From: Anaerolineae bacterium
Lineage (GTDB): Bacteria; Chloroflexota; Anaerolineae; Anaerolineales; Villigracilaceae
DNA length: 37,608 nucleotides
NCBI GenBank assembly: GCA_003141915.1
Contig: PLNY01000361.1
Span: forward strand, 4,765 to 42,372
Direction of reading: 5' to 3'
The notes below the pieces were generated by a model that saw only the letters and a program-made list of their open reading frames with translations, was not told where the DNA came from and made no database searches. Shown one piece after another: positions 1-37,608 of this stretch; the stretch's first letter is position 1, and every line of letters starts with the position of its first letter. The translations under genes and the position numbers were made by a program.

Positions 1-748
1 AAGCAACGTGGACTTTGCATGTCCCCAAGTTTATTGGCGAGGGGCTGATCCCGTTGGTAAATTGAGACAAAGTCAGCAGGGCTATGCCAGCATCCCAAAT
101 GCGCCCCAGGTTCCCATGCCCATTGTTGCGGGAGATATGTATATCGAGAACGGCGATGAACCGACGCCCGACCAGGATACTTTGTTCTTATCCACGGTGA
201 ATGCAGACCCAACGCTGCACGGTGTCTTTATGTATGCCGCCGACGATACACAAACCACCCCGGAACTCTGGCAGGCATTCTCGCTATATCCATGGAATGG
301 AGGCGTGACCCTTCCGCCCCAGCCGATTGCATGGGGACAGGTCAAAACGCCGCTTGGACTTTATATCCGCGCCACTCCATCGGGAAACAAATTGGGTGCG
401 CTTTCCAAAGCTTCATTGGTACCGATTTGGTATATTGATGGTAATCAATGGGCCGCGATTACCACCGCCCATGACCAGTGGGTTTACGTTGGCAACTCGG
501 ATTACATCACCGTGGTTATGAATCCTGCCAATGTTCCACCGCCTCCTCCTCCATCTCCCGGACTCTTTCAGGCCAAGGTCATTCCGGCGGCCGGACTCAA
601 TGTGCGCGACAGCCCCGGCGGAAATAAAATCGGCGTCCTGACTGCCAATACGATTGTGGAAGTCTACGAGGAAAACAATGGCTGGGCAAGAATCGATCCC
701 ACACAAAGCCAATGGGTCAGTGAAACATACTTGAGCAAATTAAGCTAA
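1..748 (+). CDS. C-terminal part of a secreted/cell-surface protein with two SH3b-like domains (5' end outside the window)
   Basis: The frame is open to the window edge, with no stop in codons 2-7. A PPPPPPSP linker is followed by a C-terminal SH3b-type segment (GLNVRDSPGGNKIGVL...GWARID...WVSETYL). An earlier similar segment is present (LGLYIRATPSGNKLGAL...). A hairpin terminator follows the gene. Confidence 0.6.
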   Translation, partial: SNVDFACPQVYWRGADPVGKLRQSQQGYASIPNAPQVPMPIVAGDMYIENGDEPTPDQDTLFLSTVNADPTLHGVFMYAADDTQTTPELWQAFSLYPWNGGVTLPPQPIAWGQVKTPLGLYIRATPSGNKLGALSKASLVPIWYIDGNQWAAITTAHDQWVYVGNSDYITVVMNPANVPPPPPPSPGLFQAKVIPAAGLNVRDSPGGNKIGVLTANTIVEVYEENNGWARIDPTQSQWVSETYLSKLS

Positions 749-759
749 GGGCATTCAGC

Positions 760-795
760 AAAATCTCCCGCAACATTGCGGGAGATTTTCTTTTC
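760..795. terminator. Hairpin terminator between convergent genes (possibly bidirectional)
   Basis: AAAATCTCCCGC-aacatt-GCGGGAGATTTT is a perfect 12-bp stem. It is followed by CTTTTC on the + strand and preceded by an A-run that serves the - strand. Confidence 0.6.
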
Positions 796-1726
796 AATCT
801 GCAAATTTCGGCATCACGTCCGAGGCGAGAAGCTGGAGGCTTTCGGCTTCGTTCTTGTAACTGCTCACGATCAGCAATTGCGTTCCGGCGTCTTGATATT
901 GACCGAATAGATCAACGGCTTGAGAAACGGTCAAGGCATAGCCGCGGAACGGCTCAGGCAATTGCATGCGCTGTTTCTTGGCTTGAAGTTCGGATTCGTT
1001 CTTCGCCACCAGCAACGCGGTCAGATTCGTTCGTTGAATCGAATTGTAATCGCGTCCCGCCTCCTCGCAATGCTTTCGCAGGATGGCATATTTTTTCCTG
1101 ACCATTTCCGGATCGCCGAATACATTGCAGGCATCGCCCCAACGCGCCACGGCACGCAGCGTTAATTGTTCGCCGCTGCCGCCGATCAGAATGGGCGGAT
1201 GCGGTTTCTGGACCGGCTTCGGTTCGAGCATGGCTTCTTTGATGTGGAAATATTTCCCGTCGAAGGTTGCGCGCGGCTCGCTCCACATCTTCAGGATGAG
1301 TTGAATCGCTTCTTCCATCTGCTTGATGCGGACGGCGGGCTTTTCGGGAAACATCCACCCATATTGGATATATTCCTGAACATTCCAGCCTGCGCCGATG
1401 CCCAGCGTGAGTCGTCCGCGGCTGATGATGTCGACTCCGGCCGCGATCTTTGCCAGATGCGCCGGGTTGCGATATCCAACCGAGGTGACCAACAGCGAGA
1501 GCCGCGTCTTCGTCGTGACTGCCGCCAGCGCCGCCAGCGTGGACCAGCCTTCCATGAACGGTTCATCCGCCACGCCCACGCCGGGGATTTGGATCAAATG
1601 GTCCATCAACGAAAACCAGGTGAAGCCGTGCGTCTCCGCCCATTGCGCCTTGCGCTTGACTTCCTCGAAGATTTCGTATTGATCCGAACCGAACAGCCAG
1701 GAGGGATTATGGATTCCAAATTTCAT
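794..1726 (-). CDS. LLM-class (luciferase-like) F420/flavin-dependent oxidoreductase
   Basis: 310 aa. N-terminal MKFGI..., then GFTWFSLMDH, and GRLTLGIGAGW is typical of the luciferase-like monooxygenase fold. A GAGGAG RBS lies upstream of the ATG. Confidence 0.75.
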   Translation of the reverse strand: MKFGIHNPSWLFGSDQYEIFEEVKRKAQWAETHGFTWFSLMDHLIQIPGVGVADEPFMEGWSTLAALAAVTTKTRLSLLVTSVGYRNPAHLAKIAAGVDIISRGRLTLGIGAGWNVQEYIQYGWMFPEKPAVRIKQMEEAIQLILKMWSEPRATFDGKYFHIKEAMLEPKPVQKPHPPILIGGSGEQLTLRAVARWGDACNVFGDPEMVRKKYAILRKHCEEAGRDYNSIQRTNLTALLVAKNESELQAKKQRMQLPEPFRGYALTVSQAVDLFGQYQDAGTQLLIVSSYKNEAESLQLLASDVMPKFAD

Positions 1727-1946
1727 AGGTGCTCCTCATGCGTAGGATTATTTTGAATTATAAGCTTCTATGTGTATTATACAAAGATTTTTGTAACGGG
1801 ACAGAACGGGGAATAAATGAAATTGCATTTTAACCGAACGTGGGCATTGTGTTAATGGAGAAGGCGCGGTCATCATCGGCGAAGTGACCGCCGAGCCGCG
1901 CGGACGCGTCTTGATGAAGACCGCCATGAGCAGTCAGCGCGTGGTG

Positions 1947-2300
1947 GGCAGGTGGGGGAACTAAATTCCCCTGCTTACTGACTAAATTGGCAGGCGGGGG
2001 AACTAAATTCCCCAGCTTACCAACTAAACCGGCAGGCGGGGGAACCAAATCCCCCAGCTTACTGACTAAATCGGCAGGCGGGGGAACTAAAGCCCCCTGC
2101 TTACTGACTAAATTGGCAGGCGGGGGAACTAAATTCCCCAGCTTACCAACTAAACCGGCAGGTAGGGGAACTAAATCCCCCTGCTTACCAACTAAACCGG
2201 CGGTCGGGGAACTAAATCAGTGGGCTGGGGAACTAAATCCCCCACAGAGGAACTAAGTCAGCAGGCGGGGGAACTAAATCGGTAAGGCTACCAACAAAAC
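1947..2300. repeat. Tandem array of 42-bp units (about 6 clean and 2-3 degenerate), each with a G-run/C-run hairpin; the [A/G]ACTAAA word is phased at 20-21 bp
   Basis: Unit starts at 1947, 1989, 2031, 2073, 2115, 2157 and 2199 give an exact 42-bp period. The consensus is GGCAGGCGGGGGAACTAAATTCCCCAGCTTACCAACTAAACC. The array degenerates towards 2300. Confidence 0.9.
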
Positions 2301-2322
2301 TGAAGGATATGCTCTGCAAGTT

Positions 2323-2409
2323 GTGCGTCGCACCTTACTCAACCGAGTTACCCTATAGAGTCGACGCTGCCGGTTTAATAGATTTTTCTGCCTGTGCGGT
2401 GCGACGCAC
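2323..2409. repeat. Palindromic ~87-bp element, copy 1 (12-bp perfect terminal inverted repeat GTGCGTCGCACC / GGTGCGACGCAC, 63-nt interior)
   Basis: The arms lie at 2323-2334 and 2398-2409. The same 11-bp arm core and spacing recur at 6065-6152. Confidence 0.8.
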
Positions 2410-2461
2410 CGCGCGCAAGCATATGCTGGCCGGAAAATGTCGCCGAGGATATGCCAAGCTG

Positions 2462-2516
2462 ATTAATCATCAAGCGTATTCTGGCTCAAATCCAGTTCGG
2501 CTAGGATTTTATTTCT
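2462..2516. repeat. Direct repeat DR1 (~50 bp), partner at 2937-2990
   Basis: ATCAAGCGTATTCTGGCTCAAATCCAGTTCGGCTA(G/T)GATTTTAT is shared almost exactly by both copies. Each copy lies just 3' of a minus-strand membrane-protein gene. Confidence 0.85.
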
Positions 2517-2581
2517 GAAAGTGTTTATCCTCGAAAGGATGAAGTAGAATTTTTGCCGCGGATTTAAAGGCAAGAGATCAA

Positions 2582-2815
2582 TCAACTGCGAAGGTTTTTC
2601 TGATCGTTGCCTCGAAGCAGGCGGGTGATTTCTTCAATCTGCCGTGATTGATCCATGATCTTTATAAACAGAATGAGTATGCCAACTCCGGTCATGAAGG
2701 CTCCCACATCTGCCCAGAGATGATTGGACGGATCGTACCCGATGACAACTATCAGCGGGCCAAATATTGCAAGCGCTGGAGTGAGGGGCAGAAGAAGGTT
2801 GATGAATGTTCTCAT
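2582..2815 (-). CDS. Small hypothetical membrane protein (77 aa, two predicted TM helices)
   Basis: An AAGGAG RBS lies 7 nt upstream of the ATG. There are two hydrophobic stretches (LLLPLTPALAIFGPLIVVIGY and VGAFMTGVGILILFI). I recognise no family. Confidence 0.6.
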   Translation of the reverse strand: MRTFINLLLPLTPALAIFGPLIVVIGYDPSNHLWADVGAFMTGVGILILFIKIMDQSRQIEEITRLLRGNDQKNLRS

Positions 2816-2936
2816 GTTGCATCTCCTTGTGGATCTGAAAATCGGAATCGTCCCTTACTTATATAAGGGCCGTATATCTAGCAGTCTGAGTGTCTGAGAC
2901 TCAAGTTCTACTGACATACCATTTTGCTTGCACCTA

Positions 2937-2990
2937 ATTATAATCAAGCGTATTCTGGCTCAAATCCAGTTCGGCTATGATTTTATCTTT
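2937..2990. repeat. Direct repeat DR2 (~50 bp), partner at 2462-2516
   Basis: See DR1. This copy lies 39 bp downstream of the stop of the 3028-3777 gene. Confidence 0.85.
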
Positions 2991-3027
2991 CCGTGATTAC
3001 AATGTTTGCATCCTTGCTAAGTTAGGT

Positions 3028-3777
3028 TTATTGAGAAAGAGAGCCAATCCATGTTTGAAAAGCACTTGAATATGCGATGAGTTTTCCTGCGGCCATGAAC
3101 AGAAAAACAATAAGGGTAATAAGCATAGCGCGTCTAACTCGCGGGTCAACGCCTTGAGACTGCCGGAGCACCCAATAATAGTATCCAAAAGAAGCCAGAA
3201 GGAAGACGCTTGACACCAAAGACAGCCATAGTGAGGATGAGAAGAAAAACAGACCGATTGCAATCATCAGAAGCAAAGAAAACAGGAGATACAGGAGATT
3301 TCGACTCTTAGTTGCTTTAGATGGAGGTCGAATAGTGACCCAAGATGCAAGAACATCCCTAATTTCCTTATAATCGTTTGCGTCAAGAGTTTTTGAAATA
3401 GCTAGTGTACGTGTCTTAGTGTTTGTCAGAACGCGAAGCGATGCGCTAGATTCTTCTATTGCGATTATTTCTTGTCGTTGTATCCGAACTTGTGGTTTTC
3501 GTATTTGGGTTCGGGCGATGTAATCGTCGCCAACTTCAATGCGGATCGATTCCCAGATTTCCTTGGTCTGCTTTAGGCCGCGCCTGATGCTTGATAGCAT
3601 ATATGTAACGCCGATTAGGATCGTTGCAAGTATTGCGATCAACTTATTATCCGGTAAAATCGAAACAACAAGGACCGCTGCACTGCATACAATTGCTGCG
3701 TAAAAGCTGCCCATTAACCAAAGATATCGAGTCTGAAGTTTTGCAAGTCCATTAGAAGAAAAGGAATAGGATTTCAT
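3028..3777 (-). CDS. Hypothetical polytopic membrane protein with a soluble beta-rich middle domain
   Basis: The ORF is open to 3822 (TTG). I prefer the ATG at 3777 (MKSYSF...). Two N-terminal TM helices are followed by a ~100-aa soluble segment and then 3-4 C-terminal TM helices. The gene sits in a visibly AT-richer region. Confidence 0.55.
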   Translation of the reverse strand: MKSYSFSSNGLAKLQTRYLWLMGSFYAAIVCSAAVLVVSILPDNKLIAILATILIGVTYMLSSIRRGLKQTKEIWESIRIEVGDDYIARTQIRKPQVRIQRQEIIAIEESSASLRVLTNTKTRTLAISKTLDANDYKEIRDVLASWVTIRPPSKATKSRNLLYLLFSLLLMIAIGLFFFSSSLWLSLVSSVFLLASFGYYYWVLRQSQGVDPRVRRAMLITLIVFLFMAAGKLIAYSSAFQTWIGSLSQ

Positions 3778-3845
3778 CTTGTTATGTACCTGCTTTCCGA
3801 GAATGATAGTATTTAATCCCAACCAGCGAACCAGTGATCATGAAT

Positions 3846-3892
3846 CCTAAAAACAAATAGCGTACTGGAATTTTATCTCCAGTACGCTATTT
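3846..3892 (-). terminator. Intrinsic terminator downstream of ssb
   Basis: On the - strand, AATAGCGTACTGGA-gataaaat-TCCAGTACGCTATT forms a 14-bp stem and is followed by TGTTTTT. Confidence 0.75.
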
Positions 3893-3899
3893 TATCAAC

Positions 3900-4286
3900 T
3901 TACGCTGCTTCGTATTCAGCTTGTTCTTCGTCCACCGTCATCACCGGCTCCTCGGCGGACTTCTTATCGAGGAACTGCATCATCAGCGCGATCACCTTGC
4001 TGAAATATTTGGTCTCACCGCCTTTGTCCTCGTACTTGTCCGTCTTGAGCCGGCCTTCGATGTAAACGAGACTTCCCTTCTTGAGATACTGCTGGGCGAT
4101 CTCGCCGAGTCTTCCCCACGCTTCGACGTTCACCCATTCGGTATATTCTTTGGTTTCGTTGCCGCTCTTCCAGCGTTGGCTAATGCCGAGACTGAAATGA
4201 GCCACCTTCTTTCCGTTGGGTGTGAAGCGGCTTTCCGGTTCCTTGCCGAGATATCCGATCAGTTGAACACGGTTTAATGCTGGCAT
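3900..4286 (-). CDS. ssb: Single-stranded DNA-binding protein (short, non-canonical C-terminus)
   Basis: 128 aa. NRVQLIGYLGKEPESRFTPNGKKVAHFSL...WVNVEAWGRLGEIAQQYLKKGSLVYIEGRL is a typical SSB OB-fold. A GGAGG RBS is present. The protein ends ...DEEQAEYEAA rather than D-D-D-I-P-F. Confidence 0.85.
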   Translation of the reverse strand: MPALNRVQLIGYLGKEPESRFTPNGKKVAHFSLGISQRWKSGNETKEYTEWVNVEAWGRLGEIAQQYLKKGSLVYIEGRLKTDKYEDKGGETKYFSKVIALMMQFLDKKSAEEPVMTVDEEQAEYEAA

Positions 4287-4399
4287 GTTTCCCTCCTTTC
4301 CTTCAGACTTTTAGAGTTCATGTTTTGTGTCATATCAAGTCTCCTTTTTCTCTAAAAGAACAATTGGGTGTGTCCGAACGGGTTATACTTTGTGCATTG

Positions 4400-4597
4400 C
4401 TAGCTTTCGGCAGGCGCCGCCGTGGATGGTTGCGTCCGCTTCAAAACGAGCATGCCCGTTTTCATCTCCACGACCTGGTAACCGTCAGGCACCGCATCGA
4501 GCGCACCTTCCTTGATCTCCTTCGAGAAGTAAAACATCTTTCCGTTGGAGTGCAGGTAGTAGGTCGTGCCTTTCGAGTTGCTGTGTGAGTAAGCCAT
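4400..4597 (-). CDS. Small hypothetical protein (65 aa)
   Basis: An AGGAG RBS lies 7 nt upstream of the ATG. The gene is on the same strand as ssb and directly upstream of it. I recognise no family. Confidence 0.5.
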   Translation of the reverse strand: MAYSHSNSKGTTYYLHSNGKMFYFSKEIKEGALDAVPDGYQVVEMKTGMLVLKRTQPSTAAPAES

Positions 4598-4674
4598 TTA
4601 AATCTCCTTTCAGGATTTTGATACTAAAAGTGTAGCACATATTTTCTATTCTTGTCAACTAGGAATTTCAGACT

Positions 4675-5508
4675 ATGTTAATCGTAACCAGGCTCGACGA
4701 ATTGCGCTCCGCCCGCTCCCTTCTGGACGGGAAGCTGGGTCTCGTACCGACGATGGGTTATCTCCACGAAGGGCATATTTCTCTTGTCCGCCGCGCCAAG
4801 GCTGAATGCGACTATGTTGCCGTGAGCATCTTCGTCAACCCGACTCAATTTGGACCCAACGAGGACCTCGCCAAGTATCCACGTGATTTGGACCGCGATC
4901 TGCATCTGCTCGAAGACGCAGGCGTGGACTTGGTCTGGACACCAACGCCCGAGGTGATGTATCCGTCCGGGTTTCAAACCTGGGTCGAAGTCGAGGAAAT
5001 GACGCGCCCGCTGGAAGGTGCTCAACGCCCCGGCCATTTTCGCGGCGTAACGACGGTTGTCACGAAACTGTTCAATGCGGTTCAACCAACGAAAGCTTAC
5101 TTTGGTCAAAAGGATGCGCAGCAAGCCGCGGTCATTCGGCGAATGACGGAGGATTTGAATTTCCCCATCGAGATCGTGGTTTGCCCAATCGTGCGTGAGC
5201 CGGACGGACTAGCCATGTCCAGCCGCAATATTTATCTTGATGCCCATCAACGCAAAGCCGCGACGGTTCTATATCGTTCGTTGAGCGCGGCGAAGGAAGA
5301 ATATGAAAAGGGCGAGCGCGATGCGGAAAAGTTGAGACGAAAAATGAAAGAAGTGATTGCGTCCGAGCCGCTGGCGCAAATGCAATATGTTTCCTGCGCG
5401 GATTACGATACGTTACAGGAGTTGGAGAAAGTTACGGGGAAGACTCTGCTTTCGATGGCGGTGTTCTTTGGGAAAACAAGGTTGATTGATAACTTTGTGT
5501 TGGAGTGA
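4675..5508 (+). CDS. panC: Pantoate--beta-alanine ligase (pantothenate synthetase)
   Basis: 277 aa. LVPTMGYLHEGHISLV (HIGH-type motif), FGQKD and SSRN motifs are collinear with PanC. Confidence 0.95.
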   Translation: MLIVTRLDELRSARSLLDGKLGLVPTMGYLHEGHISLVRRAKAECDYVAVSIFVNPTQFGPNEDLAKYPRDLDRDLHLLEDAGVDLVWTPTPEVMYPSGFQTWVEVEEMTRPLEGAQRPGHFRGVTTVVTKLFNAVQPTKAYFGQKDAQQAAVIRRMTEDLNFPIEIVVCPIVREPDGLAMSSRNIYLDAHQRKAATVLYRSLSAAKEEYEKGERDAEKLRRKMKEVIASEPLAQMQYVSCADYDTLQELEKVTGKTLLSMAVFFGKTRLIDNFVLE

Positions 5509-5626
5509 ATCACGATAAAAACATCGCGTTGCCTTTGGACACTGATGAATAAATCATTTTAGCTTTCTTTGGACACGGATTTCACAGACGACACGGAACA
5601 ACGCGGATTTTTAAAGATTTTCTTCG

Positions 5627-5772
5627 CTACCGTACACTTTATGCACGATGAATAAAAATAGAACACGGATGACGCTGATTCAGCCGATTTGCGCGGATGA
5701 AGCTTAAAAAAACTGCGTGCATCCGCCTCATCCGCTCTGATCCGCGTGCTATTTTTTTAGGATGTACGGTAG
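5627..5772. repeat. MITE-like block bounded by a 10-bp inverted repeat (CTACCGTACA / TGTACGGTAG) inside a patchwork of CACGGAT/GCGGAT-word repeats
   Basis: The inverted repeat lies at 5627-5636 and 5763-5772. An AAAGATTTTCT word occurs just outside both ends (about 5613 and 5775). The interior contains internally palindromic GCGGATGA.../...TCATCCGC segments. Confidence 0.5.
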
Positions 5773-5783
5773 AAAAAGATTTT

Positions 5784-6047
5784 CTATACTTGTTCAAACC
5801 GTTCCACCGGAACGACAAACAACGATCCGTGTTTCTCGACAGGCGCACTCATTGCAATGGTTTCGCGAATGAGTTTGATCGCCGAATCAACTTGTGCGTC
5901 ACTCACACCGAGCAGTAAAGTCACCACGCCGCTTCGCAGAAATCCGCCCGTCGAGGCGATGCGCGTGACGCGGTATTCTTCACTGGTCAGGGCACGCGTA
6001 AGCGCGTCGGCTTCGTTATCTTTGATAATCACAATGATCATTTTCAT
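5784..6047 (-). CDS. DarA/PstA (YaaQ, DUF970) family PII-like protein, short paralog (87 aa)
   Basis: MKMIIVIIKDNEADALTRALTSEEYRVTRIASTGGFLRSGVVTLLLGV...FVVPVERFEQV matches the cyclic-di-AMP receptor family pattern (TKLATTGGFL..GNTT...VLPV..F). An AGGAGG RBS precedes the ATG at 6047. The longer ORF to 6170 runs through the palindromic element. Confidence 0.75.
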   Translation of the reverse strand: MKMIIVIIKDNEADALTRALTSEEYRVTRIASTGGFLRSGVVTLLLGVSDAQVDSAIKLIRETIAMSAPVEKHGSLFVVPVERFEQV

Positions 6048-6064
6048 GGCAAGCCTCCTTTGTT

Positions 6065-6152
6065 TTGCGTCGCACCTTAAGGGTAGAGACAAATCTGTTG
6101 AACGAGAAATTTCTTTGTTTGGATAAGTCCCGTTAAGTATGGTGCGACGCAA
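6065..6152. repeat. Palindromic ~88-bp element, copy 2 (TTGCGTCGCACC / GGTGCGACGCAA, 64-nt interior), in the spacer between the two darA-like genes
   Basis: The arms lie at 6065-6076 and 6141-6152. The reverse complement of the interior shares TACT(T/C)AAC...TTA(T/C)CC and AA(C/T)AGATTT(G/T)TCT blocks with copy 1. Confidence 0.8.
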
Positions 6153-6188
6153 CCTCTGAGGGCGCAACATCGCTGTGCCCTTCCCTTG

Positions 6189-6524
6189 TTATATCTCCTC
6201 GAATCTTTCCACCGGCAGTGCAAATACGGTTGCGCCGCCGACCGTCACCGGAATCGGTGTGGGCATTGGCAATGGCGAACCCTCCAATGGCATGGATAAA
6301 TATTCGACGCGCTGACGACAAGATTTTCGCAATTCGCGCAATACATCTTCCTCCCGGCCTTTGGGCAGGCCGATCAAGATCGTTGCGTTGCGCCGACCGA
6401 GAAATCCGCCCGCGCTTGCCAGATACACAACCGGCGCACCGAAAGAACTAACCGCGCGCGTGGCGACATCTAAATCCTGTTCCTGCACAATCGCCAGAAT
6501 CAAAAGATGCATTGGATTGTCCAT
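6189..6524 (-). CDS. DarA/PstA (YaaQ, DUF970) family PII-like protein, full-length paralog (111 aa)
   Basis: LLILAIVQEQD...LASAGGFLGRRNATILIGL...VTVGGATVFALPVERFEEI closely parallels the B. subtilis DarA pattern (...VEVGGATVFVLPVDEFHQF). A GAGGAG RBS is present. Confidence 0.8.
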   Translation of the reverse strand: MDNPMHLLILAIVQEQDLDVATRAVSSFGAPVVYLASAGGFLGRRNATILIGLPKGREEDVLRELRKSCRQRVEYLSMPLEGSPLPMPTPIPVTVGGATVFALPVERFEEI

Positions 6525-6547
6525 AATCTGCTCCTCATGTCTTCAAT

Positions 6548-6672
6548 GTCATTGCGAGCGACCCTGAGCGAAGTCGAAGGGAAGCGTGGCAATCTCCTGT
6601 TTATATGTTACTTGAGATTGCCACACCGAAAGAACACAGTGCAGGCAACCCCTTCGGGGTCCCGCGATGACA
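6548..6672. repeat. Composite inverted copy of the dispersed GTCATTGCGAG...GGCAATCTC repeat family
   Basis: Unit 6548-6596 (GTCATTGCGAGCGACC...GCGTGGCAATCTC) faces inverted unit 6614-6672 (GAGATTGCCACACCGAAAGAACACAGTGC...CGCGATGAC). The two can fold into one long hairpin. Confidence 0.8.
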
Positions 6673-6701
6673 TCACGGCTATTAATATTAGCATATCACA
6701 T

Positions 6702-9080
6702 TTAAGTCATGGATACGATTAACGGATTGTTATCGGTAATCGTAATTTTCTTGCCGTTCCGAAACGTGATTTCCGTTTGTTCGAGTCCGCGCACCACTTT
6801 CAAACCTTTATATAAAATCGTCACGGGCCACGCAAACGGATTCTTGCCTTCGAGCCGCACGCGTTCATCGGAAAGAATCGTCACGCCCAATGTTTGCAAA
6901 AAGAAACCGACGGGCGCAAGTCCATTCAATGCGCCGCGTTCGCCGAGTCCGTTTCCCGTCTCGGCGTGATAACGCTGATAGAAAGCATGATTTTGTTTAA
7001 GGCTTTGGATGACTGCGTTCATCAGATGCGCTGTCAGCCGCGCGGCTTCGCTTCGGAATCCATAAGACAGCAATCCTTCGCCGATCAATATGTTCCACGG
7101 CAGATGAATGCTCATTGCAACCGCGTCCGCTTTCGGGTCCGGGACGAGCGGCAACGCCGGAATGCCAAACGGCCGGCCAAAATATTCCGCATCGTTAAGC
7201 GAGCGGCCGATCATCACTTGCGCGCGTTGCGAATCGGGAATGCGCGCCCAAAGCGGCGTGAAGAGCGTGATGTCTTCGCTTGCCATATTTTCAATACTGA
7301 TTAATACTCGATCCAGTTTATCCAAACCTTGAATGCTGATGCGACCGATTTTCGTAAATACTTTTTGAGTGGTGGCAACCAGTCCGCCGCTTCTCCACCG
7401 GAATTGATTTTCTTCGATCACCTCGACATCGCCCCGGCCTTTGGTCACCAGATCGCTGATTTCGATGGTTGGCCGTTGCGCCGCCGGATTTTTAGTCTGC
7501 ACTTCGATCAACAAACGAACCGGCTGCTCAAACTCCAACTTGGGATGCATGTTGCCCGGCCCTTTATGTTTCGCGATCAATTTTCCGGCCTGACAAATAT
7601 TGGTGACGCGGTCCCGATAACTATATAATGCAGAGCGCGCGTCCCAGGCCGCATCCACGGATGATTTAAGTTTCTCTGCCTCTACTTCGAGCAATGGAAT
7701 TTCACTGGCTTTGTTCAGTCGCTTTGCCATTCGGATGAGGCATTGCGCCTCGTTGTACATCATGGCTTCCAACGCGGGATCGTGCATCACGGAAATATCC
7801 ACTCCTTGTGACCATGGATGCCAGACATCGAAAAGCGGATTGTCTTCAAAGCCGGTCTGGAGTACATGATCCCAAGATGGCAAACCATCGCCATCAGAAT
7901 CATGCTGCGGCGAAAGCCAGTCCCAGAAAAAGGCAAGCAATTTGGGGAAGGCTTCGCTGATAAAAGTTTCATCTTCCGTTTGTTGAAAATATTTCCATGC
8001 CAAACTTGCCAGCATCGGCGCGGCGGATAATTTTCCGCGTTGACCGGCGATGCCGGGTTTATGATCTATCGAGCCGTCTTTGGTTTGAATAAAAAGAAAA
8101 TTATTGATCAGTCCGCGTGATAATTCCTGTGTGGCTGGAATCACATTGGAAAGATAATAACTTTCCAGCGGTGTCTGTCCGCTCCAACCCGGCGGATAGT
8201 CGCGTCCGTCGCCTTTGTGAGAAAAACCCTGATCCGGTTGTCGGGACTGCACGAAGGATGGATTCGGCAATTGCTTATCGGGAGTAAAAAATAATCCCAA
8301 TGCGGCGCGCTGACTGAACGCGAGCGCCGCATCCCAATCCGGATCGCCGGTGCGAATATCGGGCGTGTCGCCCGCGTCCAGCAATTCAATGTGAGCGCGT
8401 TCCGCTTCCCATGGGCGACTGGCAGTGCGTCGCGCTAAATCGAACGAAGCTTCCGCTGAATCGGTGGAAGCAATTGCCCAGCTCACCTGACGGCTTGAAC
8501 CTGGATCGAAATCCAATGCCAATGTCAGTGATGGATGCGGACCAGCACCAAACTGCGGGCCGCCGGTCATAAAGATGACGGGGAAGAGTCCGGTAGTCTC
8601 GCCCGCGAGAACGTTGACCATTTGTTGTTGAGAATCTTTCAGAGGTTGTCCATCCAGCGGAGTCAGCATTCCGCATAAGTCAACTGTAATCTTGCGTGCG
8701 AATGCAGTACGATTGTTAAGAATAAGCCTTCCCGCGAGCGCATGAGATTCGGGAACCCAATATTCAACTGTGACTTCCAAGCCTTCAAATGGAGAACATT
8801 CCAGCCAGAGAAAGTTTGGATAGAATCGCCGCAGGTACGGTGATGCGAAAAATTCAGCAGGGCCGGTAATGGTTTTGCCCAGTTCCCCAAAGCGATAGAA
8901 GAGGCGCATGGTGCGGGCGCGCAGTCCATACGTTGTGCGAACAGCCAGCGCAGCCGGTTCGCCCGCGCCGATTTCAAGCTCCCAGATATGATCATTCACG
9001 TAATCCGGCTTCGACAGACGAAAGTCTGCGGCCAGAGTGAGGGACAGTGGATCGCCGGGTCGGAGATTCCAATCGCGCAT
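6702..9080 (-). CDS. Large (alpha/alpha)6-barrel glycoside hydrolase-like protein (GH63/MGH1-like)
   Basis: 792 aa. The central/C-terminal region has DGDGLPSWDHVLQTGFEDNPLFDVW (compare the G-x-DNSP-x-D motif) and ...YHAETGNGLGERGALNGLAPVGFFL, typical of GH63/GH37/GH15-clan enzymes. I do not recognise the N-terminal ~350 aa. Confidence 0.55.
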   Translation of the reverse strand: MRDWNLRPGDPLSLTLAADFRLSKPDYVNDHIWELEIGAGEPAALAVRTTYGLRARTMRLFYRFGELGKTITGPAEFFASPYLRRFYPNFLWLECSPFEGLEVTVEYWVPESHALAGRLILNNRTAFARKITVDLCGMLTPLDGQPLKDSQQQMVNVLAGETTGLFPVIFMTGGPQFGAGPHPSLTLALDFDPGSSRQVSWAIASTDSAEASFDLARRTASRPWEAERAHIELLDAGDTPDIRTGDPDWDAALAFSQRAALGLFFTPDKQLPNPSFVQSRQPDQGFSHKGDGRDYPPGWSGQTPLESYYLSNVIPATQELSRGLINNFLFIQTKDGSIDHKPGIAGQRGKLSAAPMLASLAWKYFQQTEDETFISEAFPKLLAFFWDWLSPQHDSDGDGLPSWDHVLQTGFEDNPLFDVWHPWSQGVDISVMHDPALEAMMYNEAQCLIRMAKRLNKASEIPLLEVEAEKLKSSVDAAWDARSALYSYRDRVTNICQAGKLIAKHKGPGNMHPKLEFEQPVRLLIEVQTKNPAAQRPTIEISDLVTKGRGDVEVIEENQFRWRSGGLVATTQKVFTKIGRISIQGLDKLDRVLISIENMASEDITLFTPLWARIPDSQRAQVMIGRSLNDAEYFGRPFGIPALPLVPDPKADAVAMSIHLPWNILIGEGLLSYGFRSEAARLTAHLMNAVIQSLKQNHAFYQRYHAETGNGLGERGALNGLAPVGFFLQTLGVTILSDERVRLEGKNPFAWPVTILYKGLKVVRGLEQTEITFRNGKKITITDNNPLIVSMT

Positions 9081-9157
9081 GGTTCTATTGTACGGTCAGA
9101 TGGGCGGATGGTCAAAGGGTATAATTTGGTCAGATTCTTTATGATAAGGAGACGAAC

Positions 9158-9604
9158 ATGGGCATGTATTTTGAGGAATTCAGTATTGGAAAAAAGATCG
9201 TGACTGGAGAACGGATCGTCACATCCGATGACATTATGAAATTTGCCGATTTGACCGGCGACAATAATCGCATCCATACGGACGCCGAGTTCAGCAAGAC
9301 TACGCCTTTCGGTCAGCGCATCGCACACGGACTTTTAGGCTTGTCGCTCGCTTCGGGCCTCGCCTGGCAGACAGGGATTCTCGACGGTACCGTGATCGCG
9401 TTTCGCGAAGTGAATGAATGGAAATTTATCAAACCCATTTTTATCGGTGATCAAGTTCAAGTTGAATTGAATGTGACTGAAACGAAGGCCTTGCCGCGCA
9501 TCGGCGGAGGCTCTGTGATGCTGGAAGTTGAATTGAAAAACCAGAAGGATGATGTCTGCATGAAAGGCGCTTGGAATATTCTGGTGATGCTAAAACCAAA
9601 ATAA
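9158..9604 (+). CDS. MaoC-like (R)-specific enoyl-CoA hydratase/dehydratase
   Basis: 148 aa. FADLTGDNNRIHTDAEFSKTTPFGQRIAHGLL is the hot-dog MaoC signature. An AAGGAG RBS is present. Confidence 0.85.
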   Translation: MGMYFEEFSIGKKIVTGERIVTSDDIMKFADLTGDNNRIHTDAEFSKTTPFGQRIAHGLLGLSLASGLAWQTGILDGTVIAFREVNEWKFIKPIFIGDQVQVELNVTETKALPRIGGGSVMLEVELKNQKDDVCMKGAWNILVMLKPK

Positions 9605-9913
9605 GCAAGTGGACGCTGAATAAAAAGATTTAAACGACGCGAAGATTGAAAAGTCTTTCTTTGCGCGCTTTCCACCAATACTTCCATTCCTCGCGCGTCA
9701 GTCTATGGAGATGGATCGTTCGGCGGCGCATATCGCGTCAACGAGAACATCCTGCACGAACTTTTTTCCGCCTGCCTCGAAGATATTTTACAGCTACTAA
9801 AGTTCGAATGATATTCTCATAGGAATTTCATAATCATGGATTGGCACAATTTAAAATGCTGTTACAATTCTAGGTTGTCAATAATATCGTGCCTATAAAG
9901 ATTGTGAGGAAAA

Positions 9914-10075
9914 ATGTATATTGATCCCAATACCGGTGGAATGTTGTTCCAGATTCTGGCGGCATCCTTGGTTGTAATTTCGGGTGTCCTGCTTGTGTTT
10001 TCAGGCAGGATTCGTGGATTTATTGCACAGCTCCGCCGAAAAATGCGCAAAGATAAAACTGAAGACGAAGAATAG
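9914..10075 (+). CDS. Small membrane protein (53 aa), translationally coupled to the downstream gene
   Basis: This ORF is not in the supplied track because it is under 60 aa. The product is MYIDPNTGGMLFQILAASLVVISGVLLVFSGRIRGFIAQLRRKMRKDKTEDEE. A GAGGA RBS is present. The stop TAG directly abuts the next ATG (TAGATG). Confidence 0.55.
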   Translation: MYIDPNTGGMLFQILAASLVVISGVLLVFSGRIRGFIAQLRRKMRKDKTEDEE

Positions 10076-11902
10076 ATGAAGACAGTTATCCTTGGGTTTG
10101 ACTCGTTCGACCCGGCCACCTTTGAACGGCTTCAAAACGCCGGGCGAATGCCTAATTTAACAAAGCTTGTAGATCAGGGCGGATATTCTCGTCTGGAGGT
10201 TTGCTCGCCGCCCCAAACTGAAGTTTCATGGACGTGTATCGCAACCGGTGTCGATCCCGGTTCGCACGGGATTTTTGATTTTGTTCATCGCGACCCGGAA
10301 ACATATATTCCATACGTTTCCATCCTGCCGACTAAGATAACCGCGTTAGGTGAACAGTACCAACCGCCTTATACCACCAAAACCTTTTTTGAAGAAGCAA
10401 CTTCGATGGGATATCCAGCGACTGCCTTATGGTGGCCGGCCTTGTTTCCCGCGCGCCCCGATATTCCCGTCGCGACGATTCCCGGATTGGGCACGCCGGA
10501 TATTCGCGGTCAGTTGGGCGTCGGCATTTATTTGACCACTGAGCCGGAAGAAAAGAAAAAAGTTAAAGTCGTTAAACTTGAATCCGTTGGCAATAAAAAA
10601 TTCACAGCGACGATTGATGGGCCACAGGTTAAGTCGAAAGAAGGGAGTCATCCTGCATCTCTTCCGGTAACGATTGAAATTTTGGATGATCAAACTGCGA
10701 GTCTGACGATTGATAATCAAAAGATTCAATTATCACTCGGCGCATGGAGTCCGATCATCGAACTCAAATTCGCGGCAGGCTTTGCGTTCAATATTCAAGC
10801 CATCACACAAGTCATTCTGACCGAAGTGAAAGACAGAGTTAGTTTATATTTTCTGCCTTTGCAGATTCATCCGTTACATTCGCTCTGGCTGTATGCCACG
10901 CCGTCATCGCTCGTTAAAGATTCGTGGAAAAAAATCGGCCCATTCCTCACTTTGGGCTGGCCCCAAGATACGAACGCCCTCGAAGACAATTGCATCACCG
11001 ACGAGCAATTCCTCAGCCTGTGCGAATCGATTTTTGAGTCGCGCAAGAAGATGTATTTTCGTCTGTTGGATAATTTCAAAGAAGGCGTGCTGGCTGGAAT
11101 TTTCGATGACCTGGATCGCGTCCAGCACATGTTCCTACGAACCAATCAGGAGATCGTAGATAGCTGGTACCTAAAGCTCGATCAATTCGTGGGCGAAGTC
11201 CAAGATAGAATCAACAAGCTTGGCTTGCAGAAATATCGTTTCCTGATTCTGTCCGATCACGGCTTCCGCACCTTCGAGCAAAAAGTTCACATCAATCGCT
11301 GGTTGGTCGAAAACGGATATATGAGTTTATCGCGTCAAACCGAAACGCCGGAACTTAGCGATGTGGATTGGGATAAAACCAAAGCGTACGCACTCGGGCT
11401 CAACAGCCTTTATCTCAATATCGCAAGCCGCGAGGGCAACGGAATTGTTCAACCGGAAGAAATCGAAAACCTTTTGGATGAGATCAAAACCAAATTATTG
11501 AACTGGAAAACTTCGGATGGCAAGCAGATCATCAGCCGCGTTTTATTGAAGCATGAAGCCTTCCATGGTCCTTATACGCGTCTTGGCCCGGACCTCGTGA
11601 TCGGTTACGCTCCTGGATTCCGCGCCTCGTCCGAAACCGGTCTCGGAAAATCCGCACCCGTTTCGATGGAGGCAAATCAAGGCCATTGGGGCGCCGATCA
11701 TTGCATCGATTCGCTGATGGTGCCGGGAGTCATCTTTACCAATCGCGATATCCGAAACATGCCCGGGATTTCATTCAGGGATATTCCGTTTCTCGCGTTG
11801 GGCAAACATCTCGACCAATCCTATATCAAGCCGCCGTCTCAGACCAGCTCGCATGGTCAGAAAGATTTGGAAGAGAGATTGAAAGGTCTGGGATATCTTT
11901 AA
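10076..11902 (+). CDS. Alkaline-phosphatase superfamily protein (type I phosphodiesterase/nucleotide pyrophosphatase-like)
   Basis: 608 aa. ILGFDSFDP...SPPQTEVSWTCIATGVDPGSHGIFDF and LILSDHGF are typical of the Phosphodiest/AlkP fold. Confidence 0.7.
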   Translation: MKTVILGFDSFDPATFERLQNAGRMPNLTKLVDQGGYSRLEVCSPPQTEVSWTCIATGVDPGSHGIFDFVHRDPETYIPYVSILPTKITALGEQYQPPYTTKTFFEEATSMGYPATALWWPALFPARPDIPVATIPGLGTPDIRGQLGVGIYLTTEPEEKKKVKVVKLESVGNKKFTATIDGPQVKSKEGSHPASLPVTIEILDDQTASLTIDNQKIQLSLGAWSPIIELKFAAGFAFNIQAITQVILTEVKDRVSLYFLPLQIHPLHSLWLYATPSSLVKDSWKKIGPFLTLGWPQDTNALEDNCITDEQFLSLCESIFESRKKMYFRLLDNFKEGVLAGIFDDLDRVQHMFLRTNQEIVDSWYLKLDQFVGEVQDRINKLGLQKYRFLILSDHGFRTFEQKVHINRWLVENGYMSLSRQTETPELSDVDWDKTKAYALGLNSLYLNIASREGNGIVQPEEIENLLDEIKTKLLNWKTSDGKQIISRVLLKHEAFHGPYTRLGPDLVIGYAPGFRASSETGLGKSAPVSMEANQGHWGADHCIDSLMVPGVIFTNRDIRNMPGISFRDIPFLALGKHLDQSYIKPPSQTSSHGQKDLEERLKGLGYL

Positions 11903-11926
11903 TCCGATTCTCTTATCACCACTGCA

Positions 11927-12547
11927 ATGTTAAAGAATATATTTGGTAACAAAACATCTCAAAGAAATGGTGATAAAACGATCATCGTTGTTTCCGGCCT
12001 GCCCCGCTCCGGAACTTCGATGATGATGAAGATGCTTGAGGAGGGCGGCATCCCGATTCTAACGGACGCGATTCGCCGCGCTGACGATGATAATCCCAAC
12101 GGCTATTATGAATTTGAATTTGTAAAGAAACTGCCCGAGGGTCAAAACAAATGGCTGGCTGATGCAAATCATAAAGCCGTAAAGATTATTTCGGCTTTGC
12201 TTGAACATCTTCCCGCGAGTTATCGTTACAAAATAATTTTTATGGAAAGGGAACCGCGTGAGATATTGGCGTCCCAGCAGAAGATGCTCGCGAATCGGAA
12301 CGAGAAATCGAGTGTTGATGATGCTGAAATGCAGGAGCAATTCCAAAAGCATTTGGCGGCGATCAAATATTGGCTGGCAAGACGGCCCAACATGGATGTG
12401 ATGTACGTTGATTACAACAAAATGATTGTCAGCCCGGAGAATTACTGCCAGGATATTGCAGATTTTATTGCCATTCCCATTGATGTTTCAAAAATGCTGG
12501 CTGTCCCGAATGAACGCCTTTATCGAAATCGAGTGGCTAAACCTTAA
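11927..12547 (+). CDS. Sulfotransferase family protein
   Basis: 206 aa. The N-terminal VVSGLPRSGTSMM resembles a PAPS 5'-phosphosulfate-binding loop. The size and layout fit small bacterial sulfotransferases. Confidence 0.65.
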   Translation: MLKNIFGNKTSQRNGDKTIIVVSGLPRSGTSMMMKMLEEGGIPILTDAIRRADDDNPNGYYEFEFVKKLPEGQNKWLADANHKAVKIISALLEHLPASYRYKIIFMEREPREILASQQKMLANRNEKSSVDDAEMQEQFQKHLAAIKYWLARRPNMDVMYVDYNKMIVSPENYCQDIADFIAIPIDVSKMLAVPNERLYRNRVAKP

Positions 12548-12567
12548 ACTTCTTTAAGGTTACCGGC

Positions 12568-12595
12568 TTGACTTCAATGCCATTCCGAGTATAAT
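12568..12595 (+). promoter_or_regulatory. Near-consensus sigma70-type promoter upstream of rpoC
   Basis: TTGACT (12568-12573), a 16-nt spacer, then TATAAT (12590-12595). Confidence 0.55.
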
Positions 12596-12630
12596 TACGG
12601 TCGTTGAGTGTAAAAATTGACTGAGAAATC

Positions 12631-12680
12631 GCAAGCGCTTGAGACGAAAAGTCTCGAAGCGCTTGCCTTTGTTTGTCTCT
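12631..12680 (+). terminator. Terminator/attenuator-like hairpin in the rpoC leader
   Basis: GCAAGCGCTTGAGAC-gaaaa-GTCTCGAAGCGCTTGC forms a 15-bp stem with one bulge and is followed by CTTTGTTTGTCTCT. It lies between the predicted promoter and the rpoC RBS. Confidence 0.5.
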
Positions 12681-12751
12681 CGTTCGTGCCGACTACACGC
12701 TAAATGAAACATTGATTCAAGTTTCTTTTTTGCGACATAGGAGAGAAAGCA

Positions 12752-15700
12752 GTGGAAACTAAAGGATTAACCGCACTTCGCATCAGCTTGGCATCCCCTC
12801 AAACGATTCTATCGTGGTCTTATGGTGAAGTACTGAAACCAGAAACGATCAACTATCGCCGTCTTCGCCCGGAAAAAGACGGGTTGTTCTGCGAGGCTAT
12901 TTTTGGCCCCACTCGTGACTGGCAGTGCTATTGCGGCAAATATAAAAATCCCCGTTACAAGGGAATCATATGTGAAAAATGCGGCGTCGAAGTGACTCGT
13001 TCCGCGGTCCGCCGTGAGCGCATGGGACACATCGCGTTGGCGACTCCCGTAGCGCATATCTGGTACACCCGCCGCATTCCATCCCAGTTGGGAATGTTAC
13101 TCGATATCTCACGCCGCAACCTGGACCGTGTGCTTTATTTTGCACAATATATTGTTACCTACGTTGACGATGAAGCCCGCAAGAAAGCCCTTCAGCGCCT
13201 GGAGGACGAGATTTCCGTTTCCGAGCGTGAGCAAGCCGCGGACGTCAATGCAAAGATCGCCGAGATCAAGACCAAGCGCGATCACAGATTAAATGAAATC
13301 AATCAAAAGAAATCTGTCCTGGAACAAGGGTATGACGAATACATTGCCGAGCAACTGGATCCTGTTATCCGGGAGGGCCAAAAACTGGAGAAGCTTCTGC
13401 AGGATCAGATGGGTCAGCCTGCCAAGAAAGAGGTTGTCTTCGAATTAACCGGCGAGAAGATTCTGGATGCCAACGATAAGGTTGCCAGCAAACACATCAG
13501 CCAGGTTCAGAAGATCGTTCAGAAGAAACTGGAAACGCTTGAGAATGAGCTAAAAGATAAGCGTGCCAAAGAATTCGAAGACCTAAAAATGGAATCGGGT
13601 CGCGTCAAGGCCGATGCTGACATGAAGATGGAAGCTTTGCGCTCGCAGCTGGATGATCAAACCTCCGTATCGGCCAATCAATCCTCGCGTCAACGCGACG
13701 AGTTGATGGAACTCCGTCCGTTCACCTTTATCAGCGAAGCGCGTTATCGCGAACTCAAACAACGCTGGGGACAAGTCTTCCGCGCAGACATGGGCGCCGA
13801 AGCTTTCTATGATATTCTCGAACGCCTCGACCTCGATAAGTTGGCTGTGGAACTCTGGAAGGAAGTCCGCACCACCAAGTCAAAGCAGAAGCGCAAGAAA
13901 GCCACGACCCGTTTGAAAGTCGTGGAAGCGTTCCGCCGCTCAGGCAATCGTCCCGAATGGATGATCCTGACCGTTCTGCCAGTCATTCCTCCTGACCTGC
14001 GCCCGATGGTTCAGCTCGATGGCGGTCGCTTCGCCACGTCCGACCTTAACGATTTATACCGCCGCGTGATCAACCGCAATAACCGCCTCAAGCGTTTGCT
14101 CGAACTGGGCGCGCCGGATGTCATCATCCGCAATGAGAAGCGCATGTTGCAGGAAGCGGTGGACAGCCTCATTGATAATTCCCAGCGCGGCAAGGCGCTT
14201 AGCCGCCGCGGCCGCCGCGAACTTAAATCCTTGAGCGACATGCTCAAGGGCAAGAAAGGCCGCTTCCGCCGAAATTTGCTTGGCAAGCGCGTGGATTATT
14301 CCGGCCGTTCCGTGATCGTGGTTGGACCTCAGCTCAAACTCTATCAATGCGGTTTGCCGAAGACCATGGCGTTGGAACTCTATCGCCCGTTTGTGATCGC
14401 GCGACTCGTTCAGAATGGTTATGCCGCGAACGTCAAAGGTGCGCGCCGTTTGATCGAGCGCAATCGACCTGAAGTCTGGGAAGCGCTCGAAGATGTCATC
14501 AAGGATCGTCCCGTGCTTCTTAACCGCGCGCCGACTCTGCATCGTCTCGGCATTCAAGCCTTTGAACCAATCCTCATTGAAGGTTCAGCCATTCAACTGC
14601 ACCCGCTCGTGACCACCGCCTTCAATGCCGACTTCGATGGTGACCAGATGGCTGTGCATGTGCCTCTTTCACAAAAGGCCGTGCAGGAGGCGCGCGAGCT
14701 GATGCTGGCTTCCAAGAATCTGCTCAAGCCTGCGGATGGCGAGCCGATTATTTCGCCGTCGAAAGACATGGTGCTCGGCGTGTATTATCTGACCATGGAG
14801 CAGAAGGCCGCTCACAAGGGTGATGGCCGCGCCTTCGCTGATATGGATGAAGTTGAACTTGCCTATCAGCTTGAACAAGTAGATATTCACGCCAGGATCA
14901 AACTGAAGGCCGCCACCTGGTATAACGATAAAGGCGACCGCCTGCCCGAGGCCGAGACACGCATCATCGAAACGACGGTTGGCCGCGTGCTCTTCAACCG
15001 CATCCTGCCTCCCGAGGTTCAGTTCACGAACGAAAAACTCGATAAGGGCGGCGTGAAAGATTTGATCGCGGATGTGTATGAGTTATGCGGACGCGATCCA
15101 ACGACAGATGTTGCTGACAGGATCAAAGCCATGGGCTTTGAATTTGCAATGCGCTCCGGCACCACGCTGGCCGTGGCTGATATTTCCATTCCGCCCGAAC
15201 GAAAAGGTATTCTTGACGAGGCGCAAACGCAAGTTGAAGTGGTGGAACGCGATTTCCGCCGCGGCCTGCTCACCGAGCAGGAACAGAACGAGCGCGTGAT
15301 TGACATTTGGCAGGTCACCACCGATCATGTTGCCGATGCGGTTAAGAAACACATGGACCCCGATGGCAACCTTTCCGTGATGGCGGCCTCCGGCGCGACC
15401 AAAGGCGGTTTCTCGACCGTCTCGCAGTTGGCCGGTATGCGCGGCCTCATGGCCGATCCTTCCGGACGAATTATCCCATTGCCGATTCGCTCCAACTTCC
15501 GCGAAGGTCTGACCGCGCTGGAATATTTCATCTCAACGCATGGCGCGCGCAAAGGTTTGGCGGATACCGCCCTTCGCACCGCGGACGCAGGGTACCTTAC
15601 CCGCCGCTTGGTGGATATCGCACAGGATATTATCATCAACGAACATGATTGCAACACGCAGGAAGGCATCTATATCCGCCGCGCAGATGATGTGGCTGGA

Positions 15701-16999
15701 CAATCGTTATCGAGTCGACTCTATAGCCGCCTGTTGGCGGAACGCGTCATTGATCCGAAGACCGGCGAAGTCATCGCCGAACGTGATGACGTGATCGATC
15801 ATGATCTGGCGCGGAAAATTGCCAATTCCGGAATTGCCGAAGTCAAAGTCCGCTCGCCGCTGACCTGTGAACTTCAGCATGGCATCTGCGCCAAATGTTA
15901 TGGCATTGATTTGGGCCGCGGCGACATGGTGGACCTCGGTTCGGCAGTGGGTATTGTTGCCGCCCAATCCATCGGCGAGCCGGGCACCCAGTTGACGTTG
16001 CGTACTTTCCATACCGGTGGCGTGGTCGCCGGAGGAGCGGATATCACAACCGGTCTGCCGCGCGTGGAAGAGTTATTTGAGGCGCGCAAACAGCCGAAAG
16101 GCGAGGCCGTTGTCGCCGAGATCGGAGGCGTGGTACGCGTCGTCCAATCGGAAAAGATGGCCGATTTACGCGAAGTCCGAATCGAACACGCCGAAATGGT
16201 TCACGATGAATATGCCGTGCCTGAAGATTGGAAATATGTTGCCGTTGACGAATCGGAAGTTAAGCCCGGCGATATATTGGCGACCAAAGAGAAAGCCACT
16301 GTTGTGGCCCAGCATGGCGGCAGGATCGCGGTTGAGAAAAAAGATCACAAGATCATGGTGTCGTACGAACAGCGCGAAGAGAAGGCGTATGATATTCCTT
16401 CCACCTCGCGCCTGCTTGTAAAAGAAGGCGATCACGTCGAGGCCGGCCAGGCGCTGACCGAAGGTTCGCTCAATCCTCATCGCGTTCTCCGCATTCAGGG
16501 ACGCGAGGCTGCTCAAATGTATCTGTTGAGCGAGATTCAGAAAGTCTATCGCTCGCAGGGACAGAACATTCACGATAAACATTTCGAAGTCATCATCCGC
16601 AAGATGATGAGCAAGGTGGCGGTCAGCCGCCCCGGCGACAGCAAGTACCTGCCCGGCGACGCGGTGGATCGCCAGGAATTGCGTCGGTTGAATGAGCAAT
16701 TGCTTTCCGAAGGCAAGCAACCGGCCAGGCTCCTCGAGACCCTGCTCGGTGTGACGAAAGCTTCGCTCTCCACCGACTCATGGCTCTCGGCTTCCTCCTT
16801 CCAGCATACGATCAAAGTGCTGGCGGGCGCGGCCATCGGCTCGACCTCCGATCCGCTCTACGGTTTGAAGGAAAACGTCATCATCGGCAAGCTGATTCCC
16901 GCCGGTTCAGGCTTTACCCTTGGCCGCTTCAAACCCGGGGACAGCGACGGCGCATCCTCGCAATGGATGGAGATCGGCGAAAGCGCATCCGCCGATTAA
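12752..16999 (+). CDS. rpoC: DNA-directed RNA polymerase subunit beta-prime
   Basis: 1415 aa. Zn-finger CYCGKYK...CEKCGVEV, catalytic NADFDGDQM, and trigger-loop/bridge-helix regions are collinear with bacterial RpoC. The start is GTG with an AGGAGAG RBS. Confidence 0.97.
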
Positions 17000-17012
17000 T
17001 CAAAAACCCCAT

Positions 17013-17045
17013 AGGGACACAGCGTGCTTCGCGGGCTGTGTCCCT
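17013..17045 (+). terminator. Hairpin downstream of rpoC
   Basis: AGGGACACAGC-gtgcttcgcgg-GCTGTGTCCCT forms an 11-bp stem. The U-tract is weak (GTAAATTT). Confidence 0.45.
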
Positions 17046-17096
17046 GTAAATTTAAATACCAAGTATCAGTAAATTTTTCAAAGTGAATGAATTCGT

Positions 17097-17477
17097 ATGA
17101 TGAAATATTGGGCTGTTTTCTTCGGCGTGTTTATGGTTGCTATCGTTGCGTTGGCAGATACAGGACATCTCGGAAAGTTGTGGCTCATATATAGTTTTCC
17201 GGGCGGACATTGGGTGGGACATTTCGTTCTATTTGGACTTCTTGGTTTTGTGATCGAACTTAGCCTTTTTGAAGAATATCCATCCTCTGATCGAAAAAAG
17301 CTTGTAATCGCCACAGGTCTGATCGTTGCGCTCTTTGTTGGAATTGAGGAATTCTCCCAACGATTTCTTCCTACCCGTCATTCCAGTCCGCTTGATTTCT
17401 TTTTCAGTTGCTTTGGCATTGCATTTTTCTCCTGGCTGGCAATCCGTCTTAAACGAAAAGCGCCGTTTCAAAACTGA
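17097..17477 (+). CDS. VanZ-like family membrane protein
   Basis: 126 aa with 4 TM segments. GIEEFSQRFLPTRHSSPLDF resembles the VanZ E-x-x-Q-x-F-x-P-x-R...D motif. Confidence 0.6.
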   Translation: MMKYWAVFFGVFMVAIVALADTGHLGKLWLIYSFPGGHWVGHFVLFGLLGFVIELSLFEEYPSSDRKKLVIATGLIVALFVGIEEFSQRFLPTRHSSPLDFFFSCFGIAFFSWLAIRLKRKAPFQN

Positions 17478-17491
17478 TTTTAAAAATTGGA

Positions 17492-18310
17492 ATGCCTTCC
17501 AAATTTCCTTCCAAAAAACCAGAGGGACAACTGACGCGCGGCAAGACGGCATCGAATCGACTCCGCCGCGTGGACAATTTCATTTTGCTTTATGAACCGT
17601 CGCTTCTCACGCGGACCGATAACGGATTCAGTGATTCTTTATTCGTTGACCTCGGCTATGGCTTCGACGCGCGCACCACACTCGAGTCTGCATTGCGCTT
17701 TCGACGCGTGAATCCATCGCTGAAAATCATCGGCGTTGAAATTGATGCGGAAAGAGTCGCGGCTGCATTACCTTATTCCGATGACAAAACTTTCTTTCGC
17801 CTCGGCGGATTCAATTTGCCGTTGAAGGAAGGCGAAACCGTCCGATTGATCCGGGCTTTCAATGTGCTTCGTCAATACGAAGAAAAGGATTTCATTCCCG
17901 CCTATGAACGACTCGCACAATATGTTCTGCCCGGCGGCTTGATGATCGAAGGCACGTCTGATCCGTTTGGAAGGATTTGGTCGGCGAATATAGCGCGGAG
18001 AATGGATAATGGATCATGGAGGATGGAAGCGTTGGTCTTTAGCACCAACTTCCGTTCGGGGTTCGACGCGGAAGAATTCCAAACGATCCTGCCCAAGAAT
18101 TATATTCATCACGTCTTGCCCGGCGAAACGATCTATGATTTTTTCACAGCATGGAAACGCGCCGCGGCAGAGACCACTTCCGTCAAAGTCTATGGACTGC
18201 GACCATGGTTTGAAGCATCTGCTCAGGCCTTGGCGCGCAATGGATATTCGATCAACTTGCAAAAAAGATTCTTGAACAGGGGCTGGTTGATTTGGTATTT
18301 GGGAAAATAA
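17492..18310 (+). CDS. Class I SAM-dependent methyltransferase-like protein
   Basis: 272 aa. VDLGYGFDARTT (motif I-like), KIIGVEID (motif II-like) and IRAFNVLRQY. I do not recognise the specific subfamily. Confidence 0.55.
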   Translation: MPSKFPSKKPEGQLTRGKTASNRLRRVDNFILLYEPSLLTRTDNGFSDSLFVDLGYGFDARTTLESALRFRRVNPSLKIIGVEIDAERVAAALPYSDDKTFFRLGGFNLPLKEGETVRLIRAFNVLRQYEEKDFIPAYERLAQYVLPGGLMIEGTSDPFGRIWSANIARRMDNGSWRMEALVFSTNFRSGFDAEEFQTILPKNYIHHVLPGETIYDFFTAWKRAAAETTSVKVYGLRPWFEASAQALARNGYSINLQKRFLNRGWLIWYLGK

Positions 18311-18426
18311 AGCTCTACTACAGGCAAAGCTCGGATATTCGTTCTTGGAATAAACTACGTTTTACTTCAGGATATATTGTATGGAAGCCAACAAGATCCT
18401 ATCGACAAGGTTTATATGACTTTTGC

Positions 18427-18455
18427 TTGACATGTCTTCTGCATCCTTTTACAAT
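18427..18455 (+). promoter_or_regulatory. Near-consensus sigma70-type promoter upstream of the TIR pseudogene
   Basis: TTGACA (18427-18432), a 17-nt spacer, then TACAAT (18450-18455), 22 nt upstream of the ATG at 18478. Confidence 0.5.
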
Positions 18456-18477
18456 CTTTGAAAACAGACGGCTTTCT

Positions 18478-19097
18478 ATGGATGATAAACGTCTTCTCCG
18501 TGTATTTATTTGCCATGCCCTGAATGACAAACCTCCAGCTAGAAAACCATATCAACAATTAGTAGCTGATGGTATAGATGCTTGGCTGGATGAGGAAAAC
18601 TTTTACCTGGCCAAGATTGGCAATTAGAAATAGCGAAAACGATTCGACAAGCAGATGCAATCATAATTTGTCTTTCAAAAAAATCCATAACAAAAGAGGG
18701 TTATGTTCAAAGGAAAATAAAGTTTGCGCTAGACGTGGTGCGTGAAAAGCCTGAGGGTATAATATTCCTAATCCCCGCTTTATTAGAAAATTGTGTTGTT
18801 CCAGAGAGATTAAGCCGCTGGCAATGGGTTGATCCCTCTTTGGATAGGTGGGGGATGAATCAGCATGGATATGAAAAACTATTGCGTGCCCTTAAAATAC
18901 GTTCTGATTCCATTGGCGCAAATCTAATTCAACTAAAATCAAATGCAGAGAATTCGCTAAGAGTTGCCTGTTTGGGGGCCTCCGGGCTCTGGAAAAACCA
19001 CTTATTTAACAAAATAAAAAAGCATGGCTTTGATTTTGAAAGCGCCCCGCTGCATCGTCCTTTGAGTGGATGCCTCACCATCGCACAGCCATCGTGA
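18478..19097 (+). pseudogene. Decayed TIR-domain / P-loop NTPase gene (frameshifted and 3'-truncated)
   Basis: Frame A (18478-18627) reads MDDKRLLRVFICHALNDKPPARKPYQQLVADGIDAWLDEE... and stops at 18625. The -1-shifted frame is open from 18594 and continues LLPGQDWQLEIAKTIRQADAIIICLSKKSITKEGYVQRKIKFALDVVREKPEGIIFLIPALLENCVVPERLSRWQWVD, a TIR_2-like layout. A third frame at 18976-19014 reads GPPGSGKTTYLTK (Walker A). The breaks coincide with an A4 run (18596-18599) and a G5 run (18974-18978). Confidence 0.7.
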
Positions 19098-19237
19098 TAA
19101 CGTTGCTCCGATGTTCCTTTCTTTGGACGGGCTTTCATCCCTCTTCGGGGAAGATGCGAGTACGATATCACACAGAGCAGGGCACTCGGTATCTGCGACC
19201 CTCGAACACTGTGCCGCGCTAGAAACAACCCTATAAA

Positions 19238-19624
19238 TTAAGAGCTTGTTGATCGCGGCAATAGTTTGATAGTAGCGGCTCGTGCATCACTGCTCAGAAT
19301 ATGGTCTACGCTTGATGGGTAGCGCCGGTATTTACTGCGATAGGCATGATCTATCTGTTCATTGATTTCAGGAGCGGACTCCTCCACGAAGGTAACATCT
19401 TTATCCGCGCCGCCCGCTCGGACGTGCCCTTCGTGGCGCACTTGCGCGCCGCGGAACCAGGCGGCGGTGCGCCCGTTAACAGATCGGACATAGAGATCGT
19501 CGCCGAGTCGGACGACCCAAATCGTCACCGGGTTTCGCAACGTGCCGTCGCGTCGGAGTGACGCGATCTGCAACTCTTCGGCTTTTCCTATTTTATCAAG
19601 TTCATCGCTTGTCCATGTAGTCAT
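19238..19624 (-). CDS. DUF2255 family protein
   Basis: 128 aa. MTTWTSDELDKIGKAEELQIASLRRDGTLRNPVTIWVVRLGDDLYVRS matches the DUF2255 pattern as I recall it. Confidence 0.65.
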   Translation of the reverse strand: MTTWTSDELDKIGKAEELQIASLRRDGTLRNPVTIWVVRLGDDLYVRSVNGRTAAWFRGAQVRHEGHVRAGGADKDVTFVEESAPEINEQIDHAYRSKYRRYPSSVDHILSSDARAATIKLLPRSTSS

Positions 19625-19639
19625 CGAACACTTCCTTCT

Positions 19640-20674
19640 TTAGAACTCGATCATAGCCTTGATCGCCTTGCGATCATTCATTGCTCGATAGCCATCCGGC
19701 ACCTGGTCGAGGCGGATAACTCGATCAAAAACTCGGCCTGGTTCGATCCGTCCTTCGAGAACATCTGGTAATAGTTCTTCAATATACGCACGGGCCGGGG
19801 CGGGACCGCCGGAAATGGTGACATTATTAAAGAATGTTGGTATCACTGCCGGCATCACCTCGCTCTGGGGAACTCCAACACGGCCAACCGCACCACCCGG
19901 ACGCGCAATACTGAGTGCGGTCAGCGTAGACTCTTCATAGCCCACACACTCAAGCACAGATTGCACGCCCAAACCTTTGGTCAGTTCGCGCACGCGCGTA
20001 ACTGCTTCTTCTCCACGCTCACTGACAATATCTGTTGCGCCAAATTCTTTAGCGAGGTTAATTCGGTCGGCATGACGATCTAAAAGAATAATCTGTTCAG
20101 CGCCGAGACGTTTCGCAGCGATAACTCCACATAATCCGACTGCGCCACCGCCAACCACTGCCACGCTCTTGCCCGGGCCGACTTTGGCAGCGAGAGCTGC
20201 ATGGTGACCGGTTGCCATTACATCGGTCAAAGTAAGAAGCGAGGGCATCAACGCATTATCTTTTCCGACCTGCAAGGGGACGAGTGTGCCATCCGCCTGA
20301 GGGACGCGCACCGCTTCGCCTTGTCCGCCATCGAGCTTGGTACCGCCCCAGAAACCTCCATGCAAGCATGAAGTCTGCAATCCTTCCTGACAGTAAATGC
20401 AGGTTCCATCCGACCACGCAAACGGCGCAGCGACGAGATCGCCAACCTTGATTTTGCGGACATCCGCGCCGACCGCTTCAACAATGCCGATGAACTCGTG
20501 TCCCATGCGGTTGCCGGTTTCGCTTGGTCCCATTTTCTTGTATGGCCAGAGATCGCTGCCGCAGATGGCGGCGCGGGTAACAACCACGAGGGCGTCAGTG
20601 GGTTCGATCAAACGAGCATCAGGGACATTCTCGACACGGACATCCCCAGCGCCATACATGATAGTTGCTTGCAT
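19640..20674 (-). CDS. Zinc-dependent alcohol dehydrogenase family oxidoreductase
   Basis: 344 aa. CGSDLW, GHEFIGIVEAVG and a GGGAVGL Rossmann motif are present. Confidence 0.85.
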   Translation of the reverse strand: MQATIMYGAGDVRVENVPDARLIEPTDALVVVTRAAICGSDLWPYKKMGPSETGNRMGHEFIGIVEAVGADVRKIKVGDLVAAPFAWSDGTCIYCQEGLQTSCLHGGFWGGTKLDGGQGEAVRVPQADGTLVPLQVGKDNALMPSLLTLTDVMATGHHAALAAKVGPGKSVAVVGGGAVGLCGVIAAKRLGAEQIILLDRHADRINLAKEFGATDIVSERGEEAVTRVRELTKGLGVQSVLECVGYEESTLTALSIARPGGAVGRVGVPQSEVMPAVIPTFFNNVTISGGPAPARAYIEELLPDVLEGRIEPGRVFDRVIRLDQVPDGYRAMNDRKAIKAMIEF

Positions 20675-20704
20675 TTGAATTACCTCATTGCTTTCTTTTA
20701 TTCG

Positions 20705-21103
20705 TTATTTTGCTTTATATTGTTCGTCGCTGACATGTTCCATCCAATCAGCGGACTTGCCATCCACTTGTTCCACGATGGAGATATGTGTCATCGCTGT
20801 GGTGGGTGCGGCGCCATGCCAATGTTTCTCACCTGGCGGACACCAGACTATATCTCCTGGCCGGATTTCCTCAATGGGCCCATCCCAACTTTGTACGCGC
20901 CCGCAGCCTGCTGTCACGATCAGGGTTTGACCCAGCAGGTGAGTGTGCCATGCTGACCGAGCACCGGGTTCAAATGTCACACTGGCACCGGATGCGTGCG
21001 TATGGTCATTCGGTTGAAATAGTGGGTCAACCCGTACATTGCCGGTAAAATTCTCAGCTGATCCTTTCCCCGAAGGCTGGGAGCCATTTCTTTTAATTTC
21101 CAT
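20705..21103 (-). CDS. Cupin domain protein
   Basis: 132 aa. The cupin motifs are [20 protein letters not shown] and [17 protein letters not shown]. Confidence 0.8.
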
Positions 21104-21119
21104 TTTTTAAACTCCTTTA

Positions 21120-21707
21120 TTACCTTGTAAGGTTTTGAAGAATCGTTGGCACAAAATACAGTATGGGAACGATGAAAAAGCATGCCAGGGATAAATACAC
21201 ATTTACAAACGCCAGGACAATCGATAACCCATAGAGTAGGATCGCAGGCAGACTATGTCTCGGCCCTAGAGCTTTGGATTGTTCCGCTTTTATGAGCTTG
21301 GCATGGCTTGCGTAGCTCCTGAACCCGTAAAAAGTCAGCGCTAAGAAAAGTGAGTTCACACCATACAGAAGGATAGGAAACAGGTCAGTCAGGTGATCAC
21401 CTAGCATGGCAGTTGGAAAAATCAAGAAGCACAACCATAACAAGAAAAAATTATTCAACCAAACGAGTCCAACTGTGACGCGTTGGAGATGGCTGAAAAA
21501 ATAATGATGACTCACCCAATGGATACAGATCATCACAAAAGTCAGTGCGAAACTGATCACGTTGGGAAGCAGCGGCGCCATTGCTGCAGCATACTGACCC
21601 AAGCTGGAATGATCTGGGGCGTTTGGCACGTGCAATTCGAGGATGAGTAAGCTCAAAACTATTCCAAAAACGCCATCACTGAAGGCTTCAAGTCGATCTT
21701 TTGACAT
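21120..21707 (-). CDS. TMEM175/DUF1211 family potassium channel-like membrane protein
   Basis: 195 aa. The N-terminal RLEAFSDGVFGIVLSLLILE is the family hallmark. Six TM segments are present. Confidence 0.75.
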   Translation of the reverse strand: MSKDRLEAFSDGVFGIVLSLLILELHVPNAPDHSSLGQYAAAMAPLLPNVISFALTFVMICIHWVSHHYFFSHLQRVTVGLVWLNNFFLLWLCFLIFPTAMLGDHLTDLFPILLYGVNSLFLALTFYGFRSYASHAKLIKAEQSKALGPRHSLPAILLYGLSIVLAFVNVYLSLACFFIVPILYFVPTILQNLTR

Positions 21708-21737
21708 CTCCTCATTCCTTCTCGTTATACAAGTCGC

Positions 21738-22730
<993 letters not shown>

Positions 22731-22744
22731 CTAAACTCCTATTC

Positions 22745-23128
22745 TTACTCTATCTGAACGGTGCCTTTCTCTTTCGTCAGAACCGCGTTTTCATACACAT
22801 CAATTTTGTGATCCAACAAGTCCAGCGTTTTTTGCATTTCTTTCATCCTGGCTGCCAGCAACTCGCGCTGTTCTTTCAAGATTTCCTTTCTGGCTTCGAT
22901 GGTCTGGTCGCCGCGCTGCACCAGTCCGACATACTCGATCAGCACTTCAACGGGAAGTCCCGCGCTCCTCATGCACTTGATGAATTCAACCCGCCTTAGA
23001 TCAAGTTCGTTGTAATCTCGGATGCCGCTTTCATTTCGTTTGACTGCTTGGATGAGTCCGATGCGTTCATAATAGCGCAGCGTATCGGTGGAAATGGCAT
23101 ATCGTTCACTGACTTCCGCGATTTTCAT
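22745..23128 (-). CDS. MerR family transcriptional regulator
   Basis: MKIAEVSERYAISTDTLRYYERIGLI is an HTH followed by a C-terminal coiled coil. A GAGGTGA RBS precedes the ATG at 23128. The track ORF to 23155 would run into the -10 box of the predicted promoter. Confidence 0.85.
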   Translation of the reverse strand: MKIAEVSERYAISTDTLRYYERIGLIQAVKRNESGIRDYNELDLRRVEFIKCMRSAGLPVEVLIEYVGLVQRGDQTIEARKEILKEQRELLAARMKEMQKTLDLLDHKIDVYENAVLTKEKGTVQIE

Positions 23129-23145
23129 AACTTCACCTCGGGAAC

Positions 23146-23176
23146 AGTGTATCACCTGGAGTTAGCTCCAAGTCAA
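23146..23176 (-). promoter_or_regulatory. MerR-type promoter with 19-bp spacer and palindromic operator
   Basis: The - strand reads TTGACT-tggagctaactccaggtga-TACACT. The 19-nt spacer contains the palindrome TGGAG-CTAA-CTCCA, and the element lies 17 nt upstream of the merR-like ATG. Confidence 0.6.
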
Positions 23177-23491
23177 GGGTTTTGATGAAACTATAACGAG
23201 GGTTTAAGCCTGTTCTTGCAGTAATATTCCCACTTTTTCATTCTATATAAACCATAGACAGGCTTTTTGAAAACTCTGCAACATGCGTAAAGATGAAGAA
23301 AATAAATTCCCAAGATTTGCCTCTTGAAATTTTGAAAAACTCCCTATACGTATATCAATAGTGCGCGGGGTTTTGTATTTATCGGTTTCCAATTCAATTC
23401 ATTACAGGTAAAAGACAACTTCAGGCGGCTCCAAGGACTCGTCCAACGAGTTTCTCCCAGACATCGGAGGTCTATCGAAGTGTTTGGCGGA

Positions 23492-23690
23492 GTCAAGGGA
23501 AGGCTCAGCGAGTTCAAGGAAACACGGAGTGAGTGCAAGGAAGCGCAGAGCAACTGCAAGGAAGCGCAGAGTAAGTGCAAGGAAGCGCGGAGCAAGTGCA
23601 AGGAAACGCAGAGTAAGTGCAAGGAAGCGTAGAGCAACTGCAAGGAAGTCCGGAGTAAGTCTAAGGAAGAGCGGAGCAAGTGCAAGGGAT
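23492..23690. repeat. Tandem 21-bp repeat array (~9.5 units, consensus TGCAAGGAAGCGCAGAGTAAG)
   Basis: Units start at 23492, 23513, 23534, 23555, 23576, 23597, 23618, 23639, 23660 and 23681. The central units are 85-100% identical by eye. Confidence 0.9.
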
Positions 23691-24030
23691 TACTCGGCAG
23701 CCGGAAGGGAGAATTCCCCGATGGTCAAATGTAAGACATTTGACCCTTTGCATAAGTCTGCAAAGCAAAGGCTGAATCAAAATCTCTGCCGCGAATTACA
23801 CGAATTCGCACGGATTTTTAAATAAATCGCAGCATCACCCGAGAAAGCAGCGGTTACCCGCCTCGACGACTTTGCCGAGATACAGGTCAATCACATGATC
23901 CGCGAGGCGTTCGGTTTGGATACCCCACGGACGCTTAAGTGCAGCAATTCTTTGGGCACGGTTCCAGGAGGATGCAACCCCAAAAAAATAACGTGTACTT
24001 TCCAAACGCTTACCACTAACCACTAAGCAG

Positions 24031-24102
24031 AGCGGGAGACGGGATTCGAACCCGCGAATATCAGCTTGGAAGGCTGACGCCTTACCACTTGGCGACTCCC
24101 GC
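24031..24102 (-). tRNA. tRNA-Gly (anticodon UCC)
   Basis: The reverse complement folds as a cloverleaf: acceptor GCGGGAG/CUCCCGC, anticodon arm UCAGC-CUUCCAA-GCUGA (UCC), T-arm GCGGG-UUCGAAU-CCCGU, discriminator U. CCA is not encoded. Confidence 0.93.
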
Positions 24103-24111
24103 AGCGCAATG

Positions 24112-24140
24112 ATTTTACCGTGAGCCACATCTTCGGTCAA
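24112..24140 (-). promoter_or_regulatory. Candidate promoter of tRNA-Gly
   Basis: The - strand reads TTGACC, a 17-nt spacer, then TAAAAT, ending 9 nt upstream of the mature tRNA 5' end. Confidence 0.5.
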
Positions 24141-24153
24141 GCAGTGATGACAT

Positions 24154-24200
24154 GAGATTGCCACGTCGCCTGCCCTTCGGGCGGCTCCTCGCAATGACAT
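24154..24200. repeat. Single unit of the GTCATTGCGAG...GGCAATCTC repeat family (reverse orientation)
   Basis: The sequence is GAGATTGCCACGTCGCCTGCCCTTCGGGCGGCTCCTCGCAATGACAT. Confidence 0.75.
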
Positions 24201-24222
24201 CAATTCCTGATATGATGACCTT

Positions 24223-24888
24223 ATGACTTCAGATGATTTCAAGGACAAAGTGATTTTGATCACCGGCGCGGGAAAAGGAAGCGGGCGCGCGCTGGTCGAA
24301 GCTTTTGCGGCGCGCGGCGCGCTTGTAGCGGCCAATGATATTTCACCGGTCAATCTCGACCCGCTGGCGGCTCAACCCAACGGAACGATCAAAACCTATG
24401 TGGAGGATATCGCCAAGAAAGTCGGCGCGCAAGCTGTCGTCAAACAAACCGAAGATGATTTTGGAAAGATCGATATTCTCATCAATCACGCCGCGGTCGA
24501 GCCGCGCGTTAATTTGCTGGATATGGATGAATGGGACTGGCATCGCGTTCTGGATGTGAATCTAACCGGCGCATTCCTGATGACTCAATCCGTGGGGCGC
24601 GTGATGAGGGAAAAAGGTTCGGGCGTAATCGTCAACTTGATTATGGCGAGGCCGCTCGATGCGGGGAGAGAAGCGGCGTATCTCGCCAGTATGCATGGAT
24701 TGATTGCATTCACGCGCAGTGCAGCGGATGAACTCTTGTCGTTTGGGATTCGCGTTCATGCGGTCGGCACGGGATTGAAAGAATTTCAACGCGTCGACGC
24801 AGGTGTTCCGAACAATCTCGTAGACGCCGTGTACTATTTGTGCCGTAATGAATCGTTGAACGGACAGATTGTCAATGTGGAGGCATGA
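24223..24888 (+). CDS. SDR-fold (short-chain dehydrogenase/reductase-like) protein, possibly atypical
   Basis: 221 aa. The cofactor motif ITGAGKGSGRA is present. The active-site region reads AAYLASMHG instead of Y-x-x-x-K. Confidence 0.7.
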   Translation: MTSDDFKDKVILITGAGKGSGRALVEAFAARGALVAANDISPVNLDPLAAQPNGTIKTYVEDIAKKVGAQAVVKQTEDDFGKIDILINHAAVEPRVNLLDMDEWDWHRVLDVNLTGAFLMTQSVGRVMREKGSGVIVNLIMARPLDAGREAAYLASMHGLIAFTRSAADELLSFGIRVHAVGTGLKEFQRVDAGVPNNLVDAVYYLCRNESLNGQIVNVEA

Positions 24889-25352
24889 TGGAAGAGTTAG
24901 TTGAATATCGCAGGCAATTGATGGATCGGTTACCCGCCGCGGCAAAAGAATTCCGCACGGCATGTCTCGCGGTGAAAGATCCGTTTGCGCCGATTGAAGA
25001 TGGATGGAATGTGCATCAATTGGCCGCGCATACGCGTGACGTGGATAAGACGCTCTACGGCGCCCGCGCCCGCCGCACCATCCAGGAAGATAATCCTGAA
25101 TTTCAAAGCTTCAACGGCGACGCGTATATGGCCGGGCATTATGATCCAAAGGAATCACTGCGCGTGATATTGGATGATTTGGTTTCAAGCATCGAAGAGT
25201 TGACCAAAATGTTGCGCGGCTTGTCGGGCGAAGCCTGGGCAAGAGAGTCGCATCATGCAACCCAGGGCGGCGGCCTGACGCTTCAGATGTGGGTCGAGCG
25301 CAGTCTCAAACACATCGAGGAACATTTGGCAACGGTGAAGAAGGTGCGATAG
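24885..25352 (+). CDS. DinB-family (DinB_2-like) protein
   Basis: 155 aa. A 4-helix-bundle-like pattern carries His residues (WNVHQLAAHTRD ... SLKHIEEHL). The start overlaps the SDR stop by 4 nt (ATGA). Confidence 0.6.
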   Translation: MMEELVEYRRQLMDRLPAAAKEFRTACLAVKDPFAPIEDGWNVHQLAAHTRDVDKTLYGARARRTIQEDNPEFQSFNGDAYMAGHYDPKESLRVILDDLVSSIEELTKMLRGLSGEAWARESHHATQGGGLTLQMWVERSLKHIEEHLATVKKVR

Positions 25353-25357
25353 CAAAT

Positions 25358-25496
25358 GTCATTGCGAGCCCCGCGTAGTGGGGCGTGGCAATCTCATATT
25401 TTTGTTCAAGAGATTGTTTGTAGGTTACCGAGATTGCCACACCGAGAGAACACAGTGCTTCGTCGTGGCGCTTAGCATCACTCCTCGCAATGACAT
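25358..25496. repeat. Composite inverted copy of the GTCATTGCGAG...GGCAATCTC repeat family between convergent genes
   Basis: Unit 25358-25395 (GTCATTGCGAGCCCCGCGTAGTGGGGCGTGGCAATCTC) faces unit 25430-25496 (GAGATTGCCACACCGAGAGAACACAGTGC...CTCCTCGCAATGACAT). Confidence 0.8.
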
Positions 25497-25509
25497 CCAA
25501 AGTTAACGG

Positions 25510-26136
25510 TTACCAAAGCGGGAAATGAATGAATGCCGCGAGCCACATCAGGAACGGCTGATGAACTTGCAGAACGATCCATCCCATCAAAATGCCGACG
25601 ATGAAACCTGCCACGATATCGGACACATAATGGACTCCCATCGCGACGCGCGCCAGCGAAACCAGCGGTGCCCAAATCCATAAGATCAACGCGAGCCAAC
25701 CGGGGCCCAAACCGGCCGCGACCATCGCGATCATAAATGCGCGCGCGGCGTGACCGGATGGGAACGAATGCGGATCGGTGTTGCGATAAATGCTTCCCCA
25801 CTCGCCTGCGGGCCGCCTTCGGCGAATGATGAATTTGAGAGACATCACCAGCGCGGCTAATATCGAAATGCCGATCAGTTCAATAATGGCCCATTGCTTC
25901 CAGAAGGAATTTCCAAACCACCATAAAATGATCAGCGCCGCGCCCCAAAACCACGAGTCGCCGGAATGGGCGAAGAAGATGGCGATGTCGCGCAGCGCGC
26001 CCGGCTTTTCAGCCACGCGCAATTGATCCGAAAGACGAGCATCGAGTTTGAGCAGAGAAGTTAGATTCATGGGCCTTTCAAAAAACATATCACTCTGAAA
26101 CGATAAGCCTTTCGGGCTTTTATCCCAGAGTGACAT
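25510..26136 (-). CDS. PAP2-superfamily phosphatase (membrane)
   Basis: All three PAP2 motifs are present: KFIIRRRRP, PSGH and SLARVAMGVHYVSD. The start is uncertain (alternatives at 26088 and 26070). Confidence 0.85.
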   Translation of the reverse strand: MSLWDKSPKGLSFQSDMFFERPMNLTSLLKLDARLSDQLRVAEKPGALRDIAIFFAHSGDSWFWGAALIILWWFGNSFWKQWAIIELIGISILAALVMSLKFIIRRRRPAGEWGSIYRNTDPHSFPSGHAARAFMIAMVAAGLGPGWLALILWIWAPLVSLARVAMGVHYVSDIVAGFIVGILMGWIVLQVHQPFLMWLAAFIHFPLW

Positions 26137-26157
26137 GTCGAGATAAAGATTGATTCG

Positions 26158-27063
26158 CTATTTCTTTTTTGATTTTGCTTTTACTGCCGGTTTCTTTGCC
26201 GCAGGCTTTCTTTTTTCAACAGGCTTTTTCTTTGCCGCAGGCTTTTTGTTCGCCGCAGGCTTTTTGTTCGCAGATAGCTTTCGCGAAGCAGATTTGACCT
26301 GTTTCTCCAGGTCAGCGCGCATCATTTCCAGTTGATGAGGCTTATCCACATCCATGCACGGTTCGGCATAAGGCCAGATAATGGCGCGGCCCTTAATACC
26401 GATCTTCTTACTCACGCGCTCTACAAAATCCTGAAGCGTTGCCTGCCGCGTAAGAAGCAAATAGAGCGTATCCAGACCCATGACGCCTGCTTGAGCCACA
26501 GGATCCTTACGCCGGGTAATCAGCGCATCCCACATCTTCAGATGTTCGCTTGCCATGCGGACGTGTACGATGTTGATGTCCGCCCCACAAACCTCCATGT
26601 CCTTAAGTTTGGTATACGTTCGTTTCGAGTTGGGATAGCGCGCTTCCATCACCTCACGCGGACAGACGCCGTAATAGATGTCATCGCTGGTTTCCATGCA
26701 GGTGTTGATCAGCCAATCCACCATCTCCGCTTTGAGGGCGGGAATGTCCGAAGAGACCAGCAGGACATGTTTGTTCTTGGGATGTAATTCCAGCGATTTA
26801 TTCATGCCCGCAATCAGGTTGTCCAGCATCCGGCCTTGATTGGACAGATAATAAAGCGGCTTCTTACACTTCAAGTTGCTCTTCGGCGAAAGGCCGGTCA
26901 CGATGACGTTATCCACGTTTTTGGCGCCGCCTAATGCGTCGAGCGTCCATTGGATCATCGGCTTACCGGCGATGTCCACCATCGCTTTTGATTCGCCTTT
27001 TGTATAAGCATACAACGGCTCATCGGGTTGCGGGATTCCACCTGCGGTGATTACTGCATCCAT
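26158..27063 (-). CDS. MobA-like/GT-A-fold nucleotidyltransferase with a Lys/Ala/Pro-rich C-terminal tail
   Basis: 301 aa. The N-terminal AVITAGGIP...KAMVDIAGKPMIQW is an NTP_transferase signature. The last ~48 aa read KQVKSASRKLSANKKPAANKKPAAKKKPVEKRKPAAKKPAVKAKSKKK. Confidence 0.7.
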   Translation of the reverse strand: MDAVITAGGIPQPDEPLYAYTKGESKAMVDIAGKPMIQWTLDALGGAKNVDNVIVTGLSPKSNLKCKKPLYYLSNQGRMLDNLIAGMNKSLELHPKNKHVLLVSSDIPALKAEMVDWLINTCMETSDDIYYGVCPREVMEARYPNSKRTYTKLKDMEVCGADINIVHVRMASEHLKMWDALITRRKDPVAQAGVMGLDTLYLLLTRQATLQDFVERVSKKIGIKGRAIIWPYAEPCMDVDKPHQLEMMRADLEKQVKSASRKLSANKKPAANKKPAAKKKPVEKRKPAAKKPAVKAKSKKK

Positions 27064-27099
27064 AGTTATCTCCTAATATCCTCGATTTGTGTAATGACG

Positions 27100-28008
27100 T
27101 CAATTGATTTCCTGCAGCTGCGGCTCGTATTTGAGCTTCGCCAACAATTCAGTGTATTCGTCGCGCGTCAACGAACGCTTCTTTCCGGAGACGGCAACGA
27201 ACGCGGCTTCCATCATGTTCGTCCCGAACGAACGGCCATCCAACACAGGCGTGGTGGTCATCAAATATTTGATCCCGCATTGCTTGAACAATGCCACGTC
27301 TTCGGGTGTGGTTGTGTTTGTCACGATGATCTTGCCCTGCATATCGTCAGGCAGGTGGCGCCTGATGTAAAGACAGTCGCCTGCGATCACCGTGGCATCG
27401 TGATAATATTTTTCAAACTTCGGAATGCGAACATCCTGTTTTTCACCCGTCGGGTAGACCCATTCAAAGGGCAGGCGTCCAGCGATAGGCATCAAAACTG
27501 CGGCGAAATTCTTGAGCTGTTGCGCAGTATGCAACGCGATGGGAATGCCCAGCCCAAACATCAGGTCGCCAAACGTGCATTCGTATCCTGCGTTAAAAAA
27601 GCCGCTTGACATTCCCCAGCGATCCGCGCCGCTCACCACGAAAACTTTTTTGCCGCCCGCCTTGTCGATGTAATCGCCGATCTTTGAGTCAAGGAGAGCG
27701 GCGGAACGACTCTCCAGCGTATACTTTAATCCGACGCCGTCTACGATCGGTGTCTCTTTAACAAAGCGGATCATCGGCCGGACCGAATAGAGCGGATACC
27801 ATTTATTGTCCACCATCAATCCCAAATCTGCGCCGCCCACTCCGAAAGCATCCACCTTGCCGTCCAGTTCCTGATACTTGCGTGCGGCGGCTTCCATGTC
27901 TCCATCGGTGCCGATGCGTTCGATGCTGACAGTTTCCCCTAATAAATTTACTTCAACGGCTTTATCTCGCTTGGATGAACCAATACTAATGCTCACGGCA
28001 CGTTTCAT
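27100..28008 (-). CDS. Conserved protein of unknown function (family often auto-annotated as quinate 5-dehydrogenase-like)
   Basis: MKRAVSISIGSSKRDKAVEVNLLGETVSIERIGTDGDMEAAARKYQELDGKVDAFGVGGADLGL matches, from memory, a conserved ~300-aa family in Firmicutes and Chloroflexi. An AAGGAG RBS precedes the ATG at 28008. Confidence 0.5.
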   Translation of the reverse strand: MKRAVSISIGSSKRDKAVEVNLLGETVSIERIGTDGDMEAAARKYQELDGKVDAFGVGGADLGLMVDNKWYPLYSVRPMIRFVKETPIVDGVGLKYTLESRSAALLDSKIGDYIDKAGGKKVFVVSGADRWGMSSGFFNAGYECTFGDLMFGLGIPIALHTAQQLKNFAAVLMPIAGRLPFEWVYPTGEKQDVRIPKFEKYYHDATVIAGDCLYIRRHLPDDMQGKIIVTNTTTPEDVALFKQCGIKYLMTTTPVLDGRSFGTNMMEAAFVAVSGKKRSLTRDEYTELLAKLKYEPQLQEIN

Positions 28009-28073
28009 AAAACGATCTCCTTGTTCCAAACATCGATGAATTTATTTCAGTATACACCCAACCGGATGGTCTC

Positions 28074-30107
28074 TCAAGATTTTGGCTTTTGGCCCCATAA
28101 AGAGAAGAGGAAGGTCGCGCCCTTACCTGCTTCGCTTTCGACCCAGACGCGCCCGCCATGCACTTCGATAATCCGCTTGACGATGGATAACCCGGCTCCC
28201 GTTCCTTCCGCTTGCGCGTCAAGTTTATTGAATAAACCAAATATGCGTTCGTGATATTCCGGCGCGATACCGATACCATTATCGCGCACAAAAAAGATTG
28301 GTTTGCCGTCTCCGCCATGTTCCCGCAATCCAATTTCGATGCGCGGTTTTGGCTGATCGCCCATAAACTTGGCGGCGTTGTCAATCAGGTTTTGAAGAAC
28401 CTCGATCAGCCGCCGGCGGTCTCCATACACATTTGGCAAATCGGGTTGGACGTCAATTTGAACGCCGCGCGCTTCAATACGTCCCTGAACCAGTTCCATC
28501 GCCTCATTTACCAACGCCTCAAATGGAATAAACTCGGACGGATTCGCCAGCCGGCCAATGCGTGAAAGTTCCAGCAATTCGTTGAGCAAGATTTGCATTT
28601 TATCGCTGGCAGCCGAGATGCGTTCCATATCCTTCGTCAGATGCTGGGTATCTCCTTTTTCCGCGTCTTCACGGAGGAAGCCCAAAAATCCTTTGATGGT
28701 GATAAGCGGTGATTTAAGATCGTGTGAAACCGTGTAGGTAAAGCGCTCCAATTCTGCGTTCTTGGCTTCGAGTTCATTAATCAACACTTCACGTTCCGCC
28801 TCGGCCCATTTGCGCACCGTAATATCCCGCACCATTCCCAGCACCCGGTCTTCGCCGCTGGCAATCAGGCGCGATTCGTAATCATGGAGGCCATCTTTGC
28901 CGGGTAGTTGATACTCGAACGCATAGGTCTGATCGGTCAGCAGCGTTCTTTCGATTCCAAATAACGTTGGCGAGGAGATAAATTCGGGCATTACCTCTCG
29001 TATATTTTTTCCCAGGAATTCTTTGGGGGAAAGCGGCGGGCCGATTCCTTCTGCTTTGAAGAAATCCATGAAGACGCCGTTCTTATCCAGTTCAAAGATC
29101 ATATCGGGAATGGCATTCAAGAGCGCTCGGTTACGGGCTTCGGCTTGACGGAGTTCCTCCTGAACCCTTTTCTCTTCCGTGGTATCGTAAAAAGTTGAAA
29201 GAATACAAGCCTGGTTTTCAAGCTGGATCAGCTCATAAAAAGCCAGCATATTGTGTTTATCACCATTTTGGCTGACGAAGCGACATTCCATATCTTGAAT
29301 GGAACGCTTTTCCTTCAACGCTTTCACAAATTGACGCCGGTCTTCCGGATTCTTCCATAGACCAAATTCGAGCAGTGTATGGTCAATCGCTTGGCTGGGA
29401 TTCAATCCACTTAGCTTCCAAAAAGACTCGTTGGCTTCCACAAAACGGCCATCCTCCAGTGTGGTAATCGAAATGGCCAGTGGACTGGCACGGAAGAACT
29501 TGCGAAAACGCTCTTCGCTCACGCGGACAGCCGTCATATAGTGTTGCAAACTATTCAAGATCAAATACATTAAGATTCCGGAAACCATAAACATGATGGT
29601 CATGCCGCGCGTAACATCGTAAATGTTGTCCATGGTGGTATGCAATAAGCCGTGTGTTTCGAGAATTGCCATACCCCAGATGGATAGTATGCTCAGTAAA
29701 CTTAATCCGGCAGTTGCCTGCCATCCCAATAACAATCCGCATACTAACACGATGATCAGTTCACCCGCCACAGATGTATCGCGTACGCCTGAACCGATTA
29801 ATGCCTGATATACTGTCACCAACCAGCTGCTGAGCACCAAAATGATGCTGGCCGCCTGTGTATACCCTCGATGAATGAACCAGATCAGAACAAGAATGAC
29901 GAGAACGAGCGCTTCAAGGGAAATGTTGGAATTATCAAGCAGACTACTTCCTTGTATAAGATTCCCAATGATTATGCATAAAAGGAGAGCAATCCCACTC
30001 CAGGCAATGAAGTTCAACAGCTGAGCGCGGCGATTCTTTTCCGGATCGTCAAACTGCGGCGGCGTGATGAACCTGCCAATTCGTTCGAATACTTCGGCTC
30101 TCTTCAT
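28074..30107 (-). CDS. Membrane-bound PAS-domain sensor histidine kinase (no adjacent response regulator)
   Basis: 677 aa with about 6 N-terminal TM helices and two PAS-like segments. The H-box is FTYTVSHDLKSPL. N, G1 and G2 boxes are present (NLIDNAAKF, VRDNGIGI, GTGAGLSIV). Confidence 0.9.
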   Translation of the reverse strand: MKRAEVFERIGRFITPPQFDDPEKNRRAQLLNFIAWSGIALLLCIIIGNLIQGSSLLDNSNISLEALVLVILVLIWFIHRGYTQAASIILVLSSWLVTVYQALIGSGVRDTSVAGELIIVLVCGLLLGWQATAGLSLLSILSIWGMAILETHGLLHTTMDNIYDVTRGMTIMFMVSGILMYLILNSLQHYMTAVRVSEERFRKFFRASPLAISITTLEDGRFVEANESFWKLSGLNPSQAIDHTLLEFGLWKNPEDRRQFVKALKEKRSIQDMECRFVSQNGDKHNMLAFYELIQLENQACILSTFYDTTEEKRVQEELRQAEARNRALLNAIPDMIFELDKNGVFMDFFKAEGIGPPLSPKEFLGKNIREVMPEFISSPTLFGIERTLLTDQTYAFEYQLPGKDGLHDYESRLIASGEDRVLGMVRDITVRKWAEAEREVLINELEAKNAELERFTYTVSHDLKSPLITIKGFLGFLREDAEKGDTQHLTKDMERISAASDKMQILLNELLELSRIGRLANPSEFIPFEALVNEAMELVQGRIEARGVQIDVQPDLPNVYGDRRRLIEVLQNLIDNAAKFMGDQPKPRIEIGLREHGGDGKPIFFVRDNGIGIAPEYHERIFGLFNKLDAQAEGTGAGLSIVKRIIEVHGGRVWVESEAGKGATFLFSLWGQKPKS

Positions 30108-30155
30108 GACTACGGAGATTATAAATCAATGTTTGGCTTTAATGACTTTTTTAAG

Positions 30156-30184
30156 TTGACTCTTGTGCGAATATTTTGTATATT
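30156..30184 (+). promoter_or_regulatory. Candidate promoter giving a leaderless or near-leaderless GH4 transcript
   Basis: TTGACT (30156-30161), a 17-nt spacer, then TATATT (30179-30184). The ATG at 30191 lies only 6 nt downstream of the -10 box, and no SD is present. Confidence 0.45.
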
Positions 30185-30190
30185 ATCAAA

Positions 30191-31585
30191 ATGACTCTTC
30201 CCACCACCATTACCGTGATCGGCGCGGGCAGCGCTTCATTTGGCGAAAACACGCTGGCCGCTTTGATGCATTCGCCAAAACTGCGCGGTTCCACGCTGCG
30301 GCTCGTGGATCGAAACGCATCCAGCCTGGATATTGTTCATCGCCTCGCGAACCGCCTCAACGTCGAGTGGGACGCGCAGATGAAGATCAGCGCGCACGCT
30401 CATCATCAAGATGCGCTGGATGGCGCGCAATTTGTTGTTTCCGCTATCGAAGTCGGTCCGCGCGAAGAACTGTGGCGCAAGGATTTTGAATTAACTCAGA
30501 AGCATGGACTTCGTCAGCCGTACGGCGAGAACGGCGGCCCCGGCGGTGTCGCACATGCGGCGCGCAATGTGCTGCCGGTACTTGAAATTGCGCACGCAAT
30601 GGAACAGGCTTGCCCCGATGCTTGGTTCATCAATTTCACCAATCCAATGGTTCGCATCTGTGACCTGGTCAATCGGCATACAAAAATAAAAGCAGTCGGC
30701 TTGTGCCATCAAATTTTGATTGGCTATTGTTTTGTGGGCATGGTGCTGAGCAAAGAACTCGGAATAAAAATTCCTGATGGCATCACCGGTATGCAGGCCG
30801 ATATGGTCGAGCGTGATTTACGCGCGGAAGTGGTGCATCAGACGATGCCGCTGGTGGATATCCGAGCCGCGGGCACGAATCACTTTACGTGGATTCTTTC
30901 CATTCGCGACAAGCGCACCGGCGAGGATTTATATCCGATCTTCCGCGAACGCTTCGCATCCTTTGACCCGAGCTTTGAGCCGCTGACGAGGGACGTATTC
31001 AATGCCTTTGGCTGGTTCCCCGTTCCCGGCGATACGCATTTATGCGAATATCTGCCGTGGGTTGCCGACCCGCTTACGAAGCCGTGGGATAAATACAACA
31101 TTCGACTTTATGAATGGGATAAGCGAGCGGACTTGCGCGATCTTGATTTAGCTCGCCTCGATAAAATGGCAAAAGGTGAAATGACCATTGATGGCTTGCT
31201 CGATGCAGACTCCGAAGGCGCACTGGAAATGATCGAGAATATTGCGGGGAATGGAAATCATTATCACATTGCTGCCAATCTTCCCAATGTTGGGCAAATC
31301 TCGAATCTGCCAATCGGCTCGACGGTTGAAACGCCGGTCTTCGTGGATGGCGCGGGGATTCATCCAGTGCATGTCGGCGAACTGCCTGAAGGCATTGCGG
31401 AACTTTGCCGCCGCGAATTGATCGTTGCTCAACTGTGCGTGGACTCAGCCGTCGAAGGTTCGAGGGAGAAAGCCCTGCAATGTCTTTTATTCGACCCCAT
31501 GATTACAGATATGGATCGAGCCAAAGCCATCCTCGATGATTATTTAACAACCTACAAAGAATACCTGCCGCAATTCTGGAAGTGA
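30191..31585 (+). CDS. Glycoside hydrolase family 4 (NAD+/Mn2+-dependent alpha-glucosidase/galactosidase-like)
   Basis: The N-terminal ITVIGAGSASFG is a Rossmann motif. FINFTNP and GLCH motifs are present. I prefer the ATG at 30191 over the track TTG at 30176, which lies inside the promoter spacer. Confidence 0.85.
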   Translation: MTLPTTITVIGAGSASFGENTLAALMHSPKLRGSTLRLVDRNASSLDIVHRLANRLNVEWDAQMKISAHAHHQDALDGAQFVVSAIEVGPREELWRKDFELTQKHGLRQPYGENGGPGGVAHAARNVLPVLEIAHAMEQACPDAWFINFTNPMVRICDLVNRHTKIKAVGLCHQILIGYCFVGMVLSKELGIKIPDGITGMQADMVERDLRAEVVHQTMPLVDIRAAGTNHFTWILSIRDKRTGEDLYPIFRERFASFDPSFEPLTRDVFNAFGWFPVPGDTHLCEYLPWVADPLTKPWDKYNIRLYEWDKRADLRDLDLARLDKMAKGEMTIDGLLDADSEGALEMIENIAGNGNHYHIAANLPNVGQISNLPIGSTVETPVFVDGAGIHPVHVGELPEGIAELCRRELIVAQLCVDSAVEGSREKALQCLLFDPMITDMDRAKAILDDYLTTYKEYLPQFWK

Positions 31586-31639
31586 AGACCATCCAACAAG
31601 ATATTGGCAGGAGAAATATGGTCAGTTTGATATTGACCA

Positions 31640-31672
31640 AAAAGCCCGGCGGTTTATTGCTGGGCTTTTTGT
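31640..31672 (+). terminator. Candidate terminator after the GH4 gene
   Basis: AAAAGCCC-(14 nt)-GGGCTTTT is followed by TGT. The stem is weak. Confidence 0.35.
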
Positions 31673-31766
31673 ATCGTGGATGACATCGTCTGTTAATGTG
31701 TGGGATTTGGCGTCAAGCATCTAATGATAGGATGCACGTTTGGCATCCTTAGTGTAAACTAGGGGC

Positions 31767-32663
31767 ATGACGACAGATACCGCTGAAAATATCAAGAGCG
31801 AAAAAGTCAGGTTCCCTGTTCATGGCTGGCTGGGATTGATCCTGGCCGGAATCTTCTGGTTCCTTAACTGGAGCCTGAGCGGGCCGCGTACGAACTGGGG
31901 TTTCTTTCCCATGTGGCTCGGCTATTGTTTGACCGTTGATGGATTGGTCTTTTGGCGGACGCGCACGTCTTTGCTCACACGCAGTTGGCGGAAATACATC
32001 GGGCTGTTTATGATTTCCGCACCGGTCTGGTGGCTCTTTGAAGCGCTCAACGTCCGTACACAAAATTGGGTTTATCTCGGCATCCATGGTTTCACGCCTT
32101 TGCAATATGCAATTTGGACAACGATCAGTTTCACGACGGTCATTCCCGCCGTGTTTGGAAGCGCTGAGTTCATTGCCAGTTTTGATTTCATCAAGCGCAT
32201 CAAACGCGGACTTGTGATTGGCCCCGACAAACCGACAACGATCAGCTTCTTCGTGATCGGCTGGATCATGCTTATCCTGACGATGATCTGGCCGAATGTT
32301 TTCTTTCCGTTCATCTGGCTGTCTCCCTATTTCATCATTGAACCGCTTAACATCTGGCTTGGATATCGTTCGTTGGCAGGCTGGACGAAGACCGGCGATT
32401 GGCGCCCGGTCATTTCGCTCTGGCTGGGCGTGTTGATGACGGCCTTCTTCTGGGAAATGTGGAATTACTTATCCTATCCAAAATGGATCTATCATGTTCC
32501 GTGGGGCGGATGGTTCCATATCTTCGAAATGCCATTGCTTGGTTATGGTGGCTATCTGCCGTTCGCGCTTGAGTTATATGCGATCTATCATTTGGTCGTT
32601 GGAATGCTGGGAGATAAAAGGACGGATTACATTCGAGCGGCTCCGGAGACAACGAATCTCTAA
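31767..32663 (+). CDS. Hypothetical polytopic membrane protein
   Basis: 298 aa with about 7-8 TM segments, rich in Trp. I recognise no family. Confidence 0.55.
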   Translation: MTTDTAENIKSEKVRFPVHGWLGLILAGIFWFLNWSLSGPRTNWGFFPMWLGYCLTVDGLVFWRTRTSLLTRSWRKYIGLFMISAPVWWLFEALNVRTQNWVYLGIHGFTPLQYAIWTTISFTTVIPAVFGSAEFIASFDFIKRIKRGLVIGPDKPTTISFFVIGWIMLILTMIWPNVFFPFIWLSPYFIIEPLNIWLGYRSLAGWTKTGDWRPVISLWLGVLMTAFFWEMWNYLSYPKWIYHVPWGGWFHIFEMPLLGYGGYLPFALELYAIYHLVVGMLGDKRTDYIRAAPETTNL

Positions 32664-32711
32664 TCATCCGGCTTGCAGTAATATTATCCCAATAAAAGGG
32701 TTTAGCGATAT

Positions 32712-33305
32712 ATGCTTCCTGTATTCATAACCAACCATCTTGATTCATGGGTTCTATATGCGGCTTATATCATCTGGCTATTGCCGGAATTCATCGCATC
32801 GTTTACAGACAGAATGTCCTCGAATGCAAAAGTGAGTGACGGTGCTTCCCATGTGGTCATCTTCGTTTCCATTTGGCTTGAAATTTATGCGGGATACTGG
32901 TCCGCTTTTGTTGTTCGACCCCTTGCAATCCCGTGGCATCGGACTCTTCTATTTGCCGTCGGCATCTTTCTGATGCTGGCAGGCGTGGCGTTTCGCTGGT
33001 ATTCCATCCGCGTGCTGGGAAAATATTTTACGCGGCAGGTCGCCATTCAACCGGGACAAACCGTCGTGGAGAACGGCCCGTATCGCTTGATCCGCCATCC
33101 ATCCTATAGCGGCGCATTGCTTACCATATTTGGGTTGGGATTGGCTTTCACGAACTGGCTGAGTCTGATCGGCGTTGTGACACTTGCATTTGTCGGATAT
33201 AGTTATCGCGTCTGGGTGGAGGAAAAGACTCTGGTCAATGCATTGGGCGAGCCGTATCGTCAATATATGAAACGCACCAAACGCTTCATCCCGTTTGTGT
33301 ATTAG
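32712..33305 (+). CDS. Isoprenylcysteine carboxyl methyltransferase (ICMT)/phospholipid methyltransferase family membrane protein
   Basis: 197 aa. VENGPYRLIRHPSYSGALL ... VEEKTL...GEPYRQYMKRTKRFIPFVY is the ICMT/PEMT C-terminal signature. Confidence 0.8.
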   Translation: MLPVFITNHLDSWVLYAAYIIWLLPEFIASFTDRMSSNAKVSDGASHVVIFVSIWLEIYAGYWSAFVVRPLAIPWHRTLLFAVGIFLMLAGVAFRWYSIRVLGKYFTRQVAIQPGQTVVENGPYRLIRHPSYSGALLTIFGLGLAFTNWLSLIGVVTLAFVGYSYRVWVEEKTLVNALGEPYRQYMKRTKRFIPFVY

Positions 33306-33589
33306 ATTTCAGGAAGCAATAATTTCGTCAACCTTACTTGAATTGATATTTAAGTGGATTTGAATAATTCCTTGGAAGCATTAATAAGATGCTGCCTGCC
33401 CATCGCATTCCGCCTTCATATAAGCATCGTAATCTTGTAAGTAAAAGTTTGCCAAGATTCTGGAGCAATCTCCGAGCGCCAGAAGCAGGGTAGTAAGGAA
33501 GAAATCAGGAAGATGGTTCGGGAGTTGGAGCAGGCGGGTCTGGAAATTCCACATCCCATAGGTTCATCATCCACACTTCCTCGCTATGT

Positions 33590-33630
33590 CTATATGGTGT
33601 CTATATGGTGGCTATATGGTACCTATATCC
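33590..33630. repeat. Four CTATAT(GGT) words phased at exactly 11 bp, bracketed by CCTCGCT direct repeats
   Basis: CTATATGGT occurs at 33590, 33601 and 33612, and CTATATCC at 33623. CCTCGCT occurs at 33579-33585 and 33629-33635. The block lies in a 570-bp stretch with no credible ORF. Confidence 0.8.
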
Positions 33631-33878
33631 TCGCTTCATTCGTCCTTCGTTCATCCTAAGCACTTCATAAGCACATGGTAAGTGCCTAACCTGGCTCTCG
33701 GCTGCAGGAGAGGCTTGTTCGCAACGGACAAACGTTTCGAGCGAAGGTCACGCTCAGCGAAGCAAGCCAGAATTATATAAAACATAATAAGGCGGAGTGA
33801 TAAAGATTTTCTGGGTTTTCAGATAAATAGGCTAGATGATAATCCAGCAGATGCAAGTCCTGATACAATGGGAGAACC

Positions 33879-34388
33879 ATGCCGACGAATATCGAAATCA
33901 AAGCCCGTGTCCGAAACTTTTTGGATTTGAAGCGGCGCGCTGAATCCCTCAGCGATTCGCCCCTTGAAGTGATTCCGCAGGACGATACGTTCTTTTTCAT
34001 ATCGAAGGGACGGCTGAAACTGCGCGTCCTTGCGCCTGACCGTGCCCAGTTGGTTTATTATGAACGCCCGAATCAAGATGGCCCCAAACGTTCGGATTAT
34101 TTTATATTCAATACCAATGATCCCGAAAATCTAAAGACCGCGCTCAGCCTTGCGCTGGGCATCCGCGGCGTGGTCAGGAAGACGCGCTATCTTTATATGG
34201 TCGGACAAACGCGCGTGCATCTCGATGATGTGGAAGGCTTGGGCCAATTCATGGAGTTGGAAGTCGTTCTGCGCGACGATCAATCGGATGCGGAAGGCCA
34301 GGCCATTGCCAATGACTTGATGAAAAAACTCGGCATTGAACCAACGGATTTAATCGAAGGCGCCTACATGGATTTGCTGGAAAAGTAA
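33879..34388 (+). CDS. CYTH-domain protein (class IV adenylate cyclase CyaB-like / triphosphatase)
   Basis: 169 aa. The N-terminal NIEIKAR is the ExExK motif, and the triphosphate-tunnel pattern continues to ...FMELEVVL. A GGGAGA RBS is present. Confidence 0.8.
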   Translation: MPTNIEIKARVRNFLDLKRRAESLSDSPLEVIPQDDTFFFISKGRLKLRVLAPDRAQLVYYERPNQDGPKRSDYFIFNTNDPENLKTALSLALGIRGVVRKTRYLYMVGQTRVHLDDVEGLGQFMELEVVLRDDQSDAEGQAIANDLMKKLGIEPTDLIEGAYMDLLEK

Positions 34389-34403
34389 TATAGCGAGGAG
34401 AAC

Positions 34404-34811
34404 ATGATGTCCAAAGTTAAAGCCATCAATCATATCGCAGTCGTAGTGGACGATATGGAGAAATCGCTATCGTTCTGGCGCGACGCGCTCGGAATGGAGC
34501 TGCATGAACTGCGCGATGTGCCCGCTGAAAAGTCGCAGGTGGCATTTTTGCCCTTGGCTGGTCCTGAAATAGAATTGGTTAAACCCACTTCCGACGATTC
34601 GGGCATTGCCAAATATCTCGCCAAACGCGGACCGGGAATGCACCACATCTGCGTCGAAGTGGATGACATTCATGGAATGTTGGAACAATTGAAATCCAAA
34701 GGGATCCGGCTCATTAACGAGGAGCCGCGTACAGCCGCTGACGGAAAGAAATATGCGTTCGTTCACCCAGAGTCCACGAGCGGCGTATTGGTGGAGCTAT
34801 ATCAAATCTAA
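34404..34811 (+). CDS. mce: Methylmalonyl-CoA epimerase (VOC/glyoxalase fold)
   Basis: 135 aa. INHIAVVV..., GPGMHHICVEVDDI and VHPESTSGVLVEL are typical. Confidence 0.8.
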   Translation: MMSKVKAINHIAVVVDDMEKSLSFWRDALGMELHELRDVPAEKSQVAFLPLAGPEIELVKPTSDDSGIAKYLAKRGPGMHHICVEVDDIHGMLEQLKSKGIRLINEEPRTAADGKKYAFVHPESTSGVLVELYQI

Positions 34812-34815
34812 TAGA

Positions 34816-34848
34816 AGACCCTGAAGGTTTTTCAAACATTCAGGGTCT
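34816..34848 (+). terminator. Hairpin downstream of the epimerase gene
   Basis: AGACCCTGAA-(13 nt)-TTCAGGGTCT forms a 10-bp stem followed by GTGGTTT. Confidence 0.45.
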
Positions 34849-34865
34849 GTGGTTTAATAGACGCC

Positions 34866-36302
34866 ATGCTGGAAAATCTTGAGTCGATCCTCCGCGAACA
34901 ATGCAACCTCGATAAATCGAGGCCGGTCATTGTCGGCGTATCAGGCGGCCCTGACAGCTTGTGCCTGATGGAGATCCTCCGGCGATCTGGTTATCATATC
35001 ATTGTCGCGCATTTCAACCACAAACTGCGCGACGCGGCTGATTCAGAAGCCACTGCGGTCGAGCATACCTCAGCCCGATTAATGATCCCGTCCGTGGTGG
35101 GAAGCGCGGATGTGAGCATTTACGCGGAAGCCAACAGCTTATCGCTCGAGGAAGCCGCGCGAAATCTGCGGTATCGTTTTCTGTTTACACAGGCGCATCG
35201 GCTGAACGCGCAAGCGGTGGCTGTGGGACATACCGCAGACGATCAGGTGGAAACGATATTGATGCATTTGATTCGCGGCACGGGCTTGACGGGACTCAAG
35301 GGCATGTCGTATCGCACGATCCTTCCAACATTCGATCCGGATATTCCCATTGTCCGGCCTCTGCTGGATACCTGGCGCGAAGAAACCGTCGCCTATTGCG
35401 CCGCCAACGGCCTTCGGCCCCATTATGATCCAAGCAACGATTTGCTCAACTTCCTCCGCAACCGTTTGCGCAACATTCTGATTCCCATGCTCGAAACATA
35501 CAATCCGAAATTCCGTGAAGCAGTTTGGCGCACCGCCCAATCGCTAAGCGCCGATCATGCAATACTCAACGAGGCCCTCAACGCAAACTGGAATAAGAGC
35601 CTGATTTTGCAGGATGAGGAATATGTGATTCTCGACTTGTCTTTCCTTTCCTCATGTTCAGTGGGATTACAACGCCACATCATTCGCCGCGCGGTGGAAA
35701 GCATTGCGCCCGGACAAGAAATGGTCTTCTCGGTTCTAAAGCGCGTATCCGACTTTATAGCCGATTCCACGCGCATTCGAGTTGATTTGACGAAAGGCCT
35801 GACTTTGTTCCGCGAAGGCGATGTGCTGTACGTCGCCAAGCCGAATGCGCAACTGCCGTTTGACCGCTGGCCGCAAATGCCCTCTCAACAAGATTTCATC
35901 AACGTGTCTGTGCCGGGACAAATTGATCTTTCCGGCGGCTGGAAATTTTCAGCGGAGAAGTGGCGGCTCCCCGCGCTGGCGTGGGAACAATCTTCCCGGA
36001 ACGAAGATCCGTTTCAGGTCTGGTTGGACGCGGAAGGTTTGCCTGATCCATTGGAACTGCGCGTCCGGCGCGAGGGCGATATCTTCGAGCCGCTGGGCAT
36101 GAAAGGCCACTCGCAAAAATTATCCGACTTTTTTACAAATGAAAAATTAGCCGTCCGCGCCAGGCCGCGCTGGCCGTTGCTATGCGCGGCGGAGCGAATT
36201 GTTTGGGTGCCGGGATTTCGCCCGGCAGAATCATTTAAATTGAAACAATCGTCCCGAAAGGTAATTTACTTTTCGATGATCCGCCCGCGCGAAGTCACTT
36301 AG
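34866..36302 (+). CDS. tilS: tRNA(Ile)-lysidine synthetase
   Basis: 478 aa. The PP-loop is VGVSGGPDSLCL, followed by HFNHKLR and GHTADDQVET motifs and a C-terminal TilS substrate-binding domain. Confidence 0.92.
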   Translation: MLENLESILREQCNLDKSRPVIVGVSGGPDSLCLMEILRRSGYHIIVAHFNHKLRDAADSEATAVEHTSARLMIPSVVGSADVSIYAEANSLSLEEAARNLRYRFLFTQAHRLNAQAVAVGHTADDQVETILMHLIRGTGLTGLKGMSYRTILPTFDPDIPIVRPLLDTWREETVAYCAANGLRPHYDPSNDLLNFLRNRLRNILIPMLETYNPKFREAVWRTAQSLSADHAILNEALNANWNKSLILQDEEYVILDLSFLSSCSVGLQRHIIRRAVESIAPGQEMVFSVLKRVSDFIADSTRIRVDLTKGLTLFREGDVLYVAKPNAQLPFDRWPQMPSQQDFINVSVPGQIDLSGGWKFSAEKWRLPALAWEQSSRNEDPFQVWLDAEGLPDPLELRVRREGDIFEPLGMKGHSQKLSDFFTNEKLAVRARPRWPLLCAAERIVWVPGFRPAESFKLKQSSRKVIYFSMIRPREVT

Positions 36303-37191
36303 TTTGTTCGCTTAATTGTCTTAGCTTCATCCCAATTTCCCGCCATTGGATTTTTGAAATTCCCAATTTTATACGAATCTGTTCCGCCTCGAGGCCGGAG
36401 CGAAAATCGCGTAACGCGCACGTCCAGCGGCACATGTCGAACGACAAGTGTTTGCCAAGCCCCGCTTCCATTCCTATATCTTCCAGCACATACTCGAGAT
36501 TGCGCGGCGACCAGGGAAAGAGCTGATCCGCCGGCTGATATTGCGCAATGTATTCCCGATAAGGCAGAAGCCAATCTTCCGTCAGAAGAAGTTTGCGTTC
36601 CTTGTATCGGTTGGCGGGGCTGGGATAACGGATAAAGACTTGCGGACCGTTCGGCGCATTGAGGTCAATATGGTTAAGGCGGATTCCGAGACACTCGCTC
36701 TTTTTTATTCCAGTAATGAGCAGAAGATGAATCAACGCAAACGGACGCGCATCCGGATTTTCCGCGCGGCGATGACGGTCGGCTGCGACCAGAACTTCAT
36801 TCACTTCCTCTTCGGTCAGCACCTGCGGAAGCGGGCTGATGACCGAATGCTGCACCACCTTTTCAGCCGGATCAACGACCAGGACTCCGTATTGCGTCAG
36901 CCACCGGTAAAACGATTTGACGGCAGTAATGCGGCGCGCCAATGTCTTTGGACTGCAGGGGACATCACGCTCTTTTTCCATCCATTCAAAGAATCGATTC
37001 AGATCATTAGTCGTAACCGCGCCGATGGATTTATCGGGCGGAAAGAATTTGGTCAGCAGGCGCACATCTGATGTGAAGGCCTTGACCGTGTAGGGCGAGC
37101 TTCCCTTATCGTAAAGATACGATTCCCAAGCCTTGATGGCTGGATTCAGAAGCGTGCCTGATGTTACATGAGCGGAATCTTTTGATGGCAT
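36295..37191 (-). CDS. Xer-like tyrosine recombinase homolog with degenerate catalytic residues
   Basis: 298 aa. The N-terminal SAM-like core-binding domain reads AWESYLYDKGSSPYTVKAFTSDVRLL...AVKSFYRWL. In the C-terminal fold, ITGIKKSE replaces ATGLRxSE, SFDMCRW replaces HxLRH, and LGISKIQWREIG replaces LGH...TxxYT. The 3' end overlaps tilS by 8 bp (convergent). Confidence 0.7.
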   Translation of the reverse strand: MPSKDSAHVTSGTLLNPAIKAWESYLYDKGSSPYTVKAFTSDVRLLTKFFPPDKSIGAVTTNDLNRFFEWMEKERDVPCSPKTLARRITAVKSFYRWLTQYGVLVVDPAEKVVQHSVISPLPQVLTEEEVNEVLVAADRHRRAENPDARPFALIHLLLITGIKKSECLGIRLNHIDLNAPNGPQVFIRYPSPANRYKERKLLLTEDWLLPYREYIAQYQPADQLFPWSPRNLEYVLEDIGMEAGLGKHLSFDMCRWTCALRDFRSGLEAEQIRIKLGISKIQWREIGMKLRQLSEQTK

Positions 37192-37205
37192 ATCGTACTG
37201 TAGAC

Positions 37206-37234
37206 AGTTTAGCGAAAAGAAGAAAGGTTGTCAA
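37206..37234 (-). promoter_or_regulatory. Candidate promoter of the recombinase-like gene (very short leader)
   Basis: The - strand reads TTGACA, a 17-nt spacer, then TAAACT. The -10 box ends 14 nt upstream of the ATG at 37191, and no SD is present. Confidence 0.45.
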
Positions 37235-37255
37235 CCGTCTTTTGCATATTGCTTT

Positions 37256-37608
37256 TTACTCGCACAGCCTCTTCACCTTCTCGAACACTTCATCGGCGTT
37301 CACCGAATCCGAATCAATTACCACCGCATCATCGGCGGCGCGCAGAGGTGCGACCTCGCGCGTCGAATCGATTCGGTCGCGCTCGATCATTTTGGCAAGA
37401 ATATCATCGTAATCGGCTTCGCCGCCGCGCGCTTTGACCTCGTCATAGCGTCGGCGGGCGCGTTGCTGTGCCGAGGCATCGAGATAGATTTTCAAATCGG
37501 CTTCGGGCAAAACAATCGTGCCGATGTCGCGTCCGACCATTACGACTTTTCCGCGCAGACCAATGCGGCGCTGCTGCCTGCTCATCGCCGTCCGCACGCC
37601 GCGATACG
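37256..37608 (-). CDS. cmk: Cytidylate kinase, C-terminal part (5' end outside the window)
   Basis: GKVVMVGRDIGTIVLPEADLKIYLDASAQQRARRR...MIERDRIDSTREVAPLRAADDAVVIDS is typical of Cmk. The frame is open to the window edge. Confidence 0.9.
   Translation of the reverse strand, partial: YRGVRTAMSRQQRRIGLRGKVVMVGRDIGTIVLPEADLKIYLDASAQQRARRRYDEVKARGGEADYDDILAKMIERDRIDSTREVAPLRAADDAVVIDSDSVNADEVFEKVKRLCE

Follow-up and report, generated by a model that had tools for sequence, protein, structure and literature searches.

A quasi-palindromic 42-bp tandem array at a synteny breakpoint in an uncultured Anaerolineales bacterium, a likely lineage-specific minisatellite

Introduction

Tandem repeats with units of tens of base pairs have been described in bacteria both as arrays of no demonstrated function and as binding sites of dedicated proteins. 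VNTRs, or minisatellites, are intergenic, are built of head-to-tail units and change in copy number by whole units, with no function demonstrated in the accounts cited here (PMC3635867, PMC6749651). The mycobacterial MIRU loci are presented as bacterial VNTRs in the first of these accounts; in the second, the reference-genome survey of Subirana and Messeguer, the one Chloroflexi genome included, that of Chloroflexus aurantiacus, heads the bacterial table of satellites per Mb. The F-plasmid site sopC, as one account gives it, has 12 repeats, 43 bp in length, and in each of them SopB binds an inverted repeat of 16 bp (PMC3177203). In the REP and BIME elements of enterobacteria and pseudomonads, as far as the cited descriptions go, palindromic arms alternate at regular spacing, with short linkers, in intergenic DNA (PMC2817692, PMC3333891). 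The iterons of plasmids and phages, finally, are direct repeats of about 21 bp in helical phase.

Here we describe an array with features of each of these classes, found in a 37,608-nt stretch of DNA (the window) from an uncultured Anaerolineales (Chloroflexota) bacterium. A first-pass annotation, made from the letters alone, had reported six exact 42-bp units followed by decaying ones, hairpins whose arms differ yet stay complementary, some 17 phased copies of the word [A/G]ACTAAA and only one open frame; it judged the array to be neither CRISPR nor convincingly coding and favored a phased protein-binding array of the kind seen in partition centromeres, iterons or nucleoid-protein sites. The array and its periods are upheld by our analysis, as is the rejection of CRISPR and of convincing coding, while the complementarity of the arms, the sole open frame and the protein-binding interpretation are not. 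We give a probability of roughly 0.6 to the reading that the array is a lineage-specific, intergenic, quasi-palindromic minisatellite (VNTR) that grows and shrinks by slippage or unequal recombination.

With the VNTRs of the cited accounts the array shares its intergenic head-to-tail units of tens of base pairs, their change in number by whole units and the lack of a demonstrated function, but each of its units is an extended imperfect palindrome, in which two 21-bp modules stand inverted to one another while a word common to both keeps one direction, and it occupies a single locus, whereas MIRUs are described as an interspersed family. It recalls sopC, as described, in having tandem, direct units of nearly the same length (42 versus 43 bp) with an inverted repeat in each; however, it is chromosomal, lacks sopA/sopB or parA/parB, has an inverted repeat that spans nearly the whole unit, and does not conserve a binding motif in the manner of sopC and parS, since relatives differ in both the sequence and the number of units. 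Alternating palindromic arms, regular spacing, short linkers and an intergenic position are likewise shared with the REP and BIME elements portrayed in the cited work, yet the array is found at one locus and not at hundreds, has no RAYT gene and has grown by local tandem duplication. Its direct repeats of about 21 bp in helical phase are iteron-like, but no adjacent rep gene or origin features accompany them and the repeat is poorly conserved. With neither partner genes nor dispersal, the array thus fails a defining feature of sopC and of BIMEs.

Results

Tandem Repeats Finder (TRF), run on the window, reports a repeat at 1947-2218 with a period of 42 bp, 6.5 copies, 87% matches and no indels, together with a higher-order period of 126 bp (91%), and so establishes the head-to-tail tandem arrangement that characterizes VNTRs and minisatellites. 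The unit starts (1947, 1989, 2031, 2073, 2115 and 2157) agree with those of the first-pass annotation, and the six clean units at 1947-2198 are supported alike by TRF, exact segmentation, per-unit folds and pair counts. The tract as a whole, 1947-2301, splits exactly into 17 half-units of 20-21 nt each. The last five of these (2199-2301, two of them only 20 nt long) form a decayed tail common to the related loci L208 and L128, and its final module, GGTAAGGCTACCAACAAAACT, is of the ancestral type.

Each clean unit joins a G-type half (GGCAGGCGGGGGAACTAAATY) to a C-type half (CCCCWGCTTACYRACTAAAYY). The arms, 15-16 nt long, are reverse complementary from one half to the other, and ACTAAA runs in the same direction in both, so the unit is a 37-nt imperfect hairpin followed by a 5-nt CTAAA linker, with one copy of ACTAAA in the hairpin loop and the other in the linker. 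The G-run/C-run hairpin that had been noted in the units is genuine (seven plus-strand sites and ten matches on both strands, against 0.2 expected), and this core sits within the longer 37-nt imperfect palindrome, of whose 16 positions 78% are paired. Fold energies per unit, computed with RNA parameters, range from -13 to -19 kcal/mol in this species; an example is the plus-strand hairpin at 1987-2023, TTGG-C-AGGC-G-GGGGAA / CTAAA / TTCCCC-A-GCTT-A-CCAA, at -17.9 kcal/mol.

The word [A/G]ACTAAA occurs 14 times in exact form on the plus strand of the array, from 1959 to 2278 in steps of 20-21 bp, and three times elsewhere in the 37.6-kb window, whose total of 17 compares with 5.7 +/- 2.6 expected. 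The variant words AACCAAA, AACTAAG and AACAAAA raise the phased series from 14 to 17, so the reported number of phased words, far above chance, is reproduced.

The window holds further tandem repeats. A second intergenic array at 23511-23687, between a MerR-family gene and tRNA-Gly(tcc), has a period of 21 bp (also 42 and 63) and 8.4 copies of AGTGCAAGGAAGCGCAGAGTA at 80%; its sequence is unrelated to that of the first array, and its plus frame reads as CKEAQSK heptads interrupted by TAG. Shorter intergenic repeats are 11-bp units at 33587-33676 and GGAGAAT x4.4 at 17997-18027. Repeats with a period of 7 or 21 bp also lie just upstream of panC in several Anaerolineales MAGs (L142 7923-7981, L147 7886-7923, L152 7866-7911). 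This genome may be prone to satellites with a 21-bp period.

Related loci were found along two routes. Synteny around panC led to a sister species (L128, PanC 93% identical), which has one 42-bp unit at 4740-4781, 90% identical to window positions 2140-2181, preceded by degenerate 21-bp modules, about nine in number, which escape TRF. A search with the minus-strand repeat peptide led to L208, with 3.9 units, and to L209, where two units are followed by ancestral modules like those of L128. Exact 21-bp spacing spans 230-355 bp in the four lineages. Within the species, an exact look-up of SSB yielded ten contigs (98.7-99.9% identity), and the locus is present in seven independent conspecific assemblies. 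In five of these (99.8-99.9% identity) the array is identical to that of the window and is therefore not an assembly artefact; since these assemblies come from different samples, neither is it hypervariable on short time scales. In L215 the array is 168 nt, exactly four units, shorter, the left part of unit 1 being fused to the right part of unit 5 so that two units remain, and L211 (98.7%) has six reshuffled units. Clean units thus differ in number by whole units: one in L128, about two in L209, 3.9 in L208, 6.5 in the window and the five assemblies, and two in L215. These copy numbers come mostly from short-read assemblies, which are poor at repeat arrays of 250 bp, and three contigs, two of them among the ten from the SSB look-up, are broken inside the array; the variants of L211 and L215 may therefore owe something to assembly, while the agreement of five assemblies supports the count in the window. 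Length variation among close relatives, which the first-pass annotation had itself counted against its preferred interpretation, is thus what we observe (1, ~2, ~4 and 6.5 copies, and 2 versus 6 within the species).

That annotation had also proposed looking for the unit at other loci, and in everything searched it has only one. A stricter unit pattern gave no match in 185,579 GTDB species-representative genomes and matched one metagenome contig, from the same organism; blastn against phage and plasmid collections found nothing, and no further copies occur in the rest of the window or in the other conspecific and related loci fetched. A more general phased-word probe, AACTAAA-N14-RACTAAA-N14-AACTAAA, was useless, returning more than 119 unrelated AT-rich or giant-virus matches in viral contigs.

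The claim that the arms differ between units and yet stay complementary is contradicted by the sequence. Units 1-5 share the 5' arm GGGGGAA and the 3' side alone varies; its variants TTCCCC, TCCCCC and GCCCCC merely slip the pairing register, and the arm of unit 6, given as TCCCCT, is actually TCCCCCT. Formal pair counts show zero covariation signal. Across 17 distinct hairpin variants (this genome plus two strains of its species and two relatives), 77.6% of cells hold paired bases, compared with 30-62% when partners are slid, and the covariation score of 0.107 is set against a shuffle mean of 0.105 and is reached by 181 of 500 shuffles. Double changes affect one pair only. An earlier count on the first 12 of these hairpin sequences found no covariation either.

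Conservation of the modules is equally slight, with one invariant position (an A) across 53 modules. Exact ACTAAA is found in the G-type and C-type modules of the recent amplification alone; in its place older modules, those of the sister species among them, have ACAAGC, ATGAAC, ACAAAC or ACAAAA. With the word mostly lost in older modules and the amplification recent, the phased words reflect identity by descent, and the 17 of them are inherited copies, not 17 independent observations of constraint. Neither covariation, module conservation nor codon position reveals any constraint on the unit sequence beyond common descent.

To the left the array is joined to the remains of a gene. A 93-nt plus-strand relic of the 3' part of hypE (1855-1947, HypE residues ~313-342 of 354) matches the HypE of L208 at 90% over 30 aa (tblastn, E 3.5e-10) and L208 3351-3443 at 93.5% nucleotide identity, with a weak match to the PDB HypE 2z1e. 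A collinear plus-strand scrap of 19 nt at 1835-1853 (codons ...NVGIVL) matches the intact hypE of L208 at 89% by blastn-short, a match that is weak alone (E 0.065). The relic runs straight into the first repeat unit, and a TAA in the loop of the first hairpin (1962-1964) ends its frame. Set beside L208, this species has lost the MFS gene, hicAB and the last 38 nt of hypE, and the junction, GTGGTG/GGCAGGTGGGGG, is common to all seven conspecific assemblies.

Nearby genes in the window are an F420-dependent LLM oxidoreductase (794-1726, minus strand), small AT-rich membrane ORFs, ssb and panC, and the remainder is ordinary chromosome with rpoC, tilS, tRNA-Gly and metabolic genes. Nearly every ORF of at least 120 aa in the 37.6-kb window was scanned against Pfam, and no ParA/ParB, Rep or Cas genes turned up; L208 and L128 likewise have no parA/parB beside the tract. 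Unit follows unit with no spacers in between, which, together with the lack of cas genes in the window, bears out the verdict that this is not a CRISPR array.

The window, L128 and L208 agree in their right flank, which holds the tail modules, a 210-nt block, membrane genes of cassette-like character, ssb and panC. The left flank varies with the lineage: this genome has the hypE relic and LLM oxidoreductase, L208 and L209 have hicAB and hypEDCF with an MFS gene whose transcription is directed away from the tract, and L128 has an SppA-like gene and a pair of IS elements. On this comparison of gene orders, the tract sits at a synteny breakpoint or rearrangement hot spot. A synteny search from the side of the LLM oxidoreductase found that close relatives carry cmk or nuo genes there, without the tract.

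The two insertion sequences of L128 (1582-4457) lie immediately to the left of its 21-bp tract and comprise a 416-aa ORF resembling, by eye, an IS110-type transposase and a split zinc-finger transposase; their position at the tract edge fits the tract as a preferred site of insertion or rearrangement. In three relatives found via the LLM oxidoreductase (L126, L127, L123), cmk is directly upstream of the LLM gene or one gene away. The corresponding distance in this genome is 35.4 kb, and the intervening block (1802-37255), which holds rpoC, panC, ssb, tilS and tRNA-Gly, starts about 145 bp left of the array and ends beside a gene for an Xer-like tyrosine recombinase (36295-37191, minus strand). 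The block is probably a chromosomal rearrangement and not a mobile element.

Always to the right of the tract is a conserved noncoding block of about 210 nt (2302-2511), ~95% identical in the window, L128 and L208, compared with ~88% for flanking genes. Its core is a long imperfect inverted repeat at ~2305-2430, of about 26 pairs with a 63-nt interior, including 12-bp arms at 2323-2334 and 2398-2409. The block has no Rfam match and is too conserved for a covariation test. An apparent 69-aa ORF over it (2309-2518) has no homologue in a protein search and is broken in L208 by a 1-nt indel. Its degree of identity would point either to strong constraint or to recent transfer.

The right end of the block is a 47-nt junction repeat (2466-2512), which recurs directly at 2940-2986 (96%); the two copies bracket an AT-rich 77-aa membrane ORF. 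Homologous junction repeats occur in L128 at 4982-5027, 5052-5100, 5909-5957 and 6300-6333, with an extra 259-aa membrane gene between them, and in L208 a different gene follows the repeat. From this arrangement, the region between the block and ssb looks like a variable gene-cassette region. Inspected by eye, the junction repeat does not match the core-site consensus of an integron attC. Exact look-up of the neighboring 77-aa and 264-aa ORFs matched no record.

Discussion

A copy number that runs from 1 to ~6.5 among close relatives makes the array resemble an ordinary bacterial minisatellite. At least four related Anaerolineales lineages have an older, degenerate tract with a 21-bp period. 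Two neighboring modules whose arms turned mutually complementary form the 42-bp unit of 37-nt imperfect hairpin and CTAAA linker, and this unit has been amplified and contracted in whole-unit steps, to 1, ~2, ~4 or 6.5 copies, with conspecific strains holding two units or six re-patterned ones. In this species, a deletion of MFS, hicAB and the last 38 nt of hypE has joined the hypE relic to the first unit. The changes in copy number are presumably due to slipped-strand mispairing or unequal recombination, hairpin-forming repeats may themselves promote the instability, and the array would have no sequence-specific function in the present genome. Four observations run counter to the minisatellite reading: heavy rearrangement around the tract has not kept it from persisting in at least four lineages, the tract always accompanies the highly conserved 210-nt block, the array is identical in five conspecific assemblies from different samples and so not hypervariable over short times, and its two-turn phasing and palindromic modules are the expected look of a binding array.

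The last of these is the basis of the interpretation that the first-pass annotation had preferred. The tract would be a cis-acting DNA array in which a dimeric DNA-binding protein, whether a regulator, a nucleoid protein or a centromere binder, recognizes a 12-bp palindrome or the RAC-A word at sites that recur on one DNA face every two helical turns. The 21-bp spacing, kept exactly through 230-355 bp in four lineages, is what such a protein would call for, the form is like that of sopC as described (12 x 43 bp with 16-bp inverted repeats bound by SopB; PMC3177203), and the divergent MFS gene of L208 and L209 has the tract some 170 bp upstream. The ancestral module, approximately a 12-bp quasi-palindrome (GGWAAGCTTWCC) plus RACWAAAYC, also has a palindromic consensus, with 3.6 of 6 positions paired and three perfect 12-mers, but this palindromy is no more than column composition predicts (shuffle P = 0.07). 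The three perfect, differing 12-bp palindromes of L128 were considered as compensatory evolution and rejected, as the modules of L209, once added, bring in all four base combinations (P = 0.07). The modules moreover diverge freely, with one of 21 bases invariant; the hairpin core occurs once in L128, and older modules differ at 20 of 21 positions. The phase is broken by 20-nt modules, copy number spans 1-6.5, and the candidate target, the MFS gene, is deleted in the very species with the largest array. For a centromere or iterons in particular, the locus lies on the chromosome, close to rpoC, panC and ssb, and no parA/parB, rep or adjacent regulator gene accompanies the tract; phasing comes with the recent amplification of one two-module unit whose word degenerates in the sister species, and the arms do not covary. 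We consider a binding array unlikely.

Also improbable is a transcript of tandem RNA hairpins, which might act as a 3'-UTR barrier or stabilizer downstream of the minus-strand cassette genes, or as a sponge RNA whose loops and linkers expose CUAAA in turn (UUUAG if read from the opposite strand). The array is downstream of co-directional minus-strand genes and adjoins the highly conserved structured block, every unit forms a hairpin of 14-16 pairs whose loop and linker carry the same word, and the whole array folds better than shuffled sequences (z -4.9 on the plus strand, -7.6 on the minus strand). Compensatory covariation, however, is absent from the 17 variants, and wobble pairs are split evenly between the strands, so neither is favored. 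No Rfam family matches at gathering score, the overlapping sub-threshold chance matches being to eukaryotic miRNA families only, and the array has no convincing promoter or terminator framing. In the unit of L209 two of three arm changes improve pairing, as selection on an RNA would predict, but template-switch correction at quasipalindromes, described as a known mutational mechanism, can yield such changes without selection (PMC7202029).

A further reading treats the ancestral quasi-palindromic 21-bp tract and the 210-nt block (2302-2511) as parts of a single functional cis element, which would border the variable cassette region. Such an element could serve as a boundary, as a site of recombination, or as a transcript that titrates a protein through its repeated loop and linker words. 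Judged from sequence comparison, we rate this proposal as quite unlikely.

A present or recent minus-strand gene for a heptad-repeat protein (x-[L/F/V]-V-G-x-L-x) is very unlikely. The plus-strand frame had been called the only open one through the array, which overlooks a minus-strand frame of LVGKLGN/LVPPPAx heptads that is also open through all clean units; minus frames are open through the repeats in the window, in L208 (P0121, 112 aa) and in L128 (109 aa), and older modules encode Leu by TTA or CTT with the middle T of the codon invariant. There is, however, no conserved start, starts and C-terminal tails differing among lineages; 20-nt modules common to all lineages shift the frame; and a TAG stop lies inside the L209 tract. 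Substitutions between orthologous modules fall 8/6/4 at codon positions 1/2/3, and there is thus no third-position excess. HMMER against 1.84 billion representative proteins returned only two orthologous ORFs and unrelated low-complexity repeat proteins, no Pfam family matched, and when both repeat peptides were run by tblastn against 80 panC-linked loci from more distant relatives, the orthologous tracts alone came up, with no intact gene. The earlier judgment that the array is not convincingly coding is thereby strengthened.

A REP/BIME-type cluster spread by a RAYT transposase is extremely unlikely: the arms do alternate in orientation at regular spacing, as BIMEs are described to do, and an IS element is inserted at the tract edge in L128, but REPs are given as exceeding 100 copies per genome (PMC2817692), against a single locus in all sequence searched, and the window holds no Y1/RAYT transposase gene.

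If the tract and block did form a cis element, this minority reading would indicate a cis element of an uncharacterised kind, linked to a variable cassette region, and copy number would be a tunable parameter in place of neutral drift. Under the favored reading of a quasi-palindromic minisatellite, the locus is first a caution, in that 17 phased words and apparently compensating arms prove to be the signature of recent tandem amplification and not of selection. It also offers a clean natural series of 1, 2, 4 and 6 copies, in which a two-module palindromic unit can be followed from its birth in an older 21-bp tract through its expansion, and it marks a rearrangement hot spot in the chromosomes of uncultured Anaerolineales.

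Follow-up and report, generated by a model that had tools for sequence, protein, structure and literature searches.

Nucleotidyl activation of head groups is known from CofC, which works with 2-phospholactate or phosphoglycerate, and from the IPCT/DIPPS, TarI/TarJ and LicC pathways. The gene cluster described here follows the same logic, with a small soluble nucleotidyltransferase encoded beside membrane enzymes, but, unlike these pathways, it includes neither a CDP-alcohol transferase nor a partner resembling CofD. A second set of relatives comprises the acyl-ACP reductase AAR (PDB 6jzq), the thioester reductase (TR) domains of PigE and TamH, and the carmabin TAD, whose overall two-lobed fold recurs in the predicted structure of one protein of the cluster. 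TR-type domains are described in PMC8341465 and PMC9594044 as converting thioesters to aldehydes and, with a fused transaminase, yielding fatty amines. As to possible products, the occurrence of N-glyceroyl-alkylamine phospho(glyco)lipids is documented in PMC3035268, in PMC9636437 and by Bale et al. 2025 (title); they are signature lipids of Deinococcus-Thermus, recently reported to dominate several Bacillota lipidomes. On the Thermus phosphoglycolipid, the 2022 paper (PMC9636437) says in its introduction that third-chain and head-group enzymes “have not been identified”. The literature searched yielded no lipid data for Anaerolineae.

Gene content and conservation of the locus

The window, a 37,608-nucleotide stretch of an Anaerolineae genome, contains four minus-strand genes, and an ORF listing confirmed the coordinates and the gaps given for them in the sequence-only reading (65, 36 and 21 bp for HK-UNK, UNK-NTP and NTP-PAP2 when UNK starts at 28008):

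HK, 28074..30107, minus strand, 677 aa, multi-TM PAS histidine kinase
UNK, 27100..28008, minus strand, 302 aa from the ATG at 28008, no Pfam or NCBIfam model
NTP, 26158..27063, minus strand, 301 aa, MobA-like nucleotidyltransferase, soluble
PAP2, 25510..26136, minus strand, 208 aa, predicted integral-membrane lipid-phosphate phosphatase or phosphotransferase
Sigma-70-like promoter match, 28049..28077, minus strand, in the HK-UNK gap, TTGAGA-17-TATACT, 10/12

The longest UNK ORF (27100-28029) begins with TTG; relatives of 301-302 aa cover the 302-aa form at 100%. The order and strand of UNK-NTP-PAP2 were kept in all 20 loci fetched from relatives (17 from family f1, two from f2 and one from f7), an arrangement beyond chance. 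HK, by comparison, lay upstream of UNK in only 11 of the 20. The stable unit is therefore the three genes UNK-NTP-PAP2 rather than four: the conserved cluster proposed from sequence was borne out for this trio, whereas the kinase, counted there as a member, is a lineage-restricted upstream neighbour. Contigs from RNA libraries (metatranscriptomes) also span both junctions of the trio, PAP2-NTP in runs X1 and X4 and NTP-UNK in X1, although such contigs show neither the strand nor a single transcript and could reflect DNA carry-over. The sigma-70-like match in the HK-UNK gap is a possible, weak candidate for the trio's own promoter, graded so because the number of promoter-like sites in the region (9) is not clearly above that in shuffled sequences (5.4, sd 2.6).

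HK carries PAS, HisKA and HATPase_c domains (Pfam/NCBIfam) behind a first 185 residues with approximately 6-7 hydrophobic segments, and no response-regulator gene adjoins it among the listed ORFs of the window. In one database protein of 1024 aa (P0303), a partial UNK shares its reading frame with kinase domains. We regard it as an even call that UNK, NTP and PAP2 constitute one membrane-lipid module of Anaerolineae, with the kinase as an occasional neighbouring regulator.

The nucleotidyltransferase and the PAP2 protein

NTP matches NTP_transf_3 at 43.6 bits (Pfam cut-off 27), has no hydrophobic segments and ends in a lysine-rich tail of approximately 50 residues that is 43% K+R. Matches to the CofC, CobY, MobA and IspD models were weak. 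Equivalog assignments to MobA, MocA, CofC, CobY, IspD and KdsB were all rejected on scores far below the curated NCBIfam cut-offs, the best being MobA (40.3 versus 164), with CobY at 20.4 versus 250 and CofC at 18.8 versus 105. The closest solved relative, aligned over residues 24-245 with E 1.2e-25, is TTHA0179 of Thermus thermophilus (PDB 2dpw), an NTP_transf_3 superfamily member solved by structural genomics as a “hypothetical protein”, for which the literature searched records no function. The two proteins are orthologue-like, the NTP of the window differing by its added lysine-rich tail.

PAP2 matches the Pfam PAP2 family at 69 bits (cut-off 27.2) and has approximately five hydrophobic segments. 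It carries KxxxxxxRP at residues 101-109, PSGH at 126-129 and, as read by eye, ARxxxxxHxxxD at 161-172, in which A replaces the S of SRxxxxxHxxxD. The PAP2 domain, three catalytic motifs and multi-TM topology are thus shared with the phosphatases PgpB, LpxE and SepP, and matches to PDB entries included LpxE (6ebu, E 1.1e-10) and YodM/PgpB (5jki, E 4.7e-6). Unlike those enzymes, however, the protein misses all the curated equivalog cut-offs by a wide margin (SepP, 55.9 versus 250; PgpB, 23.3 versus 261; LpxE, 16.6 versus 177), and these assignments were rejected. Neither a CDP-alcohol transferase nor a kinase gene adjoins the trio in the window. Among these clusters only that of genome G417 has a CDP-OH_P_transf gene, which diverges from the cluster together with a Lip_A_acyltrans gene; the row itself reads UNK, a DAGK_cat/YegS lipid kinase, NTP and PAP2.

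Co-occurrence within and beyond Anaerolineae

In a class sample of 151 Anaerolineae genomes we found NTP in 50 and UNK in 57, and a comparison of coordinates by hand placed the two genes side by side in 24 of the 50 genomes with NTP; in G417 a single gene separates them. Within the trio, the tightest link is that between NTP and PAP2, PAP2 still following NTP in 7 of 9 loci where UNK is elsewhere in the genome. Outside Anaerolineae, a tblastn search with the proteins of the window (E<=1e-4) placed neither NTP nor PAP2 beside UNK in any of 80 loci. The presence of the genes in the same genomes tells a different story. In a sample of 251 genomes from the Clostridia-type phylum, UNK was present in 192 and NTP in 190, and lists compared by hand gave 186 genomes with both, 6 with UNK only, 4 with NTP only and 55 with neither. 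These are counts of genomes, not of independent gains and losses, and this shared presence may reflect a few deep events. The three genes UNK, TR and NTP were found in 99, 100 and 101 of 101 Deinococcota genomes, respectively, a near-universal presence of UNK and NTP that does not discriminate, and all three occur in Thermoanaerobacter sp. A7A. The earlier question whether UNK travels with NTP_transf_3 and PAP2 genes in other phyla is thus answered in the negative for adjacency, although UNK and NTP do share genomes in three phyla.

These distributions bear on a somewhat unlikely account in which synteny does not reflect a shared pathway: NTP and PAP2 would act in the recycling of carrier lipids or in the synthesis of wall polymers, for example by dephosphorylation of undecaprenyl diphosphate or phosphatidylglycerol phosphate, and UNK would be unrelated. 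The absence of UNK-NTP or UNK-PAP2 adjacency in other phyla agrees with it, as do the location of UNK away from NTP-PAP2 in roughly half of the class sample and the identity of the best curated matches of PAP2 (SepP, an undecaprenyl-diphosphatase, PgpB and LpxE), all of them under cut-off. Yet the presence of UNK and that of NTP coincide almost perfectly in the 251-genome sample even though the genes are not neighbours there, NTP is present in 43 of the 45 Anaerolineae genomes whose UNK is close (at least 48% identity, a threshold picked after seeing the data), and gene order is kept in every fetched locus across three families.

Fold of UNK and its link to thioester reductases

UNK matched no Pfam or NCBIfam family at E<=0.01, and searches of the PDB by phmmer and by profile returned nothing below E 0.3. 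Its relatives are nonetheless abundant, at least 7996 among 8000 scored, with 905 cluster representatives at 50% identity (E<=0.001). Across phyla they are 40-47% identical, and approximately 30 positions, mostly polar or glycine, are invariant or nearly so. The predicted structure (pLDDT 97) came closest to AAR (6jzq; Z 13.7, rmsd 4.6 over 244 residues), followed by the carmabin TAD (9e4s; Z 11.4) and then by a tier with Z of at most 8.8, while Foldseek TM-scores reached only 0.51. In an alignment of 74 sequences we found neither a conserved Cys (Cys reaches at most 27% of the sequences in any column) nor a conserved GxGxxG, and the loop after strand 121-124 reads S-A-x-D-R-x-G-M. UNK is also approximately 40-70 residues shorter than AAR-family proteins and shows no sequence-profile similarity to them, the hhalign probability against TR being 0.8% in what is a weak test, with only four close sequences in the TR alignment. 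By the model, a single prediction on which the kinship with TR depends, UNK is a structural relative of AAR-type thioester reductases; with neither the Cys nor the GxGxxG of these enzymes, it cannot carry out AAR-style covalent thioester reduction.

Genomically, the tie to true AAR-family members is close: TR adjoins UNK in 42 of the 80 loci outside Anaerolineae, UNK-TR fusions are present among UNK relatives, and 165 of the 167 TR genomes in the 251-genome sample also have UNK. That TR is the commonest neighbour of UNK elsewhere was unforeseen in the earlier note. From its motifs, TR is predicted to be a catalytically intact AAR-family reductase, its alignment showing invariant G160, G163 and G166 (GxGxxG), Cys292 and His9. 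In a tree, trio-type UNK proteins fell in the same stand-alone clade as TR-adjacent ones, and all 39 Anaerolineae copies formed one clade (SH-like 95) with paralogues nested inside. Within Anaerolineae, however, TR and the trio are distributed differently: in families f78, f80 and f3, TR is present in 4/4 genomes and UNK in 0/4, whereas f79 and f93 have UNK and NTP and no TR (0/2 and 0/4 genomes).

A fold of the AAR type without its catalytic residues, in a protein fused to or adjoining TR in many lineages, could also describe a dead TR paralogue that acts as a structural or regulatory partner of TR, the NTP-PAP2 neighbourhood being secondary in Anaerolineae. We consider this unlikely, for UNK is kept with NTP in the f79 and f93 genomes where TR was not found, and its near-invariant positions and cross-phylum identity exceed what is usual for a scaffold.

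A proposed role in membrane lipid synthesis

Several lines of evidence fit the lipid or envelope role suggested earlier from sequence: a PAP2 resembling PgpB and LpxE, the DAGK-type kinase of G417 with its divergent CDP-alcohol phosphatidyltransferase and lipid-A-type acyltransferase, and fusions of TR to PlsY. PlsY and TR lie in one frame in two genomes, and a third has a PlsY domain directly upstream. Further, the fusion partner of TR in some lineages is a class-III aminotransferase; at locus L127 an aminotransferase-TR fusion adjoins UNK, and ten further loci have an Aminotran_3 gene.

The same gene neighbourhoods could be read differently, with UNK and TR acting on an amino or cofactor intermediate outside lipid metabolism (biotin- or amino-acid-related, for example) and the lipid link coincidental. 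One cluster of four members (P0125) fuses a BioF/Kbl/SPT-type alpha-oxoamine synthase to UNK, a single record (P0302) is a BirA-UNK fusion, Bacillota-type UNK-TR loci lie within birA / ECF-S / coaX / dus ... greA / lysS, and an amino-acid permease gene adjoins UNK-TR in Vulcanimicrobiota loci. The coaX / dus / lysS surroundings, however, we take to be a housekeeping block, judging by Bacillus gene order, and count against this reading. TR is in frame with PlsY, an acyl-phosphate acyltransferase, an SRPBCC lipid-binding-type gene occurs in the same cluster, and the Anaerolineae partners are PAP2, the DAGK-type kinase, the CDP-alcohol phosphatidyltransferase and the acyltransferase, all of which make a non-lipid substrate distinctly improbable.

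The sequence-only reading had also doubted the common label “quinate 5-dehydrogenase”, rightly so, because the name goes back to proteins in which UNK is joined to the reductase domain TR, which matches Pfam Shikimate_DH. That UNK is a genuine quinate/shikimate 5-dehydrogenase is extremely improbable: stand-alone members do bear the label in the sources and shikimate dehydrogenase (2hk9) is among the fold matches, but its Z of 8.1 lies in the background tier with LacI and sugar-binding proteins, there is no Shikimate_DH, Shikimate_dh_N or aroE/ydiB match at E<=0.01, no glycine-rich dinucleotide motif is conserved, and the fused domain accounts for the label.

Returning to the membrane-lipid module, the trio probably helps build an unusual membrane lipid and is possibly an uncharacterised module for alkylamine phospholipids. 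In such a pathway TR, encoded elsewhere in the genome, would reduce acyl-ACP or acyl-phosphate to a fatty aldehyde, which a transaminase, where present, would convert to a long-chain amine. UNK, in which the many invariant polar residues point to a ligand site, may bind or convert another intermediate along this route by means other than thioester chemistry, and might, as suggested earlier from sequence, supply the substrate for NTP. The soluble NTP, which its basic tail may keep at the membrane, would turn a phosphorylated polar intermediate into its NDP derivative, and PAP2 would remove or transfer phosphate on a lipid intermediate, as PgpB does on phosphatidylglycerol phosphate, the end product being an unusual phospholipid.

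A more specific proposal, which we hold with low confidence, is that the genes long sought for N-glyceroyl-alkylamine phospho(glyco)lipids are those of UNK, of an NTP of the TTHA0179 type and of the AAR-like reductase together with a transaminase, joined in Anaerolineae by PAP2. The alkylamine would come from the reductase and transaminase, NTP would activate a phosphoglycerate-type unit by a CofC-like logic, the glyceroyl or amide step might fall to UNK, and the phosphate could be trimmed or transferred by PAP2. The lineages known for these lipids do carry UNK, TR and NTP (99-101 of 101 Deinococcota genomes and Thermoanaerobacter sp. A7A).

UNK represents a very large, slowly evolving family that has no family model and is misnamed in public records. 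The analysis shows where the misnomer arose and puts the predicted fold of UNK next to acyl-thioester reductases, and independent genomic signals tie the protein to a nucleotidyltransferase, a PAP2 phosphatase, PlsY and enzymes that form fatty amines. The outcome is a defined set of genes, open to testing, for a branch of membrane-lipid synthesis in bacteria that is still unassigned and, as Thermus and Deinococcus are genetically tractable, the lipid hypothesis can be tested directly. If the N-glyceroyl-alkylamine reading is true, peat Anaerolineae, Coriobacteriia, Armatimonadota, Vulcanimicrobiota and some Heimdallarchaeia would make such lipids.

Gene content and transcription of the row

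The row at 25510-30107 of the window holds four minus-strand genes, the last three of which are here called the trio:

28074-30107, minus strand, HK, histidine kinase, ORF of 677 aa
27100-28029 (from a TTG start), minus strand, UNK, ORF of a family publicly labeled "quinate 5-dehydrogenase"
26158-27063, minus strand, NTP, MobA-like nucleotidyltransferase, ORF of 301 aa
25510-26136, minus strand, PAP2, membrane phosphatase, ORF of 208 aa

Read from the ATG at 28008, UNK has 302 aa, a form that relatives of 301-302 aa cover at 100%, and with this start the gaps of 65, 36 and 21 bp described in the sequence-only reading are borne out. Pfam and NCBIfam identified PAS folds, HisKA and HATPase_c domains in HK, whose residues 1-185 contain about 6-7 hydrophobic segments. 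NTP matched the Pfam family NTP_transf_3 (43.6 bits; cut-off, 27) and fell far under the cut-offs of the NCBIfam equivalogs MobA, MocA, CofC, CobY, KdsB and GlmU; it lacks hydrophobic segments, and Lys plus Arg account for 43% of its C-terminal tail of about 50 residues. PAP2 carries the Pfam domain of that name (69 bits; cut-off, 27.2), about 5 hydrophobic segments and the motifs KxxxxxxRP (residues 101-109) and PSGH (126-129), with the third motif in the form ARxxxxxHxxxD. For UNK, Pfam and NCBIfam yielded nothing at E ≤ 0.01. Close relatives are labeled Anaerolineales in public records; within its 3.1-Mb assembly, which is 77.5% complete, the window corresponds to contig C191.

Other features of the window were recorded in passing. 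Two overlapping 113-aa ORFs on opposite strands (23344-23825) have highly repetitive translations (SLHLLRASLQLL... and RKRRVSARKRGASARK...), suggestive of tandemly repeated DNA between the MerR and SDR genes. Downstream of a divergent GH4 glycosidase gene lie a 298-aa protein with a hydrophobic-looking translation and no Pfam or NCBIfam match (31767-32663) and, after it, an ICMT/PEMT-type membrane methyltransferase (32712-33305).

Six peat metatranscriptome runs contain pieces of the window, and four of them were compared as contigs. The PAP2-NTP junction is spanned by a 2393-nt contig of run X1 (covering 25300-27004) and by a contig of run X4 (26103-26272), and the NTP-UNK junction by another X1 contig (26975-27544). 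No RNA contig covers the UNK-HK gap, where X1 contigs stop at 28021 and restart at 28249, a break that proves nothing. The contigs fit a co-transcribed trio but fall short of proof, because they carry no strand or single-transcript information and RNA libraries can contain DNA. Inside the HK-UNK gap we found a sigma-70-like match (10/12; minus strand, 28077-28049), and none of the three intergenic gaps contained a terminator-like site; the counts of neither kind of site exceeded those in shuffled sequences.

Conservation of the trio in Anaerolineae

We probed 16 kb around the UNK orthologue in 20 relatives (17 from the window's own family, f1, two from f2 and one from f7) by tblastn with the proteins of the window. 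The UNK-NTP-PAP2 order and strand were kept in all 20 loci, and HK stood directly upstream of UNK in 11. The proposal that the four genes form an envelope or headgroup pathway is supported in part: the unit is the trio rather than the quartet. Convergent DinB and SDR genes recurred in seven of the loci, with an SDR match alone in one more; this sharing is local synteny.

Of 151 sampled genomes from the class, 50 had NTP and 57 had UNK; in 24 of the 50 with NTP, the two genes were neighbors (coordinates compared by hand). NTP was found in 43 of the 45 genomes whose UNK reached 48% identity, a threshold picked after the data were seen; the two exceptions have completeness values of 73% and 83%. 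Where UNK lies apart from NTP, PAP2 still follows NTP in seven of nine fetched NTP loci, and thus NTP-PAP2 is the core pair and UNK a frequent third member. One genome (G417) has a single gene between UNK and NTP, in a row that reads UNK, a DAGK_cat/YegS-type lipid kinase, NTP and PAP2, with genes for a CDP-alcohol phosphatidyltransferase and a lipid-A-type acyltransferase diverging from it. A candidate NTP-PAP2 fusion in G325 (395-aa ORF, 550-aa open frame) was withdrawn after a frame check: the NTP frame ends at locus position 5781, PAP2 is read in a different one, and the two genes are merely adjacent. Longer forms of NTP were absent at E ≤ 1e-10, which is weak evidence.

In several Anaerolineae families, UNK genes apart from NTP lie between sbcC and glyQS, an uninformative location. 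The UNK paralogues of the class occur in an alpha/beta-hydrolase, MFS and metallo-beta-lactamase setting that gave no functional lead. At four loci (L133, L134, L137 and L141) a second UNK copy (~45% identity) ends a conserved hydrolase/MFS/metallo-beta-lactamase-fold row, and a PLP-dependent (PALP) gene converges on it.

The UNK family and the probable origin of its label

The family is large: at least 7996 of 8000 scored candidates were UNK relatives (the best 120 all at least 77% identical), and 905 representatives of 50%-identity clusters matched at E ≤ 0.001. A pattern from a 17-row alignment (a 74-row alignment had no conserved stretch) located UNK at a minimum of 601 places in species-representative genomes. 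We kept 80 loci from other phyla for neighbor analysis. By record title they come from Actinomycetota (Coriobacteriia and others), Bacillota (Thermoanaerobacter, Phascolarctobacterium, Peptococcaceae, Symbiobacteriaceae, Limnochordales and Brassicibacter) and Meiothermus, Thermaceae, Chthonomonadales, Fimbriimonadaceae, Vulcanimicrobiota and others. Stand-alone homologues (P0126 cluster, 46% identical to the window's UNK) are also listed under Heimdallarchaeaceae (Asgard archaea), on contigs of up to 101 kb. In a FastTree phylogeny of 129 UNK sequences the stand-alone forms make up one clade (support, 100), with the two fused types outside. All 39 Anaerolineae copies group together (support, 95), with a weakly supported (74) Deinococcota sister, and the long-branched Anaerolineae paralogues are nested within this clade. 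The trio-type UNK is, therefore, the main orthologue of the family rather than a divergent offshoot.

Structure prediction of UNK from an alignment of 74 diverse sequences gave a confident model (pLDDT, 97; pTM, 0.93; only pLDDT 33 from a single sequence). In an exhaustive structural comparison, its best match was an acyl-ACP reductase (AAR; 6jzq; Z 13.7 over 244 residues, rmsd 4.6, 12% identity), followed by the carmabin TAD (9e4s; Z 11.4) and by a tier at Z ≤ 8.8 that included glutamate dehydrogenases, LacI and sugar-binding proteins, malic enzyme and, at 8.1, shikimate dehydrogenase. Foldseek matches were weak (TM-scores up to 0.51). In contrast to true AAR-type reductases, in which GxGxxG, Cys292 and His9 were invariant across 29 aligned loci, UNK lacks the GxGxxG motif, in place of which a loop reads S-A-x-D-R-x-G-M, and has no conserved cysteine in the 74-sequence alignment. 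About 30 positions are invariant or nearly so, among them R31, D49, D90, K95, E99, R130, D148, D211, K226, N264 and E267. A profile-profile comparison with the reductase domain returned a probability of 0.8%, with a reductase profile built from only four close sequences. Judged by its predicted fold, UNK is related to acyl-thioester reductases but Cys-less, and its mislabel can be traced.

The trace leads to gene fusions. In other families of Chloroflexota (f18, f34 and f55), UNK makes up the N-terminal half of ~690-aa proteins whose C-terminal half has a weak Pfam Shikimate_DH match, NCBIfam scores of 187.8 bits (PigE) and 61.9 bits (acyl-ACP reductase model), and PDB matches to PigE (4ppm, 3e-30) and AAR (6jzq, 4e-13). 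Shikimate_DH (PF01488) was present in 8 of the 11 longer UNK relatives found. Source databases also name stand-alone UNK proteins "quinate 5-dehydrogenase," and the ESM Atlas clusters retrieved all belonged to this family and were likewise labeled. The name was probably passed to UNK from its fused partner domain; UNK itself lacks both a family-model match (at E ≤ 0.01) and the glycine-rich NAD(P)-binding loop of quinate/shikimate dehydrogenases.

Partners of UNK in other phyla

By adjacency, UNK does not travel with NTP and PAP2 in other phyla: tblastn placed them beside it in 0 of the 80 loci. The commonest neighbor was instead an AAR-type thioester reductase (TR), directly beside UNK in 42 of the 80. 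A Pfam scan of 142 neighboring ORFs from 17 of these loci defined a Bacillota-type order of coaX, dus, a gene for an HTH protein of about 180 aa, UNK, TR, greA and lysS; a fab/acc identity for these neighbors, assigned from ORF sizes, was rejected in favor of the coaX, dus, HTH, greA and lysS matches. Vulcanimicrobiota loci read dus, Aminotran_3, SRPBCC, TR, UNK, amino-acid permease, greA and lysS. An Aminotran_3 gene was present in 11 of the 80 loci, and in Symbiobacteriaceae (L127) UNK precedes an in-frame Aminotran_3-TR fusion of 875 aa. TR-type domains convert thioesters to aldehydes; PigE is one example (PMC8341465), and TamH, with the same transaminase-reductase layout, works with TamA to convert a C12 acid to a C12 amine (PMC9594044). 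A four-member cluster (P0125) fuses UNK to an alpha-oxoamine synthase of the BioF/Kbl/serine-palmitoyltransferase type.

Two Deinococcota genomes, Meiothermus G442 (L173:4418-6325, 635 aa) and the 2.2-Mb G490 (L174:5063-6724, 553 aa), encode in-frame fusions of TR to PlsY, the acyl-phosphate:glycerol-3-phosphate acyltransferase, and a third has a PlsY-like stretch immediately upstream of TR. The literature searched yielded no description of a PlsY (G3P_acyltransf)-AAR-like reductase fusion. We do not read the large TR open frames of Deinococcota as fusions throughout: the 570-aa ORF of L175 had no Pfam match, despite a PlsY-like stretch directly upstream. A predicted complex of UNK with the TR of the window's own genome scored 0.01 (mark, 0.32), which speaks neither for nor against pairing.

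Among other arrangements, L068 (recorded as Actinomycetes) has tandem UNK copies (6087-6947 and 7001-7894; 42% and 46% identical to the window's UNK) followed by the reductase. Three proteins may be real fusions or gene-calling read-through: P0301 (620 aa; an N-terminal half of about 320 aa without Pfam match and a UNK part at 68% identity), P0302 (585 aa; BirA-UNK) and P0303 (1024 aa; a GAF/PAS histidine kinase joined to a partial UNK).

Shared presence of UNK, NTP and TR

Shared presence was scored as genome counts, which are not counts of independent gains or losses. Among 101 Deinococcota genomes, UNK was present in 99, TR in 100 and the NTP orthologue, whose closest solved relative is Thermus TTHA0179, in 101. 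In a sample of 251 genomes from the GTDB phylum to which Thermoanaerobacter sp. A7A belongs, UNK was found in 192, NTP in 190 and TR, counted at E ≤ 1e-30, in 167, of which 165 had UNK. Comparing the lists by hand, we counted 186 genomes with UNK and NTP, 6 with UNK only, 4 with NTP only and 55 with neither. In Meiothermus, a conserved 179-aa ORF without Pfam match directly follows the NTP orthologue (L166:6947-7486; L167:5436-5975), in the position that PAP2 holds in Anaerolineae.

Within Anaerolineae UNK is independent of TR, because TR does not follow the trio across families: f78, f80 and f3 have TR in 4/4 genomes and UNK in 0/4, and f79 and f93 have UNK and NTP, with TR in 0/2 and 0/4 genomes. 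The window's own genome (G000) has a stand-alone TR on contig C432 (5795-6913) that is 44% identical to the fused domain. This TR adjoins a response regulator with a GGDEF domain (L052; 4886-5785), beyond which a protein that exceeds 1500 aa and has at least seven GAF domains (1-4533) runs off the contig.

Likely function of the module

The gene set is spread over several phyla, and the cluster seen in the window is a local layout of it. Several associations argue for a place in membrane-lipid metabolism: the PgpB/LpxE-like nature of PAP2; the lipid kinase, CDP-alcohol phosphatidyltransferase and acyltransferase at the G417 locus; the PlsY-TR fusions; and the SRPBCC, transaminase and alpha-oxoamine-synthase partners, which would make long-chain amines or amino-ketones. 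We give roughly even chances to a scheme with a polar-lipid intermediate as the trio's target. NTP would convert a phosphorylated unit to its NDP derivative, PAP2 would dephosphorylate or transfer on the lipid, and UNK would bind or convert an intermediate common to the reductase branch.

A narrower reading, which we regard as possible though rather unlikely, is that UNK, NTP and TR (plus PAP2 in Anaerolineae) are the genes for N-glyceroyl-alkylamine phosphoglycolipids. These form one class of bacterial membrane lipids in which long-chain alkylamines are known. They are the main phospholipid in Thermus and Meiothermus, and the Deinococcus one is related (PMC3035268; PMC9636437); they reportedly also dominate the lipidomes of several Bacillota (Bale et al. 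2025), and Moorella thermoacetica contains N-glyceroyl alkylamines (PMC13274423, table 1). For the third chain and the head group, the enzymes "have not been identified" (PMC9636437), and the literature searched yielded neither a paper that assigns alkylamine-lipid genes nor one on TTHA0179. The two phyla with the documented lipid are the two, among our samples, where UNK, NTP and TR are most widespread. Furthermore, the phosphodiester at the glyceroyl 2'-OH suggests a nucleotidyltransferase that activates a 2-phosphoglycerate-type unit; CofC activates 2-phospholactate in this way. However, UNK is present in 76% of the Clostridia-type phylum sample, far wider than the known range of the lipid. 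The broader assignment to a polar-lipid intermediate is, for us, the preferred one. The trio places known kinds of enzymes around a large protein family that has neither a model nor an assigned function.
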